From assembly GCF_037042905.1 (NCBI RefSeq), contig NC_087250.1, forward strand, positions 15,130,001 through 15,194,000: 64,000 nucleotides of DNA, written 5' to 3'. Source of the stretch: Lytechinus pictus. Its lineage: Eukaryota. The notes beneath the pieces were generated by a model. The model did not search any database and had not been told where the DNA came from. It worked only from the letters and a program-made list of their open reading frames with translations. Shown here one piece after another: positions 1 to 64,000 of this stretch. A program made the translations under genes and the position numbers. Position 1 is the first letter of the stretch; every line of letters begins with the position of its first letter.

Positions 1-592
1 GAGCGATAATGGAGAAAAATTGGGTGTGAGGGTATGTGAGCGTGTGTGTTAGATGAAATCTGATGACAAATCCTTGTGGATGAGGATGTTTGATTTTGTG
101 TGTTAGACGAAATGTAATGGCGTATGGGGAGGGTGTGTGTGTTACATGAAATGCAAGGACGAATGTGTATTGAGAACGTGTGGAGATGTTTGTGTGGGTG
201 GGTGCAGGTGTGTGTGTTGTAGACTGGAAGACCGTACATCTGGCAGATCTTACTCAAAGATTAGTTTCATTACACTGAAGCCCGTTGCTGCTGCAAAGAT
301 AAAACTTTGTGAGGCATATATATATACAAACAATCCCTGCCTTCTGCAGACGTAATATTCATGTCCACAGGGTAATATACTTTTTAATGGTTACTTTTTA
401 CTGCCGTTGGTCTGATCAAACACTTTTACAGGGGCAAGCAAAATATATAATGTTGCGATATACGATTTGAATTCACTCGACTAGCCTCGTGTGGCCGCAC
501 GTGAGAATCAGAACATTACAGATATATATATTCCGACAAACTCATCTTCAGTATTTGCAAGTTGGAAGTGTGTGGAAAAAGTTGGGGGAAAG

Positions 593-1254
593 TGTTAGTG
601 TCGTGTTCGGGACCGGTAATATATATCTATATAGGTGAAGCTTAAATGAACTCTGAAGAGAGTATTGCAGTTCAAAATCACAGGGTATTCAATAATCAAT
701 AATCAGCTACAGTTTACAATTTAAAGTACATGAAGATCTCAATGAAGATTCAGATAAAACAGGAGACGATGAATATGAATAATTTCGAAGTATAGGATAA
801 AGATTCTGAAGTTAAATTAATATTGGACGGACGTCTAAGTCTTGAAGTCAGTCAGTTTATATGGATGAGTGTGGGTCTAATATTCTCTCTCTCTCTAAAA
901 ATCAAGTCTTATATATATCATTAGTTTTGGGGGTGTAACAATTTAAGATGGGAGGAATCTCTAAACTTGATCTCATTGGTCTACAGGTAACTGTATATCA
1001 AACTTTTTCTGTTACTATGGGTGTGGTGATGCTCCGTGCAAGTGACTGGGGCTGGAAGTGTGAGTCATACTTCTTAGAACTTTTGTTCCTTGAAGTTAGC
1101 TGACGTCACTGAGGTTGGTCTTTTATGGTCAGGATTTAGGAGTTAAATGGTATAGGCGGTTTTGGAATTCTTAGATGACATTGGGGGAGTTTGTAAACAA
1201 GTAAAGGTGAATGACTAAAAGGATAACAGGAAGTTGAATACATACTACATAACA
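593..1254. mobile_element. LTR-like segment (TGTTA...TAACA) preceded by a purine-rich tract
   Basis: Short terminal inverted repeats, gaaaaagttgggggaaag immediately before TG, and a left end resembling the reverse complement of the 3' end of the 2083-2677 LTR. No TSD found. Confidence 0.4.
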
Positions 1255-1268
1255 TTAGTAAAGAAATC

Positions 1269-2828
1269 TAAGGCTTTTCACACAGTTATTAGAACTGTGA
1301 TCATTATTCGTCGGCGGTCATCCGAACCGTCGTATGCACATCGCGACGGTGCAAACCCCATTTCAGAGAAAATCGACTTCAAAGTTTATTTTAATTTTCA
1401 CAGTTAGTTCTTCAGCCTTACACCATATTCATTACTAAAAAAAATACATGGTTGGAAAGACCAAGACAGTTCCTTGACAATGGTATCCTTATTTTTACAC
1501 AAAACCAAGGATCAGAGAAAATATCGCAAAAGAGCTTCATGCTTGTTATTTCAGTTGAGCGGATTAGATTTCCCCTGTACAAAAAACGCCATAGGGAATA
1601 CAACAACCCTGACCGCGATTTCAAGGCGCGCGGTCAGTCAAAACGTCGTATCGCTTTTCACGTGCAAAGTCAATGCAGTGCAGATGACCGATACGACAGT
1701 TTGGCTGACCGCGCGAATTGAAATCGCGGTCAGTAAACACGTTGTATCCCTCTGCTACAGTGCACGTTTCCAATGGGATTTGCGCATTTTATTCAAAATT
1801 TGTATGGCATCGCCGTGAAAATCCCCTCATATCTCAGAAACTAAAATAAATTGCTGCCTAGAAATTCAGTTATGAATAACATAGGACTTGTGCATTCATT
1901 TTCTGCAAAAAACTCAAAATCTATTTTTTTTTAAACAAAAACTGACGGATGGACGCCGACGAATTTTTAGTCTAAGTTCAGATCGCATTATGGCTTTGAT
2001 GGATGTCCTGTCATGTGCTCGAGATACAAGATTTTCCGTTCAAATAAAACAGGAAATATTCCCGGTTATCATGATTATCTATTGTTATGTGATGATAAGA
2101 CATATCTCACATATTCAATATTATATCACTACATAATCAATTCTTCTACAGGAAGTATACCAACTCCAACTCCATGTATTACTCATTCTTCTTCCAGCTA
2201 AACTTCTGACGCCCACACATTTTATGGGTTTCTTATTCACTACATTTCATTTTCTCCCTAAAAGGTCAACTCCCCCAATTCAGAGTAAAGTTATGACGTA
2301 CAGATTGTTTTGGTCAAGCGTCCAAGGTTGACCAACACCTTTTTGGTTATAAAGAGTCTTGAACAGACCAATATAAAAGGGGTCCACTTCTGAACCCAAA
2401 TCGGATTGATTTAGAGATTGTTTCAGCATACAGATACATTAGAGATTGGAGTTTAGAGCTACAGAAAAGTATATATACTACATCAGTTTGCAGCATATAT
2501 ATTATCTTCATCTGCAGAGTATAGTCACCATCAGACTTACTCATGTATTTGTCATTATCATCAAGTAATCATCTTTAATTGATAAATGTATATATAAACT
2601 GTACATCCTGCATCGACTCATCTCATTTCAAGTCTGGTTAAAAATAAAAGAGCATTAGATCCAACGACAACACAACATTATTTCCAAAACCACCCAGTTT
2701 CCAGTTTTCCTTTGAAACTAGTACAAAATATCACCATTAAAGTCTAGAGAGCACCTGTATTTTCTTCATGTACTTCTTACGTAATAGCAAGCTGCATGAA
2801 CTAAAATTTGGGGCAGTTGAAGCCTTAA
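1269..2828. mobile_element. TTAA-type non-autonomous DNA transposon (Kolobok-like termini) interrupted by a solo LTR
   Basis: Inverted ends taaggctt...aagccttaa. Confidence 0.4.
2083..2677 (+). mobile_element. Solo LTR
   Basis: TGTTATGTG...CACAACA ends, TATAAAAGG near 2372, AATAAA near 2643, near-TSD ctat/ttat. Homologous along its length to 19762-20205. Confidence 0.6.
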
Positions 2829-2853
2829 AAGTTAAAACCCATACCTATTTTTA

Positions 2854-3301
2854 CTCTATCTAGACCAGGGGATTTTGAGATATCATATGACCGGGGGGGG
2901 GGGGGTGGATCGCAGCCCCCATCCCATTTCTTTACGTATTATATTTTTTTTGCAATTTTAAAAACTATTTATTTGTTTTTTGTTTCTGGACCTTTTGTTT
3001 TATTTTATATTTCTGTCAATGAACTTTGTCGGGGATTCTTTTCAGATCATAAACGGCATAAAATAAATCCATTTAGAGCAGCAAAACTAAAATTAAATAA
3101 ACATTTATGATTTTTGGTCTGATGTGCACTTACATAATATTGCGTAATTTCTGAACCGTGTTTACCCGGGCGTCGCAAATTTGGTCTCGAAAGATGCGCA
3201 AGACTTGAAAGTAAAATGTCAGCAAGCGGCGCTGTCAAAAAATTTCGCAAGGCAAAAATATTGCGCAAATCTTGAAGTCCCTCCCCCCGGCCTAGATAGG
3301 G
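2854..3301. mobile_element. piggyBac-like MITE
   Basis: TIR ctctatctagaccagggg / ccccggcctagataggg followed by TTAA. Confidence 0.5.
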
Positions 3302-4019
3302 TTAAGGGTAATTTTGGCAGAAAACGGTAGGGGAAGGCGGAGTAAGTTGAGCCACCACCCCAGGCCAATAATGAATGAGTCAGAAATTGTGGTGGTGTCA
3401 TGTATTGATGATCCATTACATAACCCTTAACCCCAACTCATTGTTTTCAAACAAAAAATACTTTTTTAGAGGGAAGGAAAATTTTAGCCAAAAAAGTAAA
3501 AAAGGGTGTGAAATAGATCAGTGCTTTTTACCCACACACGTCTTTAAATAAAATAAAGACTTAATAACAATATTGTTAGTCCAGGTATATGGATTATCAT
3601 TCTTGTCATAGTCTTTTACATGATGGATGCATAAGAAGTATGTGGATGTGAAAATATCGCATTAAGTTCAGACTGGGGTAATTGAGCCAGCCAACATGGG
3701 GCAAGTTGAGCCATGGTAGTTCTTATGGTAATGATAATGATAAAACAAACCTTAAAATGCTATTGGTATGCAGGCATAAATTAAAGGAGCAAATTCACAT
3801 GACAGTTCTTTTACTTTTAGAGGATGTTAGTATTTATAGAGAATTAGCAAGTGAAAAGACTTTAAATAAAAGAATGACATGCTGGTTCTTCCCGCATACA
3901 TTTAGTACATAGTTTTTGTGGCTTAACTTATCCAAGAAGGTGGCACAATTTACCCCACAGATGGGGCAAGTTGAGCCATTTTACATCGTGTTTTTTAAAG
4001 GTGACAATGTCTTTCAGTG

Positions 4020-6603
4020 GTGCCAGGTAAAAATGGCAGAGGTAAAAATGGCAGAAGTAAAAATGGCATAGGTAATAATGGCAGAGGTAAAAATGGCAGA
4101 AGTAAAAATGGCAGAGGTAAAAATGGCAGAGGTAAAAATGAAAGAGGTAAAAATGGCAGAGGTAAAAAGAGCAGAGGCATAAATGACAAGAGGTAAAAAT
4201 GGAAGATGTGATAATGGCAGAGGTAAAAGTGGCCGAGGTACACTATAAGAAAAACCAGTAGATTCTACAGAAGAAAAATAAAAAAGCAGGTTTTACAGAA
4301 TTTTGTTGTTGTTGTAAATTATAATAACAGGAGGATTTTCCACAATTTTTTTTTACAATTTTACTGAACAGATATGTCTTAAAAAAGGGGGAAACAGTTT
4401 TATTACAATAAATTTGAAAGGGTACACACACAAAATACAAATCTTCTGTAATTTTATACAAATGCATGTAAGATTACACAGTGCAGTAAGATTACAGGTG
4501 TTCTCCAGACTCCGTTGCAGGAATTTTTTTATTTTTAAGTATAAATTTTCTAACGGTGTAAAAAATGGCGGAGTTGAAAATGGCAAAGGTAAAGATGGCA
4601 GAGGCAAAAATGAAAGAGATTTGGGGTGCTGGTTTGTTAAAGAGCCGAGAAAAAATGTTTTCACTCCAAAATGAAACGGGATTTGGTTAAGGGGGAAAAT
4701 GACACAAAATTATTTCAACTAAATGAAGTTCTTTTAGGTCAAAAAAAAAGAATTACAACAAAACTAATAACAATTAGATAATAAACAATGTTTTTTTCTT
4801 CTGTTTGAGAAATAACAGAGATTTGAATCAAATCTCTACATTTTAGCATACCAAGCTAATTACCAAGAGGGTGCTGCTTATGGTGTACAAAATACCCAAC
4901 AGCACTTCCGCTTCCAAGGGTTATGACCATCAAGGCGTTTATATCATATTGGATGCAGTGGTAAAGGTTCAGGGTCTTCTTTTATGCAAAGAATCTGAAC
5001 CAGACGGTCCCCCTAGATCGACCCAAAATTTATTTACCAGCTAGTCAAAACGATTTTTATTGATTTTCATAATCAGTTACATATTCAGTGCCAAGCCTGG
5101 GAACACATGCTTATTGTCATTCAAATATTTAAAAAGAATAGCACAGACGACATTACAAAATAAGGACATAATATTTAATCACAATCATTCGTGACAATTT
5201 CAACGTCTAGGCTTTCCTCGCTATGTTCTCTATGTTTTTCCCCGCCCCTAACCCTCTCTGTCTCTCCACCTCTCTTATGTCTACTCTTCCTCCTTTTTGC
5301 ATCGGTAAACCTGGCAAAAGTTTAGATATAAAAAAAAAACTGCCAGACAAAAAGGAATGTTATAAACTGATGAATGAGAATAGTGCAGTTTCATTTTGCT
5401 CCTGACAAATTGAATGAAAACATATCTGTCGTTTGATTTCTTTTTAAAAAGCCTTCACGGTACACCTCCAACGAATTCGTAAATAGCATTGTTAGCCCGA
5501 TGAAGACAAAGATATGATGAAATGCCTAACCGTGACATGCACTTCTAATTTAATCTATATACATTCGGGGGCTTTTTGACAATTCATTGCATGGGGGTTA
5601 AGGCTGGCCATATTGTACCTAGAGCTGTCATTTTTACCTCTCCCATAATTTTTTTTTCTTTTCCTCGTTCAGAGGTACTTTATTCTTCATATTCCTTTCT
5701 CATTTTAACAATTTCTTTCGAGGCACAGTGCGTGTAGAGTTACAAAACAAGTTACATATAAACATGTAATAGACATCAACTATTTAATCTAAAATGTAAT
5801 AAAGATGAAATTTCTCTATAGGGTTAAAGCTCTTTGAACATTTGAATTAAATGAACATTGGATTTAAATCGCCATTTTACATAAAAAAGTATCTCTTTCT
5901 TGAACTCATACCAAATTGAATATATATTAAAAGCTCTTCCTTGCATCTTATACATGACATAGGATTTGTATATTGCATACTGTGCAAATATCATAAACAA
6001 ATTAACCAACGTAAATTTGCGATCGTGAATTTTGTATCCAATGAACAACGTTGTTTCGTTAATAGGAATTTGTGTACTTGGATGTACTTGTTTAAATTTT
6101 GAACAGCAAAGATAGGACCGATGCCCTTGTGTGTCCGTTTCAATTGTTCGAAAAAAGATATGTTAATTTGTATGTATGAAAAAGCAAATTCCATCCTTTT
6201 ATACAGATCTATTATGCTCTTGGTATGACATATGATTTACTGAATATCACAATATTAATAGTATAAAACACGAAATTTTATGGTATAACAGTCATATAAA
6301 ATTTGAAAGAAACCTTTTATATTTCAACAGATGGTCCGACCACAATATCTTTTATGTTCACCAATTATTGCGTAATCATGCCTGGAAACCTTCCGAAGAA
6401 ATTTTTGAAATAGTACCTCTCCCATTATAACCCCTGCCATTTTACCTCTGCCATTATTACCTCTGCCATTTTTACATCTGCCATTATTACCTCTGCCATT
6501 TTTACCTCTGCCATTATTACCTCTGCCATTTTTACCTCTGCCATTTTTACCTCTGCCATTATTACCTCTGCCATTTTTACCTCTGCCATTTTTAAACCGA
6601 GCC
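4020..6603. mobile_element. Foldback (Mutator-like/TU-like) element with inverted 15-bp tandem arrays
   Basis: (GGCAGAGGTAAAAAT)n at about 4025-4240 and the inverse at about 6434-6593. Perfect 9-bp TSD CTTTCAGTG at 4011-4019 and 6604-6612. No transposase ORF. Confidence 0.85.
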
Positions 6604-6630
6604 CTTTCAGTGTGGGGGTAGAAAGTTGTA

Positions 6631-7450
6631 CAGTGCGTCCCACAAAAAACGAAACCGAGATTAAGCGATGATTTATCTTAACCTTATCACAAATACAATA
6701 GACAAATGACCTACCATTGTAAAGCTTAGAATCTCCTCTTTCATCTGATATTACTTGGATTATTCCTCATTCACGCATGAGTGAGCAAAAACAATTTGAA
6801 GAAAGGATACCAAAAACTCATTTGGCGGGGGGTATCTGAATTTCAAAAAGAAAATCACATGCCTAAAAAGTTCAATATCTGCTCTTTTATTTGATACCTT
6901 AATCACAAAAAATGGTCAAGAAGTAAAAAAGTTATGTGTCCTCGAAACAATGCTTGTATTTCCATAATTTCATAAAATAAACGTGTTTTTACCGGTTTCC
7001 AAAAGAAGCTATCGGATGGTTAACAAAAGAGTTAATGCATGGCTGATCGTCAACAAAACGGAGTGTCCAGTGAGTTTGAACGCTAGCCTGTAAAACCTCT
7101 TCATTTTATGAAATTATTGAAATTCAAGCCTTATTTCAAATAACCAGAACTTTGTTATTTCTTGACCATTTTCTGTAATTGAGGTATCAACTTAAAGAGC
7201 AGATATTGAACTTTTTAAAAATGTGGTTTTCTTTTTGAAACCCAGATACAGCCCGCCAAATGACTTTTTGGTATCCCCTCTTCAAATTGTTTTTGCTCAC
7301 TCATGCGTGAATGAGAAATAATCTAAGTAATTTCAGATGAAAGAGGAGATTCTAAGCTTTACAATGGTAGGTCATTTGTCTATTGTATTTGTGATTAAGT
7401 TATGATAAATCATCGATAAATTTCGGTTTCGTTTTTTGTGGGACGCACTG
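6631..7450. mobile_element. Tc1/mariner-type MITE with long TIRs
   Basis: TA|cagtgcgtcccacaaaaaacgaaaccga...tcggtttcgttttttgtgggacgcactg|TA; TIRs of about 290 bp. Confidence 0.9.
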
Positions 7451-8087
7451 TATATAGGTGAAAAATATTTCCCAAGAATTAAATTTAAAGGCAAGGTACT
7501 TATTTCTACAAGATAATTAGTCATACCAATTCTAACATGCAAAATGCAAAGTGTCACAACTTACGCAGCCTTACCCTACTCATAATTAAGGATTTTCTCC
7601 CCAAAGAGACCCACATTTAACATGTAGCGAAAAACTGGGTTTTTACTCAAGATCGAAAGGGGGGGGGGTATGTTTAAGAATTTGCCATCACAAAACCATA
7701 CCCAATGTTCAAACATTTTCACTAAAAGTGGCTTATCAGGGCGGCACATCGACGCATCTATGCCAGCCCCCCCCCCCCCACTGGGTCGAGACTCGTTTAA
7801 AAAAGACTATTACTTGGGAGTGACAATCTTTATATATTTTTCAAAGATTCTTACATATTCTTTCACTTCTATTACTGGTGATAAAAGTGAACGAAACTAA
7901 AACAACAAACATGTACTTCTTTAGAAGTTGGTTAGATCGGCTATTTCAAGTTATCAACACCCAATACTTTCTTCGCAGAATGTTCCAAGAACACTGAAAG
8001 TTTTGAAAATGTATCATCTTGAAGATATCACATATTAAGAAATTAAAACACTTTAAAATAAAGCGCAAGTTCATTTATACAAATACG

Positions 8088-8093
8088 TTTATT
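8088..8093 (-). promoter_or_regulatory. Candidate polyadenylation signal AATAAA for the NWD-like gene (about 1.9-kb 3'UTR); another candidate at 9938-9943
   Basis: tttatt on the plus strand at the end of a largely repeat-free AT-rich stretch downstream of the stop codon. Confidence 0.35.
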
Positions 8094-9988
8094 TCAGTTA
8101 TGGCAATTGAATGACGAATAAAAGGAATAATTGAGTATATAAATAACATTCATCTACAATATGGCAACAAGAAATACCAAGGCCTTGTCCATGGAGGATT
8201 ATTCTATTGTTACTGGGGGGGTGCTGAGCATTGTCACAGCACCCCTAGTAACAATATACATGTATAATCCTTTGTGGCCAGAGCCATGAGAAATACCCCA
8301 CAGGATAGTGGTGAACATTAGTATTGATTAGTATGCTCTTATTCGAGAGCAAAATATAAAGCTTATCAACATGAAGAGTAAAGAATTGAGAGGTGTGCAT
8401 TGTATAGGCCAACTTATCACAAAGACACACAATTTTAAATTCATTTTGAGAAAAGATTAGCAAAATGGCGGATCCAGAATTTAATTAATTTCATTCAATG
8501 AGGGACAAGTCCCCTTATTCACTGTATCCTCCACAGAGCAAAAAAGCAAATGAGGCAAACAATAACATTTAGGAAAATTCCTTTGACTGTGTGTGCAATA
8601 CATAGCAGTTTTTGGTAGGAACATTTCTGTTTGTATTATATATCTGTAAATAGGAACAATATGGATTTAAATTTTCACAGCAGAATTCATAAACATTAAA
8701 AAGAAAATAAATCTAAATGTGAGGAGTATGGAATTTTGTTGGCAAATACATTTGTCAAGGGTCTACTTTTGGAATATATGTTAATAAATAGGAGCACAAA
8801 ACAATGAATATGAAAACTATGGCACAAAAAACAACTGCACTAACTGCTATGCATTAAGGTAAATCTGAAATCAGAATATTATTCATGGATATGTTGTAAA
8901 TCATATGAATATGTTCATTGTTTAATCAATGACTTATATTTTATAATGCACTATATTTTCATGAAAATCATATGATATAGAGTCTAAAAAATGTAAATTT
9001 CTGTAAGAAAATATAATAGAATGAAATAAAACAATGGCATAAACAATCTAAATTAAGAGAACATGAAATATAAAATAACATAATATGACTTTGACTAATA
9101 GCAAAGTCAACATTTTGTGCAATATGTGCCTGATTAGACACATGCAAAAAAAGCCAAATGGTACATCAAAGTCCGGCTACAAGAAATATAACCAAACTTT
9201 GGAAACTGTGATTGTCATGAGTTATTCAATTCAGCTTCCATAACTGGCCAATAACTGATATTTGGCAAGAAAAATACCAAAATCTTAAGGAAAATATGGA
9301 TTCTTCACCATACATGTAAAGTTATCATAGAAATATTGGTATGGGTATCTTTAAAACTATAATAAACTAAAAGATGCTTATATGATGAAAAGGTCATATT
9401 AAATATCGAGTCTTTCTTAATGTCCAGTAAAGAGGAGTCGAGTAAAGTCTAATAGGCTTATAAGACATGTGAATCCAACTTCACAGCTAAAGAAGCCCTT
9501 CCTCTGACAGTAGAACTTGAATACTACTGACCCTATTTGAAGAAAACCAGAATAGTTCAAAATTCAAAGTTCAATCTTTTCTAAGTTTAAATTGATTTCA
9601 AAATTAGAAGTCAAAGGTTCACAGCTACATTCATTTTAAGAAGTCCAGTTTGGTATGACATGTGTTGAAGATTATAATCCTCCTCAATAATGATACTATA
9701 TTACTGAACCATGATTCCTTAATTGCAGCAACACTGCAGAATATATTTTAAATATATCACAAACCATTTGCCCAACCTTCTTTCACTCTGCGAAAGTATC
9801 AATGCGGCTTTTCCAGAAACTCTTTATTACAGTACTGTTGAGATAACAGCTCTGGTATTTGAAAATAATTCTCATTCATTTTCCCCCTCTTCCACTTCTC
9901 CCTTTAGTTTTAAGGAGTAGCAATGATTCACCAAAGATTTATTGATCATCCTTCTACCCATGCTTCTCTGCTCTTGAGGAAGTGACAG

Positions 9989-10829
9989 TTAATAATCTTC
10001 CTCCTCTTCCTCTTCTTCCTCATCTTCTGGGGAAGTATCTCCAGTGGTCTCGCCAAAGAGTTCCTTCCCTCGTGCATCACCTGTCAAAAAGTCTGGTGGC
10101 TTGATGTCCCGGCCCTTCAGTCTCAGGGTGACAACATCTGATGAGTCCTGGAGACCTAGAAGAATCATCTGTCCAGACATCACCACCTCTACGCAGGATA
10201 TCCTCAAGTCTGGGGTAAACATGGCAAGCTGCGTAGCGTGGTCAAGGTCCCACAGGGTGATGTCACTGGCAACGATGACAGCACGTGCCCCATCATCAAG
10301 CATGAAGATCTTGCTGCTAGTTGTGAACTGCAGAGACTGTGTCGATGTCCGCAGCCTGCGCAAGGTGCTCCTGCCTCTTTGTATGTCCCACACCTTCAAC
10401 TGATGCCGCTCATTCCCGAACAGCACCCGTGTCGCGTTGTTGTTCATCCCAATGCAGCATACGTTCGGCTCTCGCTTCAACCGCTTTCGGACTTCACCTT
10501 TGTGGAGATTCCACACCGTAACGTAACTGACCTTATCGTTATCGTCATAGTTGACGTGTGCGAGGTACTTCCCTTCGGGAGAGAGAGCAGCAACATAGAG
10601 ATACAGCATGGAGCTTTCGTTCTCAACAGTCTGCAAATGTTGCTGGGTTTCTACATTAAAGACACAGAGATGATGACCAAAATAGGAGCATACCAAGACC
10701 TTTTCATCCTTGCTCATTAAGTACTGCTGAATAGCATTCTCTTTCTCCTTTCTCAGATCGTCCAGTCTCTTCCTTTCCTTCTCGAGCTCCATATCTTTCC
10801 TCTTCTGTCTCTCCTCCTGACTCTCTGAC
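9989..10829 (-). CDS. NWD-like last coding exon: charged helix, WD40 repeats, acidic tail, TAA
   Basis: ORF 9989..10849 with a tttag acceptor at 10830-10831; VWN, VWD and LWD repeats. Confidence 0.95.
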
Positions 10830-13800
10830 CTAAAGGAATGACAAACCAAAACAGAGAGGGCTCATTTAAACAAAATCCTCACAGTGAAAAGCTGTATCAA
10901 TTTCAGACCATAGAGGAATAATCCCCAAGACCCCTACCAGAACCCAACAAAGTTATTTTTGGTGGAAACTAACGTTATATGAGTATCAAATTTGTGGACA
11001 GTAATTCTGGTCAGAAATATGTAATTGTTCAGTCAATAACTTTCAATATAATATGTGTATTAGGTAGGGAAATAAAGCCCAAAGTAGACTTGACATTATA
11101 TGCACCTATCTCTATTCTTTATTCTCTTTTGATAGTGCGTTATTGTGACAGCCTGGGGCAGTAAGGTTACAAGACGTTCGTCTAGGTCTTTAGCACTCTT
11201 TATACGTTGCTAGGCATGAGAACAAAGGGTTGGGACATCAAGTCACCAAACTCCTTGAGAAAATATGCCCCAAATTTCATAACTTTATAAACAAGACTTA
11301 ATGTGACCAGCTTAATTCCATGTTCCATTACCATTCCCCAAGTTCAGAGTTGGAATACGAGTCAAGATTTCTGGGAAACCTACCTCCGTTCCCAAGGCAT
11401 CATTTCTGCTGTGTTTTGTCTCTTGAGTTTAGACCTGAGTTCCTCTACCTCCTTCTTCCTCTGTAGACGATCAGTCTTGAATCCAGTCTTGATTCGGAAC
11501 TTGATATGCCCCGATTCAAGGTTCCAAGCAATGAAGTGATCCCTCGTCTCAGATAGCCTGATTAACAAAGAGAAATGTCTTGATTTAGATTACTTATTCA
11601 AAAGGATTTACAAGTGAAACAAAACCAAGCTATCCCTCAAAATAGAAGAGAGCTGTCCTTATGTCGATGAAAAGTAGTGAACAAATTCCTGGCAGATCTT
11701 TCACGCAAGGGAGATTGAAGTTCAGTTATTGCTTTATTGTATACATAGTCTAGGTGATTGGTGAAAAAAATGTTCAGAAAATGGTACAAGCATGAAAATT
11801 TGCACAAAGGTAGAGTAAGTTATTCTAATCATTTTTAGCAGGGGGTGCCAACGTGAGTTTACCAAATATAGCAACAGTTACTAGGTAACATATTTAGTAA
11901 CTAAGCTTAATTGGGCTTGAGGAACAGTTTCACAGGCAACATGTCACATGAATTTTAGTCTAAAGTATATTTCTTTGTATCACAGCAGTATTGATCCATT
12001 TATTCATAGCAACGGTTGTTAAGGGACCTTTTTCGATAGCAAAAATTGTTTATCATAGTTCAGATTATTATAATTTACTCAGAAGAGCTCAAATGAGTGC
12101 TTGCATGGATACCATTTTATCCCTTGCTAACAGTAGTCGGTCGCTTGAAAGGCCTTGGTTTTATCCCTCCCTTCCGTAGCCTGTAATGAAGATCATATAT
12201 GTTCTCCATGCTGTTCCCGGACCTAATGCTATGTGCAGGAGTTGATTGGCTTGTCAGTTCCGTCTCTTGGATCAATCCTGCGCAGCTCTGGGATCTATCA
12301 TGAAGCGAAAGATCTTGCCAGAGTTGATTTAGACCTGTCAGTTCCATTTCGAGGCATGATGGCCTGGATCCTGCAGCTATATGATTGATCTATGACGACT
12401 CAATCCTGCAGAAGTTGATTTGGACCTGTCCTGTTTCCAGGTGTTTTGACCTGGATCAGTCCTTGCAGCTCCAGGATTCAACACGTCAAAGATCTTGCAA
12501 GAGTTGATTTGGACCAGTCCGGTCTGTTTCAGGTGTGTTGGCCTGGATCCTGCAGCAGTATGATTGATCTATCACAACTAAATCCTGCCAAAGTTGATGT
12601 GGACCTGTCTGTTCTGTTTCCAGATGTTTTGACCTGGATCAATCCTGCAGCTCCAGGATTTATCATCATGTCAAGATCTCGCAAGAGTTGATTTGGACCA
12701 GTCAGTTCTGTTTTAGGTGTGTTGGCCTGGATCCTGCAGCTCCGTGATCTATCATGACTTGAAAGCTCTTGCAGAAGTTGATTTTGATCTGTCAGTTCCA
12801 ATTGCAGGTGTTTTGACTGGGATCCTGCAGCTTCAAGATCTATCATGACTTAAAAGATCTTGCAGGACTATGCGCAGCTGACTTTGTCACATAAATGTGA
12901 AGCACTTGTAATATCAGGTTGGCTGGACGTGATCCATACTCGCTTCCGCAGCCCCTGTTCGCACTGCTTTCTATTTTCCAACCATACTTTTCGATGATCT
13001 GGTACAATATACAATATTGCAGTCTACTGCTTCATCTTAATGATTTATAGGATGCGGCATTAGTAATTAGTGTCAATAAGGCCTACAGAGATTTTCATTT
13101 TTTTTTCTCTCAAAAGATTGTGTTGTATAATCACCAAATGTACTGCTGCGTTATATATTCACAAGTAGTGCACGTAGAGTCAACGATGATTGGGACTGTT
13201 TCAGGTCTACTGAACATGCTATACAGAGCACATACAGTCAATGATGCTTTAAGCTGTTTCAGGTTTACTGTACATGTTATTTAAGTCAGTGAATAATATC
13301 AAAACCTTACTGACAAGTAAGTGTGTGGGCATTACTCGACATTACATCCCAATGAAGCTTTGTCATTTGGGAGCGGTTAGTTCATATAAATCAAATTTCA
13401 GCTTCCCTATGCCCTCATATGCAAAGTTCAGTGTCTTTCCCAGCGTCCCAGGCTACATCCACTACAATACCCTGTCTTATTTTCATAACAGGAGAGATCC
13501 TATTAATTGCTTAATAGTAAGCAATTTTAATGACCCAGTAATTATTTCTTTCTGTGTGTTAGCTGTGTCATGTATGAGTAAAAAGTATGAAGAAAAATAA
13601 TGAAATTATGTACACCGAAATTAGGTTTGTTACCTATAGACGATTATTAGGCAGATAATTTTTTAGAAAGCATCTGAACTGGTGATTGCTAAGGTCAATA
13701 AGTTACCTAGCAACTGTTGCTATATGAGGAGAGATCAGGTTGGCACCCCCTGCTAAAAATGTTCAGCACCATTTACTCTACCTGTCAGCAAAATGTCATG

Positions 13801-16800
13801 CTTGTACCATAATCTGAACAATTCTTGCTATATTTTGCACCGATCATCTAGACTTATATACTTTCACATCAGAAAAGTGTTGTTCGTTTCAGCATATATA
13901 TTTTTTGTCCGAGTGTATGAATTTTGCTGTACTCCTCATGATATGACAGTAAGAAATTTTAATACACCAACATCCAACGAGCATAGCATGTCTAGAGTAA
14001 ATTCTAATCTTTACACTCTTTGTCTGTGTGAAATAGAGCCAGCCGCAGAACATGGTGAATCTAGTCTTGCTACTTCAGACTATGCATTATGCAAAATGCG
14101 AATTGCAAAAGCCAAGGGTCTGTGCCTGCAGACTAGTAACCAGCTAAGAGGGAGAGGACAGTCTACACATGTATCATAAAAAAATCAACAGAATCCTTTC
14201 AGTGAATTTTCAAAGAAACTTGAAAATCAACAGAATCCTTTCTGATCAGTGAATTTTCAAAGAAACTTGAACTATAACTCTCACCCTAGTAGGAGCTCCC
14301 CATCAAGCAATCTGTATTCATGTGCTGGTGAGGGGACTATGAATACTCCAGTCAGCTTTCTGATGTACTTCTTGGTGCCCAGATCATACATGAATACTGT
14401 CTGAAAAACCTGTCATGGATTAAAGATACTGGTTATTAATGATTATATTTCAACAAATATCATTGATTGCAATAAGTGGATCTAGCCGAACTAGACACAA
14501 TAGTTCAGGGGATCAAACGATGTGCATTTGGCCCCTGAAATGGCATTGCATCTTAGTTCTAACCAGGCTAGTAAGCCACTCATTGCATTACTACCATTTT
14601 GGAGGGTCCATAACATTAAGGTGACAATTCTTCCTACGATGAAAATTTCTCGCATAAGAATTTCAATGCATTCTACAATCCCATTTCCTTCTTCGCACAC
14701 TTTTTGTGGCAGCAGTGGGATTGAATTGCTATTATTGGTATTCCTCTAATAATCCATATGATTAGCAAGATGATTAAACTATGTGGAATACAATCAGGAT
14801 GATAAAATGGAGGTGATTTGTAGTTGTTATATATAAGTTAGTGCTTTAGTTCATAATGACAAAAACTGTGAGATCCGCAACAGCCAGATTCGGGATCCTA
14901 CTTGAGATTTTTTTTACACAATGGGATGAAAACAAATATCTGCAGATTCTATACCTTTATATTACATGTTCAAACAATTGACCCTACAACAAATAAGTGA
15001 AAACTGTCTCTACCTCATATGGAATATCCTAACAAATGATGATATAACTATCAAGACTTTATAAGTAAACCTGCAATTAGATACTGACCTGTGATGGCTT
15101 CTCACTGACACTGGACATTCCAAGATCTGACAGGATGACAACCTTGTGGTTCCTGATGAGAACGATGTCATGAGAATCGACAAGCCCTCGCTCGATTCTC
15201 ACTGCATTTCCTGCACACTTCCCCTTGACAACATTCCACACACTCAGCGGGCCGTTCTTGACTGACTTGGCGACGACGTAACGAGGGTTGTCGATCATGG
15301 GGACGAGACCGGTCACGCCAAGGTTCTTCTTGGACCTGTTTGCATTCTCGTCCCGCTCGTTGACTTTCTTGCTGATATTCCAGATGCGAAGGGATTTGCT
15401 GGATTGTGATGCGGTCAGGCAATATAACAGATCCATGCATGCACCAAGCTTGGACATCTATAGAGAATACAAAATGAACATTGAGGCATTGACAGTAACC
15501 AGTGTTGTGCTGTTGCAGAAACTACCCAATTAAAACCAAAAGCGATGCAGGTTGGATTGATATACAGAGAAGAAATGAGGCTCTAACTTTTTGTTATGGT
15601 CAGTTAAGTATCTTCCCACTGGCTATATTATAGGCAATTATGCGAATAGGGGGTCGCAGAAAGATATTTCCTAGATTTGATAATATAACATGCTTGTCCA
15701 ATTAGTAAATTCTCATAATATAGAGGGGGGCACCCCCACCCTCGATCCACCCTGCATTCAGATTAGCACGGTTACCCTAATCAGGTGTTTGAGCATTCAA
15801 GGAATCTAGCCATTCACTACACCTGGGTAGAGAGTGGCAAATAGAGTAAAGAGGATGAGCCTACCTGTGCATGCTTTGCTAGATGTTTATGGTCTTCGGT
15901 TTCTAGATTCCACACTGCCAGTGTTGTTGTGTTTGTATGTGGGTTGGGACAGACAGAGACAGCATGAGACCCGAGACGATTGACGTACAACTCATTCACA
16001 ATGTCTGTTGTGCAACCTGATAAACCAGAGAATGGAGGAGGAAATATATTTTCAATTTATCACAAACAGCAAATGCAAATATAGATCATCCTGTGCAGAC
16101 AGATAAAGATAGGGCCCGTCTTACAAAGAGTTGCGATTGATCTGATCTATTGCAACTTTGTTCAAAATAATTACTAGAAATGATGTATATTCATACATTA
16201 TCTGTTTTCTTGACAATTCAGTATGCTTCTATTTGTTTTCAAAGGACATGAAACAAATCTCCCAAAGAAAAAAGTATGACATTGTTGGATTTCCATAGTT
16301 ACGATTGATCTGATCAATCGTAACTCTTCGTAAGACGGGGCCCAGATATGCAAGAGGAAGGTATTGATGCAAGAAAATATGTGTGATCAATTGCAAACAT
16401 TTATTGAAAATATAAACTTGTATAACCTGGTAAAGCAGAGGAATAGAAGAGGAATGCTGTGATGCAAGAAAGTATTTGCGATAAATTGCAAACATCAATT
16501 ACAAATATAGATCAACTTGGGCAAACTGATAAAGCAGAGATGAGGAGGAATGCTGTGATGCAAGAAAGAATTTGCGATAAATTGCAAACATCAATTACAA
16601 ATATAGATCAACTTGGGCAAACTGGTAAAACAGAGATGGAAGAGGAATGGAATGGTGTGTCGAATAATTTGTGATCATTTGTAAACATTCATTGCAAATA
16701 TAGATCAATTTTAACTCAAGCACTCCAATATTTCACTTCTTGACTCAAGAATCAGACCTGCACTCAATTTAAATCTTGCAGATAAATTCACTTATGATTA

Positions 16801-19800
16801 GTATAGGAAACCAGAAATTGACTTGCAATTGAATGAAAGTCATTTTAACTGCCAATCCTTAGTATATTGAAACATGATAAGTTATTTGTATCGTAATCAA
16901 TGATGCAGTACATCTTGGGCAAGATTTTCCCCAGATCATAAAAACACTATTAATACCACAAGCATATATTTTGTATCTTGAACTGTGTACTTAATAGGTC
17001 CAAAGTGCATTGAACTGCTTACCATCTTGGAAAGAAGTGCATATTATTCCCAGTATAATTTTTCCTAAGTGATTTTCAAACTATAGCAAAGAACTGCTTG
17101 GATTTTGAAAAATGGAAAGTTTCAAGCCCTAAGTATTCAAAAATTGTCTGACCCAGTATACCTATACAGGGGCCGCGGAACCGGGGGGGGGGGGGGGGTC
17201 CCCCCACTTTTTTCCAAAACCGTGTACAAAAACGTAAAATTTACCATATGATTGTGATTTTTAGCATGGTCAGCCCCCCCACTTTTGGCTCAGCCCCCCC
17301 ACTTTGAAAACCGTTCCGCGGCCCCTGCTATATACCCCAAAACAACATTTGTTACCTGTTACTGCCCGAAGGTAGGCCCCATTCTTGATATCAAACAGCT
17401 CTAGCTGATGGATCTCTGAAACCTTCTGGAACATATACCGGCACGCCATCACATAGTAATCCTTGGAAACCCCTAGGGCTGTGATTGAGGCTGAAGGCTT
17501 GGGAGGGGACAGCTTGTGGACCTATCCAGAGAGAAGAAATTGTACAAAAATTTGGAAGATTTAGATATTTCAATCTCAAGCAGAGTTGAGACATAAAATG
17601 GAATATTTGTATGAATTGTTGATGAACTCAATCACACAATAACCAGTCATAACCTTAAAGGACAAGTCCACCCCCAACAGAAAATTGACTTGAATAATAA
17701 GAGAAAAATCCAACAATCATAACGTTGCAAATTTCATCGAAATTGATCAACTATGAATGGACACCTGCCAAGCTCAGGGCTGTTTCTTTACGAGCCATCC
17801 AGGACGATCTACAGAGCGCCCTCACTGTTCATCCTGATGACTTAGAACTACGACTGATGAGTAGCACTCTTCATCTATCAACTAATGCTTTACTCAAGGT
17901 AATAAGAATTTAAGAATTCGCAAACCCAAAGTTGAGGAATTTGTGATATTGTTAGTAATTGACGATATGACCTATGTCACATTTTCAATATTTAATCAAT
18001 AGTTGATAATTACATTTACAGGAAGCACGACTGTTATTATGTTTACCTATCAGTCCAACTTTCTTTAGAAAGAAATACAAAATGATAAAGATTTCCTAAG
18101 TAGTTATCTCAATTTCACCATACCAAGACAACTTCTATTGCAATTCAGGGTGATGAGGGAATGTTTTTTTTACAAATGATTTTTATGTAATCTTTACTAT
18201 AAATCAAAATGGGAAATGTATTTCTGAGCTTCTAAATAGATCTGATTAAAGTTAACCTTATTTCAAACTTTTTCCACCTAAAGGAACATTATCACAGGAT
18301 GGAATTCTCATTTCCGCCAGTAAACAGGAAAAAGTAAGGTTTTAGAAAGCTGAGTAATTTACAGATTTAATAACCACTCAATTAAAATCAAGACGTAATT
18401 TGAAATTCAATCAAATAATGATGGAAAAAAGAGTAGGTACTAGCTGTATCAATTTGGACATACAAAAAAACTGACAGTGCTTTTTCACAAATGTTTAAAA
18501 TTGACAAATATGCAGCTCCTCAATAGATGTGAACAAAGACTTACCTTGTTCCCTGTTCGCGCATTCACCACAGAAGCTGTATTGCTGCTCCTGTATGCAT
18601 AGAGCACCCTCTCACCGAAAGGACTAAAGGAAACACTCAAAGACTCATCCTTGTGTATGCCATGTCCCCCGATGTCAACCTCCACCAAAGACTTGACGCT
18701 TTCGCCCGAGACATCCCAAGTCCGCATGACATTTGACCCCGTGAACAGCGCCACCACCAGGTCATCATTTTCACTGGCGGTTGTGATGACGGGCGGGTCG
18801 ATGTACTGGGTGACCTCCAGGAGGCAGGTGCAGTTGCTGAAGGTGTTGAACTTGATACGACTGGACTCCACCGTGACGGCAATGGTGTCATTCTTGCAGA
18901 GCCTGATTGATGATATCTGAAGAGTGACAGTAAACCATTCAGTTATTAATGTCCAGGTAATCTTGCATAAGTTGAATATTACTCAAAATCAAAGAATTAC
19001 TTTTTAGACCATGGCCCACTTTATAAAGATTAAGAACTATTGTGAAGTTGACATTATATTGTAACTTCCATGGAAATTTGAATGTGAAAGGCTGCTAAGC
19101 CTCATTCAAAAAAAGAAATATGCATCTGTTTTTAATAGCAATTTTTTCCTGGCATCTCAACACTTTAATATGAGCTGACAATGGGCAATTGGAAACATTC
19201 CGAGATTGAGCTAGCACCACATGATGGCGCCTCAACACATTAAGATATTGGCGAAGCTCACCTCTTTTCCTACTCCTTCTATGGTCTTCAAGACCTTCCT
19301 GTTCTTCAAATCCCACAGCTTCACCGACCCATCCCGCGAAGCCGTAGCGGCCACTGCCATGGTCAACCTTGACACCGTCACCGCAGTGATGACCTCCGTG
19401 TGACCTGCCAGGAGGTCGTAGAGCACGCCCCCAGGCTGGGCTAGGCAAGATACAGAGGGAATAAGAGCAGGGGTGGATGACCGCTGCGCTTGGTTGAGCA
19501 TGGAAGCAATAGTAGGGTACTTCTTAGGGTCCCCAATTGACATGGGTTTGTCGTTGGTGATGATGTTAAGGAGCCGGCCAACCATTTGGGAGGCAAGTTG
19601 GTTGGGATCCTATAAAGCAACAGAAAAATAACCATGAAAATCAAACTTAATAATGACATTTACAGTTTTAAGTTATATAATGTCATGCACTAATAAAATG
19701 TCCTAGGAATGTACAGACAAAGTTTGCCATGTATGAATTCATAAGAAATGGAGTAAGGTTTTGTTACGTAGTGTTGGATCGATTGCACTTTACTTTTCAA

Positions 19801-22800
19801 CCAGCAATAATGAAGACACATGATGAGATAAAGAATGCATTTCAAAATATATATTGAGTATTAAACTCTTAGCTAAATCTGACTGGAGTTCAGACATAAA
19901 TCCCTTTTTATAATAGCTATAAAACCTTTCATTCCTTGGCCTGGTCAGCATAGACCTTGGCCAAAGCAATCATCACTTTACTCTGAATCAAGAAGTGGAC
20001 CCTTTTAGGGGAGAAGATGTGAATAAGATACCCATCAAGTGATAGAGCATCATTGATTTAGCTGGAAGAAGAATGAGTAATACTTTCTAAAGAAAGTTGG
20101 ACTGATGGGTAAACATAATACCAGTCGTGCTTCCTGTAAATGTAATTATCAACTATTGATTAGATATTGAAAATGTGACATAAGTCGTATCATCAATTAC
20201 TAACAATGTCAAGCATTTCTCAACTATGGGTTCGCGAATTCTTAAATTCTTATTACCTTGAGTAAAGCATTAGTTGATAGATGAAGAGTGCTACTCATCA
20301 GTCGTAGTTCTAAGTCATCAGGATGAACCGTGAGGGTGCTCTGCAGATCGTCCTGGATGGCTCGTAAAGAAACAGCCCTGAGCTTGGCAAGTGTCCATTC
20401 ATAGTTGATCAAGACCTCTGACTTCAGTTTGTCGAGTTGGCTGGCATGTAGAAGATGATGAGGAAGTTCATTGAGTTTCCGCATGTTGTATTCCTTTACA
20501 GACACGCCTGTTTAGCAAATGAAAGCGGGGATTAGGTTTTAGTGGAATCCAAGCTTGGTCATAAAAAGTTGTGTTGAAAAGAGAAAAATAAGAAAAACAG
20601 AATGGTGAAAGTTTGAGAGAAATCATACAAGCAATCAGAAAGATATGGCTACTTTAAAAGGGCAATTGGACAATATTCCCATATGCAATGTACTTAATTA
20701 TCAGGAATTTGTGGTTTTATCCCATGTAGCTATTCCCCTGGGGGCCTGTAATCAAAGTATAACCCAGGTGGCATATTGTTTTATGTCCTCATGAAAGAAA
20801 AATATAATCTCAAGTAAAACTTTTGAAAAAAAAAATTACATTTTCGCCATTTTATGTATTGGAGTACATGGAAGAGTATTCCTTGCCTTACATCTGGTCT
20901 TTAAACATCTATGATTACAGATTTATTAAACTAAAAGTTTCGATTTTTTTGTGTGTCTAATACGTACTTCTCACTCTAAATCTTATATCAACACTCTGTC
21001 CGGACCAGTGGTCAACTATCAATTTGGTATAATTGATCGGTACTTCAATACTGACTTTGACATAGAAGGTTTTGTCTATTTTGTTTTACATCTGATGATC
21101 AAATTCCTTACTGCTGTAAACCTTATCCCCCTGCTGTATATTAGAAAAGAAACATGCAAAACAAATGGTCTCCTATAACTAAACCGCTGAGTGGAATTTC
21201 TAGAACTACTTATAAAGTTAGACCATGTTTAAAACTAGGCTTTCACATTATTATTACATGGTTGCACCGCTCTGCATCATAAGTCATTAGTCCAAACCAC
21301 TAAAGTGGTGTTACTCTTTTAATTTCAATTGGATATAAATCATTATACAGCACGGACTTTCATTTGATATTGGAAAGATTGAAGAATATATTAGAAAGCC
21401 ATTACTTACCCCTTATATAAGGCCGGCCTTTAGTGATCAAAAAGCAAGCATGAAGAAAACGGCAGAAGAGGTCAACAGCAAAGCAACAGCGTAAATAAAA
21501 TATTATTTGAAAAATAGACCAAAACAGAGTAAAAACCAGAAATTTTGTAACATGACACCTTAATCACTAAAACCCCACTATATATGAATCTTAAATGAGG
21601 CTTTCATAAGAACAGTTATTAGAAATGTCATTTGAACAAACGTTTCTGGATTTCACATAAATGCAAGCAACATGGTTAGTTCATATAAATGGTAGTTGTT
21701 CAGCAAACATATTTTTTAATGGAAATTTGTTGATTGAAGAATGCAAAAGCAGATATTATTTTTTAAATGCATTTTCACCTCAACAGAAAAGAAGAAGAAA
21801 AATGTTAATGAAATAGTTAATATTGTAAATAGATGGGATCATACAATTTAAAATGTTAGCTTTTGAATTTGACGAAGCAGTTTCAGATAAGACAGAACTT
21901 TTTTTTGATAGAACGTTCAGATATAGTGAATAAGTAAGATGTTTTATGATGAAGATAGCTTTAGAATACTTATACTTGTTTTGCATCAACATGGAAAGAA
22001 TTGTTTCAGATTGAAAATAATAGAAAATGGGACAGGAAAAAGTCTATGAGGATCTTTTGGAATAATAAGTTTAAAAAAAGCAATAAAGTCTATGTAACTG
22101 CCTGAAGGTGATTTTGAAGTTGGAACAAATACCGGTAAGCTATATATTTATGCACTGCCCTTTGCATTGAAAAAAGCGTTTCAGTAAAGCAGGGGGGCAA
22201 TTTCATGTTCAGTGTTATAAAAAGCTGGTTAATTATGATTGAGACAAATTAGCACTATCAAACACACCAACAAAATGTTGGGGCTAGGATTATCTTAATC
22301 ACACTCCAAACATCAACACTCACATTCACACCCTTTTTCACCTCACTCACAAGTTTGTAGGTTTAATTTTTAAAAGCTATTGGGAACGGAACGCCATAAC
22401 TAAAAATTTTAACACATCACATTCTCTGCAATCTCAGCAAAGGCATTCTTGGCATGATTAAAGAGCAAAGCAATCAATCAGTAATTTAACTTCAAACTCC
22501 TTCATACCTGATGGTTTAATTCTGGTCATCAGAAGCGGATGAGGGTTGATGAAGCGATCCGCCCCACCCTCGTTGCCAGGATACGGTTTCTTCCGGTCCG
22601 CCCACTTCCCCATGAAGTATTCTCCCAGAGCACTGTGATATGAGGGCGCTTTATCCTTTTGATTTAGATATCTGCACAGATTAATTGATACATATTGTAA
22701 AATAACCAAAGACCTCAATCATCATTATGATCGAAGGCTCCATAGAATCTTTTGAAGCTTATGATGTTGTGATGTAAGTCAGGGGCACATCAAGAATTCA

Positions 22801-25800
22801 TTCAAGATTTTTCAGTCTTTAAAAAATCTGGGTGCGTATCAACTGAATTACATTGCGTTTGTTCTTATAACTGGTGCAAACACTTCTTTCTATCAAAGTC
22901 GTTTGGCACACATAATTCATGTATATACAATTCGTTGACTGGTCATTTTGTTTGATCCAGTTCAAACCAATTTTGTGATGGTTAGCAATCTGCCCACTAC
23001 AGGCAACCACCGTCCCTAACACTGGTTTTTAGCAGTTGACGCTCCACATGAATTAAACAGAGCTATCCAATTGTAGGACTATAAGCCACAGCAAGATCTA
23101 ATCATATGTTGTCCATTCAAACGCACAGAGATTTTGTTTCATTACTTTTTTATTCCTTTTAAACACTGTATCTTGTAGCATATCATGATTGTTTTACAGT
23201 TAATAGCCACATCACCTGTGGCATTGATCCAGCTGCTTTAGGTATCAGAAGGCATACAACAAAGAGCTTAACCAACAAGGGCTGAGACTTTCAAAATTGT
23301 AAGCCTTTTTCATCACCTTTACCAAAATATAGAAATGACAAGATGCAGAATTATCAACAGAGGTAAGACCATTTGCTTCAGGATCAAGAATACTTACCTC
23401 TCTGTAGCTGCCTCTCTGAACTGTTGATCGGCCCATCTCCATACCCACACACCATCCACCTTCCAGACCCTGAACAACTTCCTCAGGTCAGCCTTGAGCC
23501 GATACCAGAGGGCGGGAGGCATGCGTCTTAGGGTCGGGGAGTGGTTCTTGGCAATGTCCGTCATAACGTGCTCATCACAGGAGAGGATGTCGTTGAGCTC
23601 GGTCCATGATAGGCCACTCCGTGCTGCAGTCAGATAGCCAAGGCAACGTCTGACCAGAGGTTCACCATGTTTCGTTTCAAGTGATATCAGGATACCTTTG
23701 GGGAAAGAATTGGAAAATGGGAAATAAAATGTACAGAAGTATTCTGTTAAAGCAATTGTGAAAAATATAATTTAAGTCATATAAAATCTGGGAGTTAATA
23801 AAAAAATTTGCTGACAAAATATTATTATCATATATTATATATTTTTTACCTTCAAATGAGTACCTCAAGGAACTCCTATAGGTCTACTTTTGTTTTTATC
23901 CCTATGTACATGTAGCAAGGTTATAGTCTGTCTGTAGAACTGCTGTGAACCACAAGCTCCTATCATCAGCAGCAGGGTCAAATTTCATAAAGACTTGTTA
24001 AAATAACAAATGCACAATTTCAAACACAAATTTACTATCAGTCAATCGGATGAAAGAATTTCAGGTTTTATGAAATGGGCCCCAGATCATCAGCATACCA
24101 TTCAACATCTTCTTTAGATCCGTTGCAAGGTACGTCTCCCTCTTCTCTGAGAAACTCCTCCATCTGACCGCCTGGTCACAGACCAACCTCAGATACAAGG
24201 GTGATGATATCTTCTCCAGTGCCTTCATGACAGTCTCATGCTGCTCCTGGGTGATCCGACGCCCTTCCTGCTTCAGGAGGTAGCTGACGATGTACTTTGA
24301 CTCTTCTTGAGTAAGGTCAGGAATCATGTAGAAGTCTGCATCGAGACATTGTTTCTGGAGGAAAAGTAAAGAAATTATATTTACAATCATGTCGATGACA
24401 TATGCCAAACTTAATAAATGAATAAATATTGAATTAAATTTTAACAAATTAACATATTGGAAAAGGGGTAATAACAATAACAGCTGAAGTTACCCTGGGT
24501 AAATACAAATTATTGTTATCATTATAATCCACAATTTCAATTCACTTTTGTCTACTTTTGGTGACAGCAGTGGGATGAAAACCTATGCAATCAAAATGAC
24601 GATAATTAAGTGAGGACATTTAAAGGATGGTTATCTTTTAACAAGGCAAAAGCAATTTGTGTCTCGCCCACTTATGAAAATGACCAGAAATATCGTGATT
24701 TGCGAGGGCACGCAAGAGAATTATATCGAAACTTCATTGTGAAATGACTGTGATGGAATAACACTTGTCATAAGAGCCTTGCACGTAAACTTTAATGTTG
24801 ACCTGAAAATGACCTTTGACCTTACCAGGTGACCTCTGACTGCAGCATAACATGCAGGTCGCCTAAGTACATCTACCATCCAAGTTTTGTTGAAAAGTAA
24901 CTTACGGTTGCGGAGTTAGGTGTCATAAGAGAGTCTTGCATGTAAACTTTAACATTGACCTGAAAATGACCTTTGACCTAACCATGTGACCTCCGACTGC
25001 AGCATAACATGCAGGTCCCCCAAGTCCATCTACCATCCAAGTTTGGATGAAATGCGACTTATGGTTGTGGAGTTAGGTGTCATAAGAGAGTCTTGCATGT
25101 AAACTTTAACGTTAAACCTGATATGACCTTTGACCTTACCATGTGACCTCCGACTGCAGCATAAGATGCAGGTCCCCCAAGTCCATCTACCATCCAAGTT
25201 TGGTTGGAAATCGACTTACGGTTGGGGAGTTATGTGTCATTAGGTTTGTGACGGACGGACGACGGACGACATTTGGATCCCTAAGTCTCGCCTTCACCTC
25301 CGGTGGGCGAGACAAAAATGTGATAATGGTACTCAGTTTATACCAATCAACATTCCAGGTATATGATTCATACACTTTCATACAATCTATCAGAACTCAA
25401 GTTGAGGCTCTCTTCCAACTACTGTCTGAAGGTGTTAGGTTGGATGGAATGGATTGAACAAATCCTCAACAAGAGCGGATTGATCTCATATTGAACAATT
25501 GAAGACATGTATCATTGTGTTTTATACAACCACTCTTTTAGATCCTATCATCAAATATGAACTACTGATGGTGGGATTCAGACATTTATGAATTTATATT
25601 TCTCAATTCAATTACCAAAAGAAAGGGAGTAAATCTCACATTTTAAGAGTAGATCTGTTATGTGATAATTGGCTCTAAATCAAGTCCTCTCATGAAATAG
25701 CTGTATATCATTCAAACCATGTTTATTTTCTTCTATTAAACGGAGAAGCAAAAAAAAAAAAATCTTAGCCAATTTTAAGTTCAGATGTAGTAACATCTCC

Positions 25801-28800
25801 TGAAATGTGTGTTACCTTCAGAGCTTTGAAGCTGTCCGTCTTCTCTTCCTCTAGAGTTGTACATGAGACGACTATCTTCACATTCTCTGGAAGGTTGCTA
25901 GGCAACCAGACCATGGACCTGGCCTTGTAGTCATTGCTCAATTTATCAGGTCCATCAATGAAGATGACGAGGGGTTGTTGAGTTGTTGCTATGGCAATAC
26001 GTCCCTCAAGGTCATTGATAAGCGCATAGAAATCCTGAATCACATGAAAGAAAAGGGAAAAGAAATCACTTAAAATGTACCTTGTCAAAAGTTTGAGAGG
26101 CATCCGGTGTGTTGGCTCAGTTGGTAGAGCGTCCGTCTCACAACCGGGAGGTTGGGGGTTCAAACCCTGGCCGCGTCAGACCAAAAGACGTTAAAAGATG
26201 GGAGTTGCTGCTACCCTGTTTGGCGTTCAACGATTAAAGGGATAGAGCCTCGTCGATCTGGCGCTGCACAGCGGCTGCCGGGCCCACGATCAATTGGGCA
26301 AAGCAAATTTTCGGAGTATTTCATTTCATGTCTATTTCGAACAATAAATTATGGATTTATCATTTATTTATCATTTTATTTTAGCACGGGATATCAACTA
26401 AAAGACATGGCAAAGACATTTGATAAGGTGACTTAAGCCAATAAGTATATATCAATGTGATTTTCTCCCTTATTGCTTGGCTTTGATTAGGTAATTAATT
26501 TTATTCTGTTGTACAAAATAACCCAGGAAACGGACGGGTTGGCCCTGTTGTAGCAGATAGTCCCTAAATATCCACAAAACTCTATTCTAGAGGTGACCAC
26601 TTCCATCAACAGAGCCCTGAAATCAACAGAAGAATTTACAGGAATGTATGTTCAACTATCATTTCTGTGCCCATGCTTTGTTATAAATGTAAAAGTCCAA
26701 TAAATATGTTTGTACTTTTCTATAATGTCTAACACTATCACTATACATTATCTCATTGTGTGATGTGCACCAAAAAGTAGCCCCAAACTAAATGAAATAT
26801 CCCTAAATGGATCAGTAAAAGTCCCATGACCAAAAAAACAGCCCTTCAAGATAAATAATTTATTCCGACGCTGGTTATAAACTTCATTCTGAGATCATTA
26901 TTACATTTTTGACATTAAAAAAAAGGAAACTGATTGGGTAAGGAATTGTCTTATGACAGAAAAGAAAATAGCCCTTTAAAAGAAATAATCAATTCACACC
27001 CCATTTTTAAATTTCATTCTGTGACATTTGTTATCTTTCAAAATGTAGGGCTACCATTAGTTTCCTTCACACATACCTCTGGGACGGCCGCAAGATCCAT
27101 ATTGTATGTGTGCCCGATCTGTTGGCATATTCCCTGTAGTAGACATCTGATGTTTTCTGATTCTGCTGTTAGGCCAACAAACCTCACTACTGTGGCTGCG
27201 TCTCTCCTGAAACCAAACATAATAATAATAATAATAATAATAACGCAGTTCTTGTATAGCGCATATCACATTATGTCATAACGTCCCTATGCGCTTCCAA
27301 AGGACTTGGATATTATTACCCTGGCTTTAGCCCCACAGCCTTATACAGCGCGGTGGCATTTCAAGGAATAAATTCCTGCCAGGTACCCATTCATCTCACC
27401 TGGGTTGAGTGCAGCACAACGTGGATGAATTCCTTGCTGAAGGAAATTACGCCATGGCTGGGATTCGAACCCACAACCCTCTGTTTCAAAGTAAGAAGAC
27501 TAATCCACTGGGCCACAACGCTCCACGCTCCATAATGTAATGGTTAATATTGAATATTACAAGAAAAATGCCATTGGTGATAACAATTTAAAATGAGTTC
27601 GTACAGAGATAAAAAAATCTCAAAAATTAGAAAATGCTTTAAAAAGGCAATATAAGGATGCAAAAAGTATCTCCATATCAGGAAGGAGTTAGGGTTGGGT
27701 TTATAAAAAGAAAACCACATTGTGGGCCCCCTTCGGTCTATCATGGAGATGTCAGTATAATTTAGAAAAACCCTTTGTATTTCGAAAACGGACCCACAAT
27801 CACTATGAATTCAATTTTACTGTATAAATATTGTATTTACATAATTAACTTTATAGAATATATAAGTAATTTCCAACGCATGGCCAGCCATGCATCCAGT
27901 AAATTAGCCATGCGTTTGGTAATTACTTATGCAGGGTTGTAAAAAACTTCATTTTTCGCCCCAAAATTCCACCAATGTATAAAACAAATAATACACAGAT
28001 TTCTTCATGAATTGGTAGGACAAGTGAGCATGCAGTAATGGTGGGAACTAGTCTAAGCCAACTCAGCTGAGCCTTGTGGGTTCCATAGTTACCTTATGGT
28101 CACAAAACCTACCCATGCACTCATATCTGTGCATCATTTGCATAATAAAAATTGATTGGAAACTTGTGAATATAACTGAAGTTTATTTACTCTTTAAACC
28201 AAGATTTGGTGAGCTGGCAAGCTTTGGCGATCAGTGATGTCTTTCCTCTCCCAGCGAGTCCACAGAGCACAAGAGGTTTATAATTGTCACCGAGGAGATA
28301 CTCTTTGATGTACTGGAGGGGTTCTTTCCTTCCATAGAAACATTGAGACCTAGGAATTTTCAGAGCATGATAATGATAATAATAATGATGATAATGATAA
28401 TATTAATAATAAAAATAACAATAATAATGATAATAATAATAATTACAATAATCCTAACAAAAAGTTAAGCTTTTGATGTTAACAAAAGAAAAACAAATCT
28501 CTGAGAGTTACACCTAAATTCTCAGCGATGTGACCCGATTTGACCTATATAGTTACACAGCCGGCAATTTCGAGGTAAATCTCTTGAGATTTCTTGTGCA
28601 GAGATCAAAAGCTTTTAGCCATTTTGTTATTTTCAACCAACACAGACAAACTTTCATGATCGTCTTAATATTAATGATCATGATGATGATCATAATGATT
28701 ATACAACGTTTTAACACTTTATCATCCCAGCCACAGAAAGATAAAGGCCTACATTGGTTTAAGAGCGTCATAATACCGTACAATCAATTATTTGTGCAAA

Positions 28801-31800
28801 TTACAAAAGCATGATAATACTAGCAACAAGAGTAATAACAATCATGGTGATGATGACAATAACAGTAACGATAATGATAAGCTTCAACTTCTACTATTAT
28901 ACTATTTCTACTACTACTGCTACTATTATTACTTCTTCTATTACCATTATCACTATATTACTACTAGAACTCCTACTATACTGCTACTATCACTACTACT
29001 ACCCCTACTACTCCTGCAACATGTACTACTACTAAAATTTATACTACTACTACTACTGCCACTACCACTACTTCTACTACCACCACTACTACTAGTACTA
29101 CTACTACTACTACTATTATTACTACTCCTACTACTAATGATACTACTACTACTACAACTACTACTACTTCTACTCCTACTACTACTGCTACTACTACTAC
29201 TACTACGATGTTAATAATAATGACAATAATGTAAAATCTGTGTCTGACAGACATGGCTACCATACAAGAACCCACTGTTATCATTATCATATCTATAAAT
29301 ACAAATATGCCTACCTTTCCTGTAAAAAGTTGATATGTTGGGCAACCTCCTCATATAGGCCATATGATGGAGTAGAAGTGAGCGACTTATCTTCTAACAT
29401 CGCCCTCTCAAGTTTGACTTTCACGGTATCGAAGAACTCATTAGCAAGTCCGTCTAGATACTGAGAGTGCGCCCTCACATGGGTAGGACTGACGCCATCT
29501 TTATGCCACATGATTGTGTGCTCATGAACATTACTGAAGCCAATCTAGAAGGAATATCACAAGACATTATCATTCAACAATGCAAATTGGCAACTTTTCA
29601 TAAAGATTCTGCTATTATCATTTATTTTGATATGTGTTAACATTATATCAATATGAAATGAATAAGAATTAGTGATCGTTGCCAATTTGTGGAACAAAAA
29701 AAGATTACTTTTGACCTTATCAAAGTTGTGAAACTCTTTTAAATAGTAAATAATAATAACTACATTTTTTGCCTGTCAAATTTAGGGACACCCCCCCCTT
29801 AAAAAATCCTGGATCCACTGCTGACATTTGTTATGTCCACATATCCACTTAAACTTTTCCAAGGAAGTTCAAGGCACTTAATAGTTCACAAAATAAAAAT
29901 AAAAAGCAGCAATATAGAAGAAAATATATACAATATATATCATACATGACTATAAATCTCAATACATTTCAAAGGAAATGAGTTAACCAGCAGTGGCAGA
30001 TCAGGATTTTAAAATAGAGGGGGCACAGACGACAATTCTTTTTCAGATTTAGCTATATAGGTATATTCAATGGGCAATCCTCAAATTATAGAGGGAGAGT
30101 GTGCATCTTGCTCCCTCGCCTGAGGCCACCAATGTCTAGGAGAGTAAATGATAATCTGAGACATGAGATATGTATTTGAGCTTCTTTGTAATGTCTGAAC
30201 AAAGTGTCATATAGAGATCATAGTGTGATCACATAGTGAAATATGTGAAAATATTATTAACACTTTTAAAATGTTCAAATGTAACGGTGTGAAAGAAAGT
30301 GTGCACTGTGGTTACCTCTATAGTGTGGATTTTCAGTGTGTTCACCTGGTCCACTAAGTGAATGTGTGAGTCACACTGTTGAAATACTCAAATGTAACGG
30401 TGTAAAGGTGATTTCACATTGTGTTCCACACTGTGAACACGCTGTGGAACACTGCTCTTTCCAGTAATGAGGGGATGGAATTTGATATATGAAAGGGAGG
30501 GATTTGCATAAGAGCATACCTTTGATGGAACTTTCACATCCCGGAGATCTTCGGCCCTCTCAAACTTCGGAAAGTCAATTTCCGGTTTCAGGTTCTGCAG
30601 GTCGATGAAATCTTTGGCGTTGTAGTCCTGGAGGTTTTTACGGAGGTCTTTGATATGTCGGACAAAGCTAGCCACTTTCTTGCTCTTTTCTGGCTCAGCC
30701 GAAAAGACGGCATGATCTAGCTCTCTTTCATTCACTGTGGAATAAAGGTAGAATCAAATTCCTGAGATGATAAAGTGAATTTTACTTTGTATAACACATT
30801 TATTGATTAATTAACTTTTCATGCAATAATTGTGCATACAAGATAATATAAATTAAAAAAAAATGTTCATGGTAAAATAATAACCCTCATAAAATTTCAT
30901 CTAACCATATAGACTAAGTGTTACATGTAGACCAACTTGATAAAAGACAACATGGTACCTGGAAATCAGACAATATGATAAATGAGATCAATTACAATAA
31001 GATCAGTAGAAGATCTGGTTTTAGGTGAATTTGAATTAGACCTTGTGGTATAAGACCAAACTGGAAGTAGACACATGCAAGGTGGTTCATGGACAACAAG
31101 TCTCGCCTGATTAAAATATGCAATATGACCTTTTGACCCCTAGATCACCTTTTATGTTATCATCGTCATGAACACACATGTGGTATTACCAACGGATCAC
31201 ATGTACCAAGTGTAATGATAATGGATGCAGAAATATCGGACCAACAGATGTGATCACTAGGTTTCTGTCAATCTTCGTTCAGGCAAGACAAAAAAATGGG
31301 TGCTGCCCAAGTGGGAATTTACCAAGAAATGTCATGTACCTGTTTGGAGATATGATTCCGCTCGCTTGGTGTCCTTTACAGCCATAGGAACATACTTTGT
31401 TAGGGTCTTGATGATTCTCTTATACATCACAATCCATTGGTTCTTGGCTCGCAGTCTTTTTTGCTTATCATTGCTGAGGATCTCTCGGAACTGAGAACTG
31501 CCGAGACAATAGAAATATATTTGTTGGATGGATAGAATAATTACGCCTAATACAGATTTGGAAGCAATTGTTAGACCATTCTGTATATGAGCTTAGGAGG
31601 AAAGTGTTCGCATAATTATTTCCACAAGCTGTATCATGCAAAAAGCCAAAAGCATTTTTCAGAACAGATATATCCAGCAACACAAATATCAAATTATAGA
31701 ACTGATACAATAAAACATATCATAATATAACAAAAGCCGACATTTTCAAAACTCCTATTTCTGCAAATTAAGGCAAAATGACTAGGCAAGTTTGATACAA

Positions 31801-34800
31801 GTAAACACACTTTAAAAAAGTGAGCATACAATACACAGGAAATGAAATTTAATTAACTTATACATAAATAATTTAAAAATAAAAATAAAACAGGTTTTCT
31901 TTCCATTCATCTTCCTCTCTCTCTCTCACACACACACACACTCCAATTCTCAGAAAAATATACATATATTTCCCAGTTAGAAGGTACACCGTAATTCCAC
32001 AGTTTCAGCACTGTCTGGCGATGACCTATGACCCCATCTCACCTGATTGGTTGCAAGACATATAGCGGAGGAACACTATTTTCATCTAACTTATACCAGG
32101 TCTTGAGGGCATTCAGGTCAGCATCAAACTCCTTTTCGACGGGTCCTTTGTCCAAATCATCCTGCCCTTCTCCTGGTAACCTCTCAACCTCACTAAAAGG
32201 AACACAAAAAACACCAATCAGTAACAATAAAACAATTCAGAAAAAACAGCATAGTACATATTTCTGCTTTCATGCAAGCATCTCATCGATAGTCTTATTT
32301 AAATTGTCTTATTTTTTTTCATCATATATTTCTCCTCCTTATCCTTCATGATCATCTTGTTCTTATTCTCCTCATTAGTATTATTTTCATATTTTCCTCC
32401 TACTTTGCCTTTGTCTTCTTCCTCCTCCTCCCCTTCCTCCTCTTATCCTTCTTATTTTACCAACAATTGTTATAGGCTAAAAAAATCTGAGCACAGTATT
32501 GGCAACGACACTCCATGAAATGTTTCCCATCCTCCCTCAGCTCAAGGTGCGAAAATGCAAAACCCCTATCAATAGGCAGGTGCAGGACAGCGTAGTGATG
32601 TCACAATACAATAATAAATTACATCTTGATTTATTTGTGGCAGCGGTGGGATATTGTCATTTTATCAAATTTAGATATACACGAACCTCATTTCATAATT
32701 CTATCCTGTAAAAAGCTACTGAAGTGTTGGAATTTGATTGGCTAAGAATGTATTTGCCATAGACTTATCGTGTTGGATATTGGTAACAAGTGTTATGAAA
32801 GAATGCCCTTTGATCATACAAAAGTAAAATATGCCATAAATGTGTCATTTCATGCCATTGAAATCGTGTTTGATTCTTATACACAATAAGTCATCATCAA
32901 ATAATATCTGCCCACAAAAATATTGTTTAACAATTTGAATATAGTGCAGAATTCAGACAGTATGTCAATACTTAAATTTTCAATGTGCACATTACATTAT
33001 GCTGTTCATATCCAGCGCAATATTCAATATTTTTTACCAACAAACATCTCTTTCAATTCATATGAACTTGACTTCAGAAAACATATTGTCTAAAATTCAA
33101 GACAGAAAGAAAACTGAAAAATCTACTTTGAGTTGGAGAAGATTGAGGTGAGAAAGGATGAACAAAAGAAATGCAAATTCAAGAGGGGAAAATACTAGAT
33201 TGAAATGGTAATGACATAAGCATACACATGAAACCAAGAACAAGCAACTTACCGCCAAACTGAATTCCGACTGTATGAAGCATGCAATGAATGTGTATAG
33301 TGAATGAAAGTTAGTATTAAGCATTAAGTGGTGATAACAAAATGCATGATTCACATGAAAATGAGCTTTTAAATAACTTTCACAGACGAAATTGGCATCC
33401 TATTTTAGAATGAATTATGAAAGATTTAAATGGGTCGAACTCTGAAAATAATTTGACTTCCGAATTATGATGAAATGTATTGATTAAGGAAAATATAATG
33501 ATTAAATATGTCATATCTCAATTTGTAATTTCATTCTTTATATTTTTGGGTTTCAATATTGGATTGATAATTTGGGTTGTATTTTTGTTTGGTTAATAAA
33601 TGCATCTTCCCTGGAAGTATTCTCATTATATTCCAAATCATCAGGATTGACAACCGTCTCACACTGAATACAAAAAATCAGTTGGAATTCCATTACACAA
33701 TCTTAATAAATCAGATTATTTTAATAAAAAATAAGCGAGAAAACAAAAAAATAATGATCATTCCCCTACATCTTAAATCAAATTAAAGAGACCAGTGAAA
33801 AATCAAATCAAACAAACAAAAATGAAACAAAAACAGGGCACTTCCAAGGCATTTTGCAAGTATTACAATGATGCACTACTTTTGAAAACTGACTAGAAGT
33901 TCTAGTAGATTTGACTGAGATCAAGATAAAAATAAGGTCCAAAGAATTGTCTCGAAACTTGTCTCATTGCGAATCCATATTTTGCACAAGCTCTAATGAC
34001 TGAATTGAAATATAGACTTCGAGGAGAATAAGATGATAGGCCTATTCGTAATACTTGGGAGAGAATGCCTTGGACATGCCCAAACTGTAAAAACTATGAT
34101 GTTAAACAGCAACAGGCAGTGTTGTCAGAGAACTTTGACCTCAGGAGTTACAAATACATTAAATTGGGTGGTATAGTTCATATATTACACCAAAATGGGT
34201 GGTATAGTTTGTATATTACACCAAATTGGGTGTATTATAGTCTACCTTTCTATGGAATGCTAGCTAGCTTTCATCCCCCTTCTTCGATATCAATGAAAAA
34301 CAAGATTAGTATGCACCAAATAAATTTATTTTACCCTATTATCATATTCTTCTCTTTTTAGAATAAACTAGAAATGTTTTCACTATCAGATTGAATGATT
34401 TAAATTTGTTAAATAAGATGGTTACTATAGCATTCCATAAAATGTTTGGTCGAAGTTAACCTAGAGTTAACTAAACCATTGCGATGAGAATACCACCAAT
34501 AGTGTCTCGGAAATAGAATAACACCAATGGCTGCTGAATTAATAACACCCATGGATTAAAACTGGTATATCAAAATGCTTCTTAAGGAATTCTGACAACA
34601 CTGACTGGTATAGTTTAACACCACTGATTTTGCAGTGTAAAAAGCTAGAAACAAACGTGCGTTACCGACGGTTTATCCCACCGAACACCCTCATGGAAAG
34701 CATCATGCGGTTCACACTAGACAACAAAGAACGCTTTGCTCTTCATGGAGGAGAGAAAAAGGTCACATGCAAAGTGATTAAGACGAAAGAGGGATATAGT

Positions 34801-37800
34801 TTGTCATGCTGAAAGGGTAATGAAAACATGCAGGTAATTTCCCTGCTGGAAAGGACAGTGTCCCAAGTGTTACTGACAGTGTGAACACAGCTTGATCACA
34901 GTGTTACCCACAGTGTGGAACACGATGTGTCCACAGTTTTGTTCATATACAGTGTGTTCAATGTGTTCACTCTCCACAGTGTGAACACACTGTGGTACCA
35001 CAATCAAACTGTTGAATTTGACAATTTTTAACAGTGAACACACTATGCTCATGTTGTCAAGGTGTCCAAAGTGTGAAATAATTTTCACATTATGAAATTT
35101 GAGCTCTTTCAAAAGTGTCATATCTTCACATAGTCCACTATGTGAACTTATCTTCACACTGTTAAATTTGTGCTTTGAACAGTGTAAAGCACACCTCATA
35201 TTCCACAGTGTACCAAAGTATGGAACACAGTGTGTTCACAGTGTGGAACTCAATGTAAAATCGCATTCACACAATTAAACTTGAGCATTTGCAGTAGTCT
35301 GAATCAAAGTTTCACAGTCAAACATGTGAAGGCACTGTGAACATTCACACCGTAGATGAATCCACAGTGTGAAAATGTCATTACATTGTTAAATTTGAGC
35401 ATTCGTATTAGTGTAAATCACATTTTCACATAGTCCAGTATGTGAACACATTGTGTGGCAATATATTCTTTGCATCAGGTTTTTACCAGCACGTTTCATT
35501 ACCCTCAATTCTATAATTGTGTGAATGTGATACCATCAACTTAAAAATAATATAGTGACAAGAGGACTGTTTGGTGAGAAATTGAATTAGATGAGACTAT
35601 TCAACACCAGATAAAGAATGATTCGAACAGCGACAGGTTTCATTTCTGTAATTTTCATCAATTGTAAATTATTTTAAAGCATCAATGTAGTGATACTATT
35701 AGATGGAAAATATAGTGACAAGAAGACTTTTTGGTGAGGATATGTCAAAGTGAATAAGATATGGATGATACCATCAGCAACAGGTTTCTTTAATTTTATT
35801 TTCTTAAACTCCGTAATTCTGTGACAATGTGAAAGTAATGAGCCCATTGGAAAATGTGGGAAGAAGAAGAACCCTTTGCAGTGAATCATTGAAGTTGATA
35901 AAATATGATATAACACAAAAGAATAATTGCATGCAGATATCCTGATTGAGAATTTATCCCGTGAAATTACTACATGCATTGTTGCATAACCATAGCAACA
36001 TGTGGATCCCATTTAATCTTTTGCTGCACTGTGCAAACCGACCCTTGAAAATAAATTGTGTGAATGGTGATCAGTGTCATTGATTGAAGGTTGAGGCTTG
36101 AAAAAATAAAAGTGTGTTTTCAGGCAATGAATTATTTTAACTCTAAAGAAGTTACATCATAAAACGGGTTCGTCTGATCAGCTTATATCTGCAGAAAAAT
36201 ACATAGGCACAATATTTATCAATATGATAACATGATAACTCTTGATAAGGAATACAGGCTTATATTCTATTGTAGGGCCTATAAAGGAAATAAAAGCCCA
36301 ACCAATGAAAAATCTTATGAATCTGGATTGTAATCACAGAGGTATACACTAAAAGCAATATGTTTAACACAATACATGAATAACTTAACATACATGTTAG
36401 CAACATGCAATGCAAGTATAAAAAGAAAAACAAATGATTATTTACAAAGTAAACTAGAAAACTGTCAAATATACTGCATTTCTTTTCTAAAAGCAATATT
36501 ATCAATCGCAATTTATTTGTTTTAGTTCAAGAAAAAAATTTGTTAAAAACCCTTCACCATCAAACAAAATATCATACTAGAAAGCATGAAGCATGCAAAC
36601 AATATGGAACAATAACATAGTAAGCATCACATAAACAAATTTTTTTTAATCACATTCAATCGTAGCATGGAAGGAAAAAATGTAAAATTTATTCTAAATG
36701 GGAAGGTCATGAAATGTGATGGTATTTGAATAGTAAATGATGGGCAATGTATTTTATGAGCTTTGATTTAAGTACTGTGTGCTTTGCTGCTGTTCAAGAT
36801 CTGGGACCCATAACATTAAGCTTAGCAATTGATCCCGGTCTGATTTCTACAATTGATCATACACAATAAGCAATGCAATCAATCGTAGAAATCAACCAAA
36901 TGATCAATTGCTATTAAAGCTTTATGTTACGGGCCCCTGATGTAAGTTTCTCCATTAAGACAGGGCCGTGTATCTTCAACCCAGAACCCCGTAACATAAA
37001 ACTTAGCAATTGATCCCGGTCTGATTTCTGCAATTGACCTTACACAATAATCATTGAAATCAATGATAGAAATCAACCAAATGATCAATTGCTAAGCTTT
37101 ATGTCACGGGCCCCTAATGAAAGTTTCTCCATTAAGACAGGGCCGTGTATCTTCAACCCTGGACCCCGTAACATAAAGCTAAGCAATTGATCCCGGTCTT
37201 ATTTCTGCAATTGATCACACACAATAATCAATGCAATCAATTGTAGAAATCAGCCAAATTATTGATTTCATAACTAAATGTCACAGGGCCCTATAATGCG
37301 ACAATGATGATAAATACGGCTTGGCGAAGAAAATATGTAAGTTACCTGGTACCATCTTTTTTGGATTCTACAGTAGGAGGGCCACTGTTCAGTTGTTCTT
37401 CAATACTGCATTGGGATAGTGAAAGGCCACATTATACAAAACATGGAAAAAGGATATTGGAAACACACATACTACACAGTTTAAAAAAAAAAAACGCTGT
37501 TTAACCTTTTTTATATGATGCTGTTTTATTGTATATGGACCCTACAGTAGTTGTTTAAACAGTGTATGTGTATAGAATATTAAACAACAAAGTTTAATTT
37601 TGAAAACTTAATTCTCAATAAATAAAGCATGGTTGTGAAACAACTTCTGTAAGGTTTTTATAGTAAACAGTGATGTATGACAATTTTAAACAGGGTTTTT
37701 ACTGTGTTGTAGTTCAGAGGTACATGTAGGCCCATAGCAAAAGAATTAAATATTTCCACCCGGAGTGAGCATCATAAAACCCCTTTGTTAAATTAAATAC

Positions 37801-40800
37801 CTGCAAACTCTTTTCCTTAGTCACTCAAGATAATTTACACATTTCATCCAATTAGAAGACCTATACATGTTATTCAATTCAAACACCCCATCAGAGAAAG
37901 ATTCATCAAAATACATGTTAGCTGTTAATATTTTTTCTCGTACCAGTAATACCCACACTCTCATATACAAGTTAAAAGATATAAACCATGATTCCCAGTA
38001 AAAACTGACAAGTTAAGATCTTTTAAGCTAAGATATCAACCCTAACCTCATACCTAATCCTATACTCCTATGATCTGTACAGTATTCTGAATATTCAGGT
38101 GGTGGCAGTGGTGGGATTTCAACCCAGGTCCACAGAACGACTGGTGAATTAACCTGGGCCTGATCTTAGAAAGGGATGTGACAGATTCACAAATCAAACA
38201 CAGATTGTAACTGATGAAACCATGTCACTTAACTATAAAAATCTAGATCAATCACAATTTGAGATTGATTTGAATCTATCACAACCCTTTGTACGACTGG
38301 GGTCCAGGGCACCAATCACCAATCATGATTACTTTACCTCTGTGTTGGGAACATGGAGGGTCTCCTGGTAGCTATGTGGTGGTCTCGATCCTTCTCAATC
38401 GCTGATACTATGGAGGAGAAGTCTTCCACTGGGAAAGAATCAGGAAGGGCTTGGAATCCCATCTTCTGTCCCATCAGAGTCTATAATAGAAAGTACAATC
38501 ATTATAGACTAAATGAGGAGCATCCAGGGGCCCGTCTTACATAGAGTTACGATTGATCCAATCAATTGTATCTCTATGGAAATCCATCAGTGTCATAAAT
38601 TTTTCAACAGGAAATTTGCACAATGTCCTTTGTAAACAAAGAGAGGCACAGTGCTTTTTAAAGAAAACAAATAATGCATGAATATACATCATAGCTAGAA
38701 AATATTTTGAACAAACATGCATAAAACATGTTGACGTCGCTGGCCATCCATAGTTACGATTGATTGGATCAATCGTAACTCTTTGTACAATCCTTATGAT
38801 AATAATTATTGTTATTATTATAATAATATTAATAGTAATAATAATGATAATAATAATGATATGTCCATTTATAAAGCGCAGTTGCTATATGCATATATTC
38901 AACTGTTAGATACCTGGTATCATATTTCTAGTATTACCCCGGCTGGAGCTGAGCCGCCATATCGGCACAAAAGCGTCAAGAAATAAATCCTACTGGGTAC
39001 CCATTTACCTCACCTGGGTTGATTGCAGCACAATGTAGGTAAACGTCTTGCTGAAGGAAAACACGCCATGGCTGGGATTTGAACCCACGTCCCTTCGATT
39101 GAAAGACAGGAGTCATAACCACTAGACCATGACGCCCCCTCCCAACTTCCACATTAATTTCAGAAACTAAAATGCCATTGAGAGGAAAAGTACTTGTTTT
39201 ACTACTCAGTATTGCAGTATGAGTTAATTGAGAAGTGAATTAGGATGTTGTCATTTATAAAGGAGACCTTAATTATTACATAACTGCACTTCTCAGAATG
39301 TTGCATTATGGGTAGGATACCTGGCCAGATTTGAGGAGTTGATGGTGATGATGATGATCGTGCTGCTGATGGTAAAGATGATTACACTGATAATAATGAT
39401 GGTGATGATAATAATGTTGATGATGATTGACGATGGTGATGATGATGAAGATGATGGTGATGATGATAATAATGATGGTGATGATGGTGATAATCATGAT
39501 AGTGATTATGATGACGATAATGATGATGATAGTGATGCTAATGGTGATAATGATGATGATGATGATGATATTGATGATAGTGATGTTGATCATGATAATG
39601 ATGATAATGATGCTGATGATTAGAATAAAGGAAAACGTCTCTTTCTCCTATCGTTCTTACCACAAAGAAAGGTCCTTTGGAGACCTTCTCACATTCTTCC
39701 AATTCAGCCAAGCAGCTAGCAGCATAGGCATGATCATCCGTGGAGTATTCCTTCAAGCCCCAGTTCATGTCACAGACCTGGAATTCAAATCCCCGGTCAC
39801 GACAGAATGCCCGCAATCTCGGATAGGCCTTGGCAACAAGAACAGTGCGCTCTGCTCCAAAATCTGTTGAGAAATGATTTTAAAAATCTCATTCAAGTCT
39901 AGTTTGAAGGCCATGACTCTGTATCTTAAAGGACCAACTGTATTTATAAAGGCCAGGATTGTTTTTTTTTCTACGTGAAAAGAAACACCCTTGCCTCGAA
40001 CTTGTAGCCTGTACATGAAGACTAGAGGCCTATGGCTAATACATAAATATCAATACTTTAATGAGGAGTCATAACCTGAATTAACCCATCAACTACTGAA
40101 ATCTTCTTTTCCCATAGGTTTTGCACAGGGACCAACTGGTTCCTGTAGTCAACAGGTTAATACACAACAGACTACTCTCCTTGTTACTGTTTGGTAGCCT
40201 TGCTCTAGTCATTTCAATACAGACGTGGCTCCAATATTTTACTTGTTATGACATTCATTCTGTCCTTGAAGTATTTTGATTCAGATTATAGTTCAAGTTG
40301 TAGACAGTATGTTTCTGTCTCCCTTTCCATAACTGCACATTCCAGAAGATTGCTAAACTAACAAATCTATGCTTTATATCCACTGGCAGTCAATTATGGT
40401 AAGAAATATCAGACTGTTGTCTTTCATTGTTTGAAATAGAGAAGGGAATACAAAATATCTTTATTAACTCACAAGTCTGCATAAAAAAGGCTACCTGCAT
40501 GCTAAAATAATTCACGAGAAAATAAGGACAAAGAAAGATACATCTTGTGTAGCAACCTGACACCCTTCCAAAGCTCAATTTCATAATTGCATCCCTTTAT
40601 CATAACAAAATCAATTATCAAGCATACCGACAAGTAAAAAATAAACTTTTGATACTTTACCTGTGAAAGTGGATGAGACACAGAGTCTGAAGATATTGGA
40701 CACCCAGGAGCAGCGGACATCTACCCTGCTCTTCAAGATACTGTCAACAACCTCTTGATACTCCATGGACCTTCTTGACTCCAACCCATCCTCAGGATAA

Positions 40801-43800
40801 GGGGTAGGTACAGGAGATACACATGAGAGGACTTGGTGGTCATCTACTGGGTTCTGATGTCCACTATGACGACCTTGTGCCGATACCGTTGAATGACACC
40901 TGGTATCCATCCCAAGGGAAGGAAGCTTCACATCTTTCCCAGACTGTGCAGCCAGAGGTGATGATACTCTACTTGTATTGATTGTTGGCAAATGCGACAA
41001 GTGACTAGGTGATTTGGCGAGAGGGGACATTGGGGAACCTTTAGCCGACTTATCAGGTTTGATGGCCAATTCCGGTGGCTTTGGAGTTCTTGAGGAACTT
41101 GCAATGGTGCTTGCGACGCTTCCATCGCGGCTAATGCCACTTGACATGCGAGACCGTCCTGAAGAGTTCCTTGATCCCATTGAGGACATACTGTCTGAGA
41201 TGGACTGTAGTTCTAGTTTTTCAGAAGGTGCTTTGTCAAGTCTTCCACTGCTTGCAGGAGGATTCCCTTTCTGGAACAAAGGTTGGTCCGCACCTGCTCC
41301 TGTCAACGGCACCAGGATTGGACTTGCCCTGGTTTCAACAGTTCTGTTGACATCATCCTGGGATGTTTCTGGAGCTTTGTCCACTGCTCCATTAGCAGGA
41401 ACAGATTCATCATAATCAGGAGTTGGAGGGTGGTCACTTGGCAAAGGTGTAAAGGAAAAGGCTCCAGGGTATAAACCATCTACAATATGCCCCTCCTTGC
41501 TGACACGACCACCGATCTCATTATACTTGGTAAAGATGTCAACTTTGCCAGGTGTCTGTGGAAAAAAGTATATGATATTGCTTTTCTGTAAGACATAGTG
41601 GCACAGGAGTTAACTCCTTCTCAGTGGATTCCCAAATTTCAGAACATTCTTTGAAAATAATGATGTATGAATAAATCAGATGATTTTATATATTAGATAT
41701 ATTTGTGTATTCTGTATGTCATTATCAAGTTGCAGGATGCATTGTAACGATATTCCTTAAATCTCCTAAATGTTTTACGTCTAATCAAAGCCTGGATTTG
41801 TAGATTAGAAAAGAAAATAACTCATGCACAAGTAAAACTGAATGTTCCTTCATCAGAGAAAATTCAACAAATTTCTTGGAGTGAAGACATTATTTTCATT
41901 TTATGACAGTATAATAACATTATTTGTGCAAGTACTGTATAATGGGCAAATCCAGAATTTGAGAATGGGGTGGGGGTCACAGTTCTTCTTTCCCGAAGCC
42001 TCCAAAAATGTCTTCACTTTAAGAAATACCTATTTGCATCCTTACCTCAAAAGATAGCAGGCTCCCGTCTTACAAAGAGTTACGAGTGATCTGATAAACC
42101 TCAACTATATGTAAATTCATCAATGTCATAATTGATTCTCCAAGAAATTTGTACAATGTCCATTGTAAACAAAGAGAAGCACACTGAAGCTTCAAGAAAA
42201 CAATGAATGCATGAATATACATCACATCTAGAAAATATTTTGAACAAACATTAATTTTAGATGTTCGTATTGCTGGCTTTCCGTAGTTGTGGTTGATTGG
42301 ATCAATCGTAACTCTTTAAGACGGGGTCCAGAAAGTTGCATTTAGCCCTTCCCCATGGCCCTGGGGAGTGCAGTGCTGCTTTGTTTTGTTCTTTTTGGAA
42401 GTCAATTTTTTTTCAAACCAGCACACCCTATTTGAAAATCATTCCCGAGACCCTGATGGTTATGTGCATGAACTGTTCATTACAGGTGATTCTTACCCTT
42501 GGTTTGAATTTGTAAGTTTTATCCCCCTGGCTGTCCGATTCTATCGTCTCATCATCCATCCACGGATCAGCCCTCTCTCGAAAGCGTCTCTGGAAAAGAC
42601 GAAATAATATAAAGTAAGAATTTATGTAGTGTCATTGTCTTTGAAATATTCTACTCTGAGGTGCACAAGAGAAATAGAAGAAATGTGAGAGTCAAAACGT
42701 GTATATAGAAAAGATAGACAGTAATTGTTGTTTTTTCATTTGGAGGTTTCTGATGATTTCCTGAATTTAATTGCACCCAAATTATTCAAAACCATACCCT
42801 TTATACTAATTTTTGGACTTTTTGTTCCATCCAAATTTTGTTTTGTAACTTAAAATGTTATCTCCTTTGTAAGTTATTTACTGGTTTTTGCAGAGTACAC
42901 TAATACACCCTTCCCCTCCCCCAACTAACAATGATATTCTGAAATATTCTGAATTCCTAATTCAATTAATTATTTCACTGTCTTTGTATAATAAATGAAT
43001 TAATTAATATGATGGTTATATTAATTGATATACTTATCTACATATCATATTTATTATCTTGTAAGTGTCTTATATTATAATCATTGTTATCATTATTATT
43101 ATTATCATCATTATTTTCATTTTTATTATCATATTTATTATTTATTCTTACCATTAGCAGAATTATGAGCTTAACTTATAAAAAGTTTTTGAAAAATATA
43201 TATCTTACCCTGAGATATGATATAATCTTTCGATCATTGTTCAGTCTCATTTTCTTCAAAGCTTTACGCCTTGAATACCTCTGGCTTGAACTCTGAAAAA
43301 GGAGAGAGAAATTCAAAGATAATAATCTTAGGGATAGATACATAATTAAAGCAAAAATTGAGAGAGCAAGACAAGGCACATGTACAGGGGAGGGGAGGTA
43401 TAGCTTCAAGAGTGAGCAAAAGCTTGACAAAAAGAAGAAACACAATAACTTAAATATAATTTGAAAACGCTTTCCCCTAATTACACCAGGGTTCCATAAT
43501 AAAAGGCTTAGCTATGGTCGTAAAACTTTTTCTTTTACAATTGATTGCATTAATTTTAATATACAATTACAATTAATCATGAAAATCAAGTGTACAATTA
43601 ATCACCAACCTTTCTATTACATGACTCCAATGAAGTGAAATTAAACTAGTGGATGGGAGATCTCTGCATGAACTTTGACTTGATCTGCTTTTCAAGTTGC
43701 TTAAATATTGGCTTTACGCATTGAAAACAAATGATTAATGTCGGTGGTGACAGAGATTTCCTGCAATGGGCGATGGCAGTGATCTCTGTAAAATGATCTA

Positions 43801-44208
43801 CCAAAATGAAGATAGATGCAAATTTTGGTAATTTGTAGAATAAATACTGATCAAACAACCGCTTGAACCAGGCTTAATCGTAAGATCATAACCCAGCCGT
43901 CAAAAAATGTGTACACTTTTAATTTCTGGATTGGATGTGTTTATTGATGTACTTACTCCATTAATGTCAGGTCCTGCATATGATGCCGATATGAACTTTG
44001 AACTCGGGTCCTCGACCTTGGTATCCGATGTGGAATCAACAGACGATGATGCCAGCTCAGTCTGAAAACAAAGAAATTAATAAGATTTTACATAATTGCC
44101 AATATTTTCAAATGTGTATTGCATCCATATTGTGCTTTTCTGTAGTATTAGCCCCCCCCCCCCATCCCTCCTCAGGAGTAAGGGCCTACAAGGCACCCCC
44201 CCCCCCCC

Positions 44209-44242
<34 letters not shown>

Positions 44243-44818
44243 TAACAAGCCAAAATTACAGAATGAAAAATATAAAAAGGCAATCGCTCCTCCCGACGCA
44301 AGGGGTTGGGCTGAAAAATTACATTTATTTCCATCAGGGGCGGGGAGGGGACGAAAACCCTTGTCTCTTAAATTGTAGATGAACAGAGCAGCAAGCAAGA
44401 GGCCACCAGGCCTCACCTGGCGCAGCAGAGAATACAAAAAGGTGATTCAATTTATGTACACAATTTTATATATTTTTTGTTACTTAAGATTTATATTAAT
44501 ATTCTGATTAATATGTCTGACAAAAGGCAATCGCTCCTCCCGACGCAAGGGGTTGGGCTGAAAAATCACATTTATTTCCATCAGGGGAGGGGAGGGGACG
44601 AAAACCCTTGTCCCTTAAATTGTAGGTGAACGGAGCAGCAAGCAAGAGGCCACCAGGCCTCACCTGGCGCAGCAGAGAATACAAAAAGGTGATTCAATTA
44701 ATGTACACAATTTTATATATATTTTGTTACTTAAGATTTATATTAATATTCTAATTGATATGTCTGACAATATTGTAAGTGCTGTGATACTTTTGTGTAT
44801 AGCGCATATATAAATAAC

Positions 44819-44855
<37 letters not shown>

Positions 44856-47800
44856 ATCAAACTATTCACTCTCAAGGCATATCAGTAAATTTTACAGGGA
44901 GACCTTTTTATACCCTTTTGTACAAGTTGATGTTTTGTCAAGATCTCTTTGTATTGTATACGATGACTTGCTCCATTCACATTTCAATCCAACTTTTTTT
45001 AATTCTTGTTTTGAGTGCATTGCTATAGCAAATGATACTTGTTTCACTATAGATCGGATGGTACAACACCCTGAAAAAATACTGTCGGTAAACATATGAA
45101 TATACCAGAATGTTGGTTAAAAGAAAATTACTTGTAAAATGAAATTGAGATTTTTCCTTAAACAGCTGATACATTGTAGGTTCATACGGTAACCATCCCA
45201 ATATGTTGTCAGACAAAACAATTTGCGAGTGAAGATGAGTGATTTCAGAGGTAAATGGGGTTCAAATACACACCGCTCCGATAGTAACGCGGGAGAGTTG
45301 AACATATAGGTCTACACCATGACACTAAATGTGATAAATCATGCACCTATCCTATTTCCAAAAGTAAAATAGAGCTTCGTTCTTTTCGATTAATTACAGA
45401 AAATATAGGCACAACCCGACACCAATGGAAACCTTAGAATATCAAGGCATCGTAATAGATAAGTATCTGTTTTGCCCCCTGCTCAGTGACCACGCATCAA
45501 CAAAACGACAAAATTCTATTAAATGGCAATAATCTCTATTGTCATAACAAAACCCGTTGCCCTCGATATCTTAGCATTTCAAAGGATTCTGGACCATCCC
45601 TTAGTCTAAGAATAGCTGGACTACGGGGCATTTTGGTATTTTAAATAGGCTGAAGATGGAACGATTACCTCTAACTACGGACCGGGGGCGAAGGGTTTGT
45701 TGATTAGAAAGATTATTATATGACGCGTATAGGGAAAGGGAAAAGGGAAGATGGACATTTAAAAAAAGACTAAATAAGAACAGAAAAAAGGGAAAGGAAA
45801 GTGTTAACAACTGTCATGACTGCCGATAAAAATACCATCCCCCACAAGGCTTTTGACACGAATTGAATCTGAATTTAATAGGAATTGTCAACTTTTACTT
45901 TGATCATAAACAGTACTTTTCACTTTTTGAAAGCAACGATAATCCCTGCAAAATGAAGGCACATGTAACATCCGCGTTCGCACCGTCATCGTACTACAAA
46001 ACTATATACATGTATAAGTTAATTTTCGCAACTGCAATGGGGACAGATCCAAGAACGCAGTAAATGTATTTAAAATTCCCGTCAAATGACAATGAACAGC
46101 TGGGATGTCTTTGACTAAAATTGGTGAACAGAGCAGCAGTTTTGTCTTAAATTCCGGAGCTGACGACAACATTGAAAATGTGTCATTTTTTCAGAGTCAA
46201 GGACGGAACTGCTGGTTTGATTCATCAATGTTCGACAAAGACTTCTTGGTTGCTCTTTGTCATGAAGGGCATTTGATAATACATTTTATATGTTCCTGAA
46301 TCTGTCATGCGTCGCGAAGCGAAAACCCCTACTCTCGGACCGGACGCAGCGAAGTGTTTTTATTTTGTGGGGTTTTTTAACAATAAAGAGACAAGAGTCA
46401 CAAGACACAACAAACTACATCGAAATTGCCCCCAATTTGAAGCCACACGATGATTGCATGTCAAGAAACAGAAAATAAAAATCTTATCTTATTTTCTCAT
46501 TTAGATGAATAATTTAGGCCTATGAGTTTTCTTTTGTCAAATACCATATATACATGTAACCGCGTGTTTTGGGTACGGGCACTTATCGTCAGGGGGGGTC
46601 AACAGAAAATTATATGATTTCATATAATATTATTGTACCTTCTTATCAATATTCAAGCGCCTACGGTTTGTCAGCGACATGAGTTATTTGACCATGTTGA
46701 AAAGATGTCGACTTTAGTACGTATACCATTATGACCGGTTATTGGCAATACGATATGAAATATCTTTCCAAGTCGAATTCTAAAATCTACGTGTGGTCGT
46801 GGTATAGTAGCATAAGATGTCTTCCAGGTGACCTAAAATGTGTTGACATAACGACGTAAATCATGTAAATTATGTCAAGATATGGCCTGATAAGGCCATG
46901 TCGACAACTTACAAAAAGCCGACATGATAATTCTAAGCCGAATCGACAAGATGAAATATCTCGCAATATTGTCAAGTAGCTTCATTACACGCGTGAACAA
47001 AATATCTAACTTCATGAATTGTACTATAAGAGAGAGAAAAACATGCAGTGACAAACTTGTATAATGATGAAGTGCAAAGGTCCTACTCTAAATTTGGGGC
47101 ATGCCTATTGAAAAATACTAATTGATTAAGAGTTACTGATGAAAGTGGATCTTTCTCAACAATTCTCCAATGTAGTTATCAGATGAAAGCTAAGTTTACA
47201 CTCACATATTTTAATAAGAGAATTAATAATATATTATTTTTTTTATATAAGAGAATCATTTTAAAAAGAGAATTTACGACTTAAAGATATGAAAATAAAA
47301 TCGTAAAGGTAAATCAGGGTTTCGATCGACATTAACCATATCAGAACAGATAAACCCCTGTATCTTCGCGTGCAACCCTTTATTTTAAATTGAAACTCTA
47401 AAGCAAGCACTGATAGCTTCGAAACTGATTACATTCATACCTTTTCTTCAATTAATCGGCCTTCACTATACACAACAACGCAATGACGATCACCTATGGC
47501 AAATAATCGATGCTGTGAATGGATAATGGACTACAAGCGAGCAAATATTGAACGGAGTTTGAGAGATCATTATCCCGTGAAAGAGGGTATTGTCCCATTG
47601 TTATCCGGGCATACTGATCGATCTGAACACTTATCGCTTGAGTTGCTCGCCACGAGGCTTTAAAGATGATATCAATATTTCTGTTTCTGTCTATACTATA
47701 TGTTTCTGTTTTATGTCGTGGGGTAGCATACATTTAGGCCTAAACTCAACGAAAAATTTAGAGCCCCCCCCCCACTAGCACCATAACGTCGTTACGAAGT

Positions 47801-48765
47801 GCCCCCTTATAGTCGGTATTTTTTAAATCTTTTTTTTACGGATCAGTAAAAGTATTTTGAAAAAGAGAGACTTGCCCTCTCTTCGGGAAAAAAGTAGAAA
47901 ATATGACAGGCCTCATGGAAAAAATGAATATACCTCTACAACTTCAGCTGTAAACAATATATTTCCTCCATTTTACTCCCCCCCCCCCCTCGAGTACCCA
48001 GAAGAAAAATTATGTGATGATTTTTTTATCAGCACGAATTGGATTTATTTGTCACGATGAACAATATCAAATACAACACAGGTTACAGAGCGCAGGATAT
48101 CTTAAAATAATTATTGAAGACTGAATTTATAAATCACCGGAGAAATCAATAATATTCTGATCGATAAAATGGCGTCAATGGCGGTTTATTTTATCTCATC
48201 TTATCTGACTGCTATCGTCTAATTGTTATCGCGACTATCAGTGAAATCGGGTGACAATCAACCGATCAATCACGGATCATTGTTACGTCACAATTAATTT
48301 GATCGAGGAATCTGTCCTTGTCATAAACATCAATGGAGTGACTTTTAAACATATCTACGCGCGAAAGAAGAGATGGGGTGTGGTTCAAAGGAATATGAAG
48401 TGGGCATAAGTGATAAGCACCATTGGGGCTAACCGGCTACTCATACTTAAAATAGGCTTTTCCTAACCCCCCCCCCCCCACGAAGGAGAAGATAGTAATT
48501 TATCAAATTGAAAAAAATAATGATTGCTACTCCTGAAGTTACTACATTTTTCAATGGGGTGCTCATTTTAGACATCACACCCTACAGCCACTAGCGTACC
48601 TACGGGGGGGGGGGGGGGCAGGGGGGGCACTCTGCCCCCCCTGACGAGTCACAACCCATACAAAACACATATACCTGCCCCCCCTGACGAGCTTAAAAGA
48701 CCTTTTTTGCCCCCCCCCCCCTGACCCGCTTGAAGACCTTTATCGCTTCCTGATGAACTTGAAGA

Positions 48766-48805
<40 letters not shown>

Positions 48806-51800
48806 TGTCAAATTTTTTGTGGTACGAAAACCTTCATTTTTTAATTGAAGATCTTTTTTTTTTTTTTTTTTTTTTTTGCTTGTCAAATTTTTTGGCGGCC
48901 GATTTTGCCCCCCCTGTGGAAAATCCTAGGTACGCCACTGCCTACAGCCCGTTCTCATCCCCTCCCCCTTCCGCAGGAAAGAAGGAGTATATACAGTTAT
49001 AAAGTTAGTGAACCCCACCAGGAAATGAACATATCTAAAAGTGTTCAAGTTCTGTCATGTTTTAGATATTCACATGTGAAGTCAGGTGATAAATTATTAC
49101 ATTCAATAAAGTTTGTTTCTCTGGGCTCAACGTCTACATTCAACACTAAGCATGAAGAAGTACATATCCCCGTCGGGTTCACAAACTTTTTAGCACCATG
49201 TATTCTTGTATGAAAAGCGAAAATTATTTTATTGCCATTGCTATAAAGTTACTACATAATCATGGACAGGTGCATGCAAATTATTAACTTCTAACGATTT
49301 TCAGAGGGTTTTTTTTAACATTAATTCATTTTTCTTGAATCGCTGGCCCTTGTTTTATGTTTTATTCTTATCTGTTTTGAACTGTTGGTACTAACTTCAA
49401 ATTGTTTACTTTTCTTTATGTTTGGTATATTTATATTTATGTTGTAGGGCCTCAAACGACTGATGGAGCCACATTTTTAACTTATACGAATTACAAATAT
49501 ATGAATATATAAAATAATCAGGTCAGCACTGTATTTAAAGATTACCGCACAGAAAGGGCGATTATCTGGTCTGTGACACCTCAAACGTCCCCATTACACG
49601 GACCCATGAAGACCCTTTATATTTATTCTATTGTAATTAAAAAGGACAGGGTCCGCTGCATTTAACTGCCATGGATGACTATTATCAATGCACATATATA
49701 TATGCACCGACCTTGAATTTGTATTTTTGTCTTTGTTGATCGGCCCTTGGTCTTAACTACAACCAAAACATTGAAATTTCCAAACGTTCCTATGCTACAT
49801 CTGGGCTAATCCCTTTCAATATTTTGTGGTGAATGTGATATATGGTTCATATTCATAATGTAAAGTTTGACCTTATCATTTTTTCGCTAGAGTGCAGGCT
49901 ATTTCCTATTACTCGGCTAGTCCGATAAAACATTTATGTTCTTTTTTCTCTGTGGCTAATTTAAAAAGAGTAAACAGTAACTGTTGTTTAAATTATCCAC
50001 ATAGATTGTAACCGAGGATTGTAAGTAGGCCCTACTGCTGTGTACGGGAGACCTATACACTTTAGTTTAAATTGATTTCATTTTCTCGTCTTCTTCCCCC
50101 CCCCCCCTCTCTCCCTCCTTTTCTCTCGTTTTACTGTTATCAAGTTTCTGCTGAAAATATTTTCTATCATTGTGTCCATGATTGAATAAAATTCATATAG
50201 CGTGACCGTGTATGTTATTTTTTTTCTTTCTCAAACTTGACATGACGATTTTTCTCTCCCGTAAATCCGCTAAAAAAATAATCCAAATGGTTGCCCAGGG
50301 CCAGACGTTCATGACATGGAATAACAAACACATTAAACCGAACAAAGTTCAATCTTGTAAACAGTATATATCATCATGTAAACGATGCGTGCAACAATGA
50401 TAATTCAATTTGTTTTATGAGGTGGTATGCCCATCCATATAAATCCTGTCATAATTATAGGATTTTCAAAGAGATCATTCTTCAAGAAATATGTTCACTT
50501 CGGGGCAACTTAGAAAGGAGAATAGAACTTATTATTCCCCCATTGGTATTTGGTATAATGGCCAATATTAATATTACGAAATGACCAAAAAGAAACATGA
50601 CACTAAATCTACACACGGTATTAAAAAGCACTCCCTAACGATGAAGTAAACATTTCAATTTTATTATGTATAATTTGAATTTTGTTATATTTTGTTGTTT
50701 TTACTTATAAATGGAATATATGGAATTAACGATTCAATCAATCATGTCACCAAAATCTACAATATCTTTATTGAATCAATGATTTCTCAAATCATTACAT
50801 AAGGACATCGATTTGTTCATTGGAATGACATTATAAAGTGAATTCTGAGAGGCAAGCAAGATGAAGTTTTCTCGCCAAAAAGGAGGCAAAAGTTTCATGG
50901 TGCAGATAATCAGCTGAGGGAATTGGAAATCTCTTATTTCTGGGTGATTTGACTCAGCGATGCATTGAACGATTCTAGGAATGACACTTAAGCTGACCAA
51001 AGTAATGTCCACTATTGATTTCCAATATGCAAGAAATGCACATTACAGAGCATGGCCACCAGAGTCTTAAACCACAATCATTATCATGTTATACCGTAAC
51101 AGTCACACCAACGAATCCGACTCCAAACCGATTGATTGTATGTCATTGGTAATAACGTATTAGATGTGAACGGTCTGGAGTCGGTTTACCCGGTGTAACT
51201 TGAACTTTATCATCAGTCAAACAAAGGCAAACCCACATAGTCCCACCGGCGTTTCTCGAACATGACAACCGTAAAGTGGCTGGTGCGGGGGTCAATTCCA
51301 ACTGACCGCGAAGGTCTTGTATCATCATCCGGGGATGCAGAGGCAAGCGTTTACAGCGTTGCCATGGTTATGTGTGCATCCCGGATCACGACCCCGATTA
51401 GGGCGTGACGCAAAGATACCCGAAATCCGATCCGGACACGATAAACATTTGATGACAGCTGACATGATTTGGGACATTCGGAATTATAGCTTGTTATTTC
51501 AAGACGTGATCGAGACATGTCGGAACACTTCAGATATCATCCATTTTCCAAACAACAGATATAACAGTATGATCGGACGAGGCAGATTTTCTTTTTACAA
51601 GTTTCAAAATTATACGGTTAGTTCATCGTACACAATTAATGAAAGTAGGCATATCATAAACAGGAAGAAGAATCGATGTACTGTTGATTGTTGGAGAGGC
51701 CAAAATAAGAAACAAATCATCTTTTTTGTGAGAACATCTAAAAGTACATCTTCCACATTTTATGAAATGGTTGGTCAAGTTTTTTTTTCTGTCTCTCTCT

Positions 51801-54800
51801 CCCCTGGTCGTTCCTTCTTTTTTAGACTGTATTAAGGAATTGCAATATGATGAAATCTTCACAGGCTGATATTGCCATCGAAATTCAATTTATTACATCC
51901 TTCAAAAAACGAATCATTTTAATAATATTTGAATTAGGACTTTATTCAGACGATAGTGATTTCTGCAAAGTAGGTTTATAGAGGTGTTGTGGTTCAGTGG
52001 ACAGGTCTCCGGACTTTGCACAAGGTCCGAGGTTCAAATCCCAACGCAGCACTCGCGCCCTTTGGCAAGGTGTTTATCTGCAGTTGCTACTCTTCACCCA
52101 GGTGTAGTAAATGGGTATGTAATTGTCAATAATAAACGTATCTATACATCATGATCAGAAACGTCCTGAATGTCGGCCGATGATTCCATATTCTCAAACA
52201 CGTTGAAAAGATGGCACCAAAATGTACATGCTGCTTATCATTTAAAGTCAAAGTCACATACTTGTATTTGTTTATAATGGATGATATTCTCCTTTCAATA
52301 AATGGTTTATCTATTTCATGTACACAGGAGCAGATACAGGTCTGGGAGGGCACAGGGGGGCGAATAGCCCCCCCCCCCCAACGCCAAATTGACGCAGATG
52401 TGGGCATATACAGAATACACTAAACAGGGGTTGATCTTTTCTGAAGGGGGTGCATTTTGTCCCAAATATTTTACAAGCGCCACCCCCCCCCCTTTAAAAA
52501 ACAGTCACCACTGAAACATGAAGAACAATTGGTCTATCGGGGGGGGGGGGGGAATACAAGCGATAAAGAAAAGAGGTCATCACTCAATTTATGAGGTGCG
52601 GTCGCACCTTCTGCCCCCTCCCCCAATCCATGTCTGTTAAGTTGTATCATACTGGTGTGCCCTTCCTAAGTTCCTATGCCCCCCCCCCCTCTCCTTGAGA
52701 ACGAAGCCGTGTTTATTTCTTAAAGGAGAAGTTCACCCTGTTCCTGCCGAGGAGCTGGTTTCAGGATTAGAGAAGAATATTGTTGAAGGTTTGACGAAAA
52801 TTCATCACAGACTATAAGAGCGTTTACATTATGGATTTTAAACTTTAATGCTGCAGTCACATTTCTCCTATGGCTGCTGTACGGCAAGTCGTAAACAGCT
52901 GTTTTAACATTTTGTTGTACTAGCTGCATATAGGTGGTTCGAATCAATATGAATGAAACGGTCGGCTGTTTTCGACTCGCCGTACAGCAGCCGTAGGGGA
53001 AATGTGACTGCAGCATTTATCTCCGACGCCACGGACGTCATAATGGGAGTAATAAGCTCATCAATATCTCATGTAATATAAATTCCATAAATTCGAACCT
53101 TTTAACAGTTAACGGAACATGATGAATAAAAATAGTTTTCCTAAGTAGAAAGGCTTATATTTCTGATAAGATATCCAACCGCACAAATACAATAATGTTC
53201 AAATTGTTGAGATAATAGCTTTTTGCTGAAGTTATATTGCAATACAGAGGAGCTGCTCGTATGCAACGTCAAAACAATAAAAATGTTAAACTTCATATCG
53301 CCGTTATTCTTTGACAAAATATCCATAAAACCTTCGACAGCATTTTTTTCTCGACTTTTCTGCTATTATTACAACCAACTTGAACTTTCCCTTTGAATGA
53401 AGATCATTGGGGAGTGAGTGATAGATTTGGGCATGGCGACCCATTATTGTTATATTCTTACTGCTAAAAAAAATACGTGCCCCGCCTCCCTTTTCGAAGC
53501 CCTGTTTCCGCCTCTGCTTAATCAGTGGATCGAGGAGTATTACATATACGTGAGGAGTATTACATATATATATCATTATAACAATAACCGATTATCTTTG
53601 AGTAGGTGCTAAAAGGTCACAGAGGTTAACATTAAGGTGCTTGAGCGTTTACTGATTGTGGATTGTGCTGATGTATTATTGTATATCTTGTTAATTAAAA
53701 ATAGCAGTAGCTTGAATGTAACAGGTACCTCTGTGGTTTGGGATAGTTTTAAAAGATTAATGAAAAATATTATAAATATGTGCATTTCAAAATATGGAGT
53801 TTTAAAGCCTTCCAAGCCTTGTGTATTGTTTTGGTAAATCTTACTCTCAATATTTTCAAAGTTTTAATTCATTGTCAGATAAAAACGAAGGAGTATATCG
53901 TAAAGTATTTTCATAAAGATTTTTTTTTTTTTTTAGATTTATTTATTTTTTAAAGAGAAGCATAGACCTGCAAACCGTTATAATATTGCAAACCTTAAAG
54001 GGGAAATAAATAAATGTTTACCCTGAAGAAAAGTTTGTTGTAAAAATACAAGAGAAATAAATATGAAACTCTTTGTGAAGGTTTGAGAAGAAGTCAACAA
54101 AGATTAAAAGATGTGATTAGAATTTACAGTTTATGATTTGTGTCGTCATATGAGAACAGCTGCTCCATATGTAATATAAAATGAATATTTTTTAAATGTA
54201 TAATGTTCCATGATAACTATTTCATTTATTTTCTTTCAGAAGCTGATGTGAGACGATTTGTCTGTATGTTGATACACTATACGAACATCCAACTTTCTTA
54301 ATCCTTGTTCGATTTTGATCAAAATTTTAATTTTTGTTTGTCTGATTTTACTTTATCGGTACAAATCATATTATCTTATTCAGCATCATCATCATTCACT
54401 ATTCATTACTATTATTACCATCATAGTATCACCATTATTCTTATTAGATCATTATTATTATTAATCTTCATCCTCATCGTCATCATCGATTATCTTCTTC
54501 TTCTTCATCATCATCATCATTATCATCATCATCATATCATCAGCATTATCATCGACATTTATTATCATTTTCCAGTGACTTCATGGACTTTTCGTAAAAC
54601 AACTGATTCAAATGATATTGGGCTATCAACCGTCACATCGGCGTCACATTCTGCGAACGCCAGCAGACTATCATTCAAGGGCTACGTAAAACAACACACC
54701 ATCTAAAGTTTTTCAAATACAATATTAAACATACCTTTCGGCCGTAGCTCCATGAGGACCTTTCACTGTACGAATTCCGCCTGTAAAACTCAACGGCAGA

Positions 54801-54974
54801 TTCAGAATAAAACCTGACGTGGCCGTCGGATCCCCGAATTCGGTTGCTAGGGCGAGGATCAGCCATGGTGTCCCGCGACGAAACCTCTACTGGGACGGTG
54901 CAACCCACGACAGAGCCAGTCTTGCTGGCCAGATTTATCGAATAAACGTCCAAGATTTGGGCGAGCGCGGACAT
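9989..54974 (-). CDS. NACHT and WD40 repeat protein, NWD1/NWD2 family (DUF4062/TIR-like - NACHT - WD40); whole spliced gene model, 29 exons, about 2230 aa
   Basis: Exons were joined manually through GT-AG introns with consistent phases. Family motifs: SSTFTDFGAER..YPRLRAFC..GFEFQVCDMNWG..CLAEL..SKGPFFV; WYKLDENSVP; GLAGRGKT; LVIFIDGPD; SPLYLRL; GLSWTELNDILSCD..RRMPPALWYRL; YNMRKLNELPHHL; GHTEVITAV..TASRDGSVKLWD. NWD1 versus NWD2 orthology cannot be decided without a tree. Confidence 0.9.
11384..11557 (-). CDS. NWD-like exon (LSETRDHFIAWNL...MPWER)
   Basis: cag acceptor and gtagg donor, phase 2-2. Confidence 0.9.
11746..13855. mobile_element. Intronic non-autonomous TIR transposon (TAG-type termini, possibly Academ-like) with an internal tandem array of about 80 bp
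   Basis: Imperfect TIRs longer than 100 bp (tagtctaggtgattggtg...ttttagcagggggtgccaac and its inverse); array at about 12240-12870. Confidence 0.7.
14285..14409 (-). CDS. NWD-like exon (VFQTVFMYDLGT...GELLL)
   Basis: Translated by hand; cag acceptor and gtgag donor, phase 0-2. Confidence 0.88.
15089..15457 (-). CDS. NWD-like WD40 exon (MSKLGAC...KPSQ)
   Basis: 123 codons with LRIWN and LSVWN repeats, phase 0-0. Confidence 0.92.
15865..16016 (-). CDS. NWD-like WD40 exon (CTTDIVNEL...AVWNLET...KHAQ)
   Basis: cag acceptor and gtagg donor, phase 1-0. Confidence 0.9.
16111..16343. mobile_element. Palindromic MITE (PIF/Harbinger-like); further copies at about 38528-38790, 42059-42330 and, diverged, 38154-38306
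   Basis: gggcccgtcttacaaagagtt...aactcttcgtaagacggggccc TIR and a shared internal sequence. Confidence 0.75.
16365..16710. repeat. Degenerate tandem repeat of about 100 bp
   Basis: Repeated gatgcaagaaa...gataaattgcaaacatcaattacaaatatagatcaa. Confidence 0.75.
17167..17327. mobile_element. Small hAT-like MITE
   Basis: caggggccgcggaac...gttccgcggcccctg TIR. Confidence 0.65.
17356..17521 (-). CDS. NWD-like WD40 exon (VHKLSPP...LRAVT)
   Basis: tag acceptor and gtaac donor, phase 0-1. Confidence 0.88.
17743..18072 (+). pseudogene. Inverted 330-bp copy of 20083-20412 (3' part of an NWD exon, its donor site and intron)
   Basis: Direct reverse-complement match. The translation LINYEWTPAKLRAVSL...NALLK differs from the real exon at 2 aa (4 substitutions in 156 coding nt). 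Confidence 0.95.
18545..18916 (-). CDS. NWD-like WD40 exon (ISSIRLC...RTGNK)
   Basis: 124 codons, phase 0-0, cag acceptor and gtaag donor. Confidence 0.92.
19262..19609 (-). CDS. NWD-like exon with the first WD40 repeat (DPNQLASQMVGRL...GHTEVITAV...KLWD...GKE)
   Basis: GH...WD repeat; 116 codons, phase 0-0. Confidence 0.95.
19762..20205 (-). mobile_element. Diverged solo LTR filling most of an NWD intron
   Basis: TGTT...AACA ends. Blocks such as gtattactcattcttcttccagctaaa and attcagagtaaag are shared with 2083-2677. Confidence 0.6.
20257..20507 (-). CDS. NWD-like exon (YNMRKLNELPHHL...NALLK)
   Basis: Family motif NxRKLxELPxHL; phase 1-0. Confidence 0.94.
22508..22671 (-). CDS. NWD-like exon (YLNQKD...HSALGEYFMGKWA...IKPS)
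   Basis: Family motif HxxLAxYFxGxW; phase 2-1. Confidence 0.92.
23398..23695 (-). CDS. NWD-like exon, winged-helix region (LETKHGEPLV...GLSWTELNDILSCD...QQFREAATE)
   Basis: Translated by hand; the ORF track shows a different frame. Strong NWD family motifs, phase 1-2. Confidence 0.94.
24099..24354 (-). CDS. NWD-like exon (KQCLDAD...SPLYLRL...WRSF...KMLN)
   Basis: STAND helical-domain PLYL motif; canonical sites, phase 0-1. Confidence 0.93.
24640..25318. mobile_element. Helentron-associated (DINE/pearl/Tsp-like) element with internal tandem repeats of about 180 bp
   Basis: Subterminal inverted repeat tgtctcgcccac / gtgggcgagaca, terminal hairpin gtctcgcc..ggcgagac, (GGAC)n microsatellite, and tandem atgacctttgacct units. 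A degenerate relative lies at about 31093-31297. Confidence 0.7.
25816..26034 (-). CDS. NWD-like exon with the Walker B motif (PLVIFIDGPDKL...WLPSNLPENVKIVVS)
   Basis: Within ORF 25765..26163; 73 codons, phase 0-0. Confidence 0.95.
26102..26376 (+). mobile_element. tRNA-derived SINE with a Meta-like central domain
   Basis: A box TGGCTCAGTTGG, B box GGTTCAAAC, then gtcagaccaaaagacgttaaaagatggg...ttggcgttcaacgattaaaggg, and an AT-rich tail. Confidence 0.8.
27077..27206 (-). CDS. NWD-like exon (RDAATVVRFVGLTAES...AVPE)
   Basis: NACHT motif VRFxGxTxxS...LxxICxQI; canonical sites. Confidence 0.92.
27220..27524 (-). mobile_element. tRNA-derived SINE with a (TTA)n tail
   Basis: Minus-strand A box TGGCCCAGTGG, B box GGTTCGAATCC, core caacccaggtgag..atgggtacc. 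Confidence 0.85.
28191..28349 (-). CDS. NWD-like exon with the NACHT Walker A motif (FYGRKE...PLVLCGLAGRGKTSL)
   Basis: Missed by the ORF track and translated by hand. P-loop GLAGRGKT at 28238-28261; phase 2-2. Confidence 0.95.
28895..29210. repeat. (CTA)n microsatellite
   Basis: Direct inspection. Confidence 0.95.
29315..29544 (-). CDS. NWD-like exon (IGFSNVHEH...LYEEVAQHINFLQE)
   Basis: Family motif LYxEVxQH; tag acceptor and gtagg donor, phase 0-2. Confidence 0.9.
30520..30734 (-). CDS. NWD-like exon (NERELDHAV...KVPSK)
   Basis: Within ORF 30388..30735; cag acceptor and gtatg donor, phase 1-0. Confidence 0.9.
31340..31497 (-). CDS. NWD-like exon (SQFREILSND...ESYLQT)
   Basis: Open frame, phase 2-1, bridges the neighbouring exons. 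Confidence 0.85.
32043..32192 (-). CDS. NWD-like exon (EVERLPG...TWYKLDENSVPPLYVLQPI)
   Basis: Family motif WYxxDENxVPxxYxLxP; canonical sites, phase 2-2. Confidence 0.92.
33253..33270 (-). CDS. Candidate 18-nt micro-exon (RNSVW)
   Basis: catacag|TCGGAATTCAGTTTGGCG|gtaagt, phase 2-2. Supported only by splice signals and frame. Confidence 0.4.
34666..34740 (-). CDS. Candidate 75-nt symmetric cassette exon (AKRSLLSSVNRMMLSMRVFGGINR); an alternative in-frame acceptor at 34716 gives 51 nt
   Basis: Pyrimidine tract plus ag, CG|gtaacg donor, phase 2-2, open frame. Confidence 0.5.
34845..35465. repeat. cacagtgtg-rich dispersed repeat; a related inverted fragment lies at about 30215-30455
   Basis: Recurrent cacagtgtgg/tgtgaacac motifs and a shared ctggaaag..cagtgt end. 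Confidence 0.55.
36801..37291. repeat. Three tandem units of about 180 bp, each containing a palindromic MITE
   Basis: Repeated ..cccgtaacataaagcttagcaattgatcccggtct...ttatgttacgggcccc plus a spacer. Confidence 0.85.
37346..37405 (-). CDS. Candidate 60-nt symmetric cassette exon (IEEQLNSGPPTVESKKDGT)
   Basis: gcag acceptor, AG|gtaac donor, phase 2-2, open in the required frame. Confidence 0.6.
38100..38160 (-). pseudogene. Degenerate 3' half of tRNA-Leu with an encoded CCA end
   Basis: The reverse complement reads ...CCAGTCGTTCTGTGGACCTGGGTTGAAATCCCACCACTGCCACCA, resembling the variable arm, T arm and acceptor of eukaryotic tRNA-Leu. Confidence 0.5.
38338..38480 (-). CDS. NWD-like exon (TLMGQKMGFQALP...RRPSMFPTQ)
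   Basis: Continues the family pattern F-V-x-L-x-G-x-K-x-G. tag acceptor, AG|gtaaag donor, phase 0-2. Confidence 0.85.
38820..39137 (-). mobile_element. tRNA-derived SINE, same family as 27220-27524
   Basis: Shared cttgctgaaggaaa..cgccatggctgggatt.gaacccac and ggtacccatt..ctcacctgggttga. Confidence 0.8.
39340..39620. repeat. (GAT)n microsatellite
   Basis: Direct inspection. Confidence 0.95.
39661..39863 (-). CDS. NWD-like exon: DUF4062/TIR-like core
   Basis: DFGAERTVLVAKAYPRLRAFCRDRGFEFQVCDMNWG...CLAELEECEKVSKGPFFV; canonical splice sites. Confidence 0.93.
40661..41555 (-). CDS. NWD-like exon: Ser/Pro-rich disordered region and start of the DUF4062 domain (FRLCVSSTFT)
   Basis: 895-nt open frame overlapping ORF 40611..41444, cacag acceptor, G|gtaaag donor. 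G+AT gives SSTFTD with the next exon. Confidence 0.9.
42497..42589 (-). CDS. NWD-like exon (RRFRERADPW...KFKPR)
   Basis: ttttccag acceptor, AGG|gtaag donor, 31 codons, phase 0-0. Confidence 0.78.
43209..43292 (-). CDS. NWD-like exon (SSSQRYSRRK...ISYLR)
   Basis: Strong pyrimidine tract plus cag acceptor, AGG|gtaag donor, 28 codons, phase 0-0. Confidence 0.75.
43957..44061 (-). CDS. NWD-like exon (TELASS...PDING)
   Basis: ttttcag| acceptor, |gtaagt donor, 35 open codons, phase 0-0. Confidence 0.75.
44275..44770. repeat. Near-identical direct tandem duplication, period 247 bp
   Basis: aaaaggcaatcgctcctcccgacgcaagggg... starts at 44275 and 44522. Confidence 0.92.
48589..48940. mobile_element. 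hAT-type MITE
   Basis: TIR cactagcgtaccta / taggtacgccactg with a perfect 8-bp TSD CCTACAGC. Confidence 0.85.
51981..52117 (+). mobile_element. Truncated tRNA-derived SINE
   Basis: A box tggttcagtgg, B box ggttcaaatcc, core cacccaggtgtagtaaatgggta. Confidence 0.7.
54735..54974 (-). CDS. Probable first coding exon of the NWD-like gene (MSALAQ...SYGRK)
   Basis: ATG-initiated, CpG-rich, 80-codon open frame ending AAG|gtatg. Phase 0 is compatible with the acceptor at 44061. Linkage across the 10.7-kb intron is inferred. Confidence 0.55.
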
Positions 54975-57916
54975 AGTGGATCCATTATTCCATGTACAGA
55001 TGGAAGAATCGGAAGTTTACTCGCTCGAAATGTTATTCCAGTCTTTAGTGATGCAACGAGCACGATCCGAGTCTTCACACTTGAGATATATTTCAAACTT
55101 CAACTATATTGTATATGTTCAGATATATTTTATGCACGTATAAGCGGTTCGCGATGAAAAGAAAATCACAGCTTTTCATTGTATTGAACTATTCAACCAA
55201 CCTTGTACTTTTTGCCAGCCATGCCAATTTTCACGATCCAGATTTTGCAGTTTGCTCTACAGCGAGCAAATTTGTTTCCCTCCTTGGTACAAATAATAAG
55301 TGGGATGGAAGTTAGAGGTGCGATATCACAGTTGAGAATGACCGACTAACTTGAGTGTATGTATAGTCTTTTTTATCGACTGGTGCGATCCAAAACTTTG
55401 AGACGAGCATAAATCAATATTCCAATACTGTATACTTGGCACGTGTAGAATTTCTCAATGGGAATGCTGAGACGCTTGAGTGTGTGTGCGTCTGGTAAAC
55501 AATAGTTTGGTGTAGCATTCGACAGTTTGTTGTGTTGAGCGAAAGAAATCTGGGTATTAGCGGGGAAATATATCCTTCACGGTTTACACAAGTGTATTAG
55601 AGATTGGGGTGTATTAGTGAGGGGTAAACACCCCTCCCCCATGACTCCTCAACTCTCTCTTTCCTTCTTTCCCTTTTCTTGTTCTCTTTCTTTCTTTCTC
55701 TATTTCCTCTTTTCGTTTTTTCTCTTTATTTATCTCTCTGTCCCCCTCATCTTCTTTCTAACTCCCCACCCTCTCTAACTTGTTCCACTTCGCTATAGAC
55801 CATCTGTGAGTCGATATGTTTTATTTATATATTAATTTCTTCCTTTCTCCCTATATCTTTCTTAATTTCTTAATTTTCCCCCATCCTTTTCATTTTCTTC
55901 ATCCCTCATCCTCTCTCATTTGTTCAACTTTTCTCTTATCTCATCCGGTGAATCGATCTTTTTCTTTCTTTCTTTATTTATTTCTTCCTTCCTCCCTTTC
56001 TTTCCGTCTCTTTCAAAGGCTGTTTCCCTTTTTAATTTTCTGTACATTTTCCGTCACCCCTCCCTCATTCATAAGAACACATACGCACTCACACACACAC
56101 ACATTATCCCCCTTCTATCTTTCTATATCTCATCGTTCTTTTATCTTCTTGTTTGTTTAGCGTACTCTCCATGGTAACAGTACAATTTCAACTTCACTCA
56201 ATCTATCTATCCCTCCCTCACCGTTTACCTTTAACAGAAACCGAAAATAGTGAAGAGTTGAGTGTAAAAAAAGCCCACCTTAGCATAGATAGGTCATATA
56301 AGGCCAAATAGAGCATGAAGATATGAATACAGCAACCTATGAAATGAAAAAAAAATAGTCGTTATGCGTGAGGATTTAATCCTCCCGAGCTTACCCCCCG
56401 GAGGCAATGGGATGTGTTTCCCTGATCAATATTTCTTTCATAGGTTGAAATATTTCTTAATTGATTTTTCTCTCAATTATTCATTTTTTAATGATTCCCT
56501 GACTTGATGGTGAAATCGTTATGGTTATCTGAAGAACGGGGCCTATACTACATTTGTTCACCGGCTACCCCTACACCTCATTGAGAGTAATGACACTGAT
56601 TGAAATGAAAATCAAATTTTGATATAATTTAACAAATTTTGTATATAGGTCGATCGTAAAACATTGTTAGGGGACATGTTCCCCTAGTCCCCAACCCTAG
56701 CTCCTCGGCCATCTACGTGATCTAGTCCTATACGCTATTATGTGTTTGGGTGTGTGGGGCGGGGGGGGGGGTGTTGATTTCTGTTTTCCTGCAAATCATT
56801 CGGTCATTCAATATTAATTATTATTAATATACATAAAGGGTTGGGGGCTCAGTTTAGTTAGTTTTTGCACATCCTTGTTGATATAAAAATGAAGAATTGT
56901 ATTCTTTTGTATTTATCTGGAGTTTATGTAATCCATTTGAATGTAATCCTTAATAAAAACATGTTGAAAAAAAAAGTGTGTGAAACTGCCAGAGAGTGAA
57001 GCAAGGAAAACATTAGTATTTTATTTAATTGATTTTATCGTATCACGATAATGATAAAGCGTGTTCATTCATATACAGTATGTATTTTTTCAACCTTGAA
57101 ACACGTGGGATGTTTTTTCTGCCTTCCTCCCCCCCCCCCCGCCCCATATTAACGATTTCATCCAAAACTATTTATTACAAAACAAAATACAAATATTCAT
57201 TTTGTGTTAACAATTACCCACAGAGTGAGTTCTACAAAAATATTTGCCATCCACTAAAGAAAATGATAATAGAATGAAATGCCAAAAATACAATAGTATA
57301 GACTGACTAAGAAAACTATACCAACTGTGGAACTCACGATATATGGTAATTAGTATTCATGAATGATCTGTTTGTCAACAGGCCCCTGGGCGTGCGCCTG
57401 TAATCCAAGCTATGCATGCGGGGAAGTTACAAATTGATGCAGAGGTTCGAGCCCTGGTCTCGTCTTTCGGATGGTGACGTTAAAGGTAGGTCCCAGACGT
57501 AAATAATCATATCTGATTGATACACGTCTGATAAAACTCAAATACACACATTCCCTCCCACGCACACGCACAAAGCCGGGCACACAAATGTTATAACTGC
57601 AGGGGTACATCTCCCCGCTGTCTACACCCTATAGTGGCGCCACTTCCATCAACCCATCCCCCTCCCACCTCTCTCTCTCTCTCTCTCTATCTCTTTCACA
57701 TATACACATACGCAAACGCACCTGCCCTCCATCACAAATTGCCTTCTAATGATTTTTTTTTTTTGGGGGGGGCATCATTGCACAAACGTTACTATTATAT
57801 TAACTTTGCCATCCAATCCTGTTAACTATGGTAACAATGCTAATCAACCAATCAGAATCAAGGATTTCGGTGAAGTTACCAATGGATGGCAAAGTTACTG
57901 TACTAGTAACTTTTAT

Positions 57917-58323
57917 GGGTAATTTACCGATTGGTCTATTGCCAACACGTCCACTGATAACATGGTCTACCTTCATTTAGTCTATAATGCTATTTCGTCC
58001 ATTTCGTCTAACCATGCTAACAGACAGTTGGTCTAATAGCAATTTGGTCTAATATTCACTTCGTCTAATCACCAATTCGTCTATCCCATTTCATCTCAAA
58101 ACCAGTTGGTCTAATACCCATTTCTTTCCATTCATTTCGCCCAATTGGACCAAATGATATATGGACTAAATTGCTATTGGACCAACTGGCTATTACTCGA
58201 ACTGGTGAATGGACGAAATGGCACTCAGACCATGTGGATAGTGGACGAACTGATGGTAGACCACATCATGGTAGACGAGTTGGTAATTAGACGAATTGGC
58301 ATTAGACCAAATGGAAATAAACC
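57917..58323. mobile_element. Palindromic MITE built from short ttggtcta/tagacca repeats
   Basis: Left-arm ggtcta/cgtcta motifs are mirrored by tagacc/tagacg motifs on the right. Confidence 0.6.
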
Positions 58324-58834
58324 ACTTGCCGTGAAGGCATCTTCCATGGAAGGACACGGGGCAGATCCATACATCAAAGTCCAATCTGGACTAATTAAAT
58401 GGTTGACAGGTTGAAGGAAAATACGATAACATTTTTTTCTTGGGGAAGATACTTTATCAACTGAGAACACAGATGCATGTCTGCCTGGAAAATCGTTATG
58501 TTTACGAGATCAAAATAATCAGACAATGATGCATTTCTCATACACTTGGCACTTGGTTGCTGATTCTTGATGTAGCAATCGTGACAATACTATTTCCCCT
58601 TATCATTGGTTGAAATAAAATCGTCAAACAGTATGGTAATTGGATATGTATCAGATATGAGAGAACATGAAATGGAATAAAACATAAGTCATAAACTCCC
58701 CGATTCCAGCTAAAGTCTTTAACTTTAGACAATTCAATTTAACAACCATTGGTGTTCATCTGTAGCAGTGATGGTAGTGATGGTGATTGTAATGAGTAGA
58801 ATCCTGTCGATAATATGGACATTTATTTTCAAAA

Positions 58835-59900
58835 AATAATATGAAAATGACAAAGATGATAATAATACGTCATAATAATAAAAAAACAGAAATATTGATG
58901 ACAAAGTGTAATGATAATGATATATCTAAAATTATAACAATAATGACGGCTATGTTAACAATATTAGTAGTAGTTGTAATAATAATGAATAATAATAATA
59001 ACAAAAATAATGATGGTGATGATAATAATATTAATAAACATAATAATAATAATAATGATGATAATGATGATGATGATGATGATGATGATGATATAGTAAT
59101 AATAATAAAAACAGCAACAAATATGACGAAAATGATGATGACAATATTATAATGGATAACACATTCAGAAAATAATCATGACAAAAATAAAAATATTTGT
59201 TAAGTTGTATAAAATTTGAAAACAACGCGGAATTAAGGACGAAATAAATAATGTATTAAGTTTGTATCTATATCTAGCATTTCTCTTCTCGTTGGTGATA
59301 AAACCAATGATACTGATCATGATGATGATAATACAACACACAAAAATAGTGATAAGAATAATATCAACAATAACAATGGCTATGGTTATGATGATGATGA
59401 TGATAATGCTACTACTAATAATAATGATAATAAGAAATATAATAATTATAACAATAATAATATAGTATAAACAGCGGCAACGAGAAAAAGTAACAAATAT
59501 AATAATAATAATGAGGTAATATTATACTAATAGTAGTACTGATAATTATAATGGGGATGATGATGATATTGATAACATTAAAAATAAAAAAATTATTATC
59601 ATAACAATAATAAAGTAATATGAATAAAATTCATATCAACGAAAATAATCGGAATTACAAAAGTGATAGGAAAAATGAATAAATAACAACAATATTTAAA
59701 AGCAACAATAATAATTATCTTGATAATTATGATTATAACAATAACACTGAAAATAATAACAACATTGTTGTATATGACGATAATGATACAAAATCAATAG
59801 TAACGACATTGAACATAAATAATTATTGCAGCAACGGTGATGGTGATGATGATGATGATGACGATAATGGTAATGACACAAATCATATTAAAAAAATAAC
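58835..59900. repeat. Degenerate (AAT)n/(GAT)n low-complexity tract
   Basis: Direct inspection. Confidence 0.9.
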
Positions 59901-60132
59901 AAAAGCCAATTTAAAATAATAAACTCTCGCAAATAGATAAGACAACTTCAAGGTATTTGCCATTGTTTGACCACAGAGCCGTAGTGGATTGTTTTTGCTT
60001 AAAATGAAATAGTTCATGTAGCTCTAAAGTTTTATTAGTTAATTGCAAAAGTGGGAAATTAAGCTCCATTATTACATATTCAAGTTCTAAATCAAGTGTA
60101 TACATGCAGTCGTTGCATATCACTGTGTCTTG

Positions 60133-60736
60133 CAGGGCCCTGGGAACGATTTTTTGACTGGGGGTGCTGATGTCAATTTGACAAGCAAAAAAAAAAGGTT
60201 TCACTCCAGAACAAAGGTCATAAAAAAAAATCACCGAAAAAGAAAATGATGGTCATTTACCTCCCGAGCAATTTGACAAGCAAAAAAAGGGGGTTTCTGT
60301 AAAAAGTATATGTACTTTTTTATTACATTAAGTTTCTCCACTTTGTCACACCGTCCAGAATTCCTGGGGTTGCTGCCCATGGAAAATAATACAGGCAGCA
60401 CCCCCGCTTCCCAGGGCCATGGGCCCGTATTCTGAAGTCAGGTTTAACTTAGACCATGGTCTAACTCTGTTCTAATATTATGGGATGCCAAACGTTTCAA
60501 ATTTTTGTTTACAGTGATTGCTTCTCATGTTTACTGTGCTCTTTACAAATTCTTTAATGGTGAAGACAACTGTCATACATATCCTTCCCAGGCAGTAAAT
60601 AATGTTTTCGGAGTCAAATGAGCTGATACATTGAACCTCTACTGTTAGAGATTTATGTAACAACTGGCTTTCCATAGTTAAACCACAACTTAAAACCAGA
60701 GTTTAAATTAAACTCGACGCCAGAATACGGGCCATG
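60133..60736. mobile_element. hAT-type MITE with a nested Harbinger-like MITE (60422-60733)
   Basis: Outer TSD GTGTCTTG at 60125-60132 and 60737-60744; inner TIR ggcccgtattctg / cagaatacgggcc with TSD ATG. Confidence 0.85.
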
Positions 60737-61090
60737 GTGTCTTGTTAATGCGAAATGCCATAATTAGCATCGCTCCCTCGTATTGTAGTAATTTACTTTC
60801 ATTTTGTTCATATTTAGACCTCTGAGTAAGAGCTTATCTAATATTTCGTAAATTATTATTGTGTTAATGATTAATACATTTCACTTTGACTCTAGTTTTC
60901 CAATATTACGAATCTTAATGATCGCACAAGCTGCTAAATGAACTTTTCACAAATTGGTTAAAGAATGGTACAGATTGAAAATAATTTTTATCGGATTTTT
61001 CGTGAATTCGACGCTTATGAGCTATGACGATTGGTGAAACCTATCCCCTATTGATGAGTGGATTGTACAATGTTGAATGCAAGGTCCAGT

Positions 61091-61134
61091 TTAATAGAGA
61101 GGGATCGGTGCCGGAACGGCTTGGTTAAGATCAC
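61091..61134 (-). CDS. Last coding exon of the Kazal gene (GDLNQAVPAPIPLY*)
   Basis: Long pyrimidine tract plus cag, phase 1 match, TAA stop. Confidence 0.7.
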
Positions 61135-61480
61135 CTGTTGATGAGAGAAAAAAATACAGAGAGACTGGTTCTTACATTATACATATTATACGGCTGCTCA
61201 GTAGGGGTTTTTCGCAACCACTACGCAGACGCTTTCTGGAACATAGAGAATATATTGTCAAAATCCCTTCAAGTCAAAGCAGCCTTTGTCGAAAATCGGA
61301 GAATCAAAGCAGCAGTTTCGTCCGCGACTCTGGACAAACGATATATTTGCAAGTTTTCGTCGGCTCCAAATCCTAGGACAAAGAGAAAGACCTCGGGCCT
61401 CTCAGCTGATCATTGTAATTTGACATGCGCATTTTAATGTATTTAGTATGTTCTAGAATCTGTCCCCGTTGCAACTGCGA

Positions 61481-62093
61481 AAGGGGTACTCCAGGCTCCA
61501 AATGATATGATATGAATAGATAGAAAATCTGATAAATAAAACATTAACAAAAAACTGATAAAAATCGGACAAGTAATAAAACAAAGCTATGATGACATTT
61601 TAAAAATTTGCATTATTCCAGTGAAACCGTTGTAGGCATGTCTTCATGAATATTCAATGAGCAAACTGATGATATCATATCCCCACTTGCTTTTTTGTCT
61701 TCATGAAATTAGGTTAATTCACATTTTCCTCCAAGAACTTGGAAAATCGGATTGACAACTGATTTAGTGCATTAGATATTCATTGTGGCAACCTATTCAT
61801 TATGAGAGAGACATATCCTGAATCTTTTAATACAGATGTATGAAAAAATGAAACAATTATGACTTCATGTAATAACACAAGAAAAAGGAAAGTGAGGATG
61901 TTACATCATCAGCCCACCTAATGAATATCCATGATGATGAATATATAACCGTTTTCACAAAATATTGCTTAACTTTAAATTTCAATAACCTCGTTATTTG
62001 TTATCGTTATTTTTAATGAAATTTTCAGCATTATGCTATGTAAATGTTACTCTATTTATTTAGATACAAATATTTTTAGCCCGGAGTCCCCTT
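61481..62093. mobile_element. Kolobok-like MITE in a Kazal-gene intron
   Basis: aaggggtactccaggct...agcccggagtcccctt inverted ends. Related ttaaagg-start fragments lie at 17655, 52720 and 53995. Confidence 0.55.
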
Positions 62094-62186
62094 TTTGTGT
62101 CATATATTACTTTTCTTCGGCCTTATGTCTTGTGCAAGCGTACAAGCTCTACCCAGCTTAATTATGGATATTGATGATAAACATAC

Positions 62187-62269
62187 CTGGACAGGTCCCT
62201 ATTGTGACGTGCTGAAACCGGGGCTGCATCAATTTATCAAGTTCTTTGTTCTTGAGGGCCAACTCACAC
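62187..62269 (-). CDS. Kazal second-half exon (CELALKNKELDKLMQPRFQHVTIGTCP)
   Basis: Phase 2-1; supplies the Kazal CxL and terminal GxC motifs. Confidence 0.8.
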
Positions 62270-62404
62270 CTGTTAAAAATACGGTCAATACAGCCAGAGT
62301 CACACATAAATGAAATCGTACGCCATTTTAAATAATGTAGGCATAATGGAGATTTGATCGGTCATGTTCAGTCTCTCTTGATGTGACTGACTGTGTGAAC
62401 ATGC

Positions 62405-62602
62405 GGTCACACGACATTTGCTCCGGCGACAATTGCTCCGGGATTCATTTCGTCTAAGATATGTAAGATTAGGGCTGCACAAGGGTTTTACATTAGGTTT
62501 AGGATGTGGTATAGTGCCAAATTTAGGATTGAAGTTGGTCATTCGATTAGTATGTTGAGTTTACTGCGGAGGAATTGTCGCCGGAGCAAATGCAATGGAA
62601 CC
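62405..62602. mobile_element. Small MITE with an 8-bp TSD
   Basis: TIR catttgctccggcgacaatt / aattgtcgccggagcaaatg; TSD GAACATGC on both sides. Confidence 0.85.
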
Positions 62603-62950
62603 GAACATGCACCAAGAAATTCATTAGAAGTATTGGACTTGCGATGTCATATGCATAGGGCTGCCCCATATGTTATGTACTATAAATGCATTTCACTTTA
62701 TCAATGGGTCATGACCACTAAAAGTTTTTGTTCTTTCAGGAGTGGATGTGAAATGATTTGTCTGTTGATATACTGAAAATACAATAATAATAATAAAAAA
62801 ATTAGAATAGGATATTTTATTAACTTTTTAGTACACAATATAGGAAAACAGATGAAACATTAAAAATTCTTAAAACCTTTTTTAATGGTGGAAATATAAA
62901 GAAATGGATATACTTTGATAATGAACGGATATACGATTTGTATTAAATAC

Positions 62951-63116
62951 CTGATCCGAAAAGTCTTGAACTCGTTGCCGTTTGTTGCACAAACAGGAAA
63001 GTCGTAGTTATCAGCACAATATCTTACAAGGCTTTCACATTTGGGAGTCCCGTCTTTAGTTACAACGCATGTCTCATAGAGCTTGCACTTGAACGTAGGG
63101 TCCTTCTCGCATCTAT
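62951..63116 (-). CDS. Exon of a follistatin-N/Kazal-module protein (gene begins beyond the window)
   Basis: DRCEKDPTFKCKLYETCVVTKDGTPKCESLVRYCADNYDFPVCATNGNEFKTF: FOLN-type cysteines plus the Kazal PVCxxxG motif; tag acceptor and gtatt donor. Confidence 0.85.
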
Positions 63117-64000
63117 CTAAAAGTAGAACAAAATAAAGATTTAAATGAAAGTGATTATTGATTTGATTAAAAACAAACAAAAAGAACAAAACAAAATCTT
63201 GAGGTCCTAGTTGTAACCTGTATCATAAAAACACTGTTTAATATTTTCACACGACTATTTTATAAACACGTTTATAAAATCTTAAACAACAAAGTTTAAT
63301 TTGTAATACTTATGTCTCATTAAATTCAGCATGGTTGTTTAACTGGTAAACAACTACTGTCACGTTTTTTTTTCTTTCTAAACTAAACAGCGTTGTATAT
63401 TTTTGTTTAAACAGAGTTTGTATGTTTTAAAGGCCGTGTAAGATTGTACCCGGCAATACTATTAAGTGCTTCAAAAATTGAAAAATAAATAGACCGTAAA
63501 CACCTCTCCAATTTTATGGCTAATATACCGTTACATCAATCTCCCCGGCCGATTAAAATTTGTATTTTATTCAGTCAAAAATATCTTGACAGTATTTATA
63601 GATCAATTAGATTTGTTTTTCTGATTGGATAAACAAAATTGAATATGAAATACAAATAGATCAATGTTCGGTGTATTTTTTTCATTGTAAAATGGTGCAT
63701 TTTTGCATTTCAAACAAAAAGGGGCACCAGCTAGAAGGTCATTGTGGCTAAGCAATAGGGCATCCATTCATGGTCATGATCTCAGACTGGGGGGATTTTA
63801 CAAGAAAATATTTGCAATCAATTGCAAATTAACAAGTGATATAGATCGATCTTTACTAAAGTAAATGGGGGAAGGGTAGAAGGGGGGTGGGTGGAACGAT
63901 TTCTGAAGAGTGGATGCATGCTGGTTTCACTCAGAAATTAAATGAAGGGTGAATTTGGCCAAAAAAAAATGCCAAGCCAAGAAAAAAAATCCCTCCAGAA

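Follow-up and report, generated by a model that had tools for sequence, protein, structure and literature searches.

Does an inverted copy of a gene's own exon-intron junction make that gene a splicing switch? The question is raised by a 64,000-nucleotide window of the Lytechinus pictus genome (NC_087250.1, positions 15,130,001 to 15,194,000), in which part of a coding exon, its donor site and the adjoining intron recur backwards within the same gene. The original prediction was a built-in dsRNA, exon-skipping or circRNA switch. Its geometry holds, and all of its coordinates are correct. The switch itself is not borne out: the anatomy looks like a repair accident in a MITE, the substitutions fit neutral drift, the copy was not found in the one DNA run from a related species (organism B), and the transcript assembled from same-species RNA (run X1) is canonical and unedited. 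The probable history, in our view, is an insertion restricted to one lineage and templated locally, through error-prone repair or template switching, with drift since; any circle, skip or editing would then be a minor by-product and no selected switch.

The host exons are collinear with a 1735-aa Apostichopus japonicus protein (P0004) that contains Pfam NACHT, HTH_NWD1 and WD40 domains above cut-offs. These domains were also found in a relative (P0002), and the exons of the window align in order along the domains of both proteins. An 18-exon chain running from 31497 to 9989 gives 1542 codons with 0 internal stops. By its predicted product the host is a NACHT-WD40 gene, NWD1/NWD2-like in the sense of a class likeness that assigns orthology to neither NWD1 nor NWD2. 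A metagenome scan for related loci returned 2 of 597 stretches, with distant WD40 matches only (31%, 57% over part of the query), unsuitable for comparing introns. The four exons around the inverted pair all have AG/GT ends, and a single 3414-nt X1 contig at depth 63.5 joins them canonically with 0 changed letters. Exon ends and contig order confirm the predicted exon coordinates and phases. Feature coordinates are collected in Table 1.

Table 1 Coordinates of the host gene, the inverted pair and the flanking repeats within the window
Feature	Position	Strand	Description
Host gene	9989..39870	-	NACHT, winged helix of NWD1 type, WD40 propellers (NWD1/NWD2-like); ≥21 exons; true 5' end possibly more upstream
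Source exon	20257..20507	-	Coding, before first WD40 repeat; 251 nt, phase 1-0; tblastn with P0004, P0002, P0001; spliced in X1 contig
Bracketed exon 1	19262..19609	-	Coding; 348 nt, phase 0-0; WD40 repeat, Pfam E=8.5e-5
Bracketed exon 2	18545..18916	-	Coding; 372 nt, phase 0-0
Next exon	17356..17521	-	Coding; 166 nt, phase 0-1; acceptor of any in-frame skip
Source arm	20083..20412	-	5' arm in pre-mRNA; 3' part of source exon, its donor, 174 nt intron
Inverted copy	17743..18072	+	3' arm in pre-mRNA; 156 nt exon + donor + 174 nt intron; loose extension to 18078
Mismatch-free stretch of copy	17827..17921	+	95 nt; covers copied donor; source 20234-20328
MITE stump	17655..17743	+	TTAA target + first ~85 nt of left terminal repeat, Kolobok-type ends
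Older dispersed repeat	19970..20195	.	In source intron; copied stretch ends inside; 72-78% identity to many genomic places

Ungapped alignment confirmed that the copy is the reverse complement of the source arm. Over 330 nt the arms mismatch at 17 positions, 4 of them coding (156 nt) and 13 intronic (174 nt), and the BLAST match between the arms has E = 7.6e-148 within the window. A repeat search gave a slightly wider pair, 17743-18078 and 20077-20412, that aligns over 336 nt without gaps (94% complementary, 19 mismatches) with 1998 nt between the arms. The exon order of the X1 contig places both arms in one pre-mRNA, bracketing two phase-0 exons as predicted. The intronic portions (174 bp, 92.5% identity) lie in both introns flanking the two-exon block, and the arms are 473 and 472 nt from the back-splice sites, a symmetry spotted post hoc. 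DNA and protein searches of the 811.7-Mb genome identified the copy as the only close second copy of the source exon. It lies 2.0-2.7 kb from this only close template, in the opposite orientation, and the template includes intron. A paralog as the source was ruled out, the other best matches being 35-51% at the protein level. The window contains seven distinct inverted pairs of at least 100 nt (11 BLAST rows). Besides the pair described here, six show 75-91% likeness, none with coding sequence as far as mapped, and 36 other loci (112 kb, a repeat-biased sample) contained two inverted pairs, 85-87% alike.

The left junction was read directly. The copy starts at the last base of an 88-nt MITE stump. 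The intact family is present in high copy (2846 first-look candidates, 40 scored) and measures ~610 nt (611-nt consensus) with AG...CT termini. Both ends are present in 21 of 29 retrieved copies, 18 of the 21 with TTAA on both sides. PMC9587614 defines Kolobok-type non-autonomous elements by a TTAA target duplication and RR...YY termini, and the intact family resembles them in both respects; unlike an intact element, only the stump is present here. By these hallmarks of its ends the flanking element would be a Kolobok-type MITE. The stump is 88.8% identical to consensus positions 1-88 and differs from it at 9 of 84 sites, compared to 0-4 for other copies, and thus seems to have inserted long ago. 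Past the junction ~520 nt of the consensus are absent, a count that assumes a once-whole MITE, and no matching remainder was found beside the stump. The consensus is ~80% self-complementary end to end. At the left junction, to which these figures apply, microhomology is 1 nt with certainty, or 3 nt should this MITE have carried a variant present in 7 of 29 copies. The right flank of the copy (18079-18540) is unique DNA with no right MITE end. The copied stretch ends within an older dispersed repeat to which 7 of 7 retrieved loci align. Neither this repeat nor the stump had been noticed in the original prediction.

These junctions suggest the following order of events. A DNA break would have occurred ~88 nt into the fold-back MITE within intron 17522-18544. 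With 1-3 nt of microhomology, the broken end may have found a priming site on the opposite strand at a distance of 2.3-2.7 kb. From there 330 nt would have been copied backwards across the exon-intron junction and then rejoined, with loss of the remaining MITE. Both arms would have drifted afterwards. A repair or template-switch origin is favored because the copy takes over exactly where the stump ends, with no further MITE sequence left, and because the only template is local and the copy contains intron sequence and no poly(A). Two features of such events are present: a nearby inverted template that includes intron, and missing sequence where the copy was inserted. PMC2621351 proposes that replication forks stall and switch template at hairpins, and the MMBIR/FoSTeS insertions described there likewise combine an inverted local duplication with a deletion and short microhomology beside a hairpin-forming repeat. 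The 1-3 nt of the left junction compare with 2-5 bp typical of those cases. The pathway was presumably of the MMBIR/FoSTeS or SDSA type; template switching, SDSA and polymerase-theta repair cannot be separated from sequence alone. An mRNA retrocopy was ruled out by the intron in the copy and its lack of poly(A), and a staggered-break inversion was ruled out since the intervening exons retain the orientation of the gene.

Divergence between the arms was used to judge the age of the copy. The intron parts differ by 7.5% (CI 4-12%), far more than the 1.2% that separates the assembly from a second haplotype of its species and close to the 7-11% that separates it from organism B. The copy is therefore old and not a misplaced allele. 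The 4 coding mismatches among 17 compare with 6.1 expected for a neutral copy of a constrained exon (P=0.22), and this pattern fits neutral drift of the copy; a plain equal-rate test of coding and intron mismatches, which tells against this reading, gave P=0.049. Changes are found on both arms. In the copy, an L>P change altered a hydrophobic position; in the gene, a T stands where both the copy and the consensus of relatives read A. The mismatches are clustered, with 10 of 17 within 51 nt (P=0.001-0.004, or 0.035 with a triple change counted as one event). The perfect 95-nt run across the donor has a chance of 0.05 unweighted and 0.08-0.13 with neutral-copy weighting. Gene conversion or selection for pairing could produce both the clustering and the run. 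Twelve of the 17 mismatches disrupt pairing and 5 are G-U. We found no conserved duplex with compensatory changes, and in the single organism B individual the source was present and the copy region had depth 0. An Rfam search of 15000-23000 gave no match.

DNA from organism B (X9, one run, one individual) covers 20059-20658 with one contig at depth 61.4, compared to 61.3 for a neighboring single-copy contig. Depth over 17846-18027 is 0, a coverage hole that alone proves nothing. At the MITE site, a contig of organism B ends at the TTAA with 8 unaligned letters, so the MITE may have inserted before or after the two species separated.

The arms were then considered as RNA. The predicted duplex of the whole arms is -557 kcal/mol, compared to -73 and -77 for local folds; the intron-only arms (174 bp) give -244 kcal/mol and the 156-nt exon arm -304 kcal/mol. 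On this model the arms can pair in the nascent RNA of carriers. Transcription would finish intron 19610-20256 some 1.5-1.9 kb ahead of the second arm, and on this kinetic argument co-transcriptional splicing probably wins in most cases and the main mRNA is normal. By analogy with TBXT, minor skipping or circles in carriers are plausible. That carriers make at least trace amounts of circle or skip is a distinct possibility, and we lean slightly against it. Neither the predicted 20257-to-17521 skip joint nor the 18545-to-19609 back-splice was among the 15 best-supported of 35 joints, and the main X1 contig has both bracketed exons. Contigs drop rare forms, and the X1 animals may or may not carry the copy; X1 depth over 17846-18209 is 0. 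A run search gave 23 rows with no matching run recorded as RNA, a result without weight for expression, and 4 of the 23 runs were analyzed. Raw reads of X22 contain the linear joint 18916|19262 five times. The raw reads of X21 and X22 are ~6% of each run, and their exon depth of 0-4 is too thin for rare circles or editing; their change-type tallies were left out as dominated by repeat reads from elsewhere. No rare circle, skip or edit was found at the RNA depth available, and such forms may exist.

A stem of accidental origin could have been recruited afterwards as a TBXT-like regulator under selection. In some tissue or stage it would then produce either a substantial in-frame 720-nt skip, with the first WD40 blades among the 240 aa lost, or a 720-nt circle in abundance. 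We consider this unlikely. The arms do flank an in-frame block of two phase 0-0 exons, their predicted duplex is highly stable with its 95-nt perfect run at the donor, and the layout is that of a locus with reverse-complementary matches in both flanking introns. There are precedents. PMC10901737 describes an AluY-AluSx1 pair 1448 bp apart that causes TBXT skipping, and an engineered 297-bp inverted intron copy (Tbxt-insRCS) that leads to exon skipping in mouse Tbxt. The present pair resembles both as a lineage-restricted inverted pair of ~300 bp, 1.5-2 kb apart, in introns flanking an in-frame block, and resembles insRCS in that its second arm was copied from the gene's own sequence. Unlike insRCS, this second arm is natural and has 156 nt of exon plus the donor; unlike TBXT, where skipping is proven, none was seen here. 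In Caenorhabditis elegans, reverse-complementary matches promote skipping and back-splicing (PMC8330042), and the zip-2 locus likewise has complementary arms in the introns around the exons to be circularized or skipped. At zip-2 the match spans 13 nt, is conserved across five nematodes and proved necessary on deletion, whereas the present pair is long, was not found in the related species, and yielded no circle in these data. Besides the RNA joints and the canonical main contig, the organism B result and the neutral substitution pattern, the stem itself argues against recruitment, as it covers donor 20257, which the in-frame skip needs.

The coding potential of the circle does not distinguish the locus. 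Computation confirms a 720-nt circle of 240 codons that is stop-free, and the predicted ATG at 19583-19585 is one of 5 in-frame Met codons. Rolling-circle translation had been singled out on this basis. Stop-free circles arise from 18 of 58 exon blocks of the host gene, including 3 of 15 two-exon blocks. All 18 blocks whose length is a multiple of three give a stop-free circle, 17 of them with an in-frame ATG, and the rolling-circle argument therefore carries little weight. A species-only natural counterpart of the insRCS allele, with a 240-aa-less isoform or translatable circle in an unsampled tissue or stage and the 95 nt kept paired by conversion or selection, is similarly doubtful. If the regulator reading were true, the pair would be an invertebrate counterpart of the TBXT Alu pair, self-templated and made by a transposon break.

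The stem might instead act as a cis dsRNA that lowers or recodes the carrier allele through donor masking or splicing delay, ADAR editing over the 156 exon nt, or Dicer siRNAs against its own exon. To this we give little credence. The exon arm is predicted to pair at 152 of 156 positions plus 2 G-U wobbles and contains 42 adenosines, and such pairing of exon with intron inside one pre-mRNA is the editing-complementary layout of ADAR targets. An X1 contig at depth 5.6 in the intron just upstream (20893-22536), the only intron of the examined stretch with a contig outside repeats, could signal retention. That signal may just reflect the longer intron, and the contig, with 20 substitutions and 19 gaps, represents another haplotype than the assembly. 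The main X1 contig has no changed letter over the exon, and no plus-strand T>C difference in the exon appears among 40 of the 626 letter differences, at a raw exon depth <2.

An assembly artefact, in which a piece of the other haplotype was misplaced backwards in the intron, is highly improbable. No contig or read bridged either copy junction in the RNA and DNA runs analyzed, and no copy was found in organism B. Against this, the arms are far more divergent in the intron than same-species haplotypes, the left junction falls on the exact base of the MITE break, with microhomology, an ancestral codon lost from the gene survives in the copy, and the window is free of N. Pack-type capture, in which the MITE took up the fragment and reinserted nearby, is scarcely credible: the fragment does directly follow a MITE end, but it does not lie between two element ends, no right end or matching target duplication occurs past 18072, and no second fragment copy exists elsewhere in the genome.

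With a repair-made copy that drifts neutrally as the preferred reading, the locus would be a clean record of an exon-flanking inverted pair that arose without paired transposons, by self-templated healing of a MITE break, in a gene that tolerates a potential 330-bp stem on one donor. If carriers do make the skip or circle, it would be a natural, species-restricted test of whether co-transcriptional splicing outruns long-range pairing and whether repair accidents create new STAND-type protein isoforms. A comparison of carriers with non-carriers, or of two species, would make the question directly testable. A narrow literature search found no natural inverted copy of a gene's own exon, which is no proof of absence, and sea urchin circRNA papers, judged by titles, had nothing on the subject. 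In the amphioxus "mirages" (PMC3087553), too, a gene contains within an intron a copy of one of its exon-intron boundaries (~150 coding nt) and is still spliced normally. Those copies form minisatellite-like, head-to-tail tandems beside their exon, whereas this copy is single, inverted and two introns away, and can therefore base-pair with the original instead of offering a decoy splice site. Just one tandem array occurs in 15000-24500; its 96-nt unit, at 16365-16649, is unrelated to the copy.

The arms of the inverted repeat align without gaps over 336 nt (17743-18078 with 20077-20412) at 94% identity, the strongest off-diagonal match of the window (E 7.6e-148). Re-alignment reproduced the repeat described in the original prediction, with 4 of 156 coding nt differing, and its exon boundaries and phases were also correct. 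Over 330 nt there are 17 differences, 13 of them in 174 intron nt; 5 leave a G-U pair and 12 break a pair. DNA and protein searches of the 811.7-Mb genome found no further close match to the exon part of the arms. Weaker inverted pairs and direct duplications are listed with the other features in the table.

Features of the inverted pair, its host gene, and surrounding repeats
Feature	Position	Strand	Remarks
Inverted copy	17743-18072
Source arm	20083-20412		End of exon 20257-20507, donor, and intron
Bracketed exons	19262-19609; 18545-18916	-	Between the arms
Next exon	17356-17521	-
MITE left end (stump)	17655-17743		88 nt, directly before copy; high-copy element, 2846 first-look candidates, 40 scored
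Older dispersed repeat	19970-20195		Source intron; copied stretch ends within it
High-copy repeats	20563-20894		Intron upstream of source exon; one part 70% like the TTAA-flanked MITE; attract hundreds of reads originating elsewhere
Degenerate MITE relative	61508-62077		67-69%
Weaker inverted pair	30224-30446 / 35226-35450		75-80%; within host gene; encloses three exons
Weaker inverted pair	16151-16343 / 38527-38721		75-80%; within host gene
Weaker inverted pair	11739-11894 / 13697-13861		75-80%; within host gene
Tandem array	16365-16649		96-nt unit, 3 copies, 86% matches; intron after exon 17356-17521
Inverted pair, 49 nt	16112-16160 / 16294-16342		Next to tandem array
Non-coding direct tandem duplication	44275-44770		~250 nt units (96%)
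Non-coding direct tandem duplication	24766-25243		~155 nt units
Non-coding direct tandem duplication	36801-37293		~180 nt units
Non-coding direct tandem duplication	12268-12867		~90 nt units
Ser/Pro-rich open frame, 332 aa	40614-41609	-	Upstream of first matched exon
Cysteine-rich open frame	62863-63222	-

The exons of the host gene, on the minus strand, match, in colinear order, P0004, a 1735-aa Apostichopus japonicus protein with NACHT, NWD1-type winged-helix, and WD40 domains; the query exon is 63% identical to it, and this match places the organism among the echinoderms. Chaining 18 exons between 31497 and 9989 gives 1542 codons with zero internal stops; some outer boundaries are predicted with an accuracy of one or two codons. 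The Ser/Pro-rich frame has no match in Pfam and none to P0004, and is probably an N-terminal exon of this gene. The cysteine-rich frame resembles a Kazal/follistatin-type exon and may belong to a neighboring gene. Elsewhere in the genome, a 135-kb stretch (G000:C1:6070105-6205027) contains three sequences distantly related to the host exon (35-51%) in 732-754-aa open frames, so intron-poor NACHT-WD40-like genes may be clustered there.

The RNA comparison covered 4 of the 23 listed runs. Run X1, of unrecorded type, behaves like RNA; it and the raw runs X21 and X22 are labelled as one species. Its 3414-nt contig (depth 63.5) joins 22507 to 20506-20256, 19608-19262, 18916-18543, and 17519-17354 with zero changed letters, and no X1 contig lies over 17846-18209. 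The best-supported 15 of 35 joints include no back-splice, skip, or strand-change joint. The main product is therefore canonical and unedited in the X1 sample. X21 and X22 are rRNA-depleted runs in which ~6% of reads were used and exon depth was 0-4; five X22 reads contain the linear joint of 18916 to 19262. Among the 40 of 626 difference rows covered, the exon differences of these two runs were few, and they were common to organism B, another species, or not of editing type. Trace depth at 17846-18027 in X21 (0.46) and X22 (0.69), about one read each and confined to pairs whose first mate maps to the minus strand, may stem from antisense transcription of the copy, from source-arm reads placed on it, or from repeat reads. 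A 1677-nt X1 contig covers intron 20893-22536 at depth 5.6 (exons 63.5); it carries 20 substitutions and 19 gaps, and many of its letters are common to organism B. No other intron of the compared stretch has such an X1 contig.

Once both arms exist, the modeled duplex would be thermodynamically overwhelming: its energy is -557 kcal/mol over the full arms (intron parts -244, exon part -304), and the single arms folded on themselves reach -73 and -77 kcal/mol. Once the source-arm intron is finished, the polymerase needs another 1537-1866 nt to make the second arm, about a minute at usual elongation rates. With this head start the first intron would probably be spliced first in most cases, leaving only the exon part to pair, and that only until intron 17522-18544 is removed; most transcripts would thus yield normal mRNA and a minority would be caught in the stem. 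Trapped transcripts might be back-spliced, skipped, edited, or degraded. Back-splicing or decay would seem likelier than the in-frame skip because skipping has to use the 20257 donor, and that site lies within the stem; if made, the skip would, from exon and domain positions, delete the linker and first WD40 blades. By analogy, there is strong precedent for inverted pairs affecting splicing. An engineered inverted intron copy (297-bp) is described as causing skipping in mouse Tbxt (PMC10901737), reverse-complementary matches as promoting both skipping and back-splicing in Caenorhabditis elegans (PMC8330042), and inverted Alu duplexes as associated with skipping in primates (PMC13019944). In geometry the pair here resembles a reverse-complementary-match or TBXT-type pair, and the locus counts only as a candidate for circRNA, skipping, or editing. 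Trace circle or skip products in carriers are possible, if somewhat doubtful.

The original prediction also held that the bracketed exons could form a circle open to rolling-circle translation. The circle does have 240 stop-free codons and an ATG at 19583-19585, but this carries little weight because symmetric phase alone suffices. Among blocks of 1-4 internal exons of the host gene, 18/58 have a length divisible by three (3/15 of the two-exon blocks); all 18 give stop-free circles and 17 contain an in-frame ATG. As evidence, the stop-free circle says hardly more than that the phases are symmetric, for which the chance is roughly one in three.

Each arm has acquired changes: the copy has a Leu-to-Pro change, and in the gene Thr stands in place of an Ala found both in the copy and in the consensus of three relatives. 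Two coding differences are synonymous. Coding sequence is less diverged than intron in an equal-rate test (P=0.049), which looks like constraint; if a constrained exon was copied and the copy then drifted neutrally, 6.1 coding differences are expected, and the 4 observed (P=0.22) are consistent with this. The arrangement of the differences counts against the neutral reading, as 10/17 fall within 51 nt (P 0.001-0.004, or 0.035 with a triple change taken as one event) and 95 nt spanning the donor match perfectly (P 0.05-0.13). Both patterns would be accounted for equally well by selection, by clustered mutation, or by gene conversion from arm to arm. Distances to the back-splice sites are 473 nt for one arm and 472 nt for the other, a symmetry spotted post hoc. 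We consider it quite unlikely that the stem has a selected regulatory role, as the proposed dsRNA, exon-skipping, or circRNA switch would.

The arms differ by 7.5% in the intron (CI 4-12%). Divergence from the assembly is 1.2% for a second same-species haplotype, measured in the next intron, and for organism B it is 7-11% over most stretches and 20% in one 150-nt piece; these identities lead us to infer that organism B is a close relative. The comparison rules out a misplaced allele and puts the copy at roughly the age of the split from organism B, or younger. In the organism B run X9 (labelled 'DNA?', one individual), a single contig covers 20059-20658 at depth 61.4, and its neighbor has 61.3. 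Coverage is zero at 17846-18027 in this individual, where a hole alone proves nothing. A second copy would raise the depth at the source or copy site, so organism B gives no sign of one, and conservation of the pair failed in this one relative examined.

The stump next to the inverted copy belongs to a MITE family in which both ends are present in 21/29 fetched copies. These 21 are about 600 nt long, and 18 of them have TTAA at both sides; the termini are AG...CT, the consensus is ~80% self-complementary, and the ends fit the Kolobok definition given in PMC9587614. The element breaks off at consensus position 88, the gene copy begins at that very base, and the following ~520 nt of MITE were not found adjoining the break. 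The left junction shares 1 nt with certainty, or 3 nt if the stump had a variant present in 7/29 MITE copies; beyond the other end the window continues as unique DNA. Template switching is described as leaving an inverted local duplication with a deletion, short microhomology, and a hairpin-forming repeat alongside (PMC2621351), and the junction sequences appear to show this pattern. Capture of the gene fragment by a transposon is unlikely because the right MITE end is absent. The copy reads as a templated inverted insertion, of a kind already known, which makes an exon-flanking reverse-complementary pair. It differs from the amphioxus mirages, as outlined in PMC3087553, in being single and inverted, and narrow literature searches turned up no article describing a natural, inverted duplicate of a gene's own exon-donor junction. 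The stump differs from the consensus at 9/84 sites, compared to 0-4/84 in the 21 full-length copies, which suggests that the MITE insertion is old. Yet the organism B contig ends at the TTAA with 8 letters unaligned.
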